From Chlorokybus atmophyticus (lineage: Eukaryota; Plantae; Mesostigma and Chlorokybus algae): a DNA stretch of 64,000 nucleotides. The stretch spans positions 354,805 through 418,804 of the forward strand of contig RHPI01001507.1 in assembly GCA_009103225.1 (NCBI GenBank), in the 5' to 3' direction. Of this stretch, positions 1 to 64,000 are shown one piece after another. Position numbers and translations under genes: made by a program. Each line of letters starts with the position of its first letter. Position 1 is the first letter of the stretch. The notes under the pieces are model-generated. The model worked only from the letters and a program-made list of their open reading frames with translations, was not told the origin of the DNA and made no database searches.

Positions 1-69
1 AGCTGCGGCTCCTGCACCGCCCGCTCCAGCTCCGCCGCCGCCGTTCCTTCTCCACCGCCGCTGCCGCCG

Positions 70-106
70 CCTGGCCTGGTCTGGCCTAGCCTGGCCTGGC
101 CTGGCC
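70..106. repeat. (CCTGG)n pentanucleotide tandem repeat
   Basis: CCTGG CCTGG TCTGG CCTAG CCTGG CCTGG CCTGG; both variant units are C-to-T changes, one on each strand. Confidence 0.9.
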
Positions 107-349
107 GCTCTAAGGCAAGGAGGGTGGTCAGATGGCATGCGGTGTTGCGCGTAGTACAACGCCAGACAGCAACCAAGCTCACCTACTGTTAGCCGTTGCC
201 GCCGCCGTTGCCGCCGCCGCCGCCGCCCACAACGCTTGGTTCAACTTGAAGCCGTTGAGCGTTTGAATAACTTGAGCAGCCCAAGTTATTCAAATGCGTT
301 GTCGAAACGTGACTCGCAACGGCATTATCGTATTATTATAATGGCACGA

Positions 350-490
350 AAGTACCGTTGTCGCAATGGCACTATCGTACCATTAGTATACTAGTGGTAC
401 GATAGTGCCATTGCGACAATGGCATTGGTCGTACCATTGACATAGTACGTCGGCTGCATTGTACCAGCGTCTCGACTTGCCGGCCGGTAC
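350..490. promoter_or_regulatory. GTAC-motif cluster with a 62-bp near-perfect palindrome (358-419)
   Basis: TTGTCGCAATGGCACTATCGTACCATTAGTA|TACTAGTGGTACGATAGTGCCATTGCGACAA (1 mismatch); seven GTAC cores in ~140 bp. A regulatory role is inferred. Confidence 0.55.
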
Positions 491-1008
491 CACCGTCCCA
501 ACTTGCCGACCTTTTGGGACCGGCGGTCACTTGCTTATCATACTTGACACACAATAAGTAGGTCGCCGCCGCGTTAAGTGCACGACCGGCGATCGGCCGT
601 CACTTAATAAATGCGGTAAGGTCACCTGATAGGGACTAACGGTGACTGGCTTGCCAAAGTAGGCAGGCCGTCGCGCATACTTTTCGATGGTCAGGGTACG
701 ATCGACGGTCAGCCGTCATTGTATGTGACCAAATCGTGACTTATCTGCTATACAGAAGGTCGCCATCGCGCAACTGGGACGACCGACAATCGGCCGTTAC
801 CTTAAGGTGCGATGTTGCCGTCACAGGCAGGCCGCCGTCGATTGTACTTATCGGTCGACCGCTTGCCGTTGGTATATGTTGCTTGATAGTCTGGCCGTCC
901 TAAAAAGTCCCTTTATGGACCAATCCGTTACGTCATGTAGGGTCAGGCAGGGTTAGGCACCCGTCAGTCCCTCAGTCCCTTGTCAGTCACCGTGTAAAAT
1001 TTGCGACA

Positions 1009-1330
1009 GTGTCGCGCTGGCAACTGGCGAATAGACGATGTTGAGTGGGCAGCGCCAACAGTCCCAACTTGTGGGCAAGCAGCAACATGGCTTGGGGGGC
1101 AGGAGCAGCAGCTCATCCCCCTTATTAATTTTGTCACTAGCATCCTCGGGAGTTGTCGTGCCACATGCAAAGCGCATTTGCGCCGCGAATGTGCACTGTA
1201 CCTGCAACCCATCGAGTTGTGAGGTGTGCTGACTTCGCAGTAAAAATCAATTGCTGCGCCAAATCAAGGGCCTTGCCTAGACAAAGTTTTGCAGAAGCGG
1301 GGTGCAATGGCTGTGGCAGCTTACGAAGAG
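1009..1330 (-). pseudogene. 5' fragment of mTERF-like gene family member (copy 4), truncated by the transposon end
   Basis: Inverted nucleotide homolog of ~3220-3520; ORF 983-1207 QCTFAAQMRFACGTTTPEDA matches QCTFAVQLRFAGSATTPEHA of 3157-3459. Confidence 0.65.
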
Positions 1331-3156
1331 CGCGCAAGGGAAAACATCATGCATCCCCTGGGCAGTCAACTTATCTAGTCAAATGCACGGACTTGAATAA
1401 GATTCAGAAGAGTTGCAAATTAAAGGAGAGCTGTTTTGCTGACTGCTCTTGGGAAACAGCAATGTGCTGAACATGCATGTTGTCGCCATGTTGACGGTGG
1501 TGTGCAGTGGTTTACAGCAAATGCAACCACTTGCAATGGCCACAAGCGCGTGTGCACACACACACTCACATACACAGTAGGCACCACGCAGTTCATTGTT
1601 GGTGAAACAAAGTCGTTGCCGACGATTCAACAAGCTGCAAAGCTGGCACTGTGGACTTGAGCTTGGCAGGCAGCCGGTGCAACAAACCACGATGATGGTG
1701 CTATCGTGAGTCCCGACATACCAACTATCGCAAGGATTTCAGTCAACTCGGGTGGTTAACAAGCACTCATATGCTTCGTTGTGCACACATTCCCTAAATC
1801 GCATGGCATGTCAACATGTGCGCTGGTCCCTAGGGTAAGCTTGGCCACAGCAGTTGCTGCAATGCTGCACAAATGGCAACGGCCTTACGGTCAACACTGC
1901 GCTCGTCAGCTCATCCACAGAAGCCCGGGTGATGCTGCAAGAAGCTGAGGCATGCAGCCGAAAAGTGAGTGCGACAAAGCTGCAACACCTAACTTTAGCA
2001 GGTAAGGCACGAGTGCACTGCCAGGACAATACTCAAGGTTGGATCACAATGCATGCGGTTTGAAAGAGCTGCATTTCAAGCAAAAAGTGCTAGGTTAACG
2101 CTTGTTTGCCACATGACAAGCTTTATGTGTAATGTACTTAGCTCGACAATAAACAATGCATGCCTGCAGTGGACAAGCACACGCAACACGTCAGCTTCAG
2201 CTATATACGGCTTCACGACGTACCGTTTGCACAACACCGAAGCAGGTTCACTGGCGCTGTCGCTCCAGCTGGCACCAAGAGTCCATGCAAGCTGCTGCCA
2301 CCGTCGCTAGTGATGAGCTGCAGTACGCGGGATGCATGCATGTCTGCCTCGGGGCATGCGACGGCGCCACTCGGTCTGAACAAAACACGACAACAGCAAC
2401 CACACCCGCCACAGCACTAGCACCGCCGCCCCGGCCCGCAGCTTAGGCAAGCGTCAAGCTTGTCTTTGTCGTCAACCTTGCCATCGTGCATGCCATGAGC
2501 GGCGGGGGCGGCGACGTAGGCGGCGTAGCGGCGACAGTCTCTCGGTAGGGGCGGTGGCATCGCCCCTACCGAGTGCAAGGGCGTCGGTGGCATGCTCTGC
2601 GAGGCCAGCGACGGGCGGGTAGCTTTGGTGCATGAGCTGAAGTGTCAATTACAGCTGTCGCTCTTGCAGGTGGACTGTGCAAGTCTTGCCCGTGCGTTCC
2701 GTAGCAAGCATTGTGAACAAAGCTACCGTGGCTCAGCTGGTCAGCCCAGCTGCTCGCTGTATGTCACTGTCTCAGAGCTGTGTAAAACCTACGAACAACT
2801 GCCGTATCCAAGTTCATAATAGGCCACATTTTTTTTTTTAACTTCCCATGCCATCAGCTTAGGTGTTCACAACAAAACCAATTTGTTGTCCCGTGAGCTG
2901 GTGTCTCCGGTGATAACTGAGGCATTCGCAGTAATCTGGTCGGTACTAGCAACACAACCATTATCGCTACCTGTCAAGCTTAAAAGCAACAACGGCAGCT
3001 TTGCAGCTTGAGTGCTTTAATAGTAGCAACCTATGTTCGACTCAACACTGGACGGCATGCTGACTAGCGCGTATGTACACAAATGTGTGCATGCACGCGT
3101 GTGGCCATGTTTTCAAGTGGTTGCAGTTTGCTGCAAACCAATGCGCACTGATGTAG

Positions 3157-4430
3157 GTGCAGATGACGATGTGTCACAGTGCTTATATGATGGTCTCCCT
3201 GGTTCGTGCCACAAGAGCTGCCACAGCCACAGCCATTGCACCCGGCTTTTACAACTCCTTGTATAGGCAAGGCCCAGCTCGGTTTGCCGCAGTTGATCTC
3301 ACCTGCCAAGTCAGCGCACCTCACAACTCCATTGGTACCAGGCAGGTTCAGTGCACTTTTGCGGTACAACTGCGCTTTGCGGGCAGCGCAACAACTCCTG
3401 AGCATGCTGTTGACAAAAGCAACAAGGTGAGCTGCTGCTCCTCCGCCAAGCCCTGCTGATGCTTGCTCAAGTCGGAGCTGTTGGCGCTGCCCACTGAACA
3501 ATATCTGTTTGCCAGCTGTTGAAAAGACGCAGAGGCAGGCCCTCATTGCCCCCATGGTCGGAAGCTGAGCAGCAAGCTGTACGCCGGTTTTTGGAGGGGT
3601 TATCTGTTGCTCCGCAACGAGTGGCATCGCTCATCACGCGAGGCAAGACCAAGTCACTTGTCCGCAATTTCAAGAGTTGGAGCGACGAATTTAGGAAGTA
3701 CGCTGTGCCGAATGTCTTAATCTTGGTTCACGGGTGCTTGTGGTTACAGTGTTGCATTGCAGATGCGGAAGCTGATTCCTGGAGTGCAACTGACAGCAGT
3801 GACAGAGTATAAGTTATTAGCGCGCGTTCCCGAGACTCTTGCACGCAAACATTCAAGGCTCAAGGCGCTCTTCAGCATCAGTGAAAGGGATCTTTGCACT
3901 ATGCTGCGCAGAGATCCCGAGATGCTCTTTTACATGCCGGAGATTGTGGCCGAGAGACTTGCTGCCTGGCAGACGCTCTTGGCAATTGATCATGCACAAA
4001 TGGTCGGGCTGCTGCAACGATTCCCGATGTTAGTCTGCCATAACAATGCTTACGTGCGCAGCAAGCTTCAGATGTTTCTAGACGCCTTTGAGTCTCACAA
4101 GCTGGGCAATAGGCACCTTGCCAAGCAGCTATTCAAGTACCATCCAGGAGTGGTTATCCGGACGTCATGTGAGCGCTTGCAAAAACGCTGCAAGCGACTA
4201 GCTACTGAGTTTTTGGCGGAGCAAAGTACGTGGTCAGTGCTGCGACATGGCCGCTGGCATTAACACGCATCGACAACGTGCTCAATCGTTTGCTGTTCTG
4301 CAGGCAGCATGGGATACACATGGCAGCCTCGTCAGCCCTAGTCTACTCTGCAGCCTCCTGGCAGAGAAGGTTTCCAAGTTCACTTGCTGGCAACAAGAGC
4401 TTGCAGAGGCACGCGCCTAGCAGACAGTGA
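3157..4430 (+). pseudogene. mTERF-like helical-repeat protein gene (copy 1), disrupted
   Basis: Ala/Arg/Thr-rich N-terminus resembling a transit peptide; intron ending GTGGTTACAG at ~3750; mTERF-like repeats (RRDPEMLFYMPEIVAERL, QRFPMLVCHN, KYHPGVV). A 2-nt frameshift near 4240 relative to the paralog at 37663-38427. Confidence 0.55.
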
Positions 4431-4903
4431 TTTCACGCCAACATCAGAGACGGTATGAAGAGTGTTGTCTCAGTGGTTGAGAAGGCGTGAGTGCTGTTGG
4501 TAGCTCGGCACTAGCAAGACAGCGGTAGGTCGACAGCTGCTGGCGTAGGTTGGGGCCGCAGCATGGAGGAATGGAATGCGGCAGCCATGCGGGCTGCCGC
4601 ATTCCTGTGCGGTGTGCGTGGCTCCTGTCTGCTCCTGTGGTGGCTGGTTAGCCTGACGTGACGAATGAGCCCTGTCTTCCAAAGGTACGCTTCTTCCTTG
4701 GGCCCACTTGCCTACCGTCTGGCTGAGATGCCTTGTTGTCGCAGAAGCACAGACTCCGTAGACCATTGCACACTGCATGCAGCTTCTATTGCACCTGTAT
4801 TGGTATGTGTCTTATGACATGCAACGTGAGGATCTGTTGCTCTGCTCGCCTGTCAGTCAGTGCCACATGCGCCTATGTGTGCAGTAGATGTTAAGCCTAA
4901 CGG

Positions 4904-5960
4904 TTGGTTCGGGTGGGAACACAATGGCCTAACTTCCTGCCATGTCGTACTGCATGCTCAGGAAGTTTACACCTGCCGTGTGTCCAGCCATGGCTCGGGC
5001 GCTGTGTACTCAACTGGCGCTGGCGCTGTCATTGGTGCTGCTTATTGCATGTGTGCCCTCACTGCGGAGGACTGTTACCGCTTTTTGCGTAAAGAATGGC
5101 GACAACAAGGGAAAGTGAGTAAATCTGTGTGCGCGCGTGCATGCATGTGTCACACCACACCTGGCTTGCGGTAAGCTCATGCTTTGGTTTGCTTCTTTCT
5201 TTCCCAACCATAGGTGTGACAACTGTTTCTCCCACTTGGTCAACACGCCGCCCCTGACCCGGTGTTTGGGCAGGCAAGCGTGTTTGGATTGTACATCAAC
5301 AGCAATGCGCCGTGCAATTTCGCTTGTGTTGTTGCCATCCTTTGCCAGTCGACCTCCCCAACATTAACCCTGCCTTCAGCTTGGTGGCATGGTTCTAGAC
5401 GGACCTGTACAGTATGTGTGAAGACTGTGGCGAGACCACACACTGTGTCGTCAGCAACACAACTCTACTTGCGGACACTGGCAATGACGTGTGCAGCCTT
5501 TCCCACACGACAGCTTGCTGTTGGCTTTAACGCAGCCTCAGCCATCATGGTGACCTGGTTCAAGGTGCGTTTGCGTGGGCTGCATTTGCACGTGCTTGCA
5601 TGTGTGGGTTTATCTGCAGCGGTGCAGAGGGTGTGTGCAAGTGCGTAGTGAAAGTATGCTGCTGGTGCGTATACACTGATCTTGGTTCACTGCTACGCAG
5701 ATGCAGAAGTTCCTAGTCTTCACATGGCAAAGCCAACCAGGCTTGAGTTGTTGGTGCATCCTCCGCAAGTCTTGCGATAGAGCCACTGGAGTTGGGAAGC
5801 ATACTACTAAAACAAGCGTCATTGACAAAGAGCTGCTTGTTGCGCCAAGCTCGCGACTGCTGCGCATGCCAGCAGCATCGTCAGCCATAGGAGGCCACGC
5901 AACTGGGTACAGACGGGGACAACGAGGACGAGGACGATGATGAGGTGCATTGTGCTGCAT
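4904..5960 (+). CDS. Multi-exon Cys-rich protein of unknown function (gene B, copy 1); approximate bounds
   Basis: Segments CHWCCLLHV, RCDNCFSHL...CLDCTSTA and VTWFK|intron are conserved with paralogs at 19700-21054 and 41640-42070, including splice-like sites (CCATAG|GTGTGAC). Confidence 0.45.
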
Positions 5961-6589
5961 TGGTGTTGACGTGTACTCAGCTTAGTGTATGTATATAACC
6001 GGTTCAACGCACACCTGTAGTCCACTGTCGCACAACAATGCAGGATTGCACAATCGCACAATGCAGCTATATAATCTATCTTTAACTAACAGCAAAATCG
6101 TTACACCAAGCTATGCACTGTCATCCCTGCCTATCATTGCACAAGCATACTCACACGCATGTCAGCGGCATGCAAGCACGCCTACACAACTACACTGCCG
6201 CAGCTGCCAGCACAGCGTCCGCTTCCGCCATTGGCGCCGCATATATAATAGCGAGACGCACGGTTATGCCGTGAGTATTGCACATGTATTGTTGCATGAG
6301 ACTGAGTCACGTGCACTCTACAATGTTGTCGTTAAGCCCTTCAAGTTAGAGGCTCAAGCAAGAATGACGCATGCGGCATGCAAGCTGGTTCTACAACTCA
6401 TGTGCAAAGGCAGCATGCAGAAGATTGTTGCTTCACAAGCTCCCCTTTCACATACGTTCAACAACCCTCATTCTGGTCACCGGGATCCCCTTACACGCCT
6501 GCAGCTGCTGACTTAGTAGTGACGGCGCGGAGGTGGGCCTTGTGATGCCGCGGCGGCGGCGGGGGATGTTTTGGAGAAGGTGACGGCTT

Positions 6590-6872
6590 GTGTTGAAGGG
6601 GAGGGGGCTTATGGGGAGGGGNNNNNNNNNNNNNNNNNNNNNNNNNNNNNNNNNNNNNNNNNNNNNNNNNNNNNNNNNNNNNNNNNNNNNNNNNNNNNNN
6701 NNNNNNNNNNNNNNNNNNNNNNNNNNNNNNNNNNNNNNNNNNGGTGAGGCGGAGGGGGCTTGTGATGGGAGGGAGGGGGCCTGTGGTGAGGGGGAGGGGG
6801 CTTGTGAGGTACGGGCCTGGGGGTGGGGGGAGGGGGCCTGCGGTGAGGCGGAGGGGGCTTGTGATGGGAGGG
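6590..6872. repeat. G-rich 21-bp minisatellite spanning an assembly gap (6622-6742)
   Basis: Units GAGGGGGCTTGTGATGGGAGG / GAGGGGGCCTGCGGTGAGGCG; the minus strand reads QAPSxSP heptad repeats. Confidence 0.85.
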
Positions 6873-7092
6873 AGACGGTTATACTTTGTACTGTATAGAT
6901 AGCATCCAATCGGTCTTGCTGATTTATCAGGCGACGCCGCTAGGCTGCGTCAGTGATGCGATGCAAGCCCCGCGGCTCAGGTTCTTTTCCAACCAAAACG
7001 GCTGTGACCTTTTCTGCTGTGGTCACGCATGGTGAGTAGCGCCCATTGGCTGGTCATGGGGAATGCCACAGGCCGAGCCTGCTGCACATTAA

Positions 7093-7135
7093 GTGCAGCA
7101 GTCGCTGTCACTATCAGTGATAGCGACTGCTGCAC
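7093..7135. other. 20-bp-stem hairpin/palindrome
   Basis: GTGCAGCAGTCGCTGTCACT-ATC-AGTGATAGCGACTGCTGCAC, one G.T mismatch. Confidence 0.85.
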
Positions 7136-7545
7136 CCCAAGTCAACAGTGCCGACGTTGAGCAGGTGAGCATGAGGCACATGTAACTGACCACACATGTA
7201 ACTGCTGACCAGAAGCTGGCTCAAGGGCGATGTGACAGCGGCCTCCGCCACCACGCACAGTCTCACATATACACATGTTCAAGCATGCATGAACAGCCTG
7301 CCCATTGGCTGAACAGCGCAATGGGCATTACCGCTCGGTTCCTCAGCAACAATAGCTGCTGAGGAGCTGAGCACGTTCACATGCAGCACTAGAAGTGTGG
7401 CGTGCTTGGAAGACCGCACTAGATCTTACCTCCCTGCCGCCCAGGGCTGGCTCAACGGCGATGTGACAGCTGCCTCCACCGCCGCAAAGAAAGGGCCAGC
7501 CTGCTGAGCTGGTCCTGGCCGCTTCGCAGCCGCCAAAGGCCAGCC

Positions 7546-9905
7546 ATGTACGACCTCCCTCTCCATAACCTCCAGCAGGGCGACCTTGTCGCCCTTGTTG
7601 TTGTCCACAGCGCCCCTGGCGCTGTCGTTTGTTGCTCTGAGCGTTGTTTGAGGGAGGAGGAGGGGCGGCATGCAGCAGCCCGGCCAGCTGGAGGCAACCC
7701 GTGGTGGCCGTACGAGTGTCCTAACGCATGGGCGAACACCTGGCTGCTGCCACCATCTAAAGGGTTTGAGCTGCGGCGCATTGGTGCCACAGCGCGAGCG
7801 GTGGATTTGCAAGCTTTGGGGCAGCGGCTGGGCGTCGGCGTGATTGAGGACAACGCGTATTGCGTGGACATCTTGCGTCAAGTGAACACACAGGCAGGCC
7901 ATGGGTGTCCCTTGCATGACCGTTTGATTGTTGCTTTGGGCCCGCTGCAGGGGGAACCCCTTGTACATGTTGCCTTGGAGACGTCGGAGTCCCCAGTCCC
8001 AATGCCGCTTGACTACCTGGTGCAGCAACGCAGCGCCAACAACACAGGGTGGTGGGACGCTTTTGACAACGTGGTCTCTCCGCGGCGCATGCGCAAACAC
8101 TTGAGAGAAGGACACCCCTCGCGCTAACAGGGAGACAGTATTTGAGGGACGCATCTTGTGGAGACGAGAGACACGGCCCGCACATGGCAGGTTCCCTGGA
8201 CTCTTCTAGGGCGCAAATGGTCCCCGCTGAGGAGCCGTACCTACCCCCGCTCCCCCCTGCGCAGGCGGTCGCGCAGCCCCACCCGCCGCAGCCCGTGCCC
8301 TACCCGTACCAGCGTTGGAGCCCTGGTCGGGGTCGCAGCAAGAGCCGCAGCCCCCTGCGCCGATGGCAACATCCCTCGCCAATCAGGCGCAGCTGAAGCC
8401 CCCCGGTGCGAAGATCGCATCACCCCCCATCTCCGCGGCTGCAGGCGGAGCAGCCAGGAGCGCCTCTCCTGCCTCAGCAGGCACCAGTTCCGTCCATGCT
8501 AGCACTGAACGTCTCTCAGCTCCCCTCCCGCCAGCTCTGGCGGTGCCTCCTCCGCCCACTTTCGTCACGCCATCGCTAGGCGTCGCACCAGGCGTGCCTT
8601 GCGACGCTGGCGGTAGCGTGCCAGCGCCGCTGCCGCCTTCGACAACCTCGCGGCCACCCTCTATGCCGAGTTTGGGCTACTTGCATACTTAGAATCCTCA
8701 TGCAGCGAATGATGTGGCTGCGTAGCTAGCAGCGGGTGACTTGCAGGCGCTGCTAGGACGCATAGTGTGTGCGAAGCCAAGCGTGGGACAACAGACACTC
8801 GCGCGCGTAGAGGGCGTGATCGATGCTGCCGCCGGCCTCGTTCTTGTGCGCACGCTACCCGCCAACCAGCCCCTGCAGGTCTCGGCCTCTGTCCTAACTT
8901 TGGTGAGTGCCAACCCCTCTAAAATCGCACCACCACTAGCGGCGCAGTCGGCCCCTTTTATACCTCACCCCACCGTGCCTCCAGCTGTGGGAGCTAACCC
9001 CTCTACAATCGCACCCCCCGCTGACGACACAGCTAGCCCCATGCACACCTCACCCCAGAGTGCCTTCAGCTGCAACGCCTGGGCGCGTTCGTTCGCGGAG
9101 GCAAAGGGCATGAAGCTGGCAGCTGATGGCGTACATGTCACCCACTTCACGCGCACCTCGCACTTTGTGCGTGTCTGCAACAACATTGTTAACCGCTTCA
9201 CGGGAGATGCGGCGCACAAGGGATTGTTGCAGCAACTACACAAATCGAAGATGATAACGGACACGCAGTATCCGCTCATGGCGGCGTACGTACATGCGCT
9301 GCTTAACATGTGTTTGTACAAAGCGTTTGGGGACATTCATGCTTCATTGTTTGGGGAGGACTGCGTTCGGGCCCTTGAGGCGAGTAACTTGGACCTGTCC
9401 ATGGACTACACGGAGGCGTGCCTCATCACCGAGCTGCTGGACTTCTACACGGAGGTGCGGAAGGAGGCAGCCACTCAGCTTGGACAATATCAATACATGA
9501 AGGTACGCGAGTTTATTGCAGGGTATGCCTTTGTGTCGCGCCTCTCCATTCCTTTCTTTGAAATTCTACTTCAAGCACTGCCTCGAGCAGCTGCACACCA
9601 CTCATGAGCCTGCAAGCCTCTTTTTGCTGCCCTCCGGGCAAAGCCGAGGAGAGCTTGTCGCCGTCCAGGCATGGCCTGTGACGTGCTCTGCATGGCCATG
9701 CTCAATGTTTATGCACCGGCGCAGGTGTTTCCAAACCAACTTGCCAAAGCCGCTCCCCAATGGTGGAGACAAGGCCAAAGGAGCTGCACCTGCAAGCGGC
9801 GTGAACAATGCCACCAACAATGGCAGCAACTATAACCACATTAGCAAGCAAGCCACTGCCGGCAACAACAGAGGGTGGCGTAGGTACCAAGACAGGAAGG
9901 CGTGA
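7546..9905 (+). pseudogene. DIRS ORF1/gag-like region, frameshifted (globular N-terminus, RS-rich and Pro-rich linker, helical gag-like 8741-9607)
   Basis: Consecutive same-strand ORFs 7546-8127, 8158-8502, 8315-8692, 8741-9607 and 9516-9905 directly upstream of the RT. Confidence 0.5.
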
Positions 9906-9998
9906 GTAGCATAGGATAGAACTCCTTGTGTATAACCCCGTGTGCAATGAATTTTATTTTGTTGTGTCTTATACCATATGATTGCTTGAGATTGGTGC

Positions 9999-11362
9999 AT
10001 GAATCGTATGTTTGCGCCCTTGGTTACTATTGTGTCTCATTCCAGCGTGCACGAGCCAGTCGCAAGTGCTGCGCTACCATCAGCGGCTGATTCACCTGGC
10101 GGTGCCTCCGCGGAATGCTGCATGGTCACCAGCACACGCTTCTCACTTTCCTCTCAAGCACACAGAAGCACGCAGTCAATGCGCACCCAGCAGCTCGCAA
10201 GTGCAACCGCACGCGTGCGCAGTGTTGATTTGCTGGCCCCGCACAGCACCCAAGATGAGCACGAGGACGAAGCAGCCTTTGAAGCGGCGTGCCATCAGTC
10301 AGATACGCAGCCTCATGCACAACACAACGCAGCATCTTGGCAACCAGCACGCGTGTGGCCTACGCCGCGGCAGCACCAGCCGTGGTCGGAGGAGCTGTAG
10401 GCGGCGACTGTGCAAGCAGTGCTGGACAAGCTCGAGAGAGTGGGGGATGAGCCCGAGCTGCCTCTATGTTCGGAGGACAGCTGGCGAGTACAGCTCAGCG
10501 CTTTCATGCACGATGCCGGTAACTTCGTAGCTGGAGGGCCGCGAGCGCATTTGCATGCATGGCAGCTCTGGCTGCGCGCTACCAAGCACCCAATGGCGTC
10601 GCGAGTGCTGAGCTGGCTCAGCTCTGGCTACCCCTTGCATTTTCAAGGGACTGCAACAGCTCCGAAGCAGAAGTTACGACAGGTGCAGTTGCTGCTGCGC
10701 TCAGAAGGTTGGCCGCATGCTTGCATCCGTGCTGCCCTGCGCGCATCAGCACCTCCGCCTATTGTTGCGCAATCGTGCCTCGTTGCAAGAGCACAAGGAG
10801 TGTGGAGGAGCTTACCACACTGGTGCGCATGGGGGCTATCACCCCGGTGCCAACCGATGCAGCAAAGCAGGTGATCTCGGGCATGGGAGTGGTAGTTACG
10901 AGCAAGAAACGTTTGGTGGTGGATGTTCACTACATCAACCGCTTCCTCGCACACAGACCTTTCCACCACAAGCGCTTAACGGACGTGTTACACTACACCC
11001 AAGTAGGAGCATGGCAAGCAAGCTTTGACTTAAAATGCCAATACCACCACATTCCCATCCGCGCACGTGACACCAATTACTTGTGCGTGGCCTTTAAAGG
11101 TCAGGTGTTCAGATGGAACGTGCTCCCCTTTGGACTGAATCAAGCATGCTATGCATTTACAGTGGTGCAGCTTGTCATCTCCAAGCCATTACGAAGTGCG
11201 GGCATTGGCACCCTCAGCTACATAGATGACATGCACATGGCGCATCGCAACAAAGGGCATTTACTATGGCGTATTGAGCTGATCATGCAGCTCTGTGCGA
11301 CACTGCACGAGTTCTTTGGACTGGATGGATTCCTAACTGATCAGCTACGCGCGTTCCTGTAG
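9999..11362 (+). pseudogene. DIRS reverse transcriptase, disrupted
   Basis: In-frame TAG at 10398-10400 joins ORFs 9999 and 10410; a frameshift near 10790 leads into the YIDD-containing frame (10559-11362). Confidence 0.8.
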
Positions 11363-13002
11363 AGAGGTCTATAGAGTAGCCCTAGCTACATGCTACGTGG
11401 AGTATGAAGTAGCTAGCGGACTGTGGCGCGCGCGGTCTTCATGCTGGTAGCCCGGGCTTGGGGCTGGATGTAGGCATGCTCGAGGAGGACTGGCATGCGA
11501 GGGTATTTGGCATGACAGCACAGGCTGATTTTTTCATCCTTGAACACATCAACATGGGCAGCAAACTGGTTGCCTAAGCAACTCTGCGCATTTGACACTG
11601 ATCAATCCTGTACTTACTGGTAGACAGTGTCTTGTGTAGCTGCTGGGTCGTTATACACTATGTGCATAAGAATTGAACTTCATGAGCACGTGTGCCAGGT
11701 GCTACACACCATGACTATACGGAATCCTCACCTAGTCCTTATTATTTACCATACAGGTAAGCAATTGAGAGTGATTTAAGCTGGTCCTTTTGATGTGACA
11801 TTGGGCATGTGTGTGAGCATGCGCCAACATGTTAACATGTAACCTTGCATACGAATATGACACATTGAACTTATGTAAACACCCCTCTCAAGGCCTCACG
11901 CACTCGGGCATACCGCACATAATACAACGCAAAGCTCAATTGATGATGTGCGCATGCTGGTCGCGCCGGCCTACGTCATGGTCAGCGCTGCATCCGACTT
12001 AGGCGTCAAAGGCTCCATTGCTAGCGGTGCTGCACAGATTGCCGTGACCGCCGCCGCCCCTGTCTCCATAAATGCCAGAGCTTGCAATTATCAAGAATAT
12101 AAAACCATGATTAGCACAGGTGGTGCGCCTATGATGATGGTTTATAAATGGTGAGCAGGGACTGAAAGTTTGCATGTTATCTGTGGCACCACGTCGTGGC
12201 ACCGCATGTATGTAGCAAAGCAACCATAGTTTTGTGGTGCCGAGAATTTAACCTATTCCTTGACAAAAACTCTTATTTGTTTTGCTTTGCTTCGTATGCC
12301 GCCCCACATCTTGTTCCAACTATTTCATCAATTGCGCACGAAGTGCGCGATTGTCTGCGGAATCTTGCTATAATGGGTGCATTTCAGTGATCAACTGGCG
12401 CTCAAAGCGCATGGTTTCACCGCGTCGTGTATGTAGCAATTTGTCAAAGTACTACTGCTCTTTAATACAAGTTACGTCCATGAGCATTGTTGAATTTAAT
12501 TTTTTTATATGTAAAGTACTGGTCACTACGGTAATGGCCATTGCCGACTATGCTAATAACCCGTTCAATTTTGTATGCACGACCAATACTCATACTTGTA
12601 GCAGCCGAGTAGTAAAGCAGTATCATCGTGATCTCCATGATGGCATCCCACTTATTGCATAAGTATGCAACATTAAGTCGTGTTCGTGACCTTTTACGCA
12701 TTATGAGTTGCGGGATGACTGCTTGTGCATTGATCTGGCAGTCTCAACGTATATATGGGCATGGGCAATGCCTGCAGCCGTATTGTTACTGTTATAACAT
12801 GTGCGGCACAGTATAAGCTCGTAGCGCACTATGGCAGCTGGGGGCTAGTTAAGCATGCTAGTCTTGTGGTGCGAGTCAAGGGCTAACCTGTCTCCTTCTC
12901 CCTCTACTAGAAGCGCTCCTCTCCCGCCTGCGCAGGCGGCTGCGCCGCTGCTGCTACTACAGTCTAGGTCGTTACAAGTACACACTTGTCTCCGTGATAC
13001 TG

Positions 13003-13050
13003 ATAATATAACATAATATATATACATATATATATATATATATAAATTAT
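13003..13050. repeat. (TA)n microsatellite
   Basis: ...ATAATATATATACATATATATATATATATAAATTAT... Confidence 0.9.
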
Positions 13051-14947
13051 AACGCAGCGTTCTTCTCTGTTACAGAAACATTGCCAGGGCACATGCTGTA
13101 CAGCAGTTCTTATAAGGCATTAACTATAAATTATCATGACATCGACATAATGACTCAACGCGATAGATAGTTTTGACATTAAGCGTTATAAGAACCGCTT
13201 TACAGCTATTGCTGGTCTCATGTAACGAAAGTGACCGTTTCTTTTAATGATCTGAATTTCCCTTATGTACGACTGATCCTTAAATAATGGTTCTTGCAAC
13301 GCGATTGTTCTTTCTTTACGGGCGTAACACAAACGCGAGTAGACTGTATGTCCCGTTTGCTTGGTTGCCATTGCACGCACTTGGCCAGCACATAGGCCCC
13401 CCGTATGTATGCTAGGCTAGCTTTGCTGATGGTTCTTGGACTGTTAAATGCAATATTATTGGCTTTGTGTTGTGTGTTGAACTAGTGGCCCCTTTGCTAT
13501 ATTGCAACGTACATATTACATAAGGTGCATGAGTTTGTGTGCTTGTGCATGTGTCAACATGGTATCAGCTACTTAGCAAGTGCACTTCTATCCGCTTTAT
13601 AAACACACGCACTTGCCTAACCGCGCGCGCGTGTTTGTATTTTATGTATCATGCATTGCGGTAATGTGAACTTTTGATGTGAACACATCACATGACATGT
13701 ACACCCCGCTCGCTCTGCTTTGCGTATGCGGCGCACAAGTTGTCTCTCGGATAGGGTTGTACGGCACAACCCCGCTATTCGAGAGTCAGTCAGTCTGCAG
13801 TTTGTCAAACTGCAGATTGAGTCAGACTTGGAGCATGTGCGGTACAATTGACTCCGCGCAGCACGTGGGGGGGTCAGCGGCCAGGGTCTTGGCGGTGGCG
13901 GTGGCGGCGGCGGCATCCCCGGGGAGGCGGGGCGTCGGGGAGCGGGGGCGAAAGGGGTGAGGGGGAAAGTGTCACAGCTCCTGTCCAAAGCTCGTTCATA
14001 GCTGGTCAGCTCGGGTTGGTGCTTGTGTGCGATGCAATGTACGTTCACCAACAGCAGCTGGGAGGCGGGAGAGGGCGGGGAGGGGACAAAGAGGGGGNTG
14101 CTGGGTGGGTAAGGTGGATTAGTCAAGCTAGCTTAACGCACATAGGCTGGCTGGTGGCATGATCGGCGTATGAGGTATGTGCTTCAGCATGGTTTGAATA
14201 TGTTTCACATGATTAAAGAGCACCTGTCCCGTGCTTGCACAAGCGACATAGCGCAGCGTGAAGTTCTTAAGAACCACAGCCAGGTATTGTTGGTTACTGT
14301 TGCCTAAAGGGTATGTGTTTGTTGTGCGTCAACAACACGCATGGTCAACGTGAAAGAAACAGTATGGATGTGAATGCGTGCAGCGTGTTGTGGTGTTATG
14401 TTAGGTCACAGTGATTGGATGCAAGGACGACAGCTGCAGCAGACAACATGCACCAACCCTTAACGTGCACGTACTGTGATTACTGCATTTCGCCAAATGC
14501 AGCATTGCTTGCCAGTTGTGCGTGGTTACGTGTTGCGCTCCTCACTTGTTGTTGTTGTTGCTGTTGCAGTTGCTGATGCCGCCGCTGCTGTCTTCGTTGT
14601 TGTTGAGCGTGCGGAGAAGTAGAGAAAGGCATGTTCGCATACATGCACGCTGTGCATGCCGTTGCTGTGTTTGTGACGGAAAAACTACAACCTCAGCTGC
14701 AGACAACAGCAACGCAAACTCTTCAACGCACGCACGCACACATTCACGCGAGCACACAGCTGTCTGCGTTCTGCCAGCATGCAGTGCGTGGGGTTTTTTG
14801 CTAGCATTCATATCGCACGTGCACCTTGCTTGCCTCTCTGCATTTGCTGCGTTGTTGGTTTTGACTTATAGAATGCAAAGGACATATGCATAAAGGTGTA
14901 AGGCGCGCTCATATTTCAATTCTGCAGATCTGCAGGCTGTTTCTCAC

Positions 14948-17321
14948 TTGCCAAGCTTCCCGAACATGCTTCTCATGGGCGGTACAGCTGATGCGACGAG
15001 GAACAACTTGTCAGCAGTGGTGGCCTGCGTGGCGCGGGCGGTTGCCGGTGATGCCGTTACATGCGGTGGGGGGTTGGGTATGGCAGCGTGTGTTGCCGGC
15101 ATGGTGCTTGGGTTGGGCGACTTGGCATTGAAGGCGCACGCTGCGCACAAACGAGGAGACACTGCCGAGGAGAAGTATCAGCTGCTTGACGAGCGCCTCC
15201 AAGCGGTGCGGACGGAGTTTGTGGAAGGAGTTGTTTCGCTGCAGACGTTCCTCGACCAACAACCATCGGAGGACGAAGTGCGCAAGGATGCGAACAACCG
15301 CTTAGAGGAGCTACAGCGCTCTGCGCAGGACACGGCAGCTGATGACAAGATGTGGCAGTTGCAGCAATCAATCAATTCTGTCTGCCATCAGTTTGTAGAG
15401 TTCCTACAGGCCAGCGAGGCGCTACGTAAACGTATGGCCGGTGCCATGCTGATGGAGAGCCAGAAGGTGGCTGCACATGCTCTTCAGCACGCCAGCACGC
15501 TACAGTATCCGGACGGACTTCCCTTCGTCATGATGCGGGTCACCGTGACGGTCATGCAGGCGGCAACCCTGGAGCTGTGCGGTACGGCAAAGGAGTGCAA
15601 GGACAAGCTTGAACGAGCCATTGACATGATCAAGTGCGAGGCATCGGCCATTCAGCAGGTGTTGATGGCAGATGCCTATATAAGTATGCACCACCATTGG
15701 GCCGTTCTGGCCTGGCTTTTCGCACTCGGAAGGCACCTCACGGGTAAGGCGCCTATACTGAATAAGTGCTGCAGGCACAGGCTGTACGCGTGCTTTGAGT
15801 CAAGCCTACGAGAATACATGGTTGCACATGTGCATGCGTGCGCGTGGGCACGTGAGTGTTTGTGCGACAATGGGCGTTTGAGGGCGCATATAAGGCCCCT
15901 GCACGCGCACGTCAGCACGTGCAGTCTTTGTAGCTAACTTTGCTTGTGTGGTGGCCTTCGACAGAGTTTCACCGTGGTGAGCGCCCTGATGCTTCACCAA
16001 GCCCCAAGAGAAGCGGCTCTCTCGAAGAGCTTCTTGGGCAGCAACCAACCACAGCTGGCGAGCGCTTGACAAGCTGCGATGCAGCAGCGCAACGAGTGCA
16101 CGCCATGTTTGACTGGATTCCCGTGCCGGATCTGGAGGGTCCTGATGCGCTCATTGCTCAGATGGTGCGTTTGCTGAGCCATGGGTCGCCGTCTGCCGTG
16201 GCGATGGCGGCCGCAGGTCTTGAGGCCTTGGCACTCAATCCACATGGCATGGAAGTCTTGGCTTTGGCAGGGGAGTCCGTGCTGCAGCCTCTGCAGAGCT
16301 ACATTGTCAAGTCGGGGCAGCCTGCTGATTGCCACGCCTCCGTGGCCTGCTGCCTGATGAAGATGGGCTCATGGCGGTGCTCACTGGAGTGGAAAGGCCT
16401 CCAAGACTGGGTCCAATCAGTGGCATGGAGCCCAGACGGTCAAACATTGGCCACTGCGGATTCTCTTACCGCCGCCCTGTGGAACGCAGCCACGGGTGAG
16501 CGCATGCACCAGTTCACATTAGATGACCTTTATGTGCAGTCCGTCAGGTACAGTCCAGATGGGAGCAGGCTTGCCATTGGAGCAATGAAAGACGAAGACG
16601 AAGACGACACAAAAAGTTTTGCAATCCACATCATGGATGTGGCGTCAAGAAAGAATGTGCACCATGTTGCCTCTAAAGGCCATGGATGGCGTGGAGTCCA
16701 GACGGAAGCAAGATAGCGACAGTGTCTCCAGATGTTGACTCGGCAGTATGCATATGGGATGCTACAACAGGAGTGGCCACAGGCGTCAGCCTGGTTGGCC
16801 ATAAATCTGCTGTCAACTGCGTTTCTTGGAGCCCGGACGGTCAACGCCTGGCCACCAGCTCTCATGACAAGACAGCAGCGGTGTGGAGCGCGCAAGACGG
16901 GCAGTGCCTTATTGAATTGACAGGTCATACGAAGCAAGTTAAGAGCGTTGCATGGAGCCCTGACGGGTGCAGGTTGGCTACTGGGTCAGGTGACTGCACT
17001 GTGGCAGTATGGGACGCAGAATCAGGCCAGCGCATAGCTGAAATGAGGCATAACCTTTGGGTTAATGGAGTAGCTTGGAGCCCCGACGGTTGGTGGATAG
17101 CGACGGCGTCACATGACAGGACAGCAAAGGTGTGGCATGCGCGCACCGGGCAGCAGCTCAGCATGCTGGAGCACGAAGATCGTGCGCGTTGCGTGGCTTG
17201 GAGTCCAGATGGGCGCAAGCTGGCAACTGGTTGGGGAATTTGGATAAAGCAGCCAGGACTTGGGAGAGGTTATTGCATGTCAGATGTGGTCGTTTGTATG
17301 TCCCTGCATTTCTGTTGGTGA
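14948..17321 (+). CDS. Helical N-terminal domain plus seven WD40 repeats; one frameshift (pseudogene or sequence error); 5' exon uncertain
   Basis: Seven x(W/Y)SPDG blades (VAWSPDGQTLATAD, YSPDGSRLAIG, WSPDGSKIAT, GHKSAVNCVSWSPDG, GHTKQVKSVAWSPDG, VNGVAWSPDG, VAWSPDGRKLAT). Intron ~15744-15964; frameshift ~16685. Confidence 0.8.
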
Positions 17322-19699
17322 TTGTGGACAATGATGGCTGTGGTCTGCAGGAGCTGACAAGAGAGCAACGCAGTGAACCAGCATCTTGGCATGCAATTCA
17401 AGCGTGAGTGGACAGGCCGTTGCGAGTGGTGGAGATAACATCAGTAAGCAGTAAGATGTCCAAGCCAGTGCGTTAGTTTTTGCATGTTGCAGACGTTGCG
17501 AGAATCTATACACACCGGCATGGTGCCTCTTTGGATATGGTGTCTGCAACTTGTTGGCATGTTGAGTTGTGTGCCGTTTTCAAACAAACTGAACATCGCA
17601 AGAACATTTAGTGCGCTCTTGCGAACACTTTCCTTGTGTAGATGCTTGACCTTGAGCGTGGTTGCGTTTGTGCAAGGCAGGTATATTGTATCATATGAGT
17701 CAGGAGAAGCAGTTCCAGCGCAACCGTTCTGTACTGGCTTTCATTGGCTTCGAACCCTTTGGGGCACTAGCTTCTGCGCAACAAGGAGTTGGCCCATTGC
17801 AAGTCCGCCTTCCTTCTAACTACGCCACCGTGGGCGCCATTGCCCGACGATGGCATCGTTGGCACAAGTCGCTGCCACTTGCTGCTGCAGCTACGACATG
17901 CAAGTTCCTAGCACGAGCAACCACTTCTCAATTGTATGGATGGCTGGTGTGGCTGTGCATTTGCTCGATGTTTTTGTCACTGTAAGAGGAGTAGTAGTCA
18001 TGGTGGTGGTGGTGGCGCTGCTGCAGCGCTTTCCTCCTCCCCCCCCTCCCCCCCTCTTCCTGGGCGCATGCCACACATGGTTCAATGATGGTGCGCAGCC
18101 TGTCCCTGAGAGCTGCTTGCATGCAGCCTTGCATTGTACATCGTAGGCTTCTGCTAGACAGCTGCAGTGTCCTGGTCGACACATGATAGGGCAGCACCTG
18201 CTCCCCAAACACCCACCATGACGTGTATCTTCTGCACGCAGTTGGGCAAAGCACACTTGCGAACACGCGCACAAGCAAGCATGCTCACGCGGGAACACTG
18301 TGAGCACGTACAGGTGCTCACGCATTCGTGCACACCCAATCTGACTGCAGAGGTGGAATGCCCAACAGACAACGACGTGCAGGGCGCGTATGTGAGAATC
18401 ATTGCATGGGTGCGCATGCATGTGTGTGGGAGCGGGTTGGCTTGTTGGCGCACACATGCTGTCCGTGTGTTCCTGTCTTGTTCTGTCAGTACGCATACCT
18501 GCGTGCGTTGTTGGTGTACGACTCCTACGCGTACACACCTGCGCCCTGTCAGATCTGGCAGCGCTAATAACAACACCACCTCCAGGCGCACCTTACAATT
18601 TATACAACTGAAAGTGACACACACTTGCGCACATGCACACACACAAAGACATACTCCCGAAGGCTGGATACGTATAGCTAGCTAATGGTGTTGCAAGAAT
18701 TTGTGGAGCAGGACGCCCCTGATAGTCGCTGCTCGCCCTTGGTTTCAACATCGTTGTGATTGCTTTACACGCTCGCATATTTGTACACACCTGCCCTGTG
18801 TGCAGACAGCATGTGTATGTGACATATTGACAGTTGAGTTGCACTGAAGGACGAAACGCACGCACGCACGCGCCGCCATCCACACATCACCTGCTTTAAA
18901 AATACCTGGTGTATGGTGCAATATCCCCTGACGCAATGTGTCCATGCATTCATATTGGCGGATGACGCCCAGCGAGCGCAGGGAGGTGAGGATACAATCC
19001 GCGATGTTGTTCACTCTTCTGTGTGTGCGTGTGTTTGTGTTCAATTTCTACAATACGTGCACGAACGCACCCACCCACAATAGCAACAGTTCCCCGCGAA
19101 GGCTTTTGTTCGTAAACCAAAACCCAAATATATTTATAGTAGAAAGTACATGAGCTCAATCAAAACACAGCAAAGAAACTGAAGCTGAACGAAGGAAAGA
19201 GAGAAGCTACGAGTACAGAAGAAAGAGCAGGTAGCTAGCTACTGGCCAAGCTGCTGCAGTCGAAGAGGGTGCCACACAACTGACAGCGCATGAAGAGAGG
19301 AGGCATCCACCGTGCAAAGAAGAGAGGAGCGACCCCAGCTGGCAGAGAATTGCTGCACAGCCCCAAGCCGAAGATCACCTGCAACAGGAGAGACGTACAC
19401 AGTACGCCATCCCTCAAGGGCCAGCTACCTAATGCCGGCAGCAAGGGTGCGAAGAGCAACAACAGGAGGAAGAAGCGAACCACCGTAGCGGCGCAACATG
19501 ACAAACACTTCTTCTTCGTCACTGACGCTTAATATAGCTTGTGCACACACATACGCACACACAATGTATAAGGTTAGACACAGAGGTATGCACTTATTAG
19601 GCAATCGGGCTGATTGTGATTGCGGCCTGTGATTGTGATCCTAAGCATCACTTGCCAAGCCGCACGCGAAAGACTAAGCGTAAATACTAATAATGCTCT

Positions 19700-21054
19700 T
19701 TCAGGAAGAGGTAATGCAGTGTCGCTTAGACTTCATATCACCCTGTGTTTGGTTCTTAGATAGTTGCGTGCGTTGGTGCTGATGACACACCTGTCCAATG
19801 TTAGAGCTCTCTTCCTTGTCAAACATTGCTGATGGCCCTGCAAGCGCGAGGCAGCTTGTAGCCGCCAATTCCGTCCCCAACATTAAAGTCGCCTTGCACT
19901 GTAACGACCGCATGAACCTAACCAATCAATCCATCAATCTGATGTTGACACCACACACACAACACCCGCATGCACACGTGCAGGGAGTCATGAGCCATGG
20001 TACTCACCAGCGCATGAGCGTGTCTACTTTGTTAGCTTGGAGTCCGGCCGTTGCGTACAACACAAGAAGCTGAAGGTTGTATCCGTGTTGATGGCAATGA
20101 CTGTTCTGAAGGTAGGGTTGCCCTCTACGCTCTCCAAGTATAGCCGTCGGGCAGTCTGTGCAGTGCTGTGAGAAAAGTTGGCCCGAGCATGCATATCTGC
20201 GCACGCATGCTGCAGTGTGCGTGGATGCATACACAGACATACACGGACACACACCTACATGTGCGGCAGTGTGTACAAGCACGCGAGGCAGCACGTGTGC
20301 GCGCACTGCTGGAGACACACCACACACATATGCATACACATGCTCGCGCAATCACACACATGTGTGTGCCAGCGCTCATGCGCACAGACACATACACACA
20401 CAAGCATGTGCCCACACACACGCTCACCTTAAACCAGGTCACATGAGAAACGGCCAAGGCAGCATTGAAACCAGCCGCAAACTGTCACATGGGAAAAGCT
20501 TTGCGCGCGTCATTGCTAATGTCCGCAAGGAGAGTTGTGCTCATGAAGATGTGGTATGCTGTCTCGCCGCAGTCGTCGCACACGTTGTAGAGGTCCGACC
20601 AGAACCCTGCCACTATGCTTGGCAGGGTTGATGTTGAGGACATCGACTGAAGAAGGCTGTAACGCGGGCAAGAATGCGCGGCGCTGTTGATGTTAATGCA
20701 CACGCAGCGCACACTGGCCTCCCTGCAGACCGGCCAAGGGAGCAGCATGTCGACCAAGTTGGAAACACATGGTCACACCTATGGTTGAGGAAAACGAAGC
20801 AAACCAAAGCAAAAGCTTACCGCTGTCAAGCGAAGTGTGACACACACGCTTGTGCATGCGTGCTTGAAGATTCACTCACTTCCGCACTGTTGTGTCACAC
20901 TTCGCTGGTTAGAAGTCCACCACGGAGAAGCCTAACGTGCAGGCAGTAAGCATTACCAATGACAGCGCCAGCAGCAGTAAAGCAGACAAAGCCCAAGCCA
21001 CGGCTGGACACATGGAAGCAAGTGTATCAACTTCAGTTGCATGCAGCACGACAT
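19700..21054 (-). pseudogene. Cys-rich gene B, copy 2 (3' part), split by the Plavaka element; 5' part resumes at 37224-~37330
   Basis: Reverse complement matches 4942-5570 (CTGGCGCTGTCATTGG, CATAGGTGTGAC, VTWFK|GT); 37226-37300 matches the sequence upstream of 4942. Confidence 0.7.
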
Positions 21055-21781
21055 CCTCACCAAACTGTAGTACAGTTGTATTAATATCAATGTGGACCAT
21101 CAATGCAATGGTCATTGCATTGATGCTATTACATCAACACAAAACAATGCAGTGTCCACAATAGCTTCACATGTTGATGTTGAGCGTGTGTGCATGTGTG
21201 AATGATTCAATGCATGTGCAATCAACATTAGTACAGCGACGTAACGCTACTAATGCAACTGTGATGCAAAGGTAATGACTATTGTCGCAATACCTGCTGC
21301 ATTGTCATTAATCCCGCGTGGTTATCATATGGTTGTTGTATCTGTTAAACTGATGCAGCTTTAACGTGCATAACATGTTGAAAAGACATCAGTTGCATGG
21401 GTTCAATGCTTGTCAAAGCCATGCATGCATAAATGCTGTTGTAAACATGCTGCAACCACGCGCTTTGTTGATGTTAATGTGATGTAAAACTGTTGCTGTT
21501 GTCGCATGAACATAATGTGCTGCAAATGCACGTTAATGCAGTGCTCAACCACCATGGTACCAGCACCATCTAATCAATGCAAGTGTGATGTTCTCTAGCA
21601 ACAACATGACACGCAGCTGACATGAACCTCATCTGAAAACTATCACTACCACATCAACACCACATGAGTAATGTATTAGCATAGCTTAGCAAAGCATCTG
21701 TTCAGTGTCAGTAACGCATTGCAGTAATGCAATCTTGTCACATATCAAGCAATTACACTATTGGGTTGCCAAGTTGCCAAT

Positions 21782-24700
21782 TCAATGTCGATGTTGATTG
21801 ATGAAAAAGTGCTCAACTCCGTCCTCAGCACTGAAATCGGGCACAATGTGCGCTACCCTCTCTATGCACCCTAGAGCTACAACATCGTACCAATCAGCTC
21901 CCTGCCTCTGTGCCCACTTGAGTCGTCTCTGACCCAGGTGCGGCACAACCCTCCCGAACTCCACATACCAGCGCACAAATGCACACATGTGCCACTCGCG
22001 TCGTGTGTTTGCCATAAGAAAGAGCAAGCGCACTTGTCCATACCACTTCACATCGTTCCCGTTCCCGGCATCAACTCCGCGCACAACCACATCGTCGAAA
22101 ACCGGGTTGTAGTAGCTGCAAAAATTGGCGCGAAGCATGGAGCAGCCACTCCGTCCTCGACTAGCGGCTGCAGCTGTAGGAGAAAGTCGCACTGAGTTGT
22201 ACACATAGACCTGCTCAACACACAACATCAACATTGTAAAGCGTTTCCACACAGTAGAGATAGCGTGCACATATGTATGCACATGCACGCGCAGCCGCAT
22301 GCGCACGCGCACATGCAAAAAGTCATGTATGCAAGAACCGCCACACCCACGAACAGCCACATGTGCATGTGCCAGCCAATCCCAATTACTTGTTTCATTT
22401 ACATCTGCTAGTACCTTATCACCAAGAATGCATGGAAGATTGTCCCATAGTGCAGCATCTCCTCTCACGCCTCGACGGCCTTCAAGTTCCAGCAGATACC
22501 TTCTTGCTGCGAGTGGTAGATGCACGAGCTCGGGCTGCTCTTGTAAGCGTTTGATTGAAGCAACATCCGCTGGCTGCCCCTCTCTAAGCCCTTGCAAGTC
22601 GAGGACTTTGCGGCGGCTACTAATGGCATGGTCCCCTAGACCATCCGGCTGCAACACAACAAGAGCACAATGCATGCTTAGTTCACGCTGAGAGTGTACT
22701 AGTAGTCTAGACACGAGGTCATACGACAGATTGCACAAGTACCGTTTGTATGTGACGTGCTTTGTTTCGTTGCTTAGGATGTTCATGCCTTGGTCGGCTC
22801 ACTGCATTCCAACTGCGTCTTACATCTCCGAGCGCCGAGCCTAAGCTTTGACGATGGACAACACGCCGGACCATCTGCGAGCATTGGAGAGCGTCTGTTA
22901 GTGTCAACATCAAAGCTATCATCATGTGTGACTCAACAGCACATACACGCACTCACGCGCATTGTTGCACACCGTGTGCACAAGGCATCGTGGGCTCGTG
23001 GACGCATGTGCATGCGGGTGCCACCCGCATGCACATGCGTCCACGAGCAGTAGAGATAATGAGAGAGTGCAGCGCAGACAGTAGAGCACCAGAAAAATGA
23101 ACCTAGCAGCAACATACAGCGCATACACATGCTCGCGCGCACCAAGTTGAAATGCAACGTGTGTTGTACCTGCTGCATGACTGTACGCGCATGCTTGTTT
23201 GTTGCAGAGTACGGCTTGTGTGCCACATTCTTGTGATCTTCTTCCCAACTCTGAGCGTCGTACTCATCCAAAGGCCCCAACCGCTTGATGCACTGCTCGT
23301 AATGCTTGAGTGCATGGTACTTCACAGTGTTCCAGTTCGACAACTGGTATGGGCCAAGACGTTCTTTCGCCAGCTGGTCGAATCTGCATTCGGATGTTTG
23401 AATACGCATGCATGAGTAAATGCAAGTCAGATTACAAGCTCATACAAGCTAGTACTAATGGCTTTTGTGTAGACAACCGTGACCTTATGTGCAACAAGCG
23501 CTGTGACAACACTTGGTGCGAAGCATATGAACAGACTGCAAGCAAAGCTATTACTTATGGTATATAGCAAACTTACTTTGCTCTTGCTTGTGCCAGCTTT
23601 GCGAGCGTCAAGTCTGTGTGCGGACCAGCGTGCACACCCTTTCGATTGGCAATCATGTAGAACTCGCTGAAGGCAACAAAGAGTGGAGTGACCTCATCCA
23701 CCAAGTTGTCACCATGCGATACCAGAACTGCCATGTAGGTTGCGTAAGGCATCACCTGTAACAATGCACTGGCTTGAGATTGTGGCAACATCTTTCACAT
23801 GAGTATGCATGCCAACTAGCTGTCATGGAAGTTTGGCACACCTGCATGGTTGCTGCGTGCTCATTGGCGGTGACCGCAACGTCGGTTGTGAGATAACCAA
23901 AAGGAATGCGCAGAGCTGGACACTTCATTACGTCCAGCCTTGCTTCAATGGTGCGGATGGAGTCACCTGTGGGATCTGTGTGTACATGTCACTTAATGGT
24001 GCATGCTAATGTTTATCGTGACAGAAGTTGATCGACAAGCAACCTTTAAGGAGAAGCTAGACTACAGCTACCTTTGTCTTTGAGATACTCAACAAGTAAT
24101 GTGGTTAGGTCTTTGTACACGCCTAGCACCGCTTGATGCATCCTTTCCAAAGTGATAGCTAGATGAGCATTACCAATGGGCAGGTTTCCGAATGGCAGGT
24201 CCCACAATGAGCACTGCTAAAAAAAAGATATTTGTCAGTACATCATCTATGATCAGAACTGTTGCAATAGGCACAACACAAGCTTGCGCACCTTCACCAC
24301 TTGGCTGTATGACACTTTTGACAACATCGCCTGTATGTTGCATAAAGGTTGACCAGACTGCAGGGCACCAACAGCTATTGCCCATGTGTGCTTCATTGCC
24401 TCAATTGTGCGCTCCTCGTGTATACTTGACAAGTCGCTCAACTCTTCTCTCGGACACATACACCAATGGCATGGATAGTTGCAGCCATTGGTGTCCTTGT
24501 GACAAAGGAGCTTGCAGCCTTCGGACCAGTCCGTAATCCAGGATGCGAGGAAGGGATACACGAGCTGCCTTTCGCCGTTAGCATTGACCAAGACTTCACC
24601 GCTGCAACTCATCACATGCTTATCAACATAACGTTCAAGCAGGCCTGCAATGCAACACGTCTCATCGCAAGACTAGCTGCAAGTGCGCGCGCGCGCATAC

Positions 24701-26298
24701 GCACACGCGCATGCGCACTTGCTGCTACTAGTAGTCTTGCAGAGAGAGAGAGAGAGAGAGAGGACTTACTTGGCCATTGCTTTAATGGGGCCGAGGACAA
24801 TTTCAAGACAACGATGCAAAAGATCCAGTTTGGCCCACTTGAATTGTCTGGATTTTCTGCCAAGACCTCGCTTGGGGAGAGGCCGCAAGGTAGGCAAATA
24901 ACCAACCAGCCATTTGGCGTCTTTATTTCTAAAGCGCTTTGCGATATTGAACAAGCTGACTGAAATTGGCCAGCAAGATTGTCCTTTCTCATTAACGGGA
25001 GTACTATCGCTGAAAAAAACGAGCATTGCACATGTGGCACCCTCTGGAAGCAATGCCTGTTACAAGCCACATCAGCAACCACACGGACACAACTGTGGCC
25101 TTTCACATAACGACATGTAAGCAATACCAACAACATACACCACATATGTACACGAGCACAATCAGCTAGCAGTACCTGAACATCGTTCCATAACATGCAG
25201 GTGTCTGGGGTTGCATAAATGCGACCTTCGCCGGCAGTCAGCACCTTTGAATACAGCACGAAGTCCACCTGGAAGCGATTGTCACACTACATCTCAGCAA
25301 GCACTTCACCCATGTTGCGGTGGGTGAAGTAGACATCTTGTCCATACTCTGTCCGCGTTAGGTTGGTCCTCACCCAACCCTGTCACATTATGCAAACTAA
25401 CTTAGACGTACTCCCGTGCACACGTGTAAGTGCACGCATGCGTGCGTACGCGTGTGCATGCGTATGCGAGCACGCGCGTGTATGTATGCGTGCGTGGGTT
25501 CTATGTGCATGCGTGCCTGCGCATGCATATGCGTGGGAGCGTGTGCATATGATAGTGTGCATGCTTGCCCGCATGCCATTGCATTTAAGGTGAGGGGGAT
25601 ATACGCATGCGTGCAATGCATGTGTTAAAAAGTCCACAAGTGACCTCACGAAGTTGCCAAGAAGAATATGTCACCTGTTGTACTTGCGCCTCAGCGAAAG
25701 CTTTACAATTTTGCGCGGTGCGAACTAGCAGTTGCTCAGGGTGGAAGGACGGATGCCAAAGCAGTCGCAATAATCTATTGATGTCTGCATCTGATTGCCC
25801 TCGCCCTCCTCGACTTTCAAAGCAAAACCTCACAAACTCTGCAGTCACAGCAAAAGGTCCTAGTTGCTGCCTAAGTTGTTGCTGCCGAGCTGCCTCCTGA
25901 TCCGCGTCGCGGTCTTGTGTAGTTGCGAGATGCAAAGCATCATCAATGCCTTGGAATGTCCAGATGGGTGCATTTGGTAGGTTGACATCGCCAGACGAGT
26001 TGGCTGCAGGAGGTGAGCGCGGACTTTGACTGTTACTGTGGACTTGGTGTGTTGCATGATGGCTGCTTGGGTCTTGCGGCATCCAGTCAGCTGCTCTATC
26101 AACTTGCTCATCTAGAACTCTCTCCACATGTTGAGTAATTGACACAGGCAGTTGTGCGTGTAGACGGTCAAGATCCAGGTCGTCGGCAACATCGGTAGCA
26201 GCTCGCACGCGACAACACGCGCTGATGTTGACATGTGCAACTCTTGCGCGATGCGTCGTAAACTCTCGGCCACATGCATTGCATGCAAACCCAGCCAT
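21782..26298 (-). CDS. Plavaka-type transposase, multi-exon, apparently intact in the exons that could be traced
   Basis: N-terminal zinc finger CNACGREFTTHRARVAHVNISAC; LVFFSDST (first D); YPFLASWITDWSEG (second D) and CHWC; ERMHQAVLGV; KYHALKHY...GPLDEYDAQSWEEDHK (E); C-terminal WYGQVRLLF...AFVRWY...HIVPDF. Exons join in frame at GT-AG junctions. Confidence 0.85.
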
Positions 26299-26485
26299 AT
26301 GTGCCTGCGTAAGCACGTCAAGCGATTAGATGCACATACACCATTTCCCATCAACATGCACTGGTGCATTCCAACATGTATAGCCTATTGTGGTCACTGA
26401 TTTGCTAAATTCTCCACACTCAGATGCTAGCAAGGCATGCGCAACAGTTGGTCATAAGGCAATGAGGCCCTGCATGCGGAAGTCT

Positions 26486-26660
26486 ATGTCAGTCTACTGT
26501 TCACTTCACCTCATGAACGGTGGATTCATGAGGTGCACTGAACAGTAGGCTGACATGCACTAATCATCAACTCAGATTATAGCTCATAAAGAGATTAAAC
26601 CAATGAACGGTAAACTTGTTCTCTCAAGCTATCGAGAGAAAGGCTTAGACCTAAGCCTAT
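26486..26660. promoter_or_regulatory. Hairpin cluster between the divergent genes of element 1
   Basis: 32-bp stem with 3 mismatches and a 7-nt loop (26486-26556); TTCTCTC-N8-GAGAGAA; AGGCTTAG-AC-CTAAGCCT. A regulatory role is inferred from position. Confidence 0.45.
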
Positions 26661-27562
26661 TCTCTTGGCAGCATAGACTGAGATCTCAAGTTCTCTAGGA
26701 TTACATCCCCAGTTCCTGTGTAGTGTCAACTATGTACGTTATGCAACCTGGCAATTTGGCCATATTTACTGGTACCAGGCAACCACATAATGTGCTTTAC
26801 TCCGTCGCAATAGACTAGTTTAACGCATGCAGAATTGAAGTCCCTTGCAACTTGGCAGTGTTTACCGCTACCACACAGCGCATGCACATGCACATGCACT
26901 TCAGTCATGCGCTTACTACACGTTCGTCGACCAGGCGCAACCAAGATCCAGCCTCCTGGCAGCCTCTTGGCTGCCCTCCGTCCTGCCGCCGCCGCCGCTG
27001 CCGCCTGCGCCCGGCTGTACGTAGGCTGCTATAATTAGGGTTTCATTGCAGGGCATTGAGTCCGCATGTAGGTTCCACCGTGAGCACGCAGAGCGGTAGC
27101 GCCCTTAGCGACAAGCCGGTGCTGGCGGCGGTCTTTGGCGGCAAGGAGGCAAGATGGAAAGGTGCGCCTTGGTTTGGCTTGCATAGACAGCCTGTGCGTT
27201 GGCTTGCATGCACAGTCTGTGCTTCTAAGCAACCATCAGTCACATCAAGCGCAAGGTCAACAAGCTGCCCCCGGCTGTTTGAAACTGAGTTGCCTAGCAG
27301 TGTGCTGTAGCAGGGATCTGTAGCACAAGCAGTCTTCATCATATGCTCCGGCATTTTCTGATTGTTATGTGCATTGCATGCACTCATTCGTTTTTGTGTC
27401 GTATGCTCAACCCTGTTACATGCATTGCATTTGACAATCAGTTCTTTTGTGTGCAGTATGCTCAGCACTGTAAAGTGATAGCAAATGCCTGTTGCTTAGC
27501 ATTGCAACATGGAGGTAGCTAGCACGTGTACGTATAGGTGCCAGGAAGTTTTGCTGTAGTAC

Positions 27563-30500
27563 ATGTTGCAGGCAGGGGACGCTGGCTTAACCTCCAAACC
27601 TCAGTTAACTAGTAGGCAAGCTGAGGAAGCTGAGGACGCTGGCATGGCCTCTCAATCTCAGCGCCCAACCAGAAAGCAAGCACAGCAGGCGATAGCCAAC
27701 CTGACGCAGCAGCTTGCCAGTCGAAAACGCAAGGCACCGAATGACAAGGAGGTAAGCAGCAGTTCAACACGCTTGCACACATGATGTCTTGCTGCGCTGG
27801 TTGTATTCAATGCGTTAAATGCACAAGACAGTTGATTACAGCTGTAACGTGGTGCTGCGAGAGCTGCCAAGTTTGCGGCTGCACTCTCAGTTGGCTTCAA
27901 GCCAGTCCATTGTTGTGACGGTGCTCGTGCCTTGTCACCTGTGAGTTGGTCCAATCCACAACCCTCTCACCAAGACACGGTATTCACACCGGAACCTTGC
28001 CCCCTCTGCCAAGCACACACGCGCGCCCCGCCACTCGCGTACGCACGCGCATGCGCTCGAAGCTACACACCGACTTGTGTAGCGCCTTGGATCGTCACAC
28101 AACCAAGCACACACCGGTGGGCACACGCTAGCAACCTCTGCTAACCACCACCAAGCTTGCACACAAGAAACTAGGGAGCTAAAGGTTGTATTGCAAGTTG
28201 TAGAATGTCACTTTTATACCTACCAGTCTGCACATGCTACTGTCTAGACGATTCTAGCGCTAGACGAAACTAGAAGCTAAGATATTCTTGCATAATCTTG
28301 TAGTAAACTTCTAGACCTTTCCAACGCACCAAAGATCTCCTAATTTGCTGCTCATATGGTCAAGTTATACTACTTGGCGCCAGGCCCTTCCAGAAATCTG
28401 GTCGAGCCCTTCTCGACTGGCCCTCCGTTTTCTGGCACCTTCCGGACTGGTCTTGGGGCCCCGGTCGATATCCGCGGCAGACTCATAACTCGCCGATATC
28501 CGCCACAAGTCATTAAAAACATGTACCTTACAAATAAGGCCTAAGACGGCCATGAAAATCACAGAATTTGGCCTTGACTGTTACACTCCTTCCCCCCCAG
28601 GTGAGCTTCGTCCTCGAAGCTCGCGAGGTTGTCATCGAGCAAGATAGGCACGCACAACGTCTTGAGCATTATTCAAGTGTGCCTCTGGCTCCCAGGATGC
28701 TTCATGCAACGGATAGCCTTTCCATTTCACTAAGAACTTGCGTACGCCATGCACAAACTTCTCACCAAGGATGTCTTCTACCTCCCACTCGGGTTCACCG
28801 TCTGTGCCAACTTCGGGGGGTGGCCTTTCTGGCGGTTGTCCTCGATATGCTTTCAGAAGGGAGACGTGAAAAACGGGGTGCACACGCATGGTGTCGGGTA
28901 GCTCCAACTTGTACGCCACGTCCGAGATAACTTTGCTGACCTTAAATGGTCCCAACCAGCGTTCATTCAGCTTGCGAACTCCCGTACGCACCTGGACGTG
29001 CTTCGCGGAGAGTAACACAATGTCGCCTTCCTGCAACGTGAGGTGTCGGCGATGCGCGTCCGCGTACTGCTTCTGCCGATTTTGTGCCACCAATAACGCA
29101 TCCCTAGCTGCCTTGTTAATGTCCGCGCACTTTGTAAGGAAGTCATTAGCTGCCTCCACACGCACGTCATGTCGTCGCGGTGTCCATGCCGTCAACGGTG
29201 TCAATGGATGTTGCCCGTAGTTCATAAGGAAGGGAGTGACACCTGTGCTTGCATTGTGGTGGTTGTTGATCGCAAACTCAACCAACTCAAGCAGCTCCTC
29301 CCAATTGTCTTGTCGCGCGTTAACGTAGCAACGCAGCATGTCCTCGATCACACGGTTGGCCCGCTCCGTTTGCCCATCAGTTTGCGGGTGGAATGCCGTG
29401 CTAAACTTCAGTGTGGTACCCAGTGCACTATGCAGCGCCTCCCAAAACTTACTTGTAAAGCGCGGGTCGCGATCACTCACAATGCTTCGTGGTAATCCAT
29501 GAGAACGAAATACATGCTTCACGAACAAGCGTGCTGCCTCCGGTGCCGTGCAAGACTCACTACACGGTGCCAAGCGTACCATTTTGCTGGTTTTATCGAC
29601 GAACACAAGTATAGCGTCGTACCCTTCTTTTGTCTTTGGTAGCCCCGTGATAAAGTCCATGGTAACTTGCTCCCACTTGGACAATGGCACAGGGAGAGGT
29701 TGCAGCAACCCACCTGGCTTTTGGTTGCTTGCCTTCACCCTTTGGCATGCGTCGCACAACGCCACGTAGTCGCGCACATCGCGATGCATCTCTCGCCAGT
29801 AAAAACGCTGTTTTAAGCTTGCCAAAGTCCTTTCCAACCCTTGGTGACCAGCAATGGGCACATCATGAGCTTCCTTCAGCAACTTCACACGGATATGCGC
29901 GACGTTGGGGATGTACAAGCGCCCATGGTGCCACAGCAGCCCGTCGCGCATTGACCAGTGCCCACTTGTGTCCGTAGCTGTATTTTCCAGCTCTTGCAAC
30001 ACTTTCATACCCTCCGTGTCTTCACGAAGCACTTGCCGAATCTGGTCGGTCCACTCGGGCTGCACTTGAGCGAGTGCCTCAATTGCATTAAGCCGGCTCA
30101 GCGCGTCAGCAACACCATTTGACGTACCGGGCTTGTACTTGATATCGAAGTTAAAAAGTTGAAAGAACTCAAGCCATCGAGCTTGTCTGCGACTCAGATG
30201 AGGTTGTGTTTGTAAGTACCTCAGTGGAGAGTGATCCGTCTCAAGCACGAACTTTTTGCCTTCCAGAAAACAACGCCATTGTCGTAGCGCCATGACTTGC
30301 GCTAAAAGTTCCTTCTCGTGCACGGGGTAATTCAGCTCCGCACCACTCATCTTCTTGCTGAAGAATGCTACTGGTTGAAGGCCGTTGCCATGGTCTTGCT
30401 GCAAAACAGCTCCTACGGCTGTGTCGGACGCGTCGCAAGCCAAAATAAATGTCTTTTCCATGTTGGGGTGAGCCAGGACTGGTGCCTCCGTCAGCGCCTT

Positions 30501-33500
30501 CTTCAACGCAGCAAATGCATGTTCCTCTGTTGCTGACCAGCTCCAATGCTTTCCCTTCTTGAGTAGGGTAGTCAAGGGAGCAGCTATGCGCGAAAACCCC
30601 ATGATAAACTTGCGATAATACCCCGCAAGGCCTAAAAAGGACATCACCTCCTTTACATTGGTCGGGGCAGCCCACTCGCGCACCACCTGCACTTTGTTGG
30701 GGTCCGGCTTGATGCCTTCATGCGACACAATGTGGCCTAGGTACTCCACCTCTCGAAGCAAGAATTTGCACTTTTGTAGCTGGGCGTACAACTTGTGTTC
30801 GCGCAAACGCTGCAACACGCGCCGTAGAAGTGCCACGTGCTCCTCCTTTGTTGTCGCGTACACCAAAATGTCGTCGAGGTACACGAGGACTCCCTTACCA
30901 ATCAAGTCAGCAAAAACGCTGTTCATAAGCGTTTGAAATGTTGCCGGTGCGTTCGTAAGTCCGAAAGACATGACCAACCACTCGAAGTGCCCATAACGTG
31001 TGTTAAAAGCTGTTTTCTCCACATCCTCGGGCGCGATGCGAATTTGGTGATAACCTCCAGCAAGATCAAGTGTTGTGAAGTACTGCGCACCTTGCAATTG
31101 CTCCAGCAACTCGTCGATACGTGGGAGTGGAAAGCAATTCCTCTTCGTGATGTTGTTGAGAGCTCGGTAGTCGACGCACATGCGCAAGCTCCCGTTCTTC
31201 TTTCGTACAAACAAAATAGGTGCACCATAGGGGGACTTACTAGGCCTGATGTAGCCTCTTTTCAGCAAGTCCGCCACCTGCCTCTCGGCCTCTTCCAGTT
31301 CCAAAGGTGACAACTTGTATACGGGTCGATACGGTGGCTTGTGCACGCCCTCAATCAGCTCCACACGGTGGTCTACGCTCCGTGGAGGTGGTAGACCAGA
31401 TGGAAGTCCGTCCACCATGATATCTTGGTATTCTTTAACAAGTTTACACACCTCGGGGTCCATAGTAGCCGTCTGAACATCGTCACTCAGCTCCGGTGCT
31501 GACTTTGCAGTGTTTTCGCGCACCACGCACAACCATGCAGCCTTTGCCTTCCGTGGAGACAATAACTTCCTCAATTGCACATAAGAGATCTGGGCAATTG
31601 TCGTACCACCTAATTGTGCGTGCCGCGCCTCGATGACGTCCGATGCAGCTTGAATGGACTCTCCACCGTTTCGCTCGATGGTGAGCACGCGCTTCCTCCA
31701 ATTGATGGCTGGATTATGTTGCCATAGCCACGGTAGTCCCAAAATCCCATCAAACCCGTTCCGTAGATTGATGCAGCAAAACCGCATGCTCTCCTTCATC
31801 TTCCCAATGCAAACGCACAACTCTTTGGTCATAAACGCAGCGCCATCACCTCCAGAGGGTGGCTCTCCATCAGCGAGCTTCACTTCACCTCCTCGTAATG
31901 ACGAAAGCCAACCGTAACGCCGCGCAATATCAATACTCATAAAGTTGCTGTTGGCACCGCTATCAATCATGAGCTTACACTCTCTCCATCGTCCTTGGTC
32001 ATCGCAAATGTGTGCTCGAAGCCCGAAGTACTTTGTTGTCTCCTCGTTTGCATAACTCACCACCATTGGCGCGTTCAAAGCCATCTCTTCTTGCTTCTTT
32101 AATGGAAATGTCACAGCATCCGTCCGTGCATGAGGCTCCTTCCTATCCCCAGCAGTAGCCTCCTCACCTACTGGGGGAAGTCGTTTTCCTGCTCCACGCC
32201 ATTTTGCTCCATGGTGTTGACGCGACGATCACGGCGAGGGTTGCCATCCGGTGTTGGCCTTTGCGTGCTTCGTTTGGGGCATCCGTACGCCAAATGCTCC
32301 GTCGACCCACACGCATAACACTTGCGCACACCTTTACCTCTTTCACCACGTCCGCCGTGCTTCGCCTCACTTCCATGCGTGTGTATGGCACCCACCTCCA
32401 TTGGTGCAGGCCCAGAGTCAGCTCCACCTCCATTGGCAAGTGCTGAACTTGGTTCTCCTCGTCTCCATGCATGTTGAAAGCCTCCCCGGGGCTGATCACC
32501 ATGCCTTTGCCTCCAGTCAGTGTTTCTTGTGGTGGACTTGAAGTACAACGCGTCGAGACGCTCCGCGATGCGTATAGCCTCCGCGAGTGTCTTCGGGTCC
32601 CGTAGCTCCACTTCTTTACGCCCCAAAGGTTTTAAACCACGTGTATACCTGTCCAACTGCTCCTCCTCGGTCATATTGGGTATGGACATCACCAATCGCT
32701 GAAACGCGGCCGTGTACGCCATCACCGACCCCATTTGCACAAGGGCTGCAAGTTTGTCGCGTGCGGCCTTCACGCTCTCAACGGGAACAAATTGATGCCT
32801 GACCTCCAGTGCCAACTCTTCCATGGTGGTCAATGGTAGCGCCAACCCGTTTGCAACACGCGTACATCGATGCCTCCACCACACAAGTGCTGCACCTTCA
32901 AGCAATGTCGCTGCAACCTCCACGTGCAGATGCGTGGGCACCTCCGTGAGCTTCAACCAAGACGATACTTGAAAAATCCATTCATCCACTGCATCTCCAT
33001 CACGTTGACCCTTGAATGGCTTGGGCTTTGGCACCTTCACATGCACGCGCGAGCTTGATGCCATGGGAATTTGTACACGCGCCATCGCATGCTCATACGC
33101 CTCGCGTTGTGCTTGTGCCGCCGCTTGAGTGTGATGAAGCTCTTCCCTCAGTGCCAAGATGGCAGCTTGAAGCTCTTCCATGCGAGCATCCTCCATCTCC
33201 ACTAACACACTACACTCCGCTTCCGAATGAAAAGTGTAAACGCCCACACACTTCCTCTCTCACCTTCGTAAACCGTGCTCCGATACCAGTTGTGACGGTG
33301 CTCGTGCCTTGTCACCTGTGAGTTGGTCCAATCCACAACCCTCTCACCAAGACACGGTATTCACACCGGAACCTTGCCCCCTCTGCCAAGCACACACGCG
33401 CGCCCCGCCACTCGCGTACGCACGCGCATGCGCTCGAAGCTACACACCGACTTGTGTAGCGCCTTGGATCGTCACACAAGCAAGCACACACCGGTGGGCA

Positions 33501-36500
33501 CACGCTAGCAACCCCTGCTAACCACCACCAAGCTTGCACACAAGAAACTAGGGAGCTAAAGGTTGTATTGCAAGTTGTAGAATGTCACTTTTATACCTAC
33601 CAGTCTGCACATGCTACTGTCTAGACGATTCTAGCGCTAGACGAAACTAGAAGCTAAGATATTCTTGCATAATCTTGTAGTAAACTTCTAGACCTTTCCA
33701 ACGCACCAAAGATCTCCTAATTTGCTGCTCATATGGTCAAGTTATACTACTTGGCGCCAGGCCCTTCCAGAAATCTGGTCGAGCCCTTCTCGACTGGCCC
33801 TCCGTTTTCTGGCACCTTCCGGACTGGTCTTGGGGGCCCGGTCGATATCCGCGGCAGACTCATAACTCGCCGATATCCGCCACAAGTCATTAAAAACATG
33901 TACCTTACAAATAAGGCCTAAGACGGCCATGAAAATCACAGAATTTGGCCTTGACTGTTACAATTGTGCACCTGCGCTTGACTGCAAGCTGCAATGTTTG
34001 AAAGTTGCCAAGCTTACAGTTGATGCTAGTTCTATAGAACTATCTGCTAACTTACTACCTGCAGGCTACCCAAGCAGTGACTCAACCAAAGCAAGCTCCA
34101 TCAGCACTGATCGAGGCTTCACCCTTGCCTGCAACAACCACCACAACAGCGTCGGCCCGACGCACCAGCCAAGTCTACCAGCCAACTACAACGTATAGGT
34201 ACACAAGCAGCAATACCAGTACTAGTAGTTGATCGGAGCACTCTCACCAATGCATTTCCTAGTAGGCTTACAGCTGCTGCTATTTGCAACCTTGCAACAT
34301 TGAATCTCACATTGCTCTACAGGTCTAGTGCTGTAACGTATGAGTTGCATGACACTGTGGTTGTGCCGTGGGCAGTTAGCGATGACGAAGACGATGAAAT
34401 GGATGAGGAGAGGAACGCCCACAATGACTTGGACGATGAACTTGAAGATGACGACGACAACATTGATCAAGATGATGTTGCCGGTCATCCTCCGGCAAGC
34501 AACGCACGCGCCTTTCTTGATGACATAGCTCAAGGTGCGGTTGACATGAACATAGTTTATGGCGCTCGGCGCATGTCACACTATCAGTAGTAATTGCTTG
34601 ATAACATGCGCTTGCAGTTGGTGGCAACCAACTGCCTGTGGCTGCGCGTCAACGCGCGCAAAGCACTAGACCGCCACAAGTGACCAGCGAGGTGCTGCTT
34701 CCAGCGCACACCCACACCAGGCCCATCGCCGCTCAGATTATAGCGGCGCGCGATCAAGCGCGACTTCATAGCAGTGCACGCCGTGACGTTGCAACACGCG
34801 TGCCTACTAGTGCAACTGAGCAGCGTAGCGCGCGATCTGCGTCAAGCTTGGATGTACTCAAGGACTACCTCAATACGGCAGGCAGCAATGCCAATCCCGC
34901 ATTAGTTCAACTAATACTTGTGAGTAACTGAGTGCGCATGCTTTGCACATGTTCACATGCAAGCATTGACTGTTGTATTGCTTGCAGCAAGCTCAAGTTG
35001 GAGCATCAGGGCTGGTGGCTTCAGCATGAGACGCCTCACCCTTGTCCTTCTGACTTGTGAAGGTCGTGCCGCGCCACCCTGCAGGTTGAGTAGTCGCTAC
35101 AATTCGTAGTCGCTACAGGCCCTGCAGGTGTCGCTGCTTCTTTACTGCTGAAGCATAGCGTGTTCTATCCAGATGAGACAGCATTACGGCAGGCGTTACT
35201 GACGGCGCTGGTCCTGCAAGGGTGTGCCCTGCATGAAGCGCAACACGCGGTCAAACCCGCGCTTGTCGCGGTGAGTGGCTTTTCATCATTATAGTGCGCT
35301 GCCTTGCAACATTAAATGCATTCTTCCCTTAACAGTTGTGACCCTTGCATGTTTGACAGGACGTAATGAAGCGCTTGCGCGAGCGAAGGGGAACCAAGTC
35401 GAACGAAATCCGCAAAGCTTTCGAGTACTTCTACCAGCTGCCTATGCTCTACAACGGTAAACCCACAGCCGCGCGGCTTGCACAGCTTGCGGCATTGAAG
35501 AAAGGTAAGGGCATGTACGCGTGTATGTCTTGAACTCAACTCGTTGACGTGCAAGGTTGCATTCAATGTTTGGAACTTTACAGATAGCGCATACCGCCGC
35601 CATGGACGCTGAGAATGGGGTGACGAGCGGTTCGGACGTTTGCTGCAAAAAGTTTGGTGCTCGCAGCGAGAAGCAGGTACGCGGTGCAGAGCTTCACATT
35701 CTGTTGCAGTTTTAGAATCTACGACCTTCATGTGGTAGGTGATGTACATTAACTAATATATCGCACAAAGGTCCAGCGCCAGCTGACATGTGGAGCTGGC
35801 GCTGGACCTTTTCAACTCTGATGTTTGCAACCTTCACTCTACATGAAAGTCCAACGCCAGCTGCACAATGTAAAGCTGGCGCTGGACCTTTCCAGCTCTG
35901 ATGTTTGCAACCTTCACATCATTTCAAGGTCCAGCGCCAGCTCCACATGTGCAGCTGGCGTTGGACCTTTTCAGCTCTACTGTTTGTGTTTACATAAAGG
36001 TCCAGCGCCAGCTCCACATGTGGACTCCCCAGGTTGGCGCTTGACCTTTTCAGCTCCGTTGTTTGCCACTTTCATTCGTGCCACTTTCATGCAATCCAAT
36101 ATCTGCCCTTAGGTGATGTGGAGCTGGCGCTGGACAGCGAGGAAGAGGAAAGCGAGGCGACGCCGTTGCGCGTAGCTGTCACAAAGGAGCAGCTGGCTTT
36201 CACAGTCGCTGTGGTAAGTACGTGATGCATGCTTGATTGAAACAAGGTTAGCAAAGGAGTCACAACACTTTGTAGGTGCGATTGCTCGCGTGCGAATGAA
36301 CTTCATGCACTCATGCTTCTTGCACAGGTCTCAGTTCCTTGTCAATCAAACCATTCAAGACAAAAAAGACCATGTTGCCTACTTCAACAAGGTTGTCCAG
36401 TATGTTAACAACACCCACATGGACACGCTTGAGATTGTTAACGCGCCGGCACTGCCTACTGTTGAAGGCCTGCCGGGAGGGGAAGGCGATCTTGAAGACG

Positions 36501-36520
36501 CGGAAGACTTCACCATTTGA
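27563..36520 (+). CDS. Multi-exon accessory protein of element 1 (unknown function); the gypsy element lies in its intronic region; approximate bounds
   Basis: Spliceable exons (..RKRKAPNDKE|GTAAG; 34066-34197 ATQAVTQ..TTTYR; 34323 onward SSAVTYE..acidic tract; DVELALDSEEEESEATPLRVAVTKEQLAFTVAV|GTAAG; SQFLVNQ..EDFTI stop). Confidence 0.55.
27914..28585 (-). repeat. 3' LTR (672 bp)
   Basis: Direct repeat of 33291-33962; only 3 substitutions noticed. Confidence 0.97.
28586..28598 (-). other. Polypurine tract GGGGGGGAAGGAG
   Basis: Abuts the 3' LTR on the element strand. Confidence 0.9.
28632..32189 (-). CDS. pol: Pol (protease-RT-RNase H-integrase-chromodomain), probably expressed by -1 frameshift from gag
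   Basis: IDSGA protease, YLDD RT, CDAS RNase H, HHCC (HDVPIAGH..CDAC), MDFITGLP integrase, GPF motif, chromodomain WEVEDIL...FLVKWKGY...SWEP. ORF 28632-32114 stays open back to the slip site. Confidence 0.97.
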   Translation of the reverse strand, partial: GKRLPPVGEEATAGDRKEPHARTDAVTFPLKKQEEMALNAPMVVSYANEETTKYFGLRAHICDDQGRWRECKLMIDSGANSNFMSIDIARRYGWLSSLRGGEVKLADGEPPSGGDGAAFMTKELCVCIGKMKESMRFCCINLRNGFDGILGLPWLWQHNPAINWRKRVLTIERNGGESIQAASDVIEARHAQLGGTTIAQISYVQLRKLLSPRKAKAAWLCVVRENTAKSAPELSDDVQTATMDPEVCKLVKEYQDIMVDGLPSGLPPPRSVDHRVELIEGVHKPPYRPVYKLSPLELEEAERQVADLLKRGYIRPSKSPYGAPILFVRKKNGSLRMCVDYRALNNITKRNCFPLPRIDELLEQLQGAQYFTTLDLAGGYHQIRIAPEDVEKTAFNTRYGHFEWLVMSFGLTNAPATFQTLMNSVFADLIGKGVLVYLDDILVYATTKEEHVALLRRVLQRLREHKLYAQLQKCKFLLREVEYLGHIVSHEGIKPDPNKVQVVREWAAPTNVKEVMSFLGLAGYYRKFIMGFSRIAAPLTTLLKKGKHWSWSATEEHAFAALKKALTEAPVLAHPNMEKTFILACDASDTAVGAVLQQDHGNGLQPVAFFSKKMSGAELNYPVHEKELLAQVMALRQWRCFLEGKKFVLETDHSPLRYLQTQPHLSRRQARWLEFFQLFNFDIKYKPGTSNGVADALSRLNAIEALAQVQPEWTDQIRQVLREDTEGMKVLQELENTATDTSGHWSMRDGLLWHHGRLYIPNVAHIRVKLLKEAHDVPIAGHQGLERTLASLKQRFYWREMHRDVRDYVALCDACQRVKASNQKPGGLLQPLPVPLSKWEQVTMDFITGLPKTKEGYDAILVFVDKTSKMVRLAPCSESCTAPEAARLFVKHVFRSHGLPRSIVSDRDPRFTSKFWEALHSALGTTLKFSTAFHPQTDGQTERANRVIEDMLRCYVNARQDNWEELLELVEFAINNHHNASTGVTPFLMNYGQHPLTPLTAWTPRRHDVRVEAANDFLTKCADINKAARDALLVAQNRQKQYADAHRRHLTLQEGDIVLLSAKHVQVRTGVRKLNERWLGPFKVSKVISDVAYKLELPDTMRVHPVFHVSLLKAYRGQPPERPPPEVGTDGEPEWEVEDILGEKFVHGVRKFLVKWKGYPLHEASWEPEAHLNNAQDVVRAYLAR
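32147..32189 (-). other. Candidate -1 programmed ribosomal frameshift signal
   Basis: G GAA AAC heptamer at the end of gag, followed by a CCCCAGTAG/CTACTG(CTG)GGG stem; the -1 frame continues into pol. Confidence 0.65.
32168..33247 (-). CDS. gag: Gag with CCHC zinc knuckle
   Basis: Retrotransposon gag core (LLEGAALVWW, YTAAFQRL, YTRGL) and CYACGSTEHLAYGC. Confidence 0.95.
   Translation of the reverse strand: MGVYTFHSEAECSVLVEMEDARMEELQAAILALREELHHTQAAAQAQREAYEHAMARVQIPMASSSRVHVKVPKPKPFKGQRDGDAVDEWIFQVSSWLKLTEVPTHLHVEVAATLLEGAALVWWRHRCTRVANGLALPLTTMEELALEVRHQFVPVESVKAARDKLAALVQMGSVMAYTAAFQRLVMSIPNMTEEEQLDRYTRGLKPLGRKEVELRDPKTLAEAIRIAERLDALYFKSTTRNTDWRQRHGDQPRGGFQHAWRRGEPSSALANGGGADSGPAPMEVGAIHTHGSEAKHGGRGERGKGVRKCYACGSTEHLAYGCPKRSTQRPTPDGNPRRDRRVNTMEQNGVEQENDFPQ
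33277..33288 (-). other. Primer binding site (tRNA-iMet type) TGGTATCGGAGC
   Basis: Two nt inside the 5' LTR; close to the canonical TGGTATCAGAGC. Confidence 0.9.
33291..33962 (-). repeat. 5' LTR (672 bp)
   Basis: Direct repeat of 27914-28585. Confidence 0.97.
35767..36051. repeat. Tandem array of four palindromic units (AAGGTCCAGCGCCAGCT...AGCTGGCGCTGGACCTT), ~75-80 bp period
   Basis: Unit 1 has a perfect 18-bp stem (35767-35784 / 35794-35811); degenerate copies start near 35846, 35925 and 35996. Confidence 0.9.
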
Positions 36521-36769
36521 GTGGTAGTTGTGCTTGCATGCAGTAGCAGTTGATTGTGTTAGCTTGTGTCGTACGGCACAAGGCACAATCCTTGTAAAAC
36601 CCCACAAGGGCACACCTGCAGAGTTCTACTAGCGTTGTGTCGTAGTAGACCAGTGTGGACTTGAACTTCCAGCGCTCACATTGAGCGCGACATGTATTGT
36701 AACCACAATGTTCTTGATTGGCACTTTGCATTCACATTGAACAGGTACTTGTTCAATATGACTGCAACG

Positions 36770-36920
36770 TGCATTCTACATCATGTCAACGACCGTTGAT
36801 GTTAGGTTAAGCGATGCTGCAACAACACAGCATCAATGCGACTGCTATGTGCATTCTACAGCATGTCAACGACCATCAAGTCAACGTCAAGTGATGCTGC
36901 AACAACACAACATCAACGCT
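36770..36920. repeat. Two-copy ~80-bp subterminal tandem repeat of element 1
   Basis: GTGCATTCTACA(T/G)CATGTCAACGACC...GATGCTGCAACAACACA(G/A)CATCAA occurs twice. Confidence 0.8.
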
Positions 36921-37662
36921 TGGCACAAGGGGTTGTGTTGATAACACATGCATGTTGCATCAGCGTTAGAAGTATATGACATGTGCATGCATCAACATCT
37001 GTTTTGTTCAACGTTGCACAACACCAACCTTGCATGCAATCAGTGTCAAAGCAATCGTCGTCAAGGCGATAGCAATTGCATGCGTGTGTGACATGTTAAC
37101 AACAGGCATTGTACAATGAGCACTCAACCAATGCCACTTCAGCAATCTTTGTTACTTCAATACAAAGTAGCGTGAGGCAGTGCTAATGCTATGTTGAAAC
37201 AACTCGTCTACACTTTGGTGACGATGGCAGGTAGTTAGGCCATTCTGTTCTTGTGTTCCATCCGGACCCAAATATCTAAGCTTACTTTCTGCTGCATGCA
37301 CATTAGCGCATGTGGAAATGACCGACAGGAGAGCAGAATGACCTGACAACTCAACTCTCTATGCATGGAACACGACACATAGCAACACCAGTGCAACAGA
37401 TGAGTCGTGTGCAACATAGTGCATGCTTCTGCGGGCAGCAAGGCATCCGAGCCCGACAGTGAGGCGAGTCAGTCCAAAAAAGAGCACGTGCCTACCTGCG
37501 GAAGTCAGGGCTCGTTCGTTATAGGCTGACCACCGCACAGCAGCCCGCCTTGCTGCTGCCCGCATGTGTCAATGCTGCGGCGGCTGTCGACCCGCCATGT
37601 CCTCATATCTCGAGCTATCCAAAGTATTTTCGCCGTCTACCACTAAGACAACGTGACTCTCG

Positions 37663-38967
37663 TCATACATTCTCTGTTGTTGGCGTGACATCACTCTTGG
37701 CTGATTGCGCCTGACGTGCCTCTGCAAGCTCCTGTTGCCAGCGAGTGAACTTGGGAAACCTTTTCTGCCAGGAGGCTGCAGAGAAGTGCAGAGCTGCAGA
37801 GGCTGCCTTGGGAATCCCATATTGGCGACAAAACAACACGCGGTCGAGCACGCTGTCTCTGCGCTTGAATGCCATCAGCCAGGTCGACACCGACCACGTG
37901 CTTCGCTCCACCTCCGTCACCTCAATAGCTAGCCGCTTGCAGCGTGTTTTTATTCGCCCACGCGACAGCCAGACAACCACTCCTGGATTATACATGAAAA
38001 TCTGCATGGCAAGGGGCCTGTTGCCCAGCCTGCAAGACTCAAAGGCGTCCAGAAAGGTCTCAAGCTTGGTGCGCACAATTGCATCGTTGTGGCATACTAA
38101 CTCCGGGCATTGTTTCAGCAACGTGACCATTTCTGCATGATCCACTGCCAAAAACGTCCGCCACGCAACAAACCGTGCAGCCACAAACTCCGGTGTGTAA
38201 TCAAGCATCTGAGCGCTGCGCAGCATAGTGCACAGGTCCTCGTCGTTGATGCTTAGAAGGGACTGGAGCCTCTTGAGGTTGTTTGCGAGAGTCTCGGGAG
38301 CGCGCTGTAATAGTGTATTCTGTGCCACTGCTGTCAGACTTACTCCAGGTATCAGCTTCCGCATTTGCAATGCGACACTGTAACCACAAGCACTCATGAA
38401 CTCATCAAGACATTCGACACACGACAAACCTCATAGATTCATCGTTCCAGCTCTTTGGGATTGCGGAAATGTGACTCAGTCTTGCCTTGCCTGACAAGCG
38501 ACGCCACTCGTTGTGACGAAAGTGAAAACCCCTCCCAGAACTGGCGCACAGCTTGCTGCTCGGCTTCTGACCATGGGGGCAACCGTTCCCATTGCCCGTC
38601 CACCTGTCTTGCCGACAGCTGGCAAACAGACACTGCTGAGCGGACAGTGCAAAGAGCTCCAACTTGTGAGCAAGCATCAGCATGGAAGGAACAGAAGGTC
38701 ACCTTGCTCCTTTTGTCAACAACAGCATCCTCAAGAGTCGTTGTGCCGCATGCAAAGCGCAGTTGTGCCGTAAGTGTGCACTGTATGTTTCTGCAAGCAA
38801 TGAAGTTGTAAGTGGCGATGACTTTCTCGAGTAAGACCAACTGCGGCATACAAAGCTGGGCCTTGCCTGTACAAAGAGTTGTAGCAGCACGGCGCAGTAG
38901 CTCTGGTTGTGGCAGCTCTCATGGCATGTGCAGGGGTCAACATCATGTCTGCACTGTAACACAACAT
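37663..38967 (-). CDS. mTERF-like protein (copy 2); last exon intact; start approximate
   Basis: 254-aa ORF 37663-38427 (KQCPELVCHN, MYNPGVV, VLDRVLFCRQ) colinear with copy 1; upstream ORF 38439-38849 has LPPWSEAEQQAVR. Confidence 0.6.
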
Positions 38968-40559
38968 GATACACAGTCAGATTCAACTGATCATGTCAAA
39001 AGCACGCTCTTGAAGAAGCATTGGAAGAGTTGTGAACAGGTTCAACCTTACAACCATCAAGGCACTGTCAGCAGCTATTTGTGTAGCTACTCATGCACGT
39101 TGCCGCCGTGTCACCATGACTGTTTGGTAGCCAATGTAATCGCATGTGACAACCTGGCCATGCGCGCGCCCGCGCACATACACTCGCTCTTGTATACACA
39201 CGCGCTAGTCAGCATGCCATGAATCGAACGTTGCTGTTTTCAAGTAATCAAGCTGCAAAACTTCCCCTGTTATTTCCAGCTTGACAGGCAGGTGCTACAA
39301 GCCACGATGCTGGTGGTATTGCTAGCAACGACCTGTTAACGATCGCCAATCTATCAATCAACTCGGTGACAACGGCTGACGACGAAAAAAAGATCTGTTG
39401 TGAACACGTAAGCTGATGGCATGCATGGCAAGCTACAGCAATTGATGCAAGGCTTTACACAGGTGATTGAGGCACATGGCGCTGACCAGCTGAGCCACGA
39501 TAGCGTTGTCAACAATGCATGTGCCCATCTCTCAACTTGTGCCCGAGCTGCCGGTTAAGCTGTCACTGCCAGCCAATGCATGCATGCTACCTAACGCATG
39601 GGCATGAGCTTGACTTGCAGAGCATACCTTTAGAAGATAGCAGCAGCTGTAACGTCAGCTCACAAGCCCCTGCCACGCTGCCCGCCCGTCGCTAACCACG
39701 GGAAGGATGCCACCCATCCCTTGGCAGTTGAAGCGGCAGACATGGTCAGAGATGACGCCACCGCCCGCGACCGGCACCCGCCGCTACGCCGCCCGCGTCG
39801 CTCATGGCATGGACAATGCCAAGGATTTTTTCTATGTTTTGCGTACTCTGATTGACCAACACTGATCTAGAAGAGCCCATGCAGCGAAGGCCGACAATGC
39901 CAAGATTTTTGACAACGATCCGTTTAACACTTGATTGAGCTGCGGGGGGTAGTGGCGGCGGCGCTGGTGGTGGTGGTGGTGGTGGTTGAGGGCGCAGTTT
40001 CCTACATCCATGTCATTGTCCGTGTTGTAGACTTAGTGGCCAGCGCCGTCGCGGGCCGGATGCAGCTATGCATCCAAGCATGTCGCCTACTGCAGCTCGT
40101 CAGTCGACGGTGGCAGCAGCTTGCATAGGATTTTGTGCCAGCTGGAGCCAACGCATCAGTTGTGCGGGGTCCGTTGTTGTGCAAACGGTAACTTGTGAAG
40201 CTTCATACAGCTGTTATAGATGTGTTGCGTGCTTGCCGACGGCTATCATGCTTAGAGTGGGCGAGCACGCAACAATTCAGCTACACGCGTGCTTGAAGTG
40301 CGCAAGCACACATGCTTTGAAGGCGTCAATCCATCACTTGCTTGACATGCAACCCTTGAAGAGTTGCATGTAGAAAATTATAACCGCATGCATGTGGTTC
40401 AACCTCGAGGGTTGTCCTGGCAATGCATATGTGCGTTGCCTGCTACAATATAAGTCTACTCTCAGCATACCATTTGTTTCGAAACGCTGGCAGCTGTTGC
40501 TCAACTACCAACTACTTGTTGACTCCGCTTAAACTCCAAGCAAGCACTGCTGATATGCC

Positions 40560-41050
40560 GAGTTGTGGCTTTGCTAGTGCAGCAATGTTGCCCCTTTTTA
40601 GCGTTACGAGAGCTGCCACAACCAGCGTCGTTGCACCCTGGTGGTATATCTCTTTATACAGATAAGGCTGCAACGGATGTAATTTCAATAAGCTTTGCGG
40701 CCAATACTTTTGAAGTTGTTACAATGCTTGCAGGCAGATATACAATGCACATCTGCGGCACAACTGCGCTTGTGTGCGGCGCAACAACTCCCGATGATGC
40801 TGTTGACAAAAGCGAGAAGGTGAGCTGCTCCTCCCCCAAGCCCACATTGTTTGCTCACAATTAAGACAGGCCCCTTGCCATGCAGATCTTCTTGTACATC
40901 CAACAGTGGTTGTGCGGATGTCATGTGAGCGCATCACAACACGCAAGCGGCTAGCTACTAAGTTTACAGAGGTGGAGCGAAGCAAGTGGTCAATGCCGAC
41001 ATGGCCGATGGCATTTACATGGAGGGACAACATGCTCGACCGTGTGTTGT
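40560..41050 (+). pseudogene. mTERF-like gene, copy 3, internally deleted
   Basis: 5' motif GATTPDDAVDKSEKVSCSS is joined directly to 3' sequence (GCCCCTTGCCATGCAGATCTT...ATGCTCGACCGTGTGTTGTTT) homologous to 37830-38030. Confidence 0.6.
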
Positions 41051-41639
41051 TTTATTGATAGCATGAGATTCGCATAGCAGCCCCATCAGACATGAGCTAC
41101 TCTGCAACCTATTGGCACAAAAGGTTTCTTGAGTTGATTTGCTGACAACAGCCGAGGCACGTCAGGCGCGATCAGCCAGCAGTAATGTCATGACAACATT
41201 AGTGAATACATGACGAGCGTATTGTTGTCTAAATGGTTGGAAGGCGTATTGCTGTTGGTAGCTTGAGATTGCAGGACATCGCTTATCGACAGTTGCAGGC
41301 TTCTGATGTATGCCGCCGCAGCAGTATGCAGGCATGTGGGTGGCAGCAATACGAGCTGCTGTGTGGTGTTCAAGGCTTCTGCACTCGCTTTGCTTGCTAC
41401 TGTGGTGGCTGGTCAGCTCATGATAAACAAGCCCTAATTTCTAAAAAGTAAGTAAGCGTTCTTGCTTGCACTTACATGGCTATCGGCTAGCGGCGATGCC
41501 TTGCTGTTTATGAAAGCATGCACTGTGTAGACACACTGCATGGAGCCTACCTATTGCATTTCTGTCAGTATGTGTCTTTGGGCATGCATAGAGGGTTGGG
41601 TCACTCTGCACTCCCGTAGGTCATTCCCACCTGCACCCA

Positions 41640-42070
41640 TGTGTATGCAGTAGAAAATAAGGCCTGGGAGTTGTGTAAAGTAAGGTTAAGTTGGGTTGGA
41701 ACACAACAACGCAATGCCCTGAATTCCTGCCGTGTCATGATGCATGCAATAATGTGTTCACATTTGCTGCATTTGTCCAGCTCGGACTACTTGACTGGTG
41801 CTGCTTACTGCATGTCCGCCCTTATCGTGGACGCTTCTACCTGTCTGTTGTAAACATTGGCAACATATTGGGGAAGTGAGTAGTGAGGATGAATATGTTG
41901 GCTTTCAGGAATGCGTGCGTCCATACACACGCGCGCGCGTGCGTGTGTGTGACCACACTTAGCTTGACAACAGTAAGCTGATGCTTTAGCTTGCTTCTGT
42001 TTTTGCCATAGGTGTGACAACTTTCTTCCAACATGCTGTTCCCCACGTCGGTTTTGGGAGGCGAGCATGG
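41640..42070 (+). pseudogene. Cys-rich gene B, copy 3, 3'-truncated
   Basis: LDWCCLLHV and CCATAG|GTGTGACAAC match copy 1; homology ends at ~42070. Confidence 0.6.
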
Positions 42071-42189
42071 GTACCAAGAAAGAAGCGAATGAAGAGCGAT
42101 GGCTGGGAGGTGAGCGTCTGTGGTGCTCACTGCTGCTAAGTGCGAGCTGCTGAATGTATGCTGACATCATTGTGCTAAGTGGCAGTATC

Positions 42190-43500
42190 TAACCTACCTA
42201 CCGCAACTTACATACCCTAAAGGAGACCCGAACGCGGCCAAGGCGCGAGCTGCCCTATATCATCGTTATCTCGCAACCATCCTTGAGAGTTTGAAGCGTG
42301 CAAGTTGAGAGGGCGTCGAGCTCTTGGATTTCGATGGTGACCCCACATTTGCTTACCCGCTGATGTGGACGGTCATAGCCAACGACGAGGAGCAGTGGCA
42401 TGCCACCCTTTTCAGGTCCAGCATCCGCACAAGCACCCATGCGGGCATTGCATGGTGAGTGTACAGTCATCCCTCATCCTGCATCAAACAATTGCATCAT
42501 TGCGCGTGCTAATCTATCTCTTGTTGCGGATAACATGCACGCTGTTGAGTGCCTCCAATCCCGCATACAAACTGCGCATAGAGCCCACGATGACTGAAAT
42601 CCATGACACGGCTAGGCTGCTAGAGGAAGAGGGCAACCATTGAGGTGCCAAAAAGTTACTCAACAGCTGTTCTACACATCCTATTAATGCAAGTGCTGTT
42701 GTCTGCTGTTGGCACTGCTGCCGCTGCAATCAGTGAGGGCTGCTTACAGCTTGGAATGTTTGCAGAACGAGTTATGGGGTTTCAAGCACTCCAACCACCC
42801 AAAGAACAGCGTATATGCGGCCATTACCCCCAAGCAGCTGCACAACTGAGTCCAATATCTTCTCGACACTTATGAAGGTGATTGGGGATTGGGCAGCCGC
42901 TAAGGTCAAGGGGTACACTCGTGCGCTGGGCACAGCTAACAAGCGGCTCAATGCCATGTCTTTAACATTACCGAGTCTCCGTGTTCCCTTGTTGGAGACA
43001 AATTACATTGGTGACTCGGCCTTCATTATGGCTTTTAAACATCGGGCCATCAGGAATGTGATTTGTGTCGCCGCCACTGGTGCATTCAAGTTGCCCAACG
43101 GCATGGACCCCGTGCTTCAATGCTTGCACGCTTATGTGGAGTGGTAGTGGTTGGAGGCATTTGTGCGCCACGAGGTGGATGGCTATTTCCAAGGACCACC
43201 TCGCCCTCATCTAGGAGAGGTGGGTACAATGCGCGGGCCTACTACAAAAGCACTTTGCCATACATCAAACCTCCGCATGATGCACGTGGAAGTTCCATTT
43301 GTGCAGCCGCTTTCCGGACTCCAATCGCCTCAAGCGCTCCGCTCACGAGTACAACGCCAACCCCGAAGAGAAGAAGCATCAACTTGCAAAGAACCCTTGG
43401 AGGTACATGTTGCAGACAGCTGCAGACATATGCAGTTGAGTGTCGTGTGTATCATGGTGATGCTGACGGCGATGATGGCACGGCGCTGCAGGGCATACAA
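42190..43500 (+). pseudogene. Plavaka transposase remnant (third family)
   Basis: LYHRYLATILESLKRAS*EGVELLDFDG..YPLMWTVIANDEEQ, HPCGHC, VYAAITPKQLHN, EYNANPEEKKHQLAKNPW; multiple stops and frameshifts. Confidence 0.8.
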
Positions 43501-44254
43501 TAAGAAGATGTTGGCCATCAGATCATGCACGTCTATCGCAATCAGGTTTTAATAAAGCTGCGTTATACAAGTTGCAACAATGGCAGCATTTCTAGCGCAA
43601 CTCGAGGCAAACCAAGGAGACGGAAGGCAATTATCTTGGCCGGGAGGGAGACAACTTTCTGCAGCTTGCAATTTTGGACACTAAGAACCACGTCGCAAAT
43701 TTTACACGGTGACTGACTAAGGACTGAGGGCCTGACTGGTGCCTAAGCCTGCCTGAGCCTGCCTGTCGCTGCCTGAAATACTACTTTTGGACTGTTGGGT
43801 TTGCCGTTGGCTTAAGTGGACTGACGCAGACGGCCGCGGGCCGAAAGTGGTTGTCAGTGGCACTAACCGTCCGAGAGTTGTCAACCAATTACCCTTTGGT
43901 CGATGTGCACAGACGGCCGTTAGCCGGTAGTTACGGACAGCTGACAGCAATAGCCGGCAGTTTCTTTGCCGTTACACTGCTGTTAATATGTGACCCTTGC
44001 CGTTTGACAAAAGTTGGCAATTCTTGCCGTAAGCCAACACTAACATGCCATGCAGCTTGTACAAACCTTGGACTGATTGTTTGGTCTTGCACCTATAAGC
44101 CCACAATATATACAATGTACCGGCAGTGGTGAGAGTATGTCCACTTGCAACTGAGCAGCCGACTTGCGCATGAAACTACCCTATAACAATGAGTCTAGCT
44201 GTCGGACTCACTGCGCAGCTTGTCAACCCATGGTGCCTGCCTCAGAATTCCTCC

Positions 44255-45113
44255 TCAAACCCCCTCCTCCAATTCCTCCTCCGACAAGTCTTCTGCTTCA
44301 ACGCCGGAGTCATCTTCATCCGCTGCCTCGCTCGCTGACAGTACAACGGCTACTTCGTCCTTCAGCTTGAATGTCAGCGCCTCGCCGTGCACGCACATGC
44401 GCTTGATGGTCGCTTTGAGAGTGACCACTTGCATTTGGTAATGCTGTAAGAGTGGCGTTACGGTAACTAAGGACTAGCCCATCAGCATACACATGCTTAC
44501 CTCGTCTTCCGCTTTGTTGCACTTCGCCAGGCAGACAGTCAGCCTGCCGCGCTGCTCTTGGTTCACTCTGACCAACATGGCAATCTGCAAGCATACTGCA
44601 TAATTACCGCTGGAAACATTAAACTAGGTCATGGATTACCCGTTCCTGGTACTCCGCAGCTATTCTTTTGCGACTTGTGAGCTCCTGCAAGTAGAAATAG
44701 GCTGTGCATTTGCGTGATTGGTCATGCTGTTCATGTGCATGACACTGGAGGTTGTGCATGAGGGTGTGCATGTGGTATTGACAATGTATGTCAAGTGCAA
44801 GATACTTGAGGCTGTGCATGTGCAAGATAAAAGAACCCTAGCATGTGGCATTGACAGTGCATCGTAACCCACCTTGGTTATGCCAGTCTTGTTTGGTCCC
44901 TTCAATCATGTCGCCGTAGTCGCAGCTGCTGATGGGTCGGATTTTCTTAGAGGCAGTATTGTGGTGTGCCTTTGCCCACTCGGAGGGGGAGCCCTGTAAG
45001 ATATCGCCCGAGTCACTGTTGTCATTGGCTGTGCCCTTGGTAGGCATAGTGGGGTTTGACACCGAGGACACCCCTCCGGCACCCTGCCCGCCCTGTGCGA
45101 ACATGAAATTCAT
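44255..45113 (-). CDS. Multi-exon hypothetical protein with acidic C-terminus (element 2 cargo); approximate bounds
   Basis: Last exon reads MQVVTLKATIKRMCVHGEALTFKLKDEVAVVLSASEAADEDDSGVEAEDLSEEELEEGV*; upstream ORFs and GT-AG-like junctions. Confidence 0.4.
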
Positions 45114-45269
45114 CCCGGACCTCGACTACAATGCCCACTACGCCCCTGGCAGCGCCGCCAACGATCCTCCAAACGCCACATACCCTCGGCATCACGCCCC
45201 TGTAATGGCATAGCTTGGCGGAGCTATCAATGGTGTTTTCATGCGCAGGGGGACGGACATTGCCAGAGT

Positions 45270-45360
45270 TGTCAATGGTACGAACTGCCATTGCCACTGT
45301 ACAAAGGTACCATTTCAATTGTACCTGTTAACAAAGGCATCTTCGTACCATTGAAACGGT
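45270..45360. promoter_or_regulatory. GTAC-motif cluster upstream of the transposase and the divergent gene
   Basis: Five GTAC cores (ATGGTACG, GGTACCAT, TCGTACCAT). Confidence 0.5.
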
Positions 45361-46086
45361 TCAATGAGTATATATATNNNNNNNNNNNNNNNNNNNNNNN
45401 NNNNNNNNNNNNNNNNNNNNNNNNNNNNNNNNNNNNNNNNNNNNNNNNNNNNNNNNNNNNNNNNNNNNNNNNNNNNNNNNNNNNNNNNNNNNNNNNNNNN
45501 NNNNNNNNNNNNNNNNNNNNNNNNNNNNNNNNNNNNNNNNNNNNNNNNNNNNNNNNNNNNNNNNNNNNNNNNNNNNNNNNNNNNNNNNNNNNNNNNNNNN
45601 NNNNNNNNNNNNNNNNNNNNNNNNNNNNNNNNNNNNNNNNNNNNNNNNNNNNNNNNNNNNNNNNNNNNNNNNNNNNNNNNNNNNNNNNNNNNNNNNNNNN
45701 NNNNNNNNNNNNNNNNNNNNNNNNNNNNNNNNNNNNNNNNNNNNNNNNNNNNNNNNNNNNNNNNNNNNNNNNNNNNNNNNNNNNNNNNNNNNNNNNNNNN
45801 NNNNNNNNNNNNNNNNNNNNNNNNNNNNNNNNNNNNNNNNNNNNNNNNNNNNNNNNNNNNNNNNNNNNNNNNNNNNNNNNNNNNNNNNNNNNNNNNNNNN
45901 NNNNNNNNNNNNNNNNNNNNNNNNNNNNNNNNNNNNNNNNNNNNNNNNNNNNNNNNNNNNNNNNNNNNNNNNNNNNNNNNNNNNNNNNNNNNNNNNNNNN
46001 NNNNNNNNNNNNNNNNNNNGTGTGCGTGTTGCTGGATATGATGCAGGTTACATTGGCGACACCTGTGTCGACGTTAGTAGTGAGAT

Positions 46087-49000
46087 ATGGGAGTCCTTTG
46101 TGCGTATTGCCACATGCGCTTCGCCACACGCAGCTCGGTCTACATGCACATTATTAGCAGCAGGGTGTGCAAGCAGATCAAGCTGTATGTCGGCCAGCGT
46201 TCATTACAGTACGATGCGGGCCATGTTGAACCGGGGAGTTCGATCCAGGATGCGCACATGCTTGATGCTGAAAGATTCCTCTAGGAGACACACGCACAGC
46301 AGCAACAGGAGGAGGAGGAAGTGAACGAGGGCTTTCGATGTGTGCGTGTGCTTGAGAAACCTGTGGCACGCTAACATGGAAGTGGAGGCGTCCCTTCGCA
46401 CGCGTCGGAATCCAGGTGGTATGGCTCGGAGCATGCTCTTGCAGTGGCATTCGTGCAGTGCAACAACGGCCAAGGCCTGTCGGCCTCCGACATGGGGCGG
46501 ATCATCAAGTGCATCCGAAATGCACAATTCCTGACGGAAGAGCTCCAGTGGGAGACCGGTGTGCATGTGGCCAGCTACCTCCGGACCACAATTGCTTTCT
46601 GTCAGTCTGAGGTGTGTTCACGGTGTGCGGTGCATGTGCTTCAACCATCAGAGCGATGTCACATATGCACATGCGAGTGTGCTGCCGTATTAGAACTACG
46701 TGACGGCTGACCTGCGCAAGCCTGGAGACCCTGAGGATCAGGACATCAGCGTCACATATATGCCGGCCAAGGTCTGTGAAATGCAGTACCTAATGCAGTA
46801 TCGATGCAGTATCTATTCTGAGGCCAGCATAGTAAGTAATGCTCTTGGTCGGAGCAGGTATGGCTCGCGCGGTTGTATGGCAATCCACATGCCGCCAATG
46901 GCTTCAATCTCCAGTACAGTGGTGACGAGCACAGCTTTGGCCATCCTTCCACGGGCGATTGGTGGAAGGATGTGGAGGTGGATTTGAGGAGAGAGGTGGG
47001 GGAAGCGTCCTACTTGGCGCCTGCCATTCTGTACAATGGCCAGACCACGCTGGACAGTGCGGGCAAGCGCTCTGGCTACCCTCTGATGGCATTGCTTGCC
47101 AACTACAGTTGGGACATGTATGCTAGCAACATGGGGGTTGTTATGATAGCGCTTCTGCCGGTGGTTCACGCAGTGGTCGGGCATCCAACCTGGGCGCAGG
47201 GCAAGGAATCGTTCTCCGTTCGGAAACGTGAGATTTTTCATGACGCTTTGAATGTAGTGTTAGGGGATGTGAAGAGGGCGAGTTAGGAAGGCGTGCATCT
47301 CATCGACCCGAATGGCATCGAGCGTCGTGTGTTTCCCGCGCTTGCCAACTACATCAGCGATTTGCAGGTAGTGGGCATGAATGGTTGTAACCGGATGCAG
47401 CCTGCCAGCAAACAGTGCATGGAGGATGTTGTCAGTAGAACATCTGAGTTTGTCGTGTTGTGAGGAGACTGCCACACTCGCACGCACTGTGTCGGGCAGC
47501 CAAACACGACATCCTTGCGATGTTTATCTCGTCATCAAATCAGATCTGTTGAAGATGGATGAGGACCGGGAATTGAGAACCGAGGCCTTCTACACACCAG
47601 CAATTTGTCAGCTGCGGGCGGACCTGCATAGCGGTGTTAGAAATGCACGCCAGGCAGCCAAGGCTTTCGAAGAGCAGCACTCCATGCATGTCGAGGAGGT
47701 AATGGTCAAATTATCGGCATTCGCGAGGATGAATGGCTTTCCGTGAAACCAGGCAATGTGGTTTGGCAACAGAATGCACTGTGGGGTTGGCGACAGTCGC
47801 GGGTGCCGGGAGCTGACCGCTACTCTCGTTTTGCCCCTGACGCAATGCATGTGCTGGGAGGCATCATTGACCACCTGCTTGCTGCTGTGTACGACGCCGC
47901 AAATGAACAAATACGTCCATCCATGAGACAGATTCTGCAGGCCAGGTACGTCTTTGGTGTTGCTTTTGTGTTGAACACAAAAGCCAACGACATGTGCTCA
48001 CAAGCAGATGTGCACAAGCCGAATGCATGCAAGGCGACTCTGCGGGTTTCGCACTTCAAGGCACCCACAAGCACAGTAGATTTCTTCCTGTCCGACCACT
48101 CCTTTCAAGTGGTGGAGAAAGTGGCGGTGCTGCAGCTGCTGCCGGTCCTCGCAGACGGTTTGCTGCTCGACAATGAGGGCAACGATTTCTTCACCATTGC
48201 TGCCGCATCGCTTGCCCAGTGGAACAAGAAGTTGCTCAAGGCGCATGAACACACAAGAGAGACCCTGACCACAGCCGACAACGAGCTGGCTGCCTTCAAA
48301 GCTGCAGTGTTGCATCCGCTACTGTCGTCATATTCTGCACAGAAGTCAGGTTGGAAGATTGAGAAGATGCATCAGCTCACTCATTTTGGGCCGGCAATTG
48401 TCAGCAGTGGACACCCGGATTGGTTCAGCACCAATCGCATGGAGCAGACGCACGCCCAAAATATCAAACGGTGGGCGCGTGGTGGCAACAACCGGGACTA
48501 CCAGGCACGTATCTTGAAGGCATGGAGCTGTGCGGAATATGTGAGAGAGGGTGGCATGGTCGTGGATACCGAGATGCGCTCGGTCATGGCACAGGCGCGG
48601 CAGCAGTGCTGCAATGTCATGGAGAAGACAGACAAGTTGCTACGGATGGATGTGCTGACAAGGAGGGAGTCCAGCCCGTACTGGAGCGGATCTGCGCGTA
48701 GCCGCCAAGTCGCCTTGAAGACTCCATTCGCCGACAAGCTGCCTGCCACCCTGGACAGCTGGTTGAGGAGGGAACAACTGGAGTTGGCCGGCGGGTGGCG
48801 TGCTGTTCGCGTGGTGAACGGAGGCGCAGCGGTGTACATGACATCAGGAGTTAGCATGGCGCGCGCAACTGGGATGTTCCATGGGCGGCCTTGGTTCTCT
48901 ACACTTGAGTTGAAGGTGATGAGGACGGTGTGAACGTGACGTGGTGGGCTCAGGCACTCCTTTTTTTGCGCGTGGTGGTGTGGGGTGGTAGCGGCGAGCG

Positions 49001-49202
49001 CGTGTTGAAGGAGGTCGTGTTTGTCCGCTGGTACACGAAGCTGGATGTGACGAGCGACACAAAGTGCATCGCTCTGGAATGGGAAAAGCGTCGAGGCGGT
49101 CCACATCTCGATATCGTGACTCTACAGCAAGTAAAAGGCATTGTCCAGCTGCTCCCCATGTTGGACAAGGACAGCGCCCGTGTACAAGAGGGCAAGTATT
49201 AG
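46087..49202 (+). pseudogene. Plavaka-type transposase of element 2, inactivated
   Basis: CAYC..H zinc finger, GDWWKDV, YPLMALLAN, IFHDALNVVL, YISDLQ, PDAMHVL, KMHQLTHF, TNRMEQTH, FVRWY. ILYNGQT has G where the first catalytic D is expected; TAG at 47284; frameshift ~47743. Confidence 0.88.
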
Positions 49203-49432
49203 GTGAACGTTCACTGCACTTCCACGTGACACATGTACTTGTCTCACTACTCTGAGTTTGGAGCATATCAGTCAGTTAGGCATTGCTAATCGTATGCTAA
49301 GACTTTTGCATGTGGACGTGTACAATACCGGGCAGCTGTCACTGCACAACTGTCACCACAATCGAATAATCCATTCAACATTCAACAATTAGTCCGCCGT
49401 GTGGCATTAAGCATCAATACAGTGCACCACAC

Positions 49433-50215
49433 TCAAGCCTCATAGTTCCATGACACAGGAGGGTAGTCACAGCGCATATCCATTGTTTCAAGCATGAGAC
49501 GCCCTATGCACTCCGCCATTGCGGGAGGAACTGCATTCGCTATGAAAACGGCCGAGGTCATCCATGGCACTCCCAGCGCTGTTTGCCACGCAGCAATGCC
49601 GCCCCTGGTGCTTGGAAGGCCATAGACCGGGTACATCTGCTGTGGCGCGTTTAATGTTACGATTGTCTTCTTCACGCTAGCGGACAGGTGCGGCAATAGC
49701 AGTCCAACTGCCTTGCCCGCGTGCGAGCAGCGTGCTGGTGGGGTAGCTACCACTGGCTGTGTCTCAAACAGACGGTGTCGGAAAGTTGATAGGCCAAACA
49801 TCGTGCCACAAAGGGACAGATTGGGTCTGAATGAGGAAGCTGCTCCTGGCACATTCTCAATCACAAACTTGACCTGGCTTGCAAGCAGCAGACGTCGGAC
49901 GAGCGGTATCATATCCTAGTGTCTCCAAGATGTGCCATGTGCCGCCCGTTGAGGTGCCGGGATAGCACCTGAATAGGCTTGGCATGGTGGACTGGCCCAA
50001 ATGAGCTCGTACTCGCTCAGCTCTCCTGCACTCAGGGTGCATACATCGCGGTGTATGAAGGGCAGCGGGTACTCAGAGGAGGGACTTATGTCCATCCCGG
50101 TCACGTTAAAGCCTGCGTGGTATAGACCGACACTGGCACCGCCACCGCCGCAGAATGGGTCGAGTGCCCTTGGTCTGCGTGTGCATCCCAGCTTGTTGTC
50201 AAATGGCGTGTGTGT
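49433..50215 (-). pseudogene. Bacterial/phage-type DNA cytosine-5 methyltransferase, one nonsense codon
   Basis: Motif I ALDPFCGGGGASVGLYHAGFNVTGMDI, YPLPFIHRD, motif IV IWASPPCQAYS, motif VI VIENVPGA, LCGTMFGL, motif VIII RHRLFE, motif X ANAVPPAMAECIG. In-frame TAG at 49916-49918. Confidence 0.9.
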
Positions 50216-50624
50216 GTATCAAGGCTGGCCGTGGTGCTGGCCAGGGACTAACAATGATGCCGTCTGGGCTTACTTTGCGACTGACATTCTCCCCTCCGGC
50301 GCGCAGAACATGGCGTGCCCCGTCAACTGATGTGTACGCGAATACGTTGTGCCCTTTGAAGTTGATGGTTTGTGGTCGATCACCGTCATCGAACACTATA
50401 CGATGCTGCCCTGCAAAGACATTTTCCATCGCACCATGCATATATGATGCGTCTTCAATCTCGCACGCCATGAAGCGATGTTGACCTGACGCTTGCTTGA
50501 ATGATTCCACGACGCCCGCATACCATTCCCCATCCAGCGGCCAATGCACCATGACACTCACACCGATCAGCTGCTCGCATCCCAACTTAACTGCGTTCCG
50601 CAACCGATGCAGTGCGCTGTCCAA
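50199..50624 (-). CDS. Tudor domain exon(s), probably N-terminal to the methyltransferase
   Basis: Removing the 75-nt GT-AG intron 50411-50485 gives VHWPLDGEWYAGVVESFKQASGQHRIVFDDGD, a plant MSH6/PDS5-type Tudor signature. Confidence 0.75.
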   Translation of the reverse strand: MDSALHRLRNAVKLGCEQLIGVSVMVHWPLDGEWYAGVVESFKQASGQHRFMACEIEDASYMHGAMENVFAGQHRIVFDDGDRPQTINFKGHNVFAYTSVDGARHVLRAGGENVSRKVSPDGIIVSPWPAPRPALIHTHAI

Positions 50625-50769
50625 CGGTCGATGGTCTGCCTCCTCTACAGCGGCCTGGGGATGGAACTGCCCACGCCCACACCGTGCAAGACTGCTCCGA
50701 ATGCGACAACAGCTTCAACATGCATGAAATAAGCATACGCCCAACATAACATGCAGTGATACGTCGCGG

Positions 50770-51162
50770 TCCACTCTTGTGGATTACCTCCACAGCATCC
50801 GCCACCTGTCCACTAACCACATGTCCCGGTGTTGTCCATGTGAAGAAGCGCATGGGTTCCCCTCGCCACTCGAAGCATGAGCGCGAGCACGATTCGCACA
50901 CGCACTGCACGTAATGGAAAAACTCGGGTTCCTTGCACAGCACTTGGCCGAGGCGGCAGCCAAACACGTCGACATTGTGTGTGGTGTGATGCCAGCAAGC
51001 AGCACTAAAACCGTGGCACACTGTCTGCACTCGCTGGCATTCGGTCAAGTGTGCTCGCATTTGCTGCCTACGGCCATTGGCACATACGTACGCATTGCAT
51101 TGTGGGCACACCAAGCATGGTCTCCTAGGTGAGGGAGATTCAACTACTGCCGCCGACATCAT
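50770..51162 (-). CDS. Cys/His-rich zinc-finger-like exon upstream of the Tudor domain
   Basis: MMSAAVV..CLVCPQCNAYVC..MRAHLTEC and CVCESC within ORF 50587-51261; the splice link to Tudor is unresolved. Confidence 0.45.
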
Positions 51163-51299
51163 GAAAAATAGGACTCGGCACGGCTGCCCACAAACTGAGC
51201 GAGACTTTGAGGTATGGGCATCAATTGAGGGTTGCCAGCTTACGAACCCTAAATGGGCCAAACTTCAAGTGAAGCACGACTATACCTTATACGCTATTG

Positions 51300-51370
51300 C
51301 AGTACCATGCATGGTACTACATAAAAATGAATGGTACTCCATCTGTTAATGGTACTACAGTACAAGGATA
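51300..51370. promoter_or_regulatory. GTAC-motif cluster with perfect palindrome GTACCATGCATGGTAC (51302-51317)
   Basis: Five GTAC cores directly upstream of the minus-strand ZnF/Tudor/MTase unit. Confidence 0.55.
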
Positions 51371-51645
51371 CTCGCATACTACCATGATCGTAGAGTAATA
51401 CTGTGCTGTCATGCCATGGAACCCAGAGCGCTGTCCGAGTTTATTGCTGTCAACCACGCTCTAAACCAGCGAGGTATGCAAGCCATGCACTGACTCATGC
51501 GCCGGGCAGTCATCATACACATGTACAGCCAATGCTTCTGACAACAGCAGATCTCTGGTGCACCATGCACCATGCTGCAACTATACATGTACCTACATGG
51601 TTCACAAGAAGCCAACACAAAACTACAATGAATGCAAAATTGGCA

Positions 51646-52655
51646 TCAAGGCGGGGGCCAAATCACCGCCGACACGTTGGGGTCTTGCATCAGGCGTGGC
51701 GACCAAAACGGGTGAGGTTGCTTGCAGAATGGACACGCTTGTAGATTCTTTGATTTATTTGCCACAGTCTTCTGATGTGCTATGATGCAGACATGGCACA
51801 TCGCTTTCTTGCAACAGGGCGTCTCCCCATCCGCTGGGGGGGGGGGCTCTTCAATGCGACAAATCAGCACACATGGTGCACGCGGGTGTGCAAGCTGCCT
51901 CTGCCACCAAACTCTGTTATCGCGTCGCAGGCGTAGCGACTCCCATCTGAATGGCGCAGCATAACGCTCCACTGCCTGCTCGATCACCTGACGCCCATCT
52001 GCCGCCATACACCACCTGCTGGTCTTGGTGGTCTCGTCCAGCATGCGATCATCCAGGCCCTCGACATGGCTGTCGTTACTCGTGTACTCCCCCGCATCGT
52101 CATTTTCTTCGAGCTTCCACAGAATCAGCTCGACGTGCCGTATGACATACAGCCACTGCCAGCCAAAGCATGCCAAGTACACCTCGAATGGTTTACTTGC
52201 CACCCAGTATGTTTGCTCAGGTAGTGGCACACATCTCGACCCGCATTAGTCGACATCGACAGGTACATCTGCTGCAGCAGGTCGAAGTTCTGCTCCGCAT
52301 ATAGCTCTTGCACATTGCCGGGTTGCTGCGGCAGCAACAACACCATCATATCGAGGACGGCGAGGGGCAACATTGTACTACGGATGGCCATATCGTGTAT
52401 GGGTTCCAACCACGGCCAATCCCTAGAGGTCTGTTTAGATCGCATTCTCCGCGATTGCTCCCACTTATTGCAAACTGTCGTCACCCACCTCGAGGCATGC
52501 CGCATGCGGTAATGCAGCGCGTCTTGGGCGTACTGCAGGGTGATCAACTCCTTTGTACCACGAGTCAGCCCCCCCAAGCGTCTGCGCGTCGGTGCTTTGA
52601 GCTTGGGCAGCTCGTGCCGCACCGGCTGTTTCTCTGGACGATGCTGAGCAGCCAC
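51646..52655 (-). pseudogene. RING-finger protein (C-terminal RING-like domain), disrupted or spliced
   Basis: PCVLIC...TPCCKKAMCHVCI...ACPFCKQ in ORF 51646-52230; the N-terminal part lies in overlapping ORF 52125-52655. Confidence 0.6.
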
Positions 52656-52751
52656 TTGACGCTGTAAACCCGCCTGTGCCTACTCAAGACACACAGTCAG
52701 CCCCAGTGAGGCTTCAAGGCGCTGTGCTTCTTCTAATGTTGTAATGATGCC

Positions 52752-54233
52752 TCACCTTTCCCTTTTGGGTCCTGTCAGCGTCCTTTGTTCCAACAACCTT
52801 CTTCTTTTTTTTTTGTCACCCTGCACATCCTGGCAGGCGCTCTCCGTGGCACTGTCACTCAGAGGAGGTAAGGCGTTATCTTCTTGCTCCACAGCCTTGC
52901 GCTTGTTGGTTGCCTCCCGTTCCTCCACGACCTCATGTTGCTTCATGAGGTCGAGCATGAAGCCTTTGTCTTTCAGCGCAGCTTTCAGGATACCTCGATC
53001 AATCTCTTTACCAACAAGACAGGCTCGGATCAATGTGGCAAGCTTAGAGGGAGAGGGCGAGCTACAGCTGCTTCTTGATGGAGATGCCTCCAGATGGTCA
53101 GAGTGCGGTGGCACGTGAGTCTCCGCGGCAGGAAGAGAGGGTGCTGAATTGGGATTGCGAGCATGTGGCTGTGGTTGAGGGGAGGCAGGATGTGCAGAAT
53201 ACTTGGCTACTTCTTGCCTAGCACACGAAGGCGAGGCCTGAGGCGTTGGCGCAGCACTCTGGGTCACAGCCGGTGATAGCCGGGAATTGGCAACGCCATT
53301 CCGCCACTCTCCGATCATGTGTGTTACCTCCGGTGGCACTTCATGCATATGCCACGACCACTGTTCGGTGCTTGCAGGCTTGAGAAGCCAAAAGTGTGCT
53401 TCTGGCTCATCAGGAGCAGTGTTGCCCACCACCAGTACTGAGTTGGGAACTTCTTTATTTCCAACCCAAACTGCGCTGCCGGGCCGTGGCACCCACTCCC
53501 CATGCTCGCGCTGCACGGTCATGCAGCCAATCAACAAGCCCAGCTTGTTGGCAAACATGGTCATCTGCAGGTGCTCGACGTACACATCTTTTCTCCGCAC
53601 GATCTGTCGCACCTTGGCCATGGCTAGGTCAATGTTGCAGTTGATATCAGCCAACATGGTCGCAGGCAGTTTGTCGTAATACTGCGCCATCTCTCCCGCG
53701 GCACCAGTGGCTCTGCAGAAGGCTAGGATTCTGCTCGCCATGCCTGCATCGACAGCCTTGGTGGTGATTTTGCGGAGAGTGTGCCCCCTGCCGTCGTCGT
53801 CCATGGTGTCCAGCACGGCCCAAAATCTGCTCGAGCTGGGGCACTTGTGATCATCCAGGACACTTTGCGCTATGGATGGCCTGGCGCGAAATACACAATG
53901 GTAGAAGCAATTACCATCCGTTGGCGCATTGAAGTGGTCCCATGTGGCAAGTTGGCCACCTAGCATGACTGATGGCCGTATGCGGGTTGCGGCCAGCTCC
54001 TCTGATGACTCGCTGGCAGGTGGTGACCCCTGCTGCATGCGCATACAGCACTCACATAGTGTGTCCAACTGTGGACGGCAAGAGTCACAGTGACTGATAA
54101 AGTACCTAAGTTTGGGACAGACTGCCGGCTTCAACTTGCAGCGGGTGGGGTAAGGTAGGTGCGGAAGCCACATCGGTTGTTGCATTATGCTGTGGTCTCG
54201 CCGGTGGCGGCAAGAAGGATTGTTGCCCCGCAA
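52752..54233 (-). CDS. OTU-like cysteine protease (deubiquitinase family); upstream exons likely up to ~56116
   Basis: APTDGNCFYHCV (catalytic D-x-x-C motif) and EAHFWLL (catalytic H) in an open 493-aa frame; basic KKKRRR C-terminus. Confidence 0.8.
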   Translation of the reverse strand: MRGNNPSCRHRRDHSIMQQPMWLPHLPYPTRCKLKPAVCPKLRYFISHCDSCRPQLDTLCECCMRMQQGSPPASESSEELAATRIRPSVMLGGQLATWDHFNAPTDGNCFYHCVFRARPSIAQSVLDDHKCPSSSRFWAVLDTMDDDGRGHTLRKITTKAVDAGMASRILAFCRATGAAGEMAQYYDKLPATMLADINCNIDLAMAKVRQIVRRKDVYVEHLQMTMFANKLGLLIGCMTVQREHGEWVPRPGSAVWVGNKEVPNSVLVVGNTAPDEPEAHFWLLKPASTEQWSWHMHEVPPEVTHMIGEWRNGVANSRLSPAVTQSAAPTPQASPSCARQEVAKYSAHPASPQPQPHARNPNSAPSLPAAETHVPPHSDHLEASPSRSSCSSPSPSKLATLIRACLVGKEIDRGILKAALKDKGFMLDLMKQHEVVEEREATNKRKAVEQEDNALPPLSDSATESACQDVQGDKKKRRRLLEQRTLTGPKRER

Positions 54234-55099
54234 TCACCAGTGCTGCTCGTGGAGGAGATGGCAGTGCATGAAAGACTGGTGCCGCGGAAGGTGGTTGCGC
54301 TCTGGCTGCGAGGGGAGCATGAGCTGCAGGTGAGACCACTTGTGCATGCAGCAAGGGGGGCTGTATACAGGACCTAGGATAAGATGGCTCACGAATGTTG
54401 CAAAGGTCGAATATAAGCTTACGCAGTGCCTGACGCATTGTTACCAAGGCACGAGCATAAAAGACAGCGACTTACCTCAATGGCCCGTGGGCTGCATGGA
54501 GCAGGGGAAGCCATGGGGGCTGACAAGGTGGTATTGGCTGCACTCTCCCCGCCACCCTCGATGGCAGACTCGTCATGGAGCTCGTGAGCCATGGGCACAT
54601 CATGCGCCACTGCCCCAATGGCCATGTCGGGATTCAACAGGCCAACATGCATGTTAAACTGATGCCGCATTGCCGCCGCGCCCATCAGCAAGTGGGATTG
54701 AAGGACCAGTTGATGGGATTGAATCCAGGCTTGCATAGAAGCTCCAACAGGACCTGGTGCACTGTGGTGCTGTCAACCAATCACATGTGGGTTAGCTGCA
54801 TGCTTGCGACACTGCAATTGCAATAGTCAACTGCGTCACACCGTCATCAGTTCATTGCTTCAAACAGTCACCTGCGGCATTGCTGGTTGATGCACGAATG
54901 ATTGCATGGATTGCGTCATTGCTGGTTGATGCACTATTGGTTGCATGCCGGACGAATGGCCACGCGCTCCTGTGCTCAAACCCAACCTACTTCGTTCGGC
55001 ACGCGCGCGAGACTTCGCACGCTCACGCACATCCTAGCGTGCAAAGGTAGGCATGCATTGGAGGTGCATGCAGTCAACATGCACAGCGAGATTGCCATC

Positions 55100-55524
55100 T
55101 GTTGAAGGACTAGCATGCACATGTAGCTGAGGCAAGCATGGATGCACAGAGACAGAGCTACCGCCACCAGAGCATACACAGGTCACATCACATTCATCTA
55201 TTACAACTTGTCCGCTGGTTCTTATACCAGCCAGTTACACACACGTCTACGTTTGCAAGCACTGCGTAAGCTATACTCAGCCGTTTGACGCGCTCTAAGC
55301 TGTGTTGTCTTTCTTACAACCAGAGCTTTCCAACAAGCTCTTACACGCCTAATATGAGTAAGTATACGCGGAGATACCAAGCAGTTAGTAAGGCTCCAGT
55401 CTGGAGTCCGGAGTCTGGTCCAACGACGCCATCTTGCTAAGTCCGGACCTAGTGCTCGTCCTTACGACCTTCTACTCCTGTGTGGAGGGTCGATGCTGAT
55501 CGTATGTAGGAATGACTCTCAACA
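55100..55524. mobile_element. Solo LTR (425 bp, copia-like TGTTG...CAACA)
   Basis: TGTTGAAGG...CTCTCAACA flanked by 5-bp TSD CCATC (55095-55099, 55525-55529). Confidence 0.85.
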
Positions 55525-55651
55525 CCATCAACATACCGCCGCCCAGCTCTGTCTATCTGCTCTGGCTTCCGCAATGTCGGCTTGACTGTAGGGTGGGTAT
55601 GGGTGAATAGTGGAGGCCTGCAGCCACGCTACATATATCACATAGACTGCG

Positions 55652-56116
55652 CTAAAAAACAAATTGCTCTTGCAAGGAAATGCATGTGACTGTTGAGCGT
55701 ACCTCTGCATTCCTTTGTGCTTGTTCCCACAGCCGCAATTGGTCCCGCATGGTTTTGACAAGGGGCTCCAAGGACTGCAGCTCCAGATCCACTCCCTGTT
55801 GCAGAAAGCGAGCCACCAAGCAGCTCTCTGTGTGAAGATGGTCTTTAATGGCTTGCCTGCTGGTTTGTCCAATGTTGGTGATGCATGTTGGACAGCCCCA
55901 TTGCTGACGCCTGCCATGATCCATGACGTGGCGACCGGTAGTAGCTGGCTTCGCTGCTTGAACTCTTACGACCACAACTTCCCAAAATATGCCATGCCGC
56001 CGCCGCCGCCGACGCCGCCGCCGCCGACTCCTGGTCCTCCGCCTCCTAGTCGAACCCAGGCCCATCAAGCCTGACATTCGACCCGTCATCGACCTGGTGC
56101 CCCTGCATGCCATCAT
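55652..56116 (-). CDS. Arg-rich plus C2HC zinc-finger-like exon, possibly the first exon of the OTU gene
   Basis: GCPTCITNIGQTSRQAIKDHLHTESC, followed by a helical segment and a GT donor (NAE|GTACG). Confidence 0.45.
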   Translation of the reverse strand: MMACRGTRSMTGRMSGLMGLGSTRRRRTRSRRRRRRRRRRHGIFWEVVVVRVQAAKPATTGRHVMDHGRRQQWGCPTCITNIGQTSRQAIKDHLHTESCLVARFLQQGVDLELQSLEPLVKTMRDQLRLWEQAQRNAEVRSTVTCISLQEQFVF

Positions 56117-56184
56117 CCGGCCATCAATGAAGCGTGTTTGGGTGAGTGCATGCTAACTCCCATTTGGGCTGATCGAGCAATGCC

Positions 56185-56335
56185 TCTATCGTACCATGCA
56201 TGGTACGACAGTGCCGTACAATGGCTGGGTTGGACGAGAGATGCCTCTGTCGTACCATAAATGTTACGACACAACCATTGTTACCAATGGTTGTACGAAG
56301 CATGGATAGCACGAATGCATAAGTCGTACCATCAA
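56185..56335. promoter_or_regulatory. GTAC-motif cluster with perfect 20-bp palindrome TCGTACCATGCATGGTACGA (56189-56208)
   Basis: Six GTAC cores between two divergently oriented cargo genes. Confidence 0.55.
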
Positions 56336-56514
56336 CCATAGGAGCAAGGACGCACTACAAGTGCGACTCTAGTGCGGGACTCTCGACGTTCAGAATCGCC
56401 TCATTTTCGTTTTCGCGCCTCGTACATTCGGGCGGGCCAACCGGCGGCGGCAGCGTTGGAGGCGGCAGCGCCACTTACAGCTAAACAGGCGGCACCCGAC
56501 TATCAGTTGGAGAG

Positions 56515-58250
56515 ATGCCTCGTGGTCCATCCGTAAGTGCACCTCGTCGTGGAGGTCGGCGCCAGTTGTCCACATTGCCCCCGGTGTTCAACCAGGCAAC
56601 CGTCGCCAACCAATCGCAGCAAGACCCCGCGCTAACGCCCAGCACATCACAACAACTCCACCTGACACCGCGATCGCAAGGGCAAGCTAGACTGCATGCG
56701 TTCTTGATGCACTGTGCACGTTGCTTCTTGCTCAACTTCTAACTTGGATGCTTGCTTCTATCATGACTAGCACAGTGACTCACTGTATGTGTTCTGGATA
56801 CACTATGCACGTTGTTCTTCTTTTGCAACTGTGAGGGTTGCATCTTTCATGGCTGGCAGCATGACTCATGTGGTTGTGCTTGCAGAGGGTCGATTGGAAC
56901 CCCCAACCCAAACGCATTTGGCCGTGACATGGCAACATCGGCCGTCAGCAACCCTTCCCCAAGCAAGTGGAAGATTGGCAACGAGGTAAGCAATGTGTGA
57001 CACTGTGACACTGTGTGTATATGTGTAACGGATTGTTCTTCTGTGGACAGCATTTGCGAGATGCCGTCGTTGAAATTATAAACGGCCACTGAGTAGAGAG
57101 CCACATTTATCTCAAGGAGGACACTATTCGTAACGTCATGTGTCAGGTGCTGTGAATGCTTCATGACCGCACTGCACCGTGACACTGACCAACCTGCCCG
57201 TAACAGGTAGTTGGCTTCGACCATGACGACGAGGCCGATGCGGCCAAGTTCTATGAGGTGTACTGGACTCCCAAGGAGTGCCCCTTCCACTGGAGTGTCG
57301 CCCTGAAGAAAGCTACGCAGGTCCGGTCTGAGAACGTCACCAAGATCAAGCATGTCCTTGAGAAGGAGTACAAGTGGACACTGTTTAACAGCAACAAGCG
57401 CAAGTGAGTTGGGTCCCTCACCACCATGTCTGCTATGCAACACTGCCTTCTTACTCAGCCTCCATACACATGTACTCATCTCGCCTATTGTAACCGATGC
57501 AATCAGGCACATCGACGCCCTAATGGACCCCGAGACCCAAAAAGCCCAGATGCGCAACGCGCTCCAAAGTAAGTCACAGGCACTGTTCTAGCNGTTCTAG
57601 CCTGGTGCAGGCTCAACTTGAACTATCTATTTCGTAAGTAATGCCTTGTTAGTATGACTGTCGCAGACAAGTCATACCGACAAGGCATGGCGGAGATTTG
57701 AGGTGACCGACACTGCAGACCCGGAGCGGAGGAGATACATCCATGAATGGGGCAATCCCATAATCTGGCAAATGATCGTGCAATGCTGGTCTTATGCCGT
57801 CACTACACCTGGTCGCCGGCAGCTGACAGTCAACCACCTCGCATACCTGTTGCTTACGGTGAGCACTCTGAACTCCAGCATTAGCAATTCAGGAATGCTG
57901 TAGCCCAAAACTACAGGCTTGCAGACTCGTTGCAGTGAATAGTGGCTTTCAATGCCATTAAGACATGCATGTAAACTACGCAGGTGGAGCGCATCCTAAA
58001 GGGCAAGGATGGAGACCCTCTCTTAGCTGCCAGCATAGACACACATGAAGAGTACCTCAGCGAAATCAACACCATGATCATGTCAATGAAGCGGGAGATA
58101 TGGCAACGGTACGCAGCCCTCCAGCCATTCACCCTTGTGAAACACCGCACTGCATCTTGTGTCGAATACCTAAAAGATCCCAGTCGGCGCCGGCCGCAAG
58201 AGACAGCAGCTCGTGACCCGCTCGCTGAGGCAGAAGCGGCTTTTGATTGA
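56515..58250 (+). pseudogene. Multi-exon accessory protein of element 2 (unknown function), one in-frame TGA
   Basis: Exons HLRDAVVEIINGH*VESHIY.., GFDHDDEADAAKFYEVYWTPKECPFHW..NKRK|, ..RRYIHEWGNPIIWQMIVQCW..LTVNHLAYLLLT|, VERILKG..AEAAFD*. Confidence 0.55.
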
Positions 58251-58744
58251 CTGGCACAACCGTTTGAGGAGGAAGAGCAAGCTCCGGCGTCTCCTCCACA
58301 GGCCCCAGCGCGTGGTGCTTTGTTCTGTAATGACGAGCAAAGCGATGATGGAGAGGAGCTGTAGCGCAGTTGGTAGTCCGTTTAGCTGGTAGTGTACATA
58401 GCTACAAACCTCTTGTGACTGAGTGTTGTGCATCTTAAACCAGCTCAGTCAATCGTCATTATGCTCATGCACATCAATACTTGCATCCCTAGGATATACA
58501 ACAGAACTGCATTCGAGTCACATAATTGAACTACAAGCCTTGGCAAGTGACTGAGAGACACTGTACACATTTCAGGTACATGTACACAGCACAGGCACAT
58601 AATAATGCTGGAAGTCAGTGACAATCACGTGTAGTCAAGCTATGCAAATACATATGACGACAGTTAGGCATTAGTCACCTTCAGTTGGTAAAGAATGCCT
58701 TATTTTGTCGATAATTACCTAGTTGGTGCTTGTGAATTTGGCTT

Positions 58745-59062
58745 AGTCGCCTGCGCTGGATTGGTGTGTAACCTGCAGGTACGTGTCACATAGGCTGAGT
58801 CACCTAAGTATGACTGATGTGTAACTTACAGGTGCCCGTTGATTAGTTGTAGTCACCTAATAAGGCCTGATGTGTAGCTAACAGTTGCCTGTAAATTACA
58901 CAAAGTCATTTGTTAAGGCCTGCTGTGTGACTAACAGGTGCCTGTTAATTATATAAAGTCACCTGTTAAGGCCTGATGTGTAACTAATAGGCGCCTGTTA
59001 GTTAGGCATAGTCAACTGTTAAAGACTAAATTGTAACAAAAAGGGCCTTACAGTAACGGAAG
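58745..59062. repeat. 53-bp subterminal tandem array (about 6 units)
   Basis: AGTC(A/G)-initiated units at 58745, 58798, 58851, 58904, 58957 and 59010; consensus AGTCACCTGTTAAGGCCTGATGTGTAACTAACAGGTGCCTGT. Confidence 0.9.
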
Positions 59063-60669
59063 TTACTATTAGGTCCCTGTATCAAGATTACAGGTGGCCT
59101 GAGCCACGACAGTCTAAATTAGTGTCCTCAGGTGCACGGCCGTTGCCAATTTTTAGTCGGCAGGCAGGGAAAACATATTGCGACGTCTGTTCGCATACGC
59201 GTGCACACAATATGCATGATAGGCAATGGTGCTGGACCTGCTTGTGCAAATGAAAGGTGTTCAAGTTACTGTGCACATGTGGGCATCAAACAAGTGTGCA
59301 TCCGCAAGTGATGATGAACAAAAACAGCACTTGCTACCTATATGTGCGACCACTCCGGTCTAATCTACATTGTACCACATTAGTAGTGGCACTTACTTTG
59401 TTGTAACTATCAACCCTGTTTCAAGACAGCGCCAACCTGAACAACAACCTATTCATTTACTATCGTTCGGGCCATACCACTCTTGCTTAAGAGTGCGTGG
59501 CAAGAAAACCTTCTCTGACATGTAACGCCGTTATGGCATGTGACGGATGTTGTGTACGCTCTCGTCACATATGTGCCATGCGCCCAATGACAACGAAAGC
59601 ATCAGTAGATTTCGCCAACGGTGGCGATCGGGCTGCGGCAAAACAGCTCGAAATTGGTCTAGATCTAGTCGCGCCTAAGGTCATTACGGCCCCCACCTTA
59701 ATACAACACCCCGCTCGAAATATAAGAGCGGGGGGGGGCGGGGGCGGTNNNNNNNNNNNNNNNNNNNNNNNNNNNNNNNNNNNNNNNNNNNNNNNNNNNN
59801 NNNNNNNNNNNNNNNNNNNNNNNNNNNNNNNNNNNNNNNNNNNNNNNNNNNNNNNNNNNNNNNNNNNNNNNNNNNNNNNNNNNNNNNNNNNNNNNNNNNN
59901 NNNNNNNNNNNNNNNNNNNNNNNNNNNNNNNNNNNNNNNNNNNNNNNNNNNNNNNNNNNNNNNNNNNNNNNNNNNNNNNNNNNNNNNNNNNNNNNNNNNN
60001 NNNNNNNNNNNNNNNNNNNNNNNNNNNNNNNNNNNNNNNNNNNNNNNNNNNNNNNNNNNNNNNNNNNNNNNNNNNNNNNNNNNNNNNNNNNNNNNNNNNN
60101 NNNNNNNNNNNNNNNNNNNNNNNNNNNNNNNNNNNNNNNNNNNNNNNNNNNNNNNNNNNNNNNNNNNNNNNNNNNNNNNNNNNNNNNNNNNNNNNNNNNN
60201 NNNNNNNNNNNNNNNNNNNNNNNNNNNGGGGGGGTAACAGTCACTGCAAGCGCCAATCTTAGCAATTGGATGGCTTCTCCTCGCGCCGCGCGGCCCGGAT
60301 ATGCAACTTGACGCCTGCAGTTCGAACGCTTCTCGTGAGTCCGCGCATTGGCGCGTAATGTAGTCGCTTGACGCGTGTGACACTTGATGTGATGGCGGCT
60401 TCTTTTGGCGGCTATCTTGACGCCATATTGACGCCAACAGGAAACTCAGACGCGATCACTCCAGACCTCGCTTAGTAATTTTCTGGCGTCGCATTCGGCG
60501 CGTCGCCTGTTACAAGCGCATGTAGGCCGTTGCATGGATCTAACTGCTTTCATGCAACAAACAAATGACACGCGTGACTCGTCACCTAACATGCGTAACT
60601 TTTTATTTTCGGCGGCCCCTTTGGCGACCATGTTAAGCATGTTAAATAATGTTTAAACGATAAAGATAT

Positions 60670-61030
60670 ACGCATTTCATGTACACATATATATATGTAT
60701 ATATGTGAATGTATATGTTTTTAAACATATATCATATTTAAGTATCATATGATAACACATCAACATTTACATACATATGTATATATAGATGTATATGCAT
60801 ACAAATCGTACCTCTGTACAAATGTATACGTGAACATAATTATTTATATATATATACTTACATATATACATATATTTATATAAATACATGTATGTACACT
60901 AAGGTAATGTATATTGCGTATACAATTCACATATATTAATATCGCAATATATACTCTATGCGTGTTATTGCATGTAAACATGTATTCACATGACTCGCAT
61001 AAATGCATATGTATTTATATTAGAAATGCT
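60670..61030. repeat. AT-rich degenerate (TA)/(CATATA) low-complexity tract
   Basis: Dense TATATA/ATACAT runs. Confidence 0.85.
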
Positions 61031-61469
61031 TTATAAAAATGTCAAACTCTGCGGATGCGCTTTGGATGGCTCGGATGTACTTCGCGCGGTTCATTTTTGT
61101 ATTGTCGCCGTCCAGCTAATCAGAAGCACCGGTTTGTGCTCGACTTGATACACGGTCAACAAACCGCCGATCGTGCAAAACACACACGCGCTTGCAGTGA
61201 CCATCACTTCTGGTTAGATGCGGTACGTACCTTAGCAAGCTTTACTCATAGTAGCACGATACCGATACAAGACCTGATACGTTTGGGGTTAGGTACGGGT
61301 ATTAATACGGCATAAAAATTTAGCAATACGGCTGATACGCCCATTAAACAGTACATGTTATGCAATGTGCATATCATATGCATATCATCTTGCAGCCAAT
61401 GTAGCAACAACAACTTAACATGTGAACATCAACACAATTCATATCACACAATGTCTGATACACAACACT

Positions 61470-64000
61470 CTACTGCAACTCCGTCTCAAAAGCTAAGATG
61501 TCAGCATCATCCACCTCTGAAGCACTGTTATCGCTAACATCATCTGACTCCTCAAAAGATGCTGGGTCCCATGCGGCAAACTGCTCCTCATATTTTACAT
61601 CACTGATGAGCTCAAGCAAGCGCACGTTACTGAAAACCCAAACCAAATCGCGTGCTCGTGATGTGCGCAGCTTGTTACGCTTCTTGTTGTGAATGAAGTC
61701 GTATGTGCTCCAGTTCCGCTCGCATGATGATGCCACAGTGACTTGAGCAAGGACGCGCACCGCAACGCGTTGTAGTTCTGGTGTACTGCCTCCAAATTGA
61801 AGCCACCACTAATGCGCAGACATGTTGCTGGCGGAAGCCTTAGCTATATCACGTCCAAACAATCCATGACCACTACGATACTGCGACAGCTGCAGGGCGA
61901 GTTGCGCTTGGCTATCTGCAGTAGGCAGCAACTTCTCCACAATGTTAAAGAAGCCAGACATGACATCATCGTCCTCATGCTGATCCATAAGCCGAAACTC
62001 AGGATCCAACACAAACCCAGCACACAATAAATCTGTCTTCATCATCTTCCAACGTGCATCGAAGCGGTCAAGGACTGCTTCCAGCAACGTCGTTGGTAGC
62101 ACCGCAGCTTGCAGGGTCTCGCGGGCGCTGCTCATGCGCTGGTACAGCTTGCCTACATGCACACAATGATGTCAACGTTGTGTACTTATGCATACACAAT
62201 TGCAGAATGTGTAATGTACTCACCCGTGGTTGGGTGATTGCCGTCGGTCAGGCGCAGCACTTTGATTAGCGGCTCAAGAGCTGCAATAATCTGCCCAACT
62301 TGCTTTTAGAAATGTGAGGACAAAGCTATCTCTCTAGCTAACTCAGCACCTCGCCGATGTTCGCCGTGCTGTGCTGCCCATGATGACCATGCGTCGTCGA
62401 CCACAGTCTTTGCCAAGTCGGCCTTCACCTCTAGAAGCCGTTGCAGCATGATGAAGGCGGAAGCGAAGCGCGTCTCACCAGGCTTGAGCAGCGTCGTTGT
62501 TGTCTTAGACCTGCACATCAACATGCAACCAAGTAAGTCAAACAAAACACTCAATTACACAAGCAGACGGGCTGCCTCAAGCTACATACAACTCACCTGA
62601 ATATGGCCAGACTCTTGTGATGGTTTGAGATGAAGTTAACAAAGAACTTTCCTTTCTTGATGCTTGTTGCGAAAAAGGGCATCTTGCCGATGTCTTCAAG
62701 CAGCAAGTCTAGGACATGAGCTGCGCAAGGGCTCCAGCTCACATGCTTGTACTGCCTTGTGATGATGGCGCCAGCCGAGACACATGCACTGGCACTATCA
62801 GTGACGACTTGCACGACAGTTTCTGCACCCACCTGCACAAACAAACACATTAGGAGACGCACATGCAGCCCTAACTTACACACGCACACACATGCAGCAA
62901 AAACACACACGCACACGCATGCAGCAACAACACCAGTGCACACATGCAGCAAAATGCAGCCAGTACACACACACACACACATGTAGCCCTAACGTACACC
63001 CACACACGTGCAGCAAAATGCAGCCAATGACACACACCCATGCAGCAACATACACCCACACACGTGCAGCAAAATGCAGCCAATAGACACACACATGCAG
63101 CCCTAACATACACATACGCAGGTGCAGAAAAATGCAGCAAAAACACACACACATGCAGCCCTAACATACACATACGCGTGCAGAAAAATGCAGCAAACAC
63201 ACACACACACATGCACCCCTAACACACACATACGCGTGCAGAAAAATGCAACAAACACACACACACATGCAGCCCTAACACACACATACAAGTGCAGAAA
63301 AATGCAGCAAACACACACACACACATGCAGCCCTAACACACGCATACGCGTGCAGAAAAATGCAGCAAAAACACACACACAAATAGCAAAAACACACGCG
63401 CATGCATTAGGACTGGACGGATTAACTCACCAACTCAACGGCGTTGGCAATCTGCCTGGCTATGTACGCTGCCGACTTAGTTTCTCCTTCGGTGTTGACG
63501 GCGTCCAAGAACACTGCTCCATCAGGCGACACTTGCAACAAATTCAGCAATGGCCTACTATTCACATCAGTCCATCCATCACTAGTTATTGTACAGCCAG
63601 TCTTGCGCACATTGTTCCTGAATTTTATCAGCTTGTCATCAACGTCAGTCTTCACCCTCTTAAGCAAGGTTGTGTGCAGTGCATTGTATGACGGTACTGT
63701 GTAAGAAGGTCCAAATCTAGCAACAGCCCGCATCGCAAACTTGAACAAGGGACTGCGCACTAGAGTGAAAGGCAGGCCTTGCCCATAAAACATGCGTGCT
63801 ACAGCCTCATCAGTGCGCACTTTACTGGCACGGTCGAATGCCTGAATGATGCGTGGAGTTTTGGTGGTTTCAGTGGTGAGGTCGACGGTGGCACTCTGTT
63901 GATTGAAAACATCACCAATGGTGCGCTTTTTCTGTGTTGCTTGCAGGACAGCAATTGAAGCTTCTTCAACCTCCAAAAAATGAGCACGCAAATCTTCTGG
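61470..64000 (-). pseudogene. hAT-superfamily transposase (partial, continues beyond the window), one nonsense codon
   Basis: TSDGWTD, VVQVVTDSASAC, WSPCAAHVLDLLLEDIGK, ETRFAS, SSCERNWSTYDFIHNKKRNKL (dimerisation domain); in-frame TAG at 61809-61811; CGATAC subterminal motifs near 61250-61340. Confidence 0.92.
62860..63400. repeat. Intronic ~58-bp minisatellite in the hAT transposase gene
   Basis: CCCTAAC recurs at 63101, 63159, 63217, 63273 and 63331; unit ACACACATGCAGCCCTAACACACACATACGCGTGCAGAAAAATGCAGCAAA. Confidence 0.92.

Follow-up and report, generated by a model that had tools for sequence, protein, structure and literature searches.

The locus studied here raises the question of whether a DNA transposon of the alga Chlorokybus atmophyticus carries its own cytosine methyltransferase, joined to a chromatin reader, and what such an enzyme would do. 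The window, by which we mean the whole stretch of 64,000 nucleotides that was analysed, is repeat-rich eukaryote sequence with Ty3 and hAT elements and, besides the Plavaka element discussed below, a second one. Our overall reading, to which we give an about even chance (0.5), is that one gene encodes a PDS5/RDM15-type Tudor domain followed by a virus-type C5 methyltransferase, that this gene is likely the cargo of a Plavaka element, and that its product is predicted to read methyl-lysine and to methylate nearby cytosines.

Methyltransferase, Tudor domain and gene model

A compact C5 cytosine methyltransferase domain is located on the minus strand, as is the whole gene described here, at 50218-49433 (frame 50218-49436), where the six-frame translation contains motifs I, IV (PC), VI (ENV), VIII (RxR) and X in canonical order. 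The domain matched Pfam PF00145 with 22.2 bits (cut-off 22) and PHROG 363 with an E-value of 1.8e-24. Its AlphaFold model had a pLDDT of 87.7, and all PDB matches listed for the model were C5-cytosine methyltransferases (DNMT3, DNMT1, HaeIII, DNMT2 and kin); the PDB search gave no characterised close relative. Pfam, PHROG and fold agree with the initial annotation, which had recognised a compact C5 methyltransferase by these five motifs. By motifs and modelled fold the domain is a C5 methyltransferase, and its writing of 5mC is a prediction. Motif I has a Pro where the family has Leu, a Met stands after motif X where Tyr is nearly invariant, and the target-recognition (TRD) region is shorter than in the nearest relatives. 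A premature TAG at 49918-49916, between motifs IV and VI, is the sole stop inside the frame, in agreement with the earlier claim that a single TAG is the only lesion besides the frameshift. It is not among the window-versus-run differences listed (40 of 121), and contigs of the public runs may carry it too.

We compared the window with public contigs of three DNA runs (X1, X2 and X3) from two studies, representing at most 2 samples, which were about 2% different from it. Contig depths were about 90-130, those of variants 2.5-5.5, and we drew no copy number from them. The window copy has one extra base at 50217-50218, which shifts the Tudor domain out of the methyltransferase frame and is absent from every covering contig, the depth lacking it being 7.22 of 7.22 in X1, 96.4 of 96.4 in X2 and 131.1+2.5 of 133.6 in X3. 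Since all covering contigs are without the base, the window copy either suffered a frameshift lesion or was misassembled here. With the base dropped, Tudor domain and methyltransferase form one frame in contigs of all three runs; a search for their link in other copies thus succeeded, and the shared frame is present in other copies or strains. The initial annotation had expected that an extra AC in an (AC)5 tract would join the two domains. It was right about the resulting frame, and the repair itself was rejected, because the runs show one base fewer at the edge of the tract.

Sites with A/T in the window and G/C in the runs outnumbered the reverse, by 38 to 14 in X1 (p 0.001), 35 to 18 in X2 (p 0.03) and 42 to 30 in X3 (p 0.19). 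Such an excess is expected for a decayed copy, and the window copy is indeed dead and decayed. Within the listed 40 of 121 differences, all 4 in Tudor-core exon codons were silent; of those in the methyltransferase frame, 1 was silent, 2 gave the runs the family-typical residue and 1 was in the linker. We counted the silent Tudor-core changes and the family-typical residues as probable signs of constraint.

When base 50217/50218 is dropped, the gene model from ATG 51162 comprises three exons and 510 codons in the order Cys-rich region, Tudor, linker and methyltransferase, with the cage Trp at codon 167, motif I at codon 269 and the internal stop at codon 350. Between codons 164 and 291 the model lacks a Met, so that the methyltransferase would have no start of its own before motif I. 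Predicted exon 1 (50788-51162), the ORF from this ATG, encodes a 125-codon Cys/His-rich, putatively metal-binding region, which had no Pfam or PHROG match and falls in no known family; the Atlas gave leads only for this part and for the Tudor part, with recognition under 2300. A 121-nt GT-AG intron at 50667-50787 is predicted after it from the sequence only; an alternative acceptor at 50655 was rejected, its AG being missing in the runs. The gene is likely of 510 codons and three exons, with the Cys-rich region as a further first exon.

Predicted exon 2 (50486-50666; phase-0 acceptor at 50667) encodes the N-terminal half of a PDS5/RDM15-type Tudor domain, and the start of predicted exon 3 (50219-50410) encodes its C-terminal half and the linker to the methyltransferase. 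Both halves matched PDB 7DE9, and they are separated by a 75-nt GT-AG intron (50411-50485), again a sequence-based prediction. Left unspliced, the domain had no Pfam match even at E 1 and matched 7DE9 in two pieces (E 5.6e-5). This structure shows the Tudor domain of Arabidopsis RDM15/PDS5C with H3K4me1, with a cage of W616, Y623 and Y641 plus D643 and D645, and with E647 in contact with H3R2; RDM15 acts in a silencing pathway, according to the available text of the report (PMC8184781). After removal of 50485-50411, the residues W, Y, F, D and D stand at the RDM15 cage spacing. The 18-residue spacing was found in RDM15 and in 15/15 homologue repeats, which had been chosen by a pattern allowing 17-20. 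A profile of homologue repeats, built from the matches of this same Tudor query, gave the spliced version 56.4 bits in one domain and the unspliced version 41.4 + 7.3. The query matched 45 proteins of Tudor type at E<=0.001; of the nine that were domain-scanned, seven had a PTM/DIR17-like Tudor, one a weaker Tudor model and one was unrelated, and a methylase domain was found in 0/9.

The window Tudor domain resembles that of RDM15 in fold, aromatic cage and the two Asp residues, but it has Phe for Tyr641 and Pro in place of Glu647, and it is fused to a methyltransferase. Owing to this Pro, its H3K4me1 specificity is uncertain. The matches and the cage regained by splicing bear out the earlier description of a plant-type Tudor domain with an intron upstream of the methyltransferase. 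By sequence comparison the domain is of PDS5/RDM15 type, and methyl-lysine histone binding is predicted. Because the 75-nt segment is in frame and stop-free, it may be a coding insert rather than an intron. There are also eight YAG acceptors between 50400 and 50175, so that the Tudor domain could be left out or shortened by splicing. The two ends of the segment 50411-50485 resemble each other, a hint that a short duplication gave rise to the intron.

Relatives of the methyltransferase

The compact family is large, as the methyltransferase query matched 4386 proteins at E<=0.001. Among them were 309 phage records with <60% identity, the best 30 at 36-40%, and the best non-tandem matches, 300-440 aa long, formed a subgroup. 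Of the 120 homologues listed, 5 had an MBD inserted in the target-recognition region, and one cluster with this insert includes Klebsormidium nitens GAQ92615.1. To a second group of relatives belongs a full-length protein encoded on a contig of a giant-virus MAG (L161), 1 of 80 loci. The motifs YP[VI]YG, RG..W and DY.P are all present in the window enzyme; each was found in 6/6 of the MBD group, and they occurred in 14, 15 and 0 of 15 giant-virus-like proteins and in 0, 5 and 0 of 97 other matches, respectively. A fourth subgroup pattern, after motif IV, is missing from the window enzyme. A profile of the 6 MBD members scored the window at 250.6 bits, whereas profiles of six members drawn at random from the other groups gave 198-230 and 204-224 bits.

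A tree of 48 selected rows placed the window enzyme, the MBD group and the giant-virus-like group on one side (75/89, unstarred), and a quick 102-row tree gave a support of 81 and left the fork open. These trees included no eukaryotic DNMT; in structural alignments, DNMT3 and DNMT1 had 12-20% identity to the methyltransferase model. The homologues found were phage, giant-virus and metagenomic proteins, and the ancestral eukaryotic DNMT clades (DNMT1/CMT/DNMT3/DRM/DNMT5) were not the best relatives. The initial annotation had called it phage-type, distinct from DNMT1, DNMT3 and CMT, and close to actinophage enzymes. The placement in a phage/virus family stood, and the closeness to actinophages was rejected, given identities of 36-40% and the lack of the shared subgroup motifs. 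The nearest relatives appear to be a giant-virus/algal subgroup of the compact phage/virus family, with weak tree support.

Of 120 homologues of similar length and 11 longer ones, none joined a Tudor domain to a methyltransferase. ORFs similar to the Tudor, Cys-rich, RING-like, OTU-like or transposase ORFs of the window were found near 0/160 methyltransferase loci at E 0.01, and metagenome and viral scans with the family alignment returned generic phage-type members only. The enzymes with an MBD in the TRD (P0003-P0006, P0012, P0030 and P0135) could be DNA-read, DNA-write enzymes; a literature search found no paper on such C5 methyltransferases, and no viral locus was found for P0004. The K. 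nitens protein is tandemly doubled and lies beside a HIT-like ORF. Two further proteins caught our attention. P0131 (NCBI MDC0525347.1, labelled bacterium) is a Ty3-type Pol with a distant compact methyltransferase between RNase H and integrase (E 4.9e-4), not DNMT3-like by motifs, and P0123 (Pithovirus LCPAC201) combines two different C5-methyltransferase domains, of which the first belongs to the compact family.

The Plavaka element and its probable cargo

The methyltransferase gene lies tail-to-tail with a transposase pseudogene of the Plavaka (CMCT-clade) type at 46356-49202 on the plus strand, with 231 bp between the transposase stop at 49202 and the methyltransferase stop. This confirms the arrangement first noticed in the sequence, as PF18759 was matched at 46840-47283 (+) with 41.1 bits, above its cut-off of 26.3. 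The pseudogene has introns, stops and frameshifts, and its 5' end is by the N gap 45378-46019. A three-frame view contains an HxxxH motif and a later Glu, and an H(3-4)H motif is described for Plavaka transposases (PMC12730594, available text). A search with the 430-aa transposase ORF gave homologues in 0/7174 candidates. A second, distant Plavaka-like transposase pseudogene is located at 26325-21785 on the minus strand (PF18759, E 1.6e-5), with no methyltransferase nearby.

We searched for termini of the form CA..TG or TGT..ACA with a 2-3 bp target duplication that enclose the methyltransferase gene. None was convincing: there were 201 pairs at >=13/18, and the best (16/18) had no target duplication. 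The likely element ends abut N gaps, at 45378-46019 and 59749-60227. In the public runs, 15/79 contigs of X2 and 83/219 of X3 were <95% alike to the window. One X1 contig covers the transposase end, the methyltransferase and the Tudor domain, and depth is continuous from the transposase into the cargo. In one X2 contig, 49066 is joined through a 4-nt microhomology to a 27/27 match of 55100-55126; this single contig points to a unit with both transposase and cargo, of which one copy lost internal sequence. We consider it probable that the methyltransferase gene is cargo of the adjacent Plavaka element.

Two neighbouring minus-strand ORFs may belong to the same cargo. The ORF at 51649-52245 ends in a weakly supported RING-like finger (zf-C3HC4, E 0.48; RING 2ECW, E 0.09). 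The 493-aa ORF at 52755-54233 has a weak match to viral L-protein N-terminal chains (E 0.5) and a Cys/His motif that we take to be OTU-like. A motif search found four GTACCAT/ATGGTAC motifs at 51302-51355, 140-190 nt upstream of the predicted start, and further clusters upstream of predicted genes at 45275-45351, 56191-56332 and 350-437; the clusters are thus placed on the transposase side, before the Tudor-methyltransferase gene and at 56191-56332. One such cluster arose in 1/100 Markov simulations. The clusters at 51302 and 56191 contain a perfect 16-nt palindrome, a possible promoter or protein-binding motif. Near the possible right element end there is a 53-bp tandem repeat of about 4 copies (58814-59048), and one X3 contig has a loose end similar to 58419-58447. 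Elsewhere in the window we noticed a near-intact Ty3 LTR retrotransposon (27912-33962), whose 674-nt LTRs are 99.6% identical, as after a recent insertion, and an mTERF-like repeat family with several copies (70-77%, both orientations) at 1010-4943 and 37224-41654.

Predicted role, alternatives and known systems

In the reading that we prefer, an enzyme of the compact phage/giant-virus family would have gained introns and a Tudor domain from a plant-type chromatin protein, giving a protein of 510 residues. In transcribed chromatin, the Tudor domain would dock on nucleosomes of the H3K4me1 type, and the enzyme would methylate the DNA of the element itself or newly inserted DNA, leaving a gene-body-like mark under which the element persists. 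The available text of PMC5890265 reports that in K. nitens CG methylation lies on active gene bodies and CHG and CHH methylation on silent elements, and that retrotransposon DNMTs methylate CG de novo, with in vivo support for self-methylation. By analogy with both, the Tudor domain would direct the enzyme to chromatin of the H3K4me1 type, letting the element mark itself. Such docking and self-methylation, as an aid to persistence, seem the likeliest job of the protein, a tentative view whose chances we put somewhat below even. The C-to-T differences between window and runs had no CG, CHG or CHH bias, and CpG depletion (0.75) equalled the window average (0.78), so that no footprint of self-methylation is visible.

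The same anatomy would also fit an active fusion that is turned outward and methylates host or rival-element chromatin, in competition or as self-limiting silencing, like the N4CMT of rotifers. N4CMT is reported to use its chromodomain for marking active transposons (PMC8885841, available text), and RDM15 belongs to a silencing pathway. Yet selection on the cargo of a selfish element would be expected to favour a benefit in cis, and it is self-methylation that has in vivo support among the retrotransposon DNMTs; we regard the outward role as improbable. More doubtful still is that the methyltransferase, RING-like and OTU-like genes are the remnant of an endogenous giant virus, or of another element, beside a Plavaka insertion. 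Two predicted introns and a plant-type Tudor domain are at odds with it, as are the continuous depth, the contig that links the 3' part of the transposase to 55100, and a Pfam scan of 139 window ORFs that found no virus core gene, whereas the close relative on the giant-virus contig, the element ends that were not found and the second Plavaka copy without a methyltransferase speak in its favour.

It could also be that the cargo is passive, with a methyltransferase that is inactive or broken throughout the family, and that only the Tudor domain, or nothing, mattered. The TAG that is not among the listed differences, the Pro and Met substitutions and the short TRD region would agree with this; the catalytic Cys, ENV and RxR are nevertheless intact and the runs have family-typical residues at two of the window's deviations, and we give this explanation little credence. 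A wider proposal starts from the reading of the gene product as a transposon-built histone-read, DNA-write enzyme for self-marking, assembled from an H3K4me1-type Tudor domain and a C5 methyltransferase of giant-virus type. The compact family would then have been fitted repeatedly with targeting modules (Tudor here, MBD in the Klebsormidium type, a Ty3 Pol in P0131) and would be an unrecognised, recurrent source of eukaryotic writers. We hold this to be rather unlikely in its full extent.

The DNMTs known from transposons are related to DNMT3 or DNMT4 and reside in retroelements, and known Plavaka cargo consists of TET/JBP or of an adenine methylase with SET. If our reading is true, this DNA transposon, with its virus-type C5 enzyme joined to a reader of an active-chromatin mark, would catch in the act a step by which eukaryotic DNMTs gain chromatin readers. 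An enzyme of only 510 aa would offer a testable case for why transposons carry methylation writers, and the relatives with an MBD insert hint at a counterpart in the compact family that would both read and write on DNA.

The systems compared here are described as far as the available text of each source goes. Fungal Plavaka elements carry TET/JBP (PMC12730594), and giant repeats of Amoebidium are flanked by Plavaka (PMC11244446). The giant Plavaka elements of the red alga Bostrychia, of 17-19 kb, carry PAG2 (bioRxiv 10.1101/2025.02.11.637652) and are alike in combining a Plavaka transposase with accessory genes, one of which is a DNA methylase with a chromatin domain; PAG2, however, joins a methylase of the N6-adenine type (PF01555) to a SET writer, whereas the window has a C5-cytosine enzyme with a Tudor reader. 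The initial annotation knew of no such arrangement in Plavaka. This holds for a C5 methyltransferase or a Tudor-methyltransferase fusion, neither of which was found in our literature search (most subscription journals and Repbase being outside its coverage), but not for a methylase with a chromatin domain, given the red-algal elements.

Mobile elements with their own C5 methyltransferase are known as SymbioLINE-Dnmt, SymbioDIRS-Dnmt3 and KnitGypsy-Dnmt3 (PMC5890265), and EpiLTRs combine a DNMT with a chromodomain (bioRxiv 10.64898/2026.05.21.726589). They differ in being retroelements, with enzymes that are DNMT3-like or sister to DNMT4 and with the chromodomain of Pol as reader. Mariner-1_OLpv of a phycodnavirus (PMC3627910) is likewise a DNA transposon with a C5 methylase, but it resides within a virus genome and is paired with an endonuclease, and its available description gives no introns or reader. 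The N4CMT of bdelloid rotifers (PMC8885841) shares the union of a foreign methyltransferase with a histone reader into a histone-read, DNA-write protein; it is a 4mC enzyme with a chromodomain and a domesticated host gene, not transposon cargo. According to PMC12344493, orphan DNMTs that derive from viruses as a rule have no companion domains. The compact family itself (PHROG 363, with mycobacteriophage, Pithovirus and K. nitens members) has 36-48% identity to the window enzyme and a common short TRD and C-terminal motifs; no member was seen with a Tudor domain, and the nearest have an MBD or other TRD insert, unlike the window enzyme. The locus is therefore a new combination within the known theme of a transposon-borne methylase with a chromatin domain.
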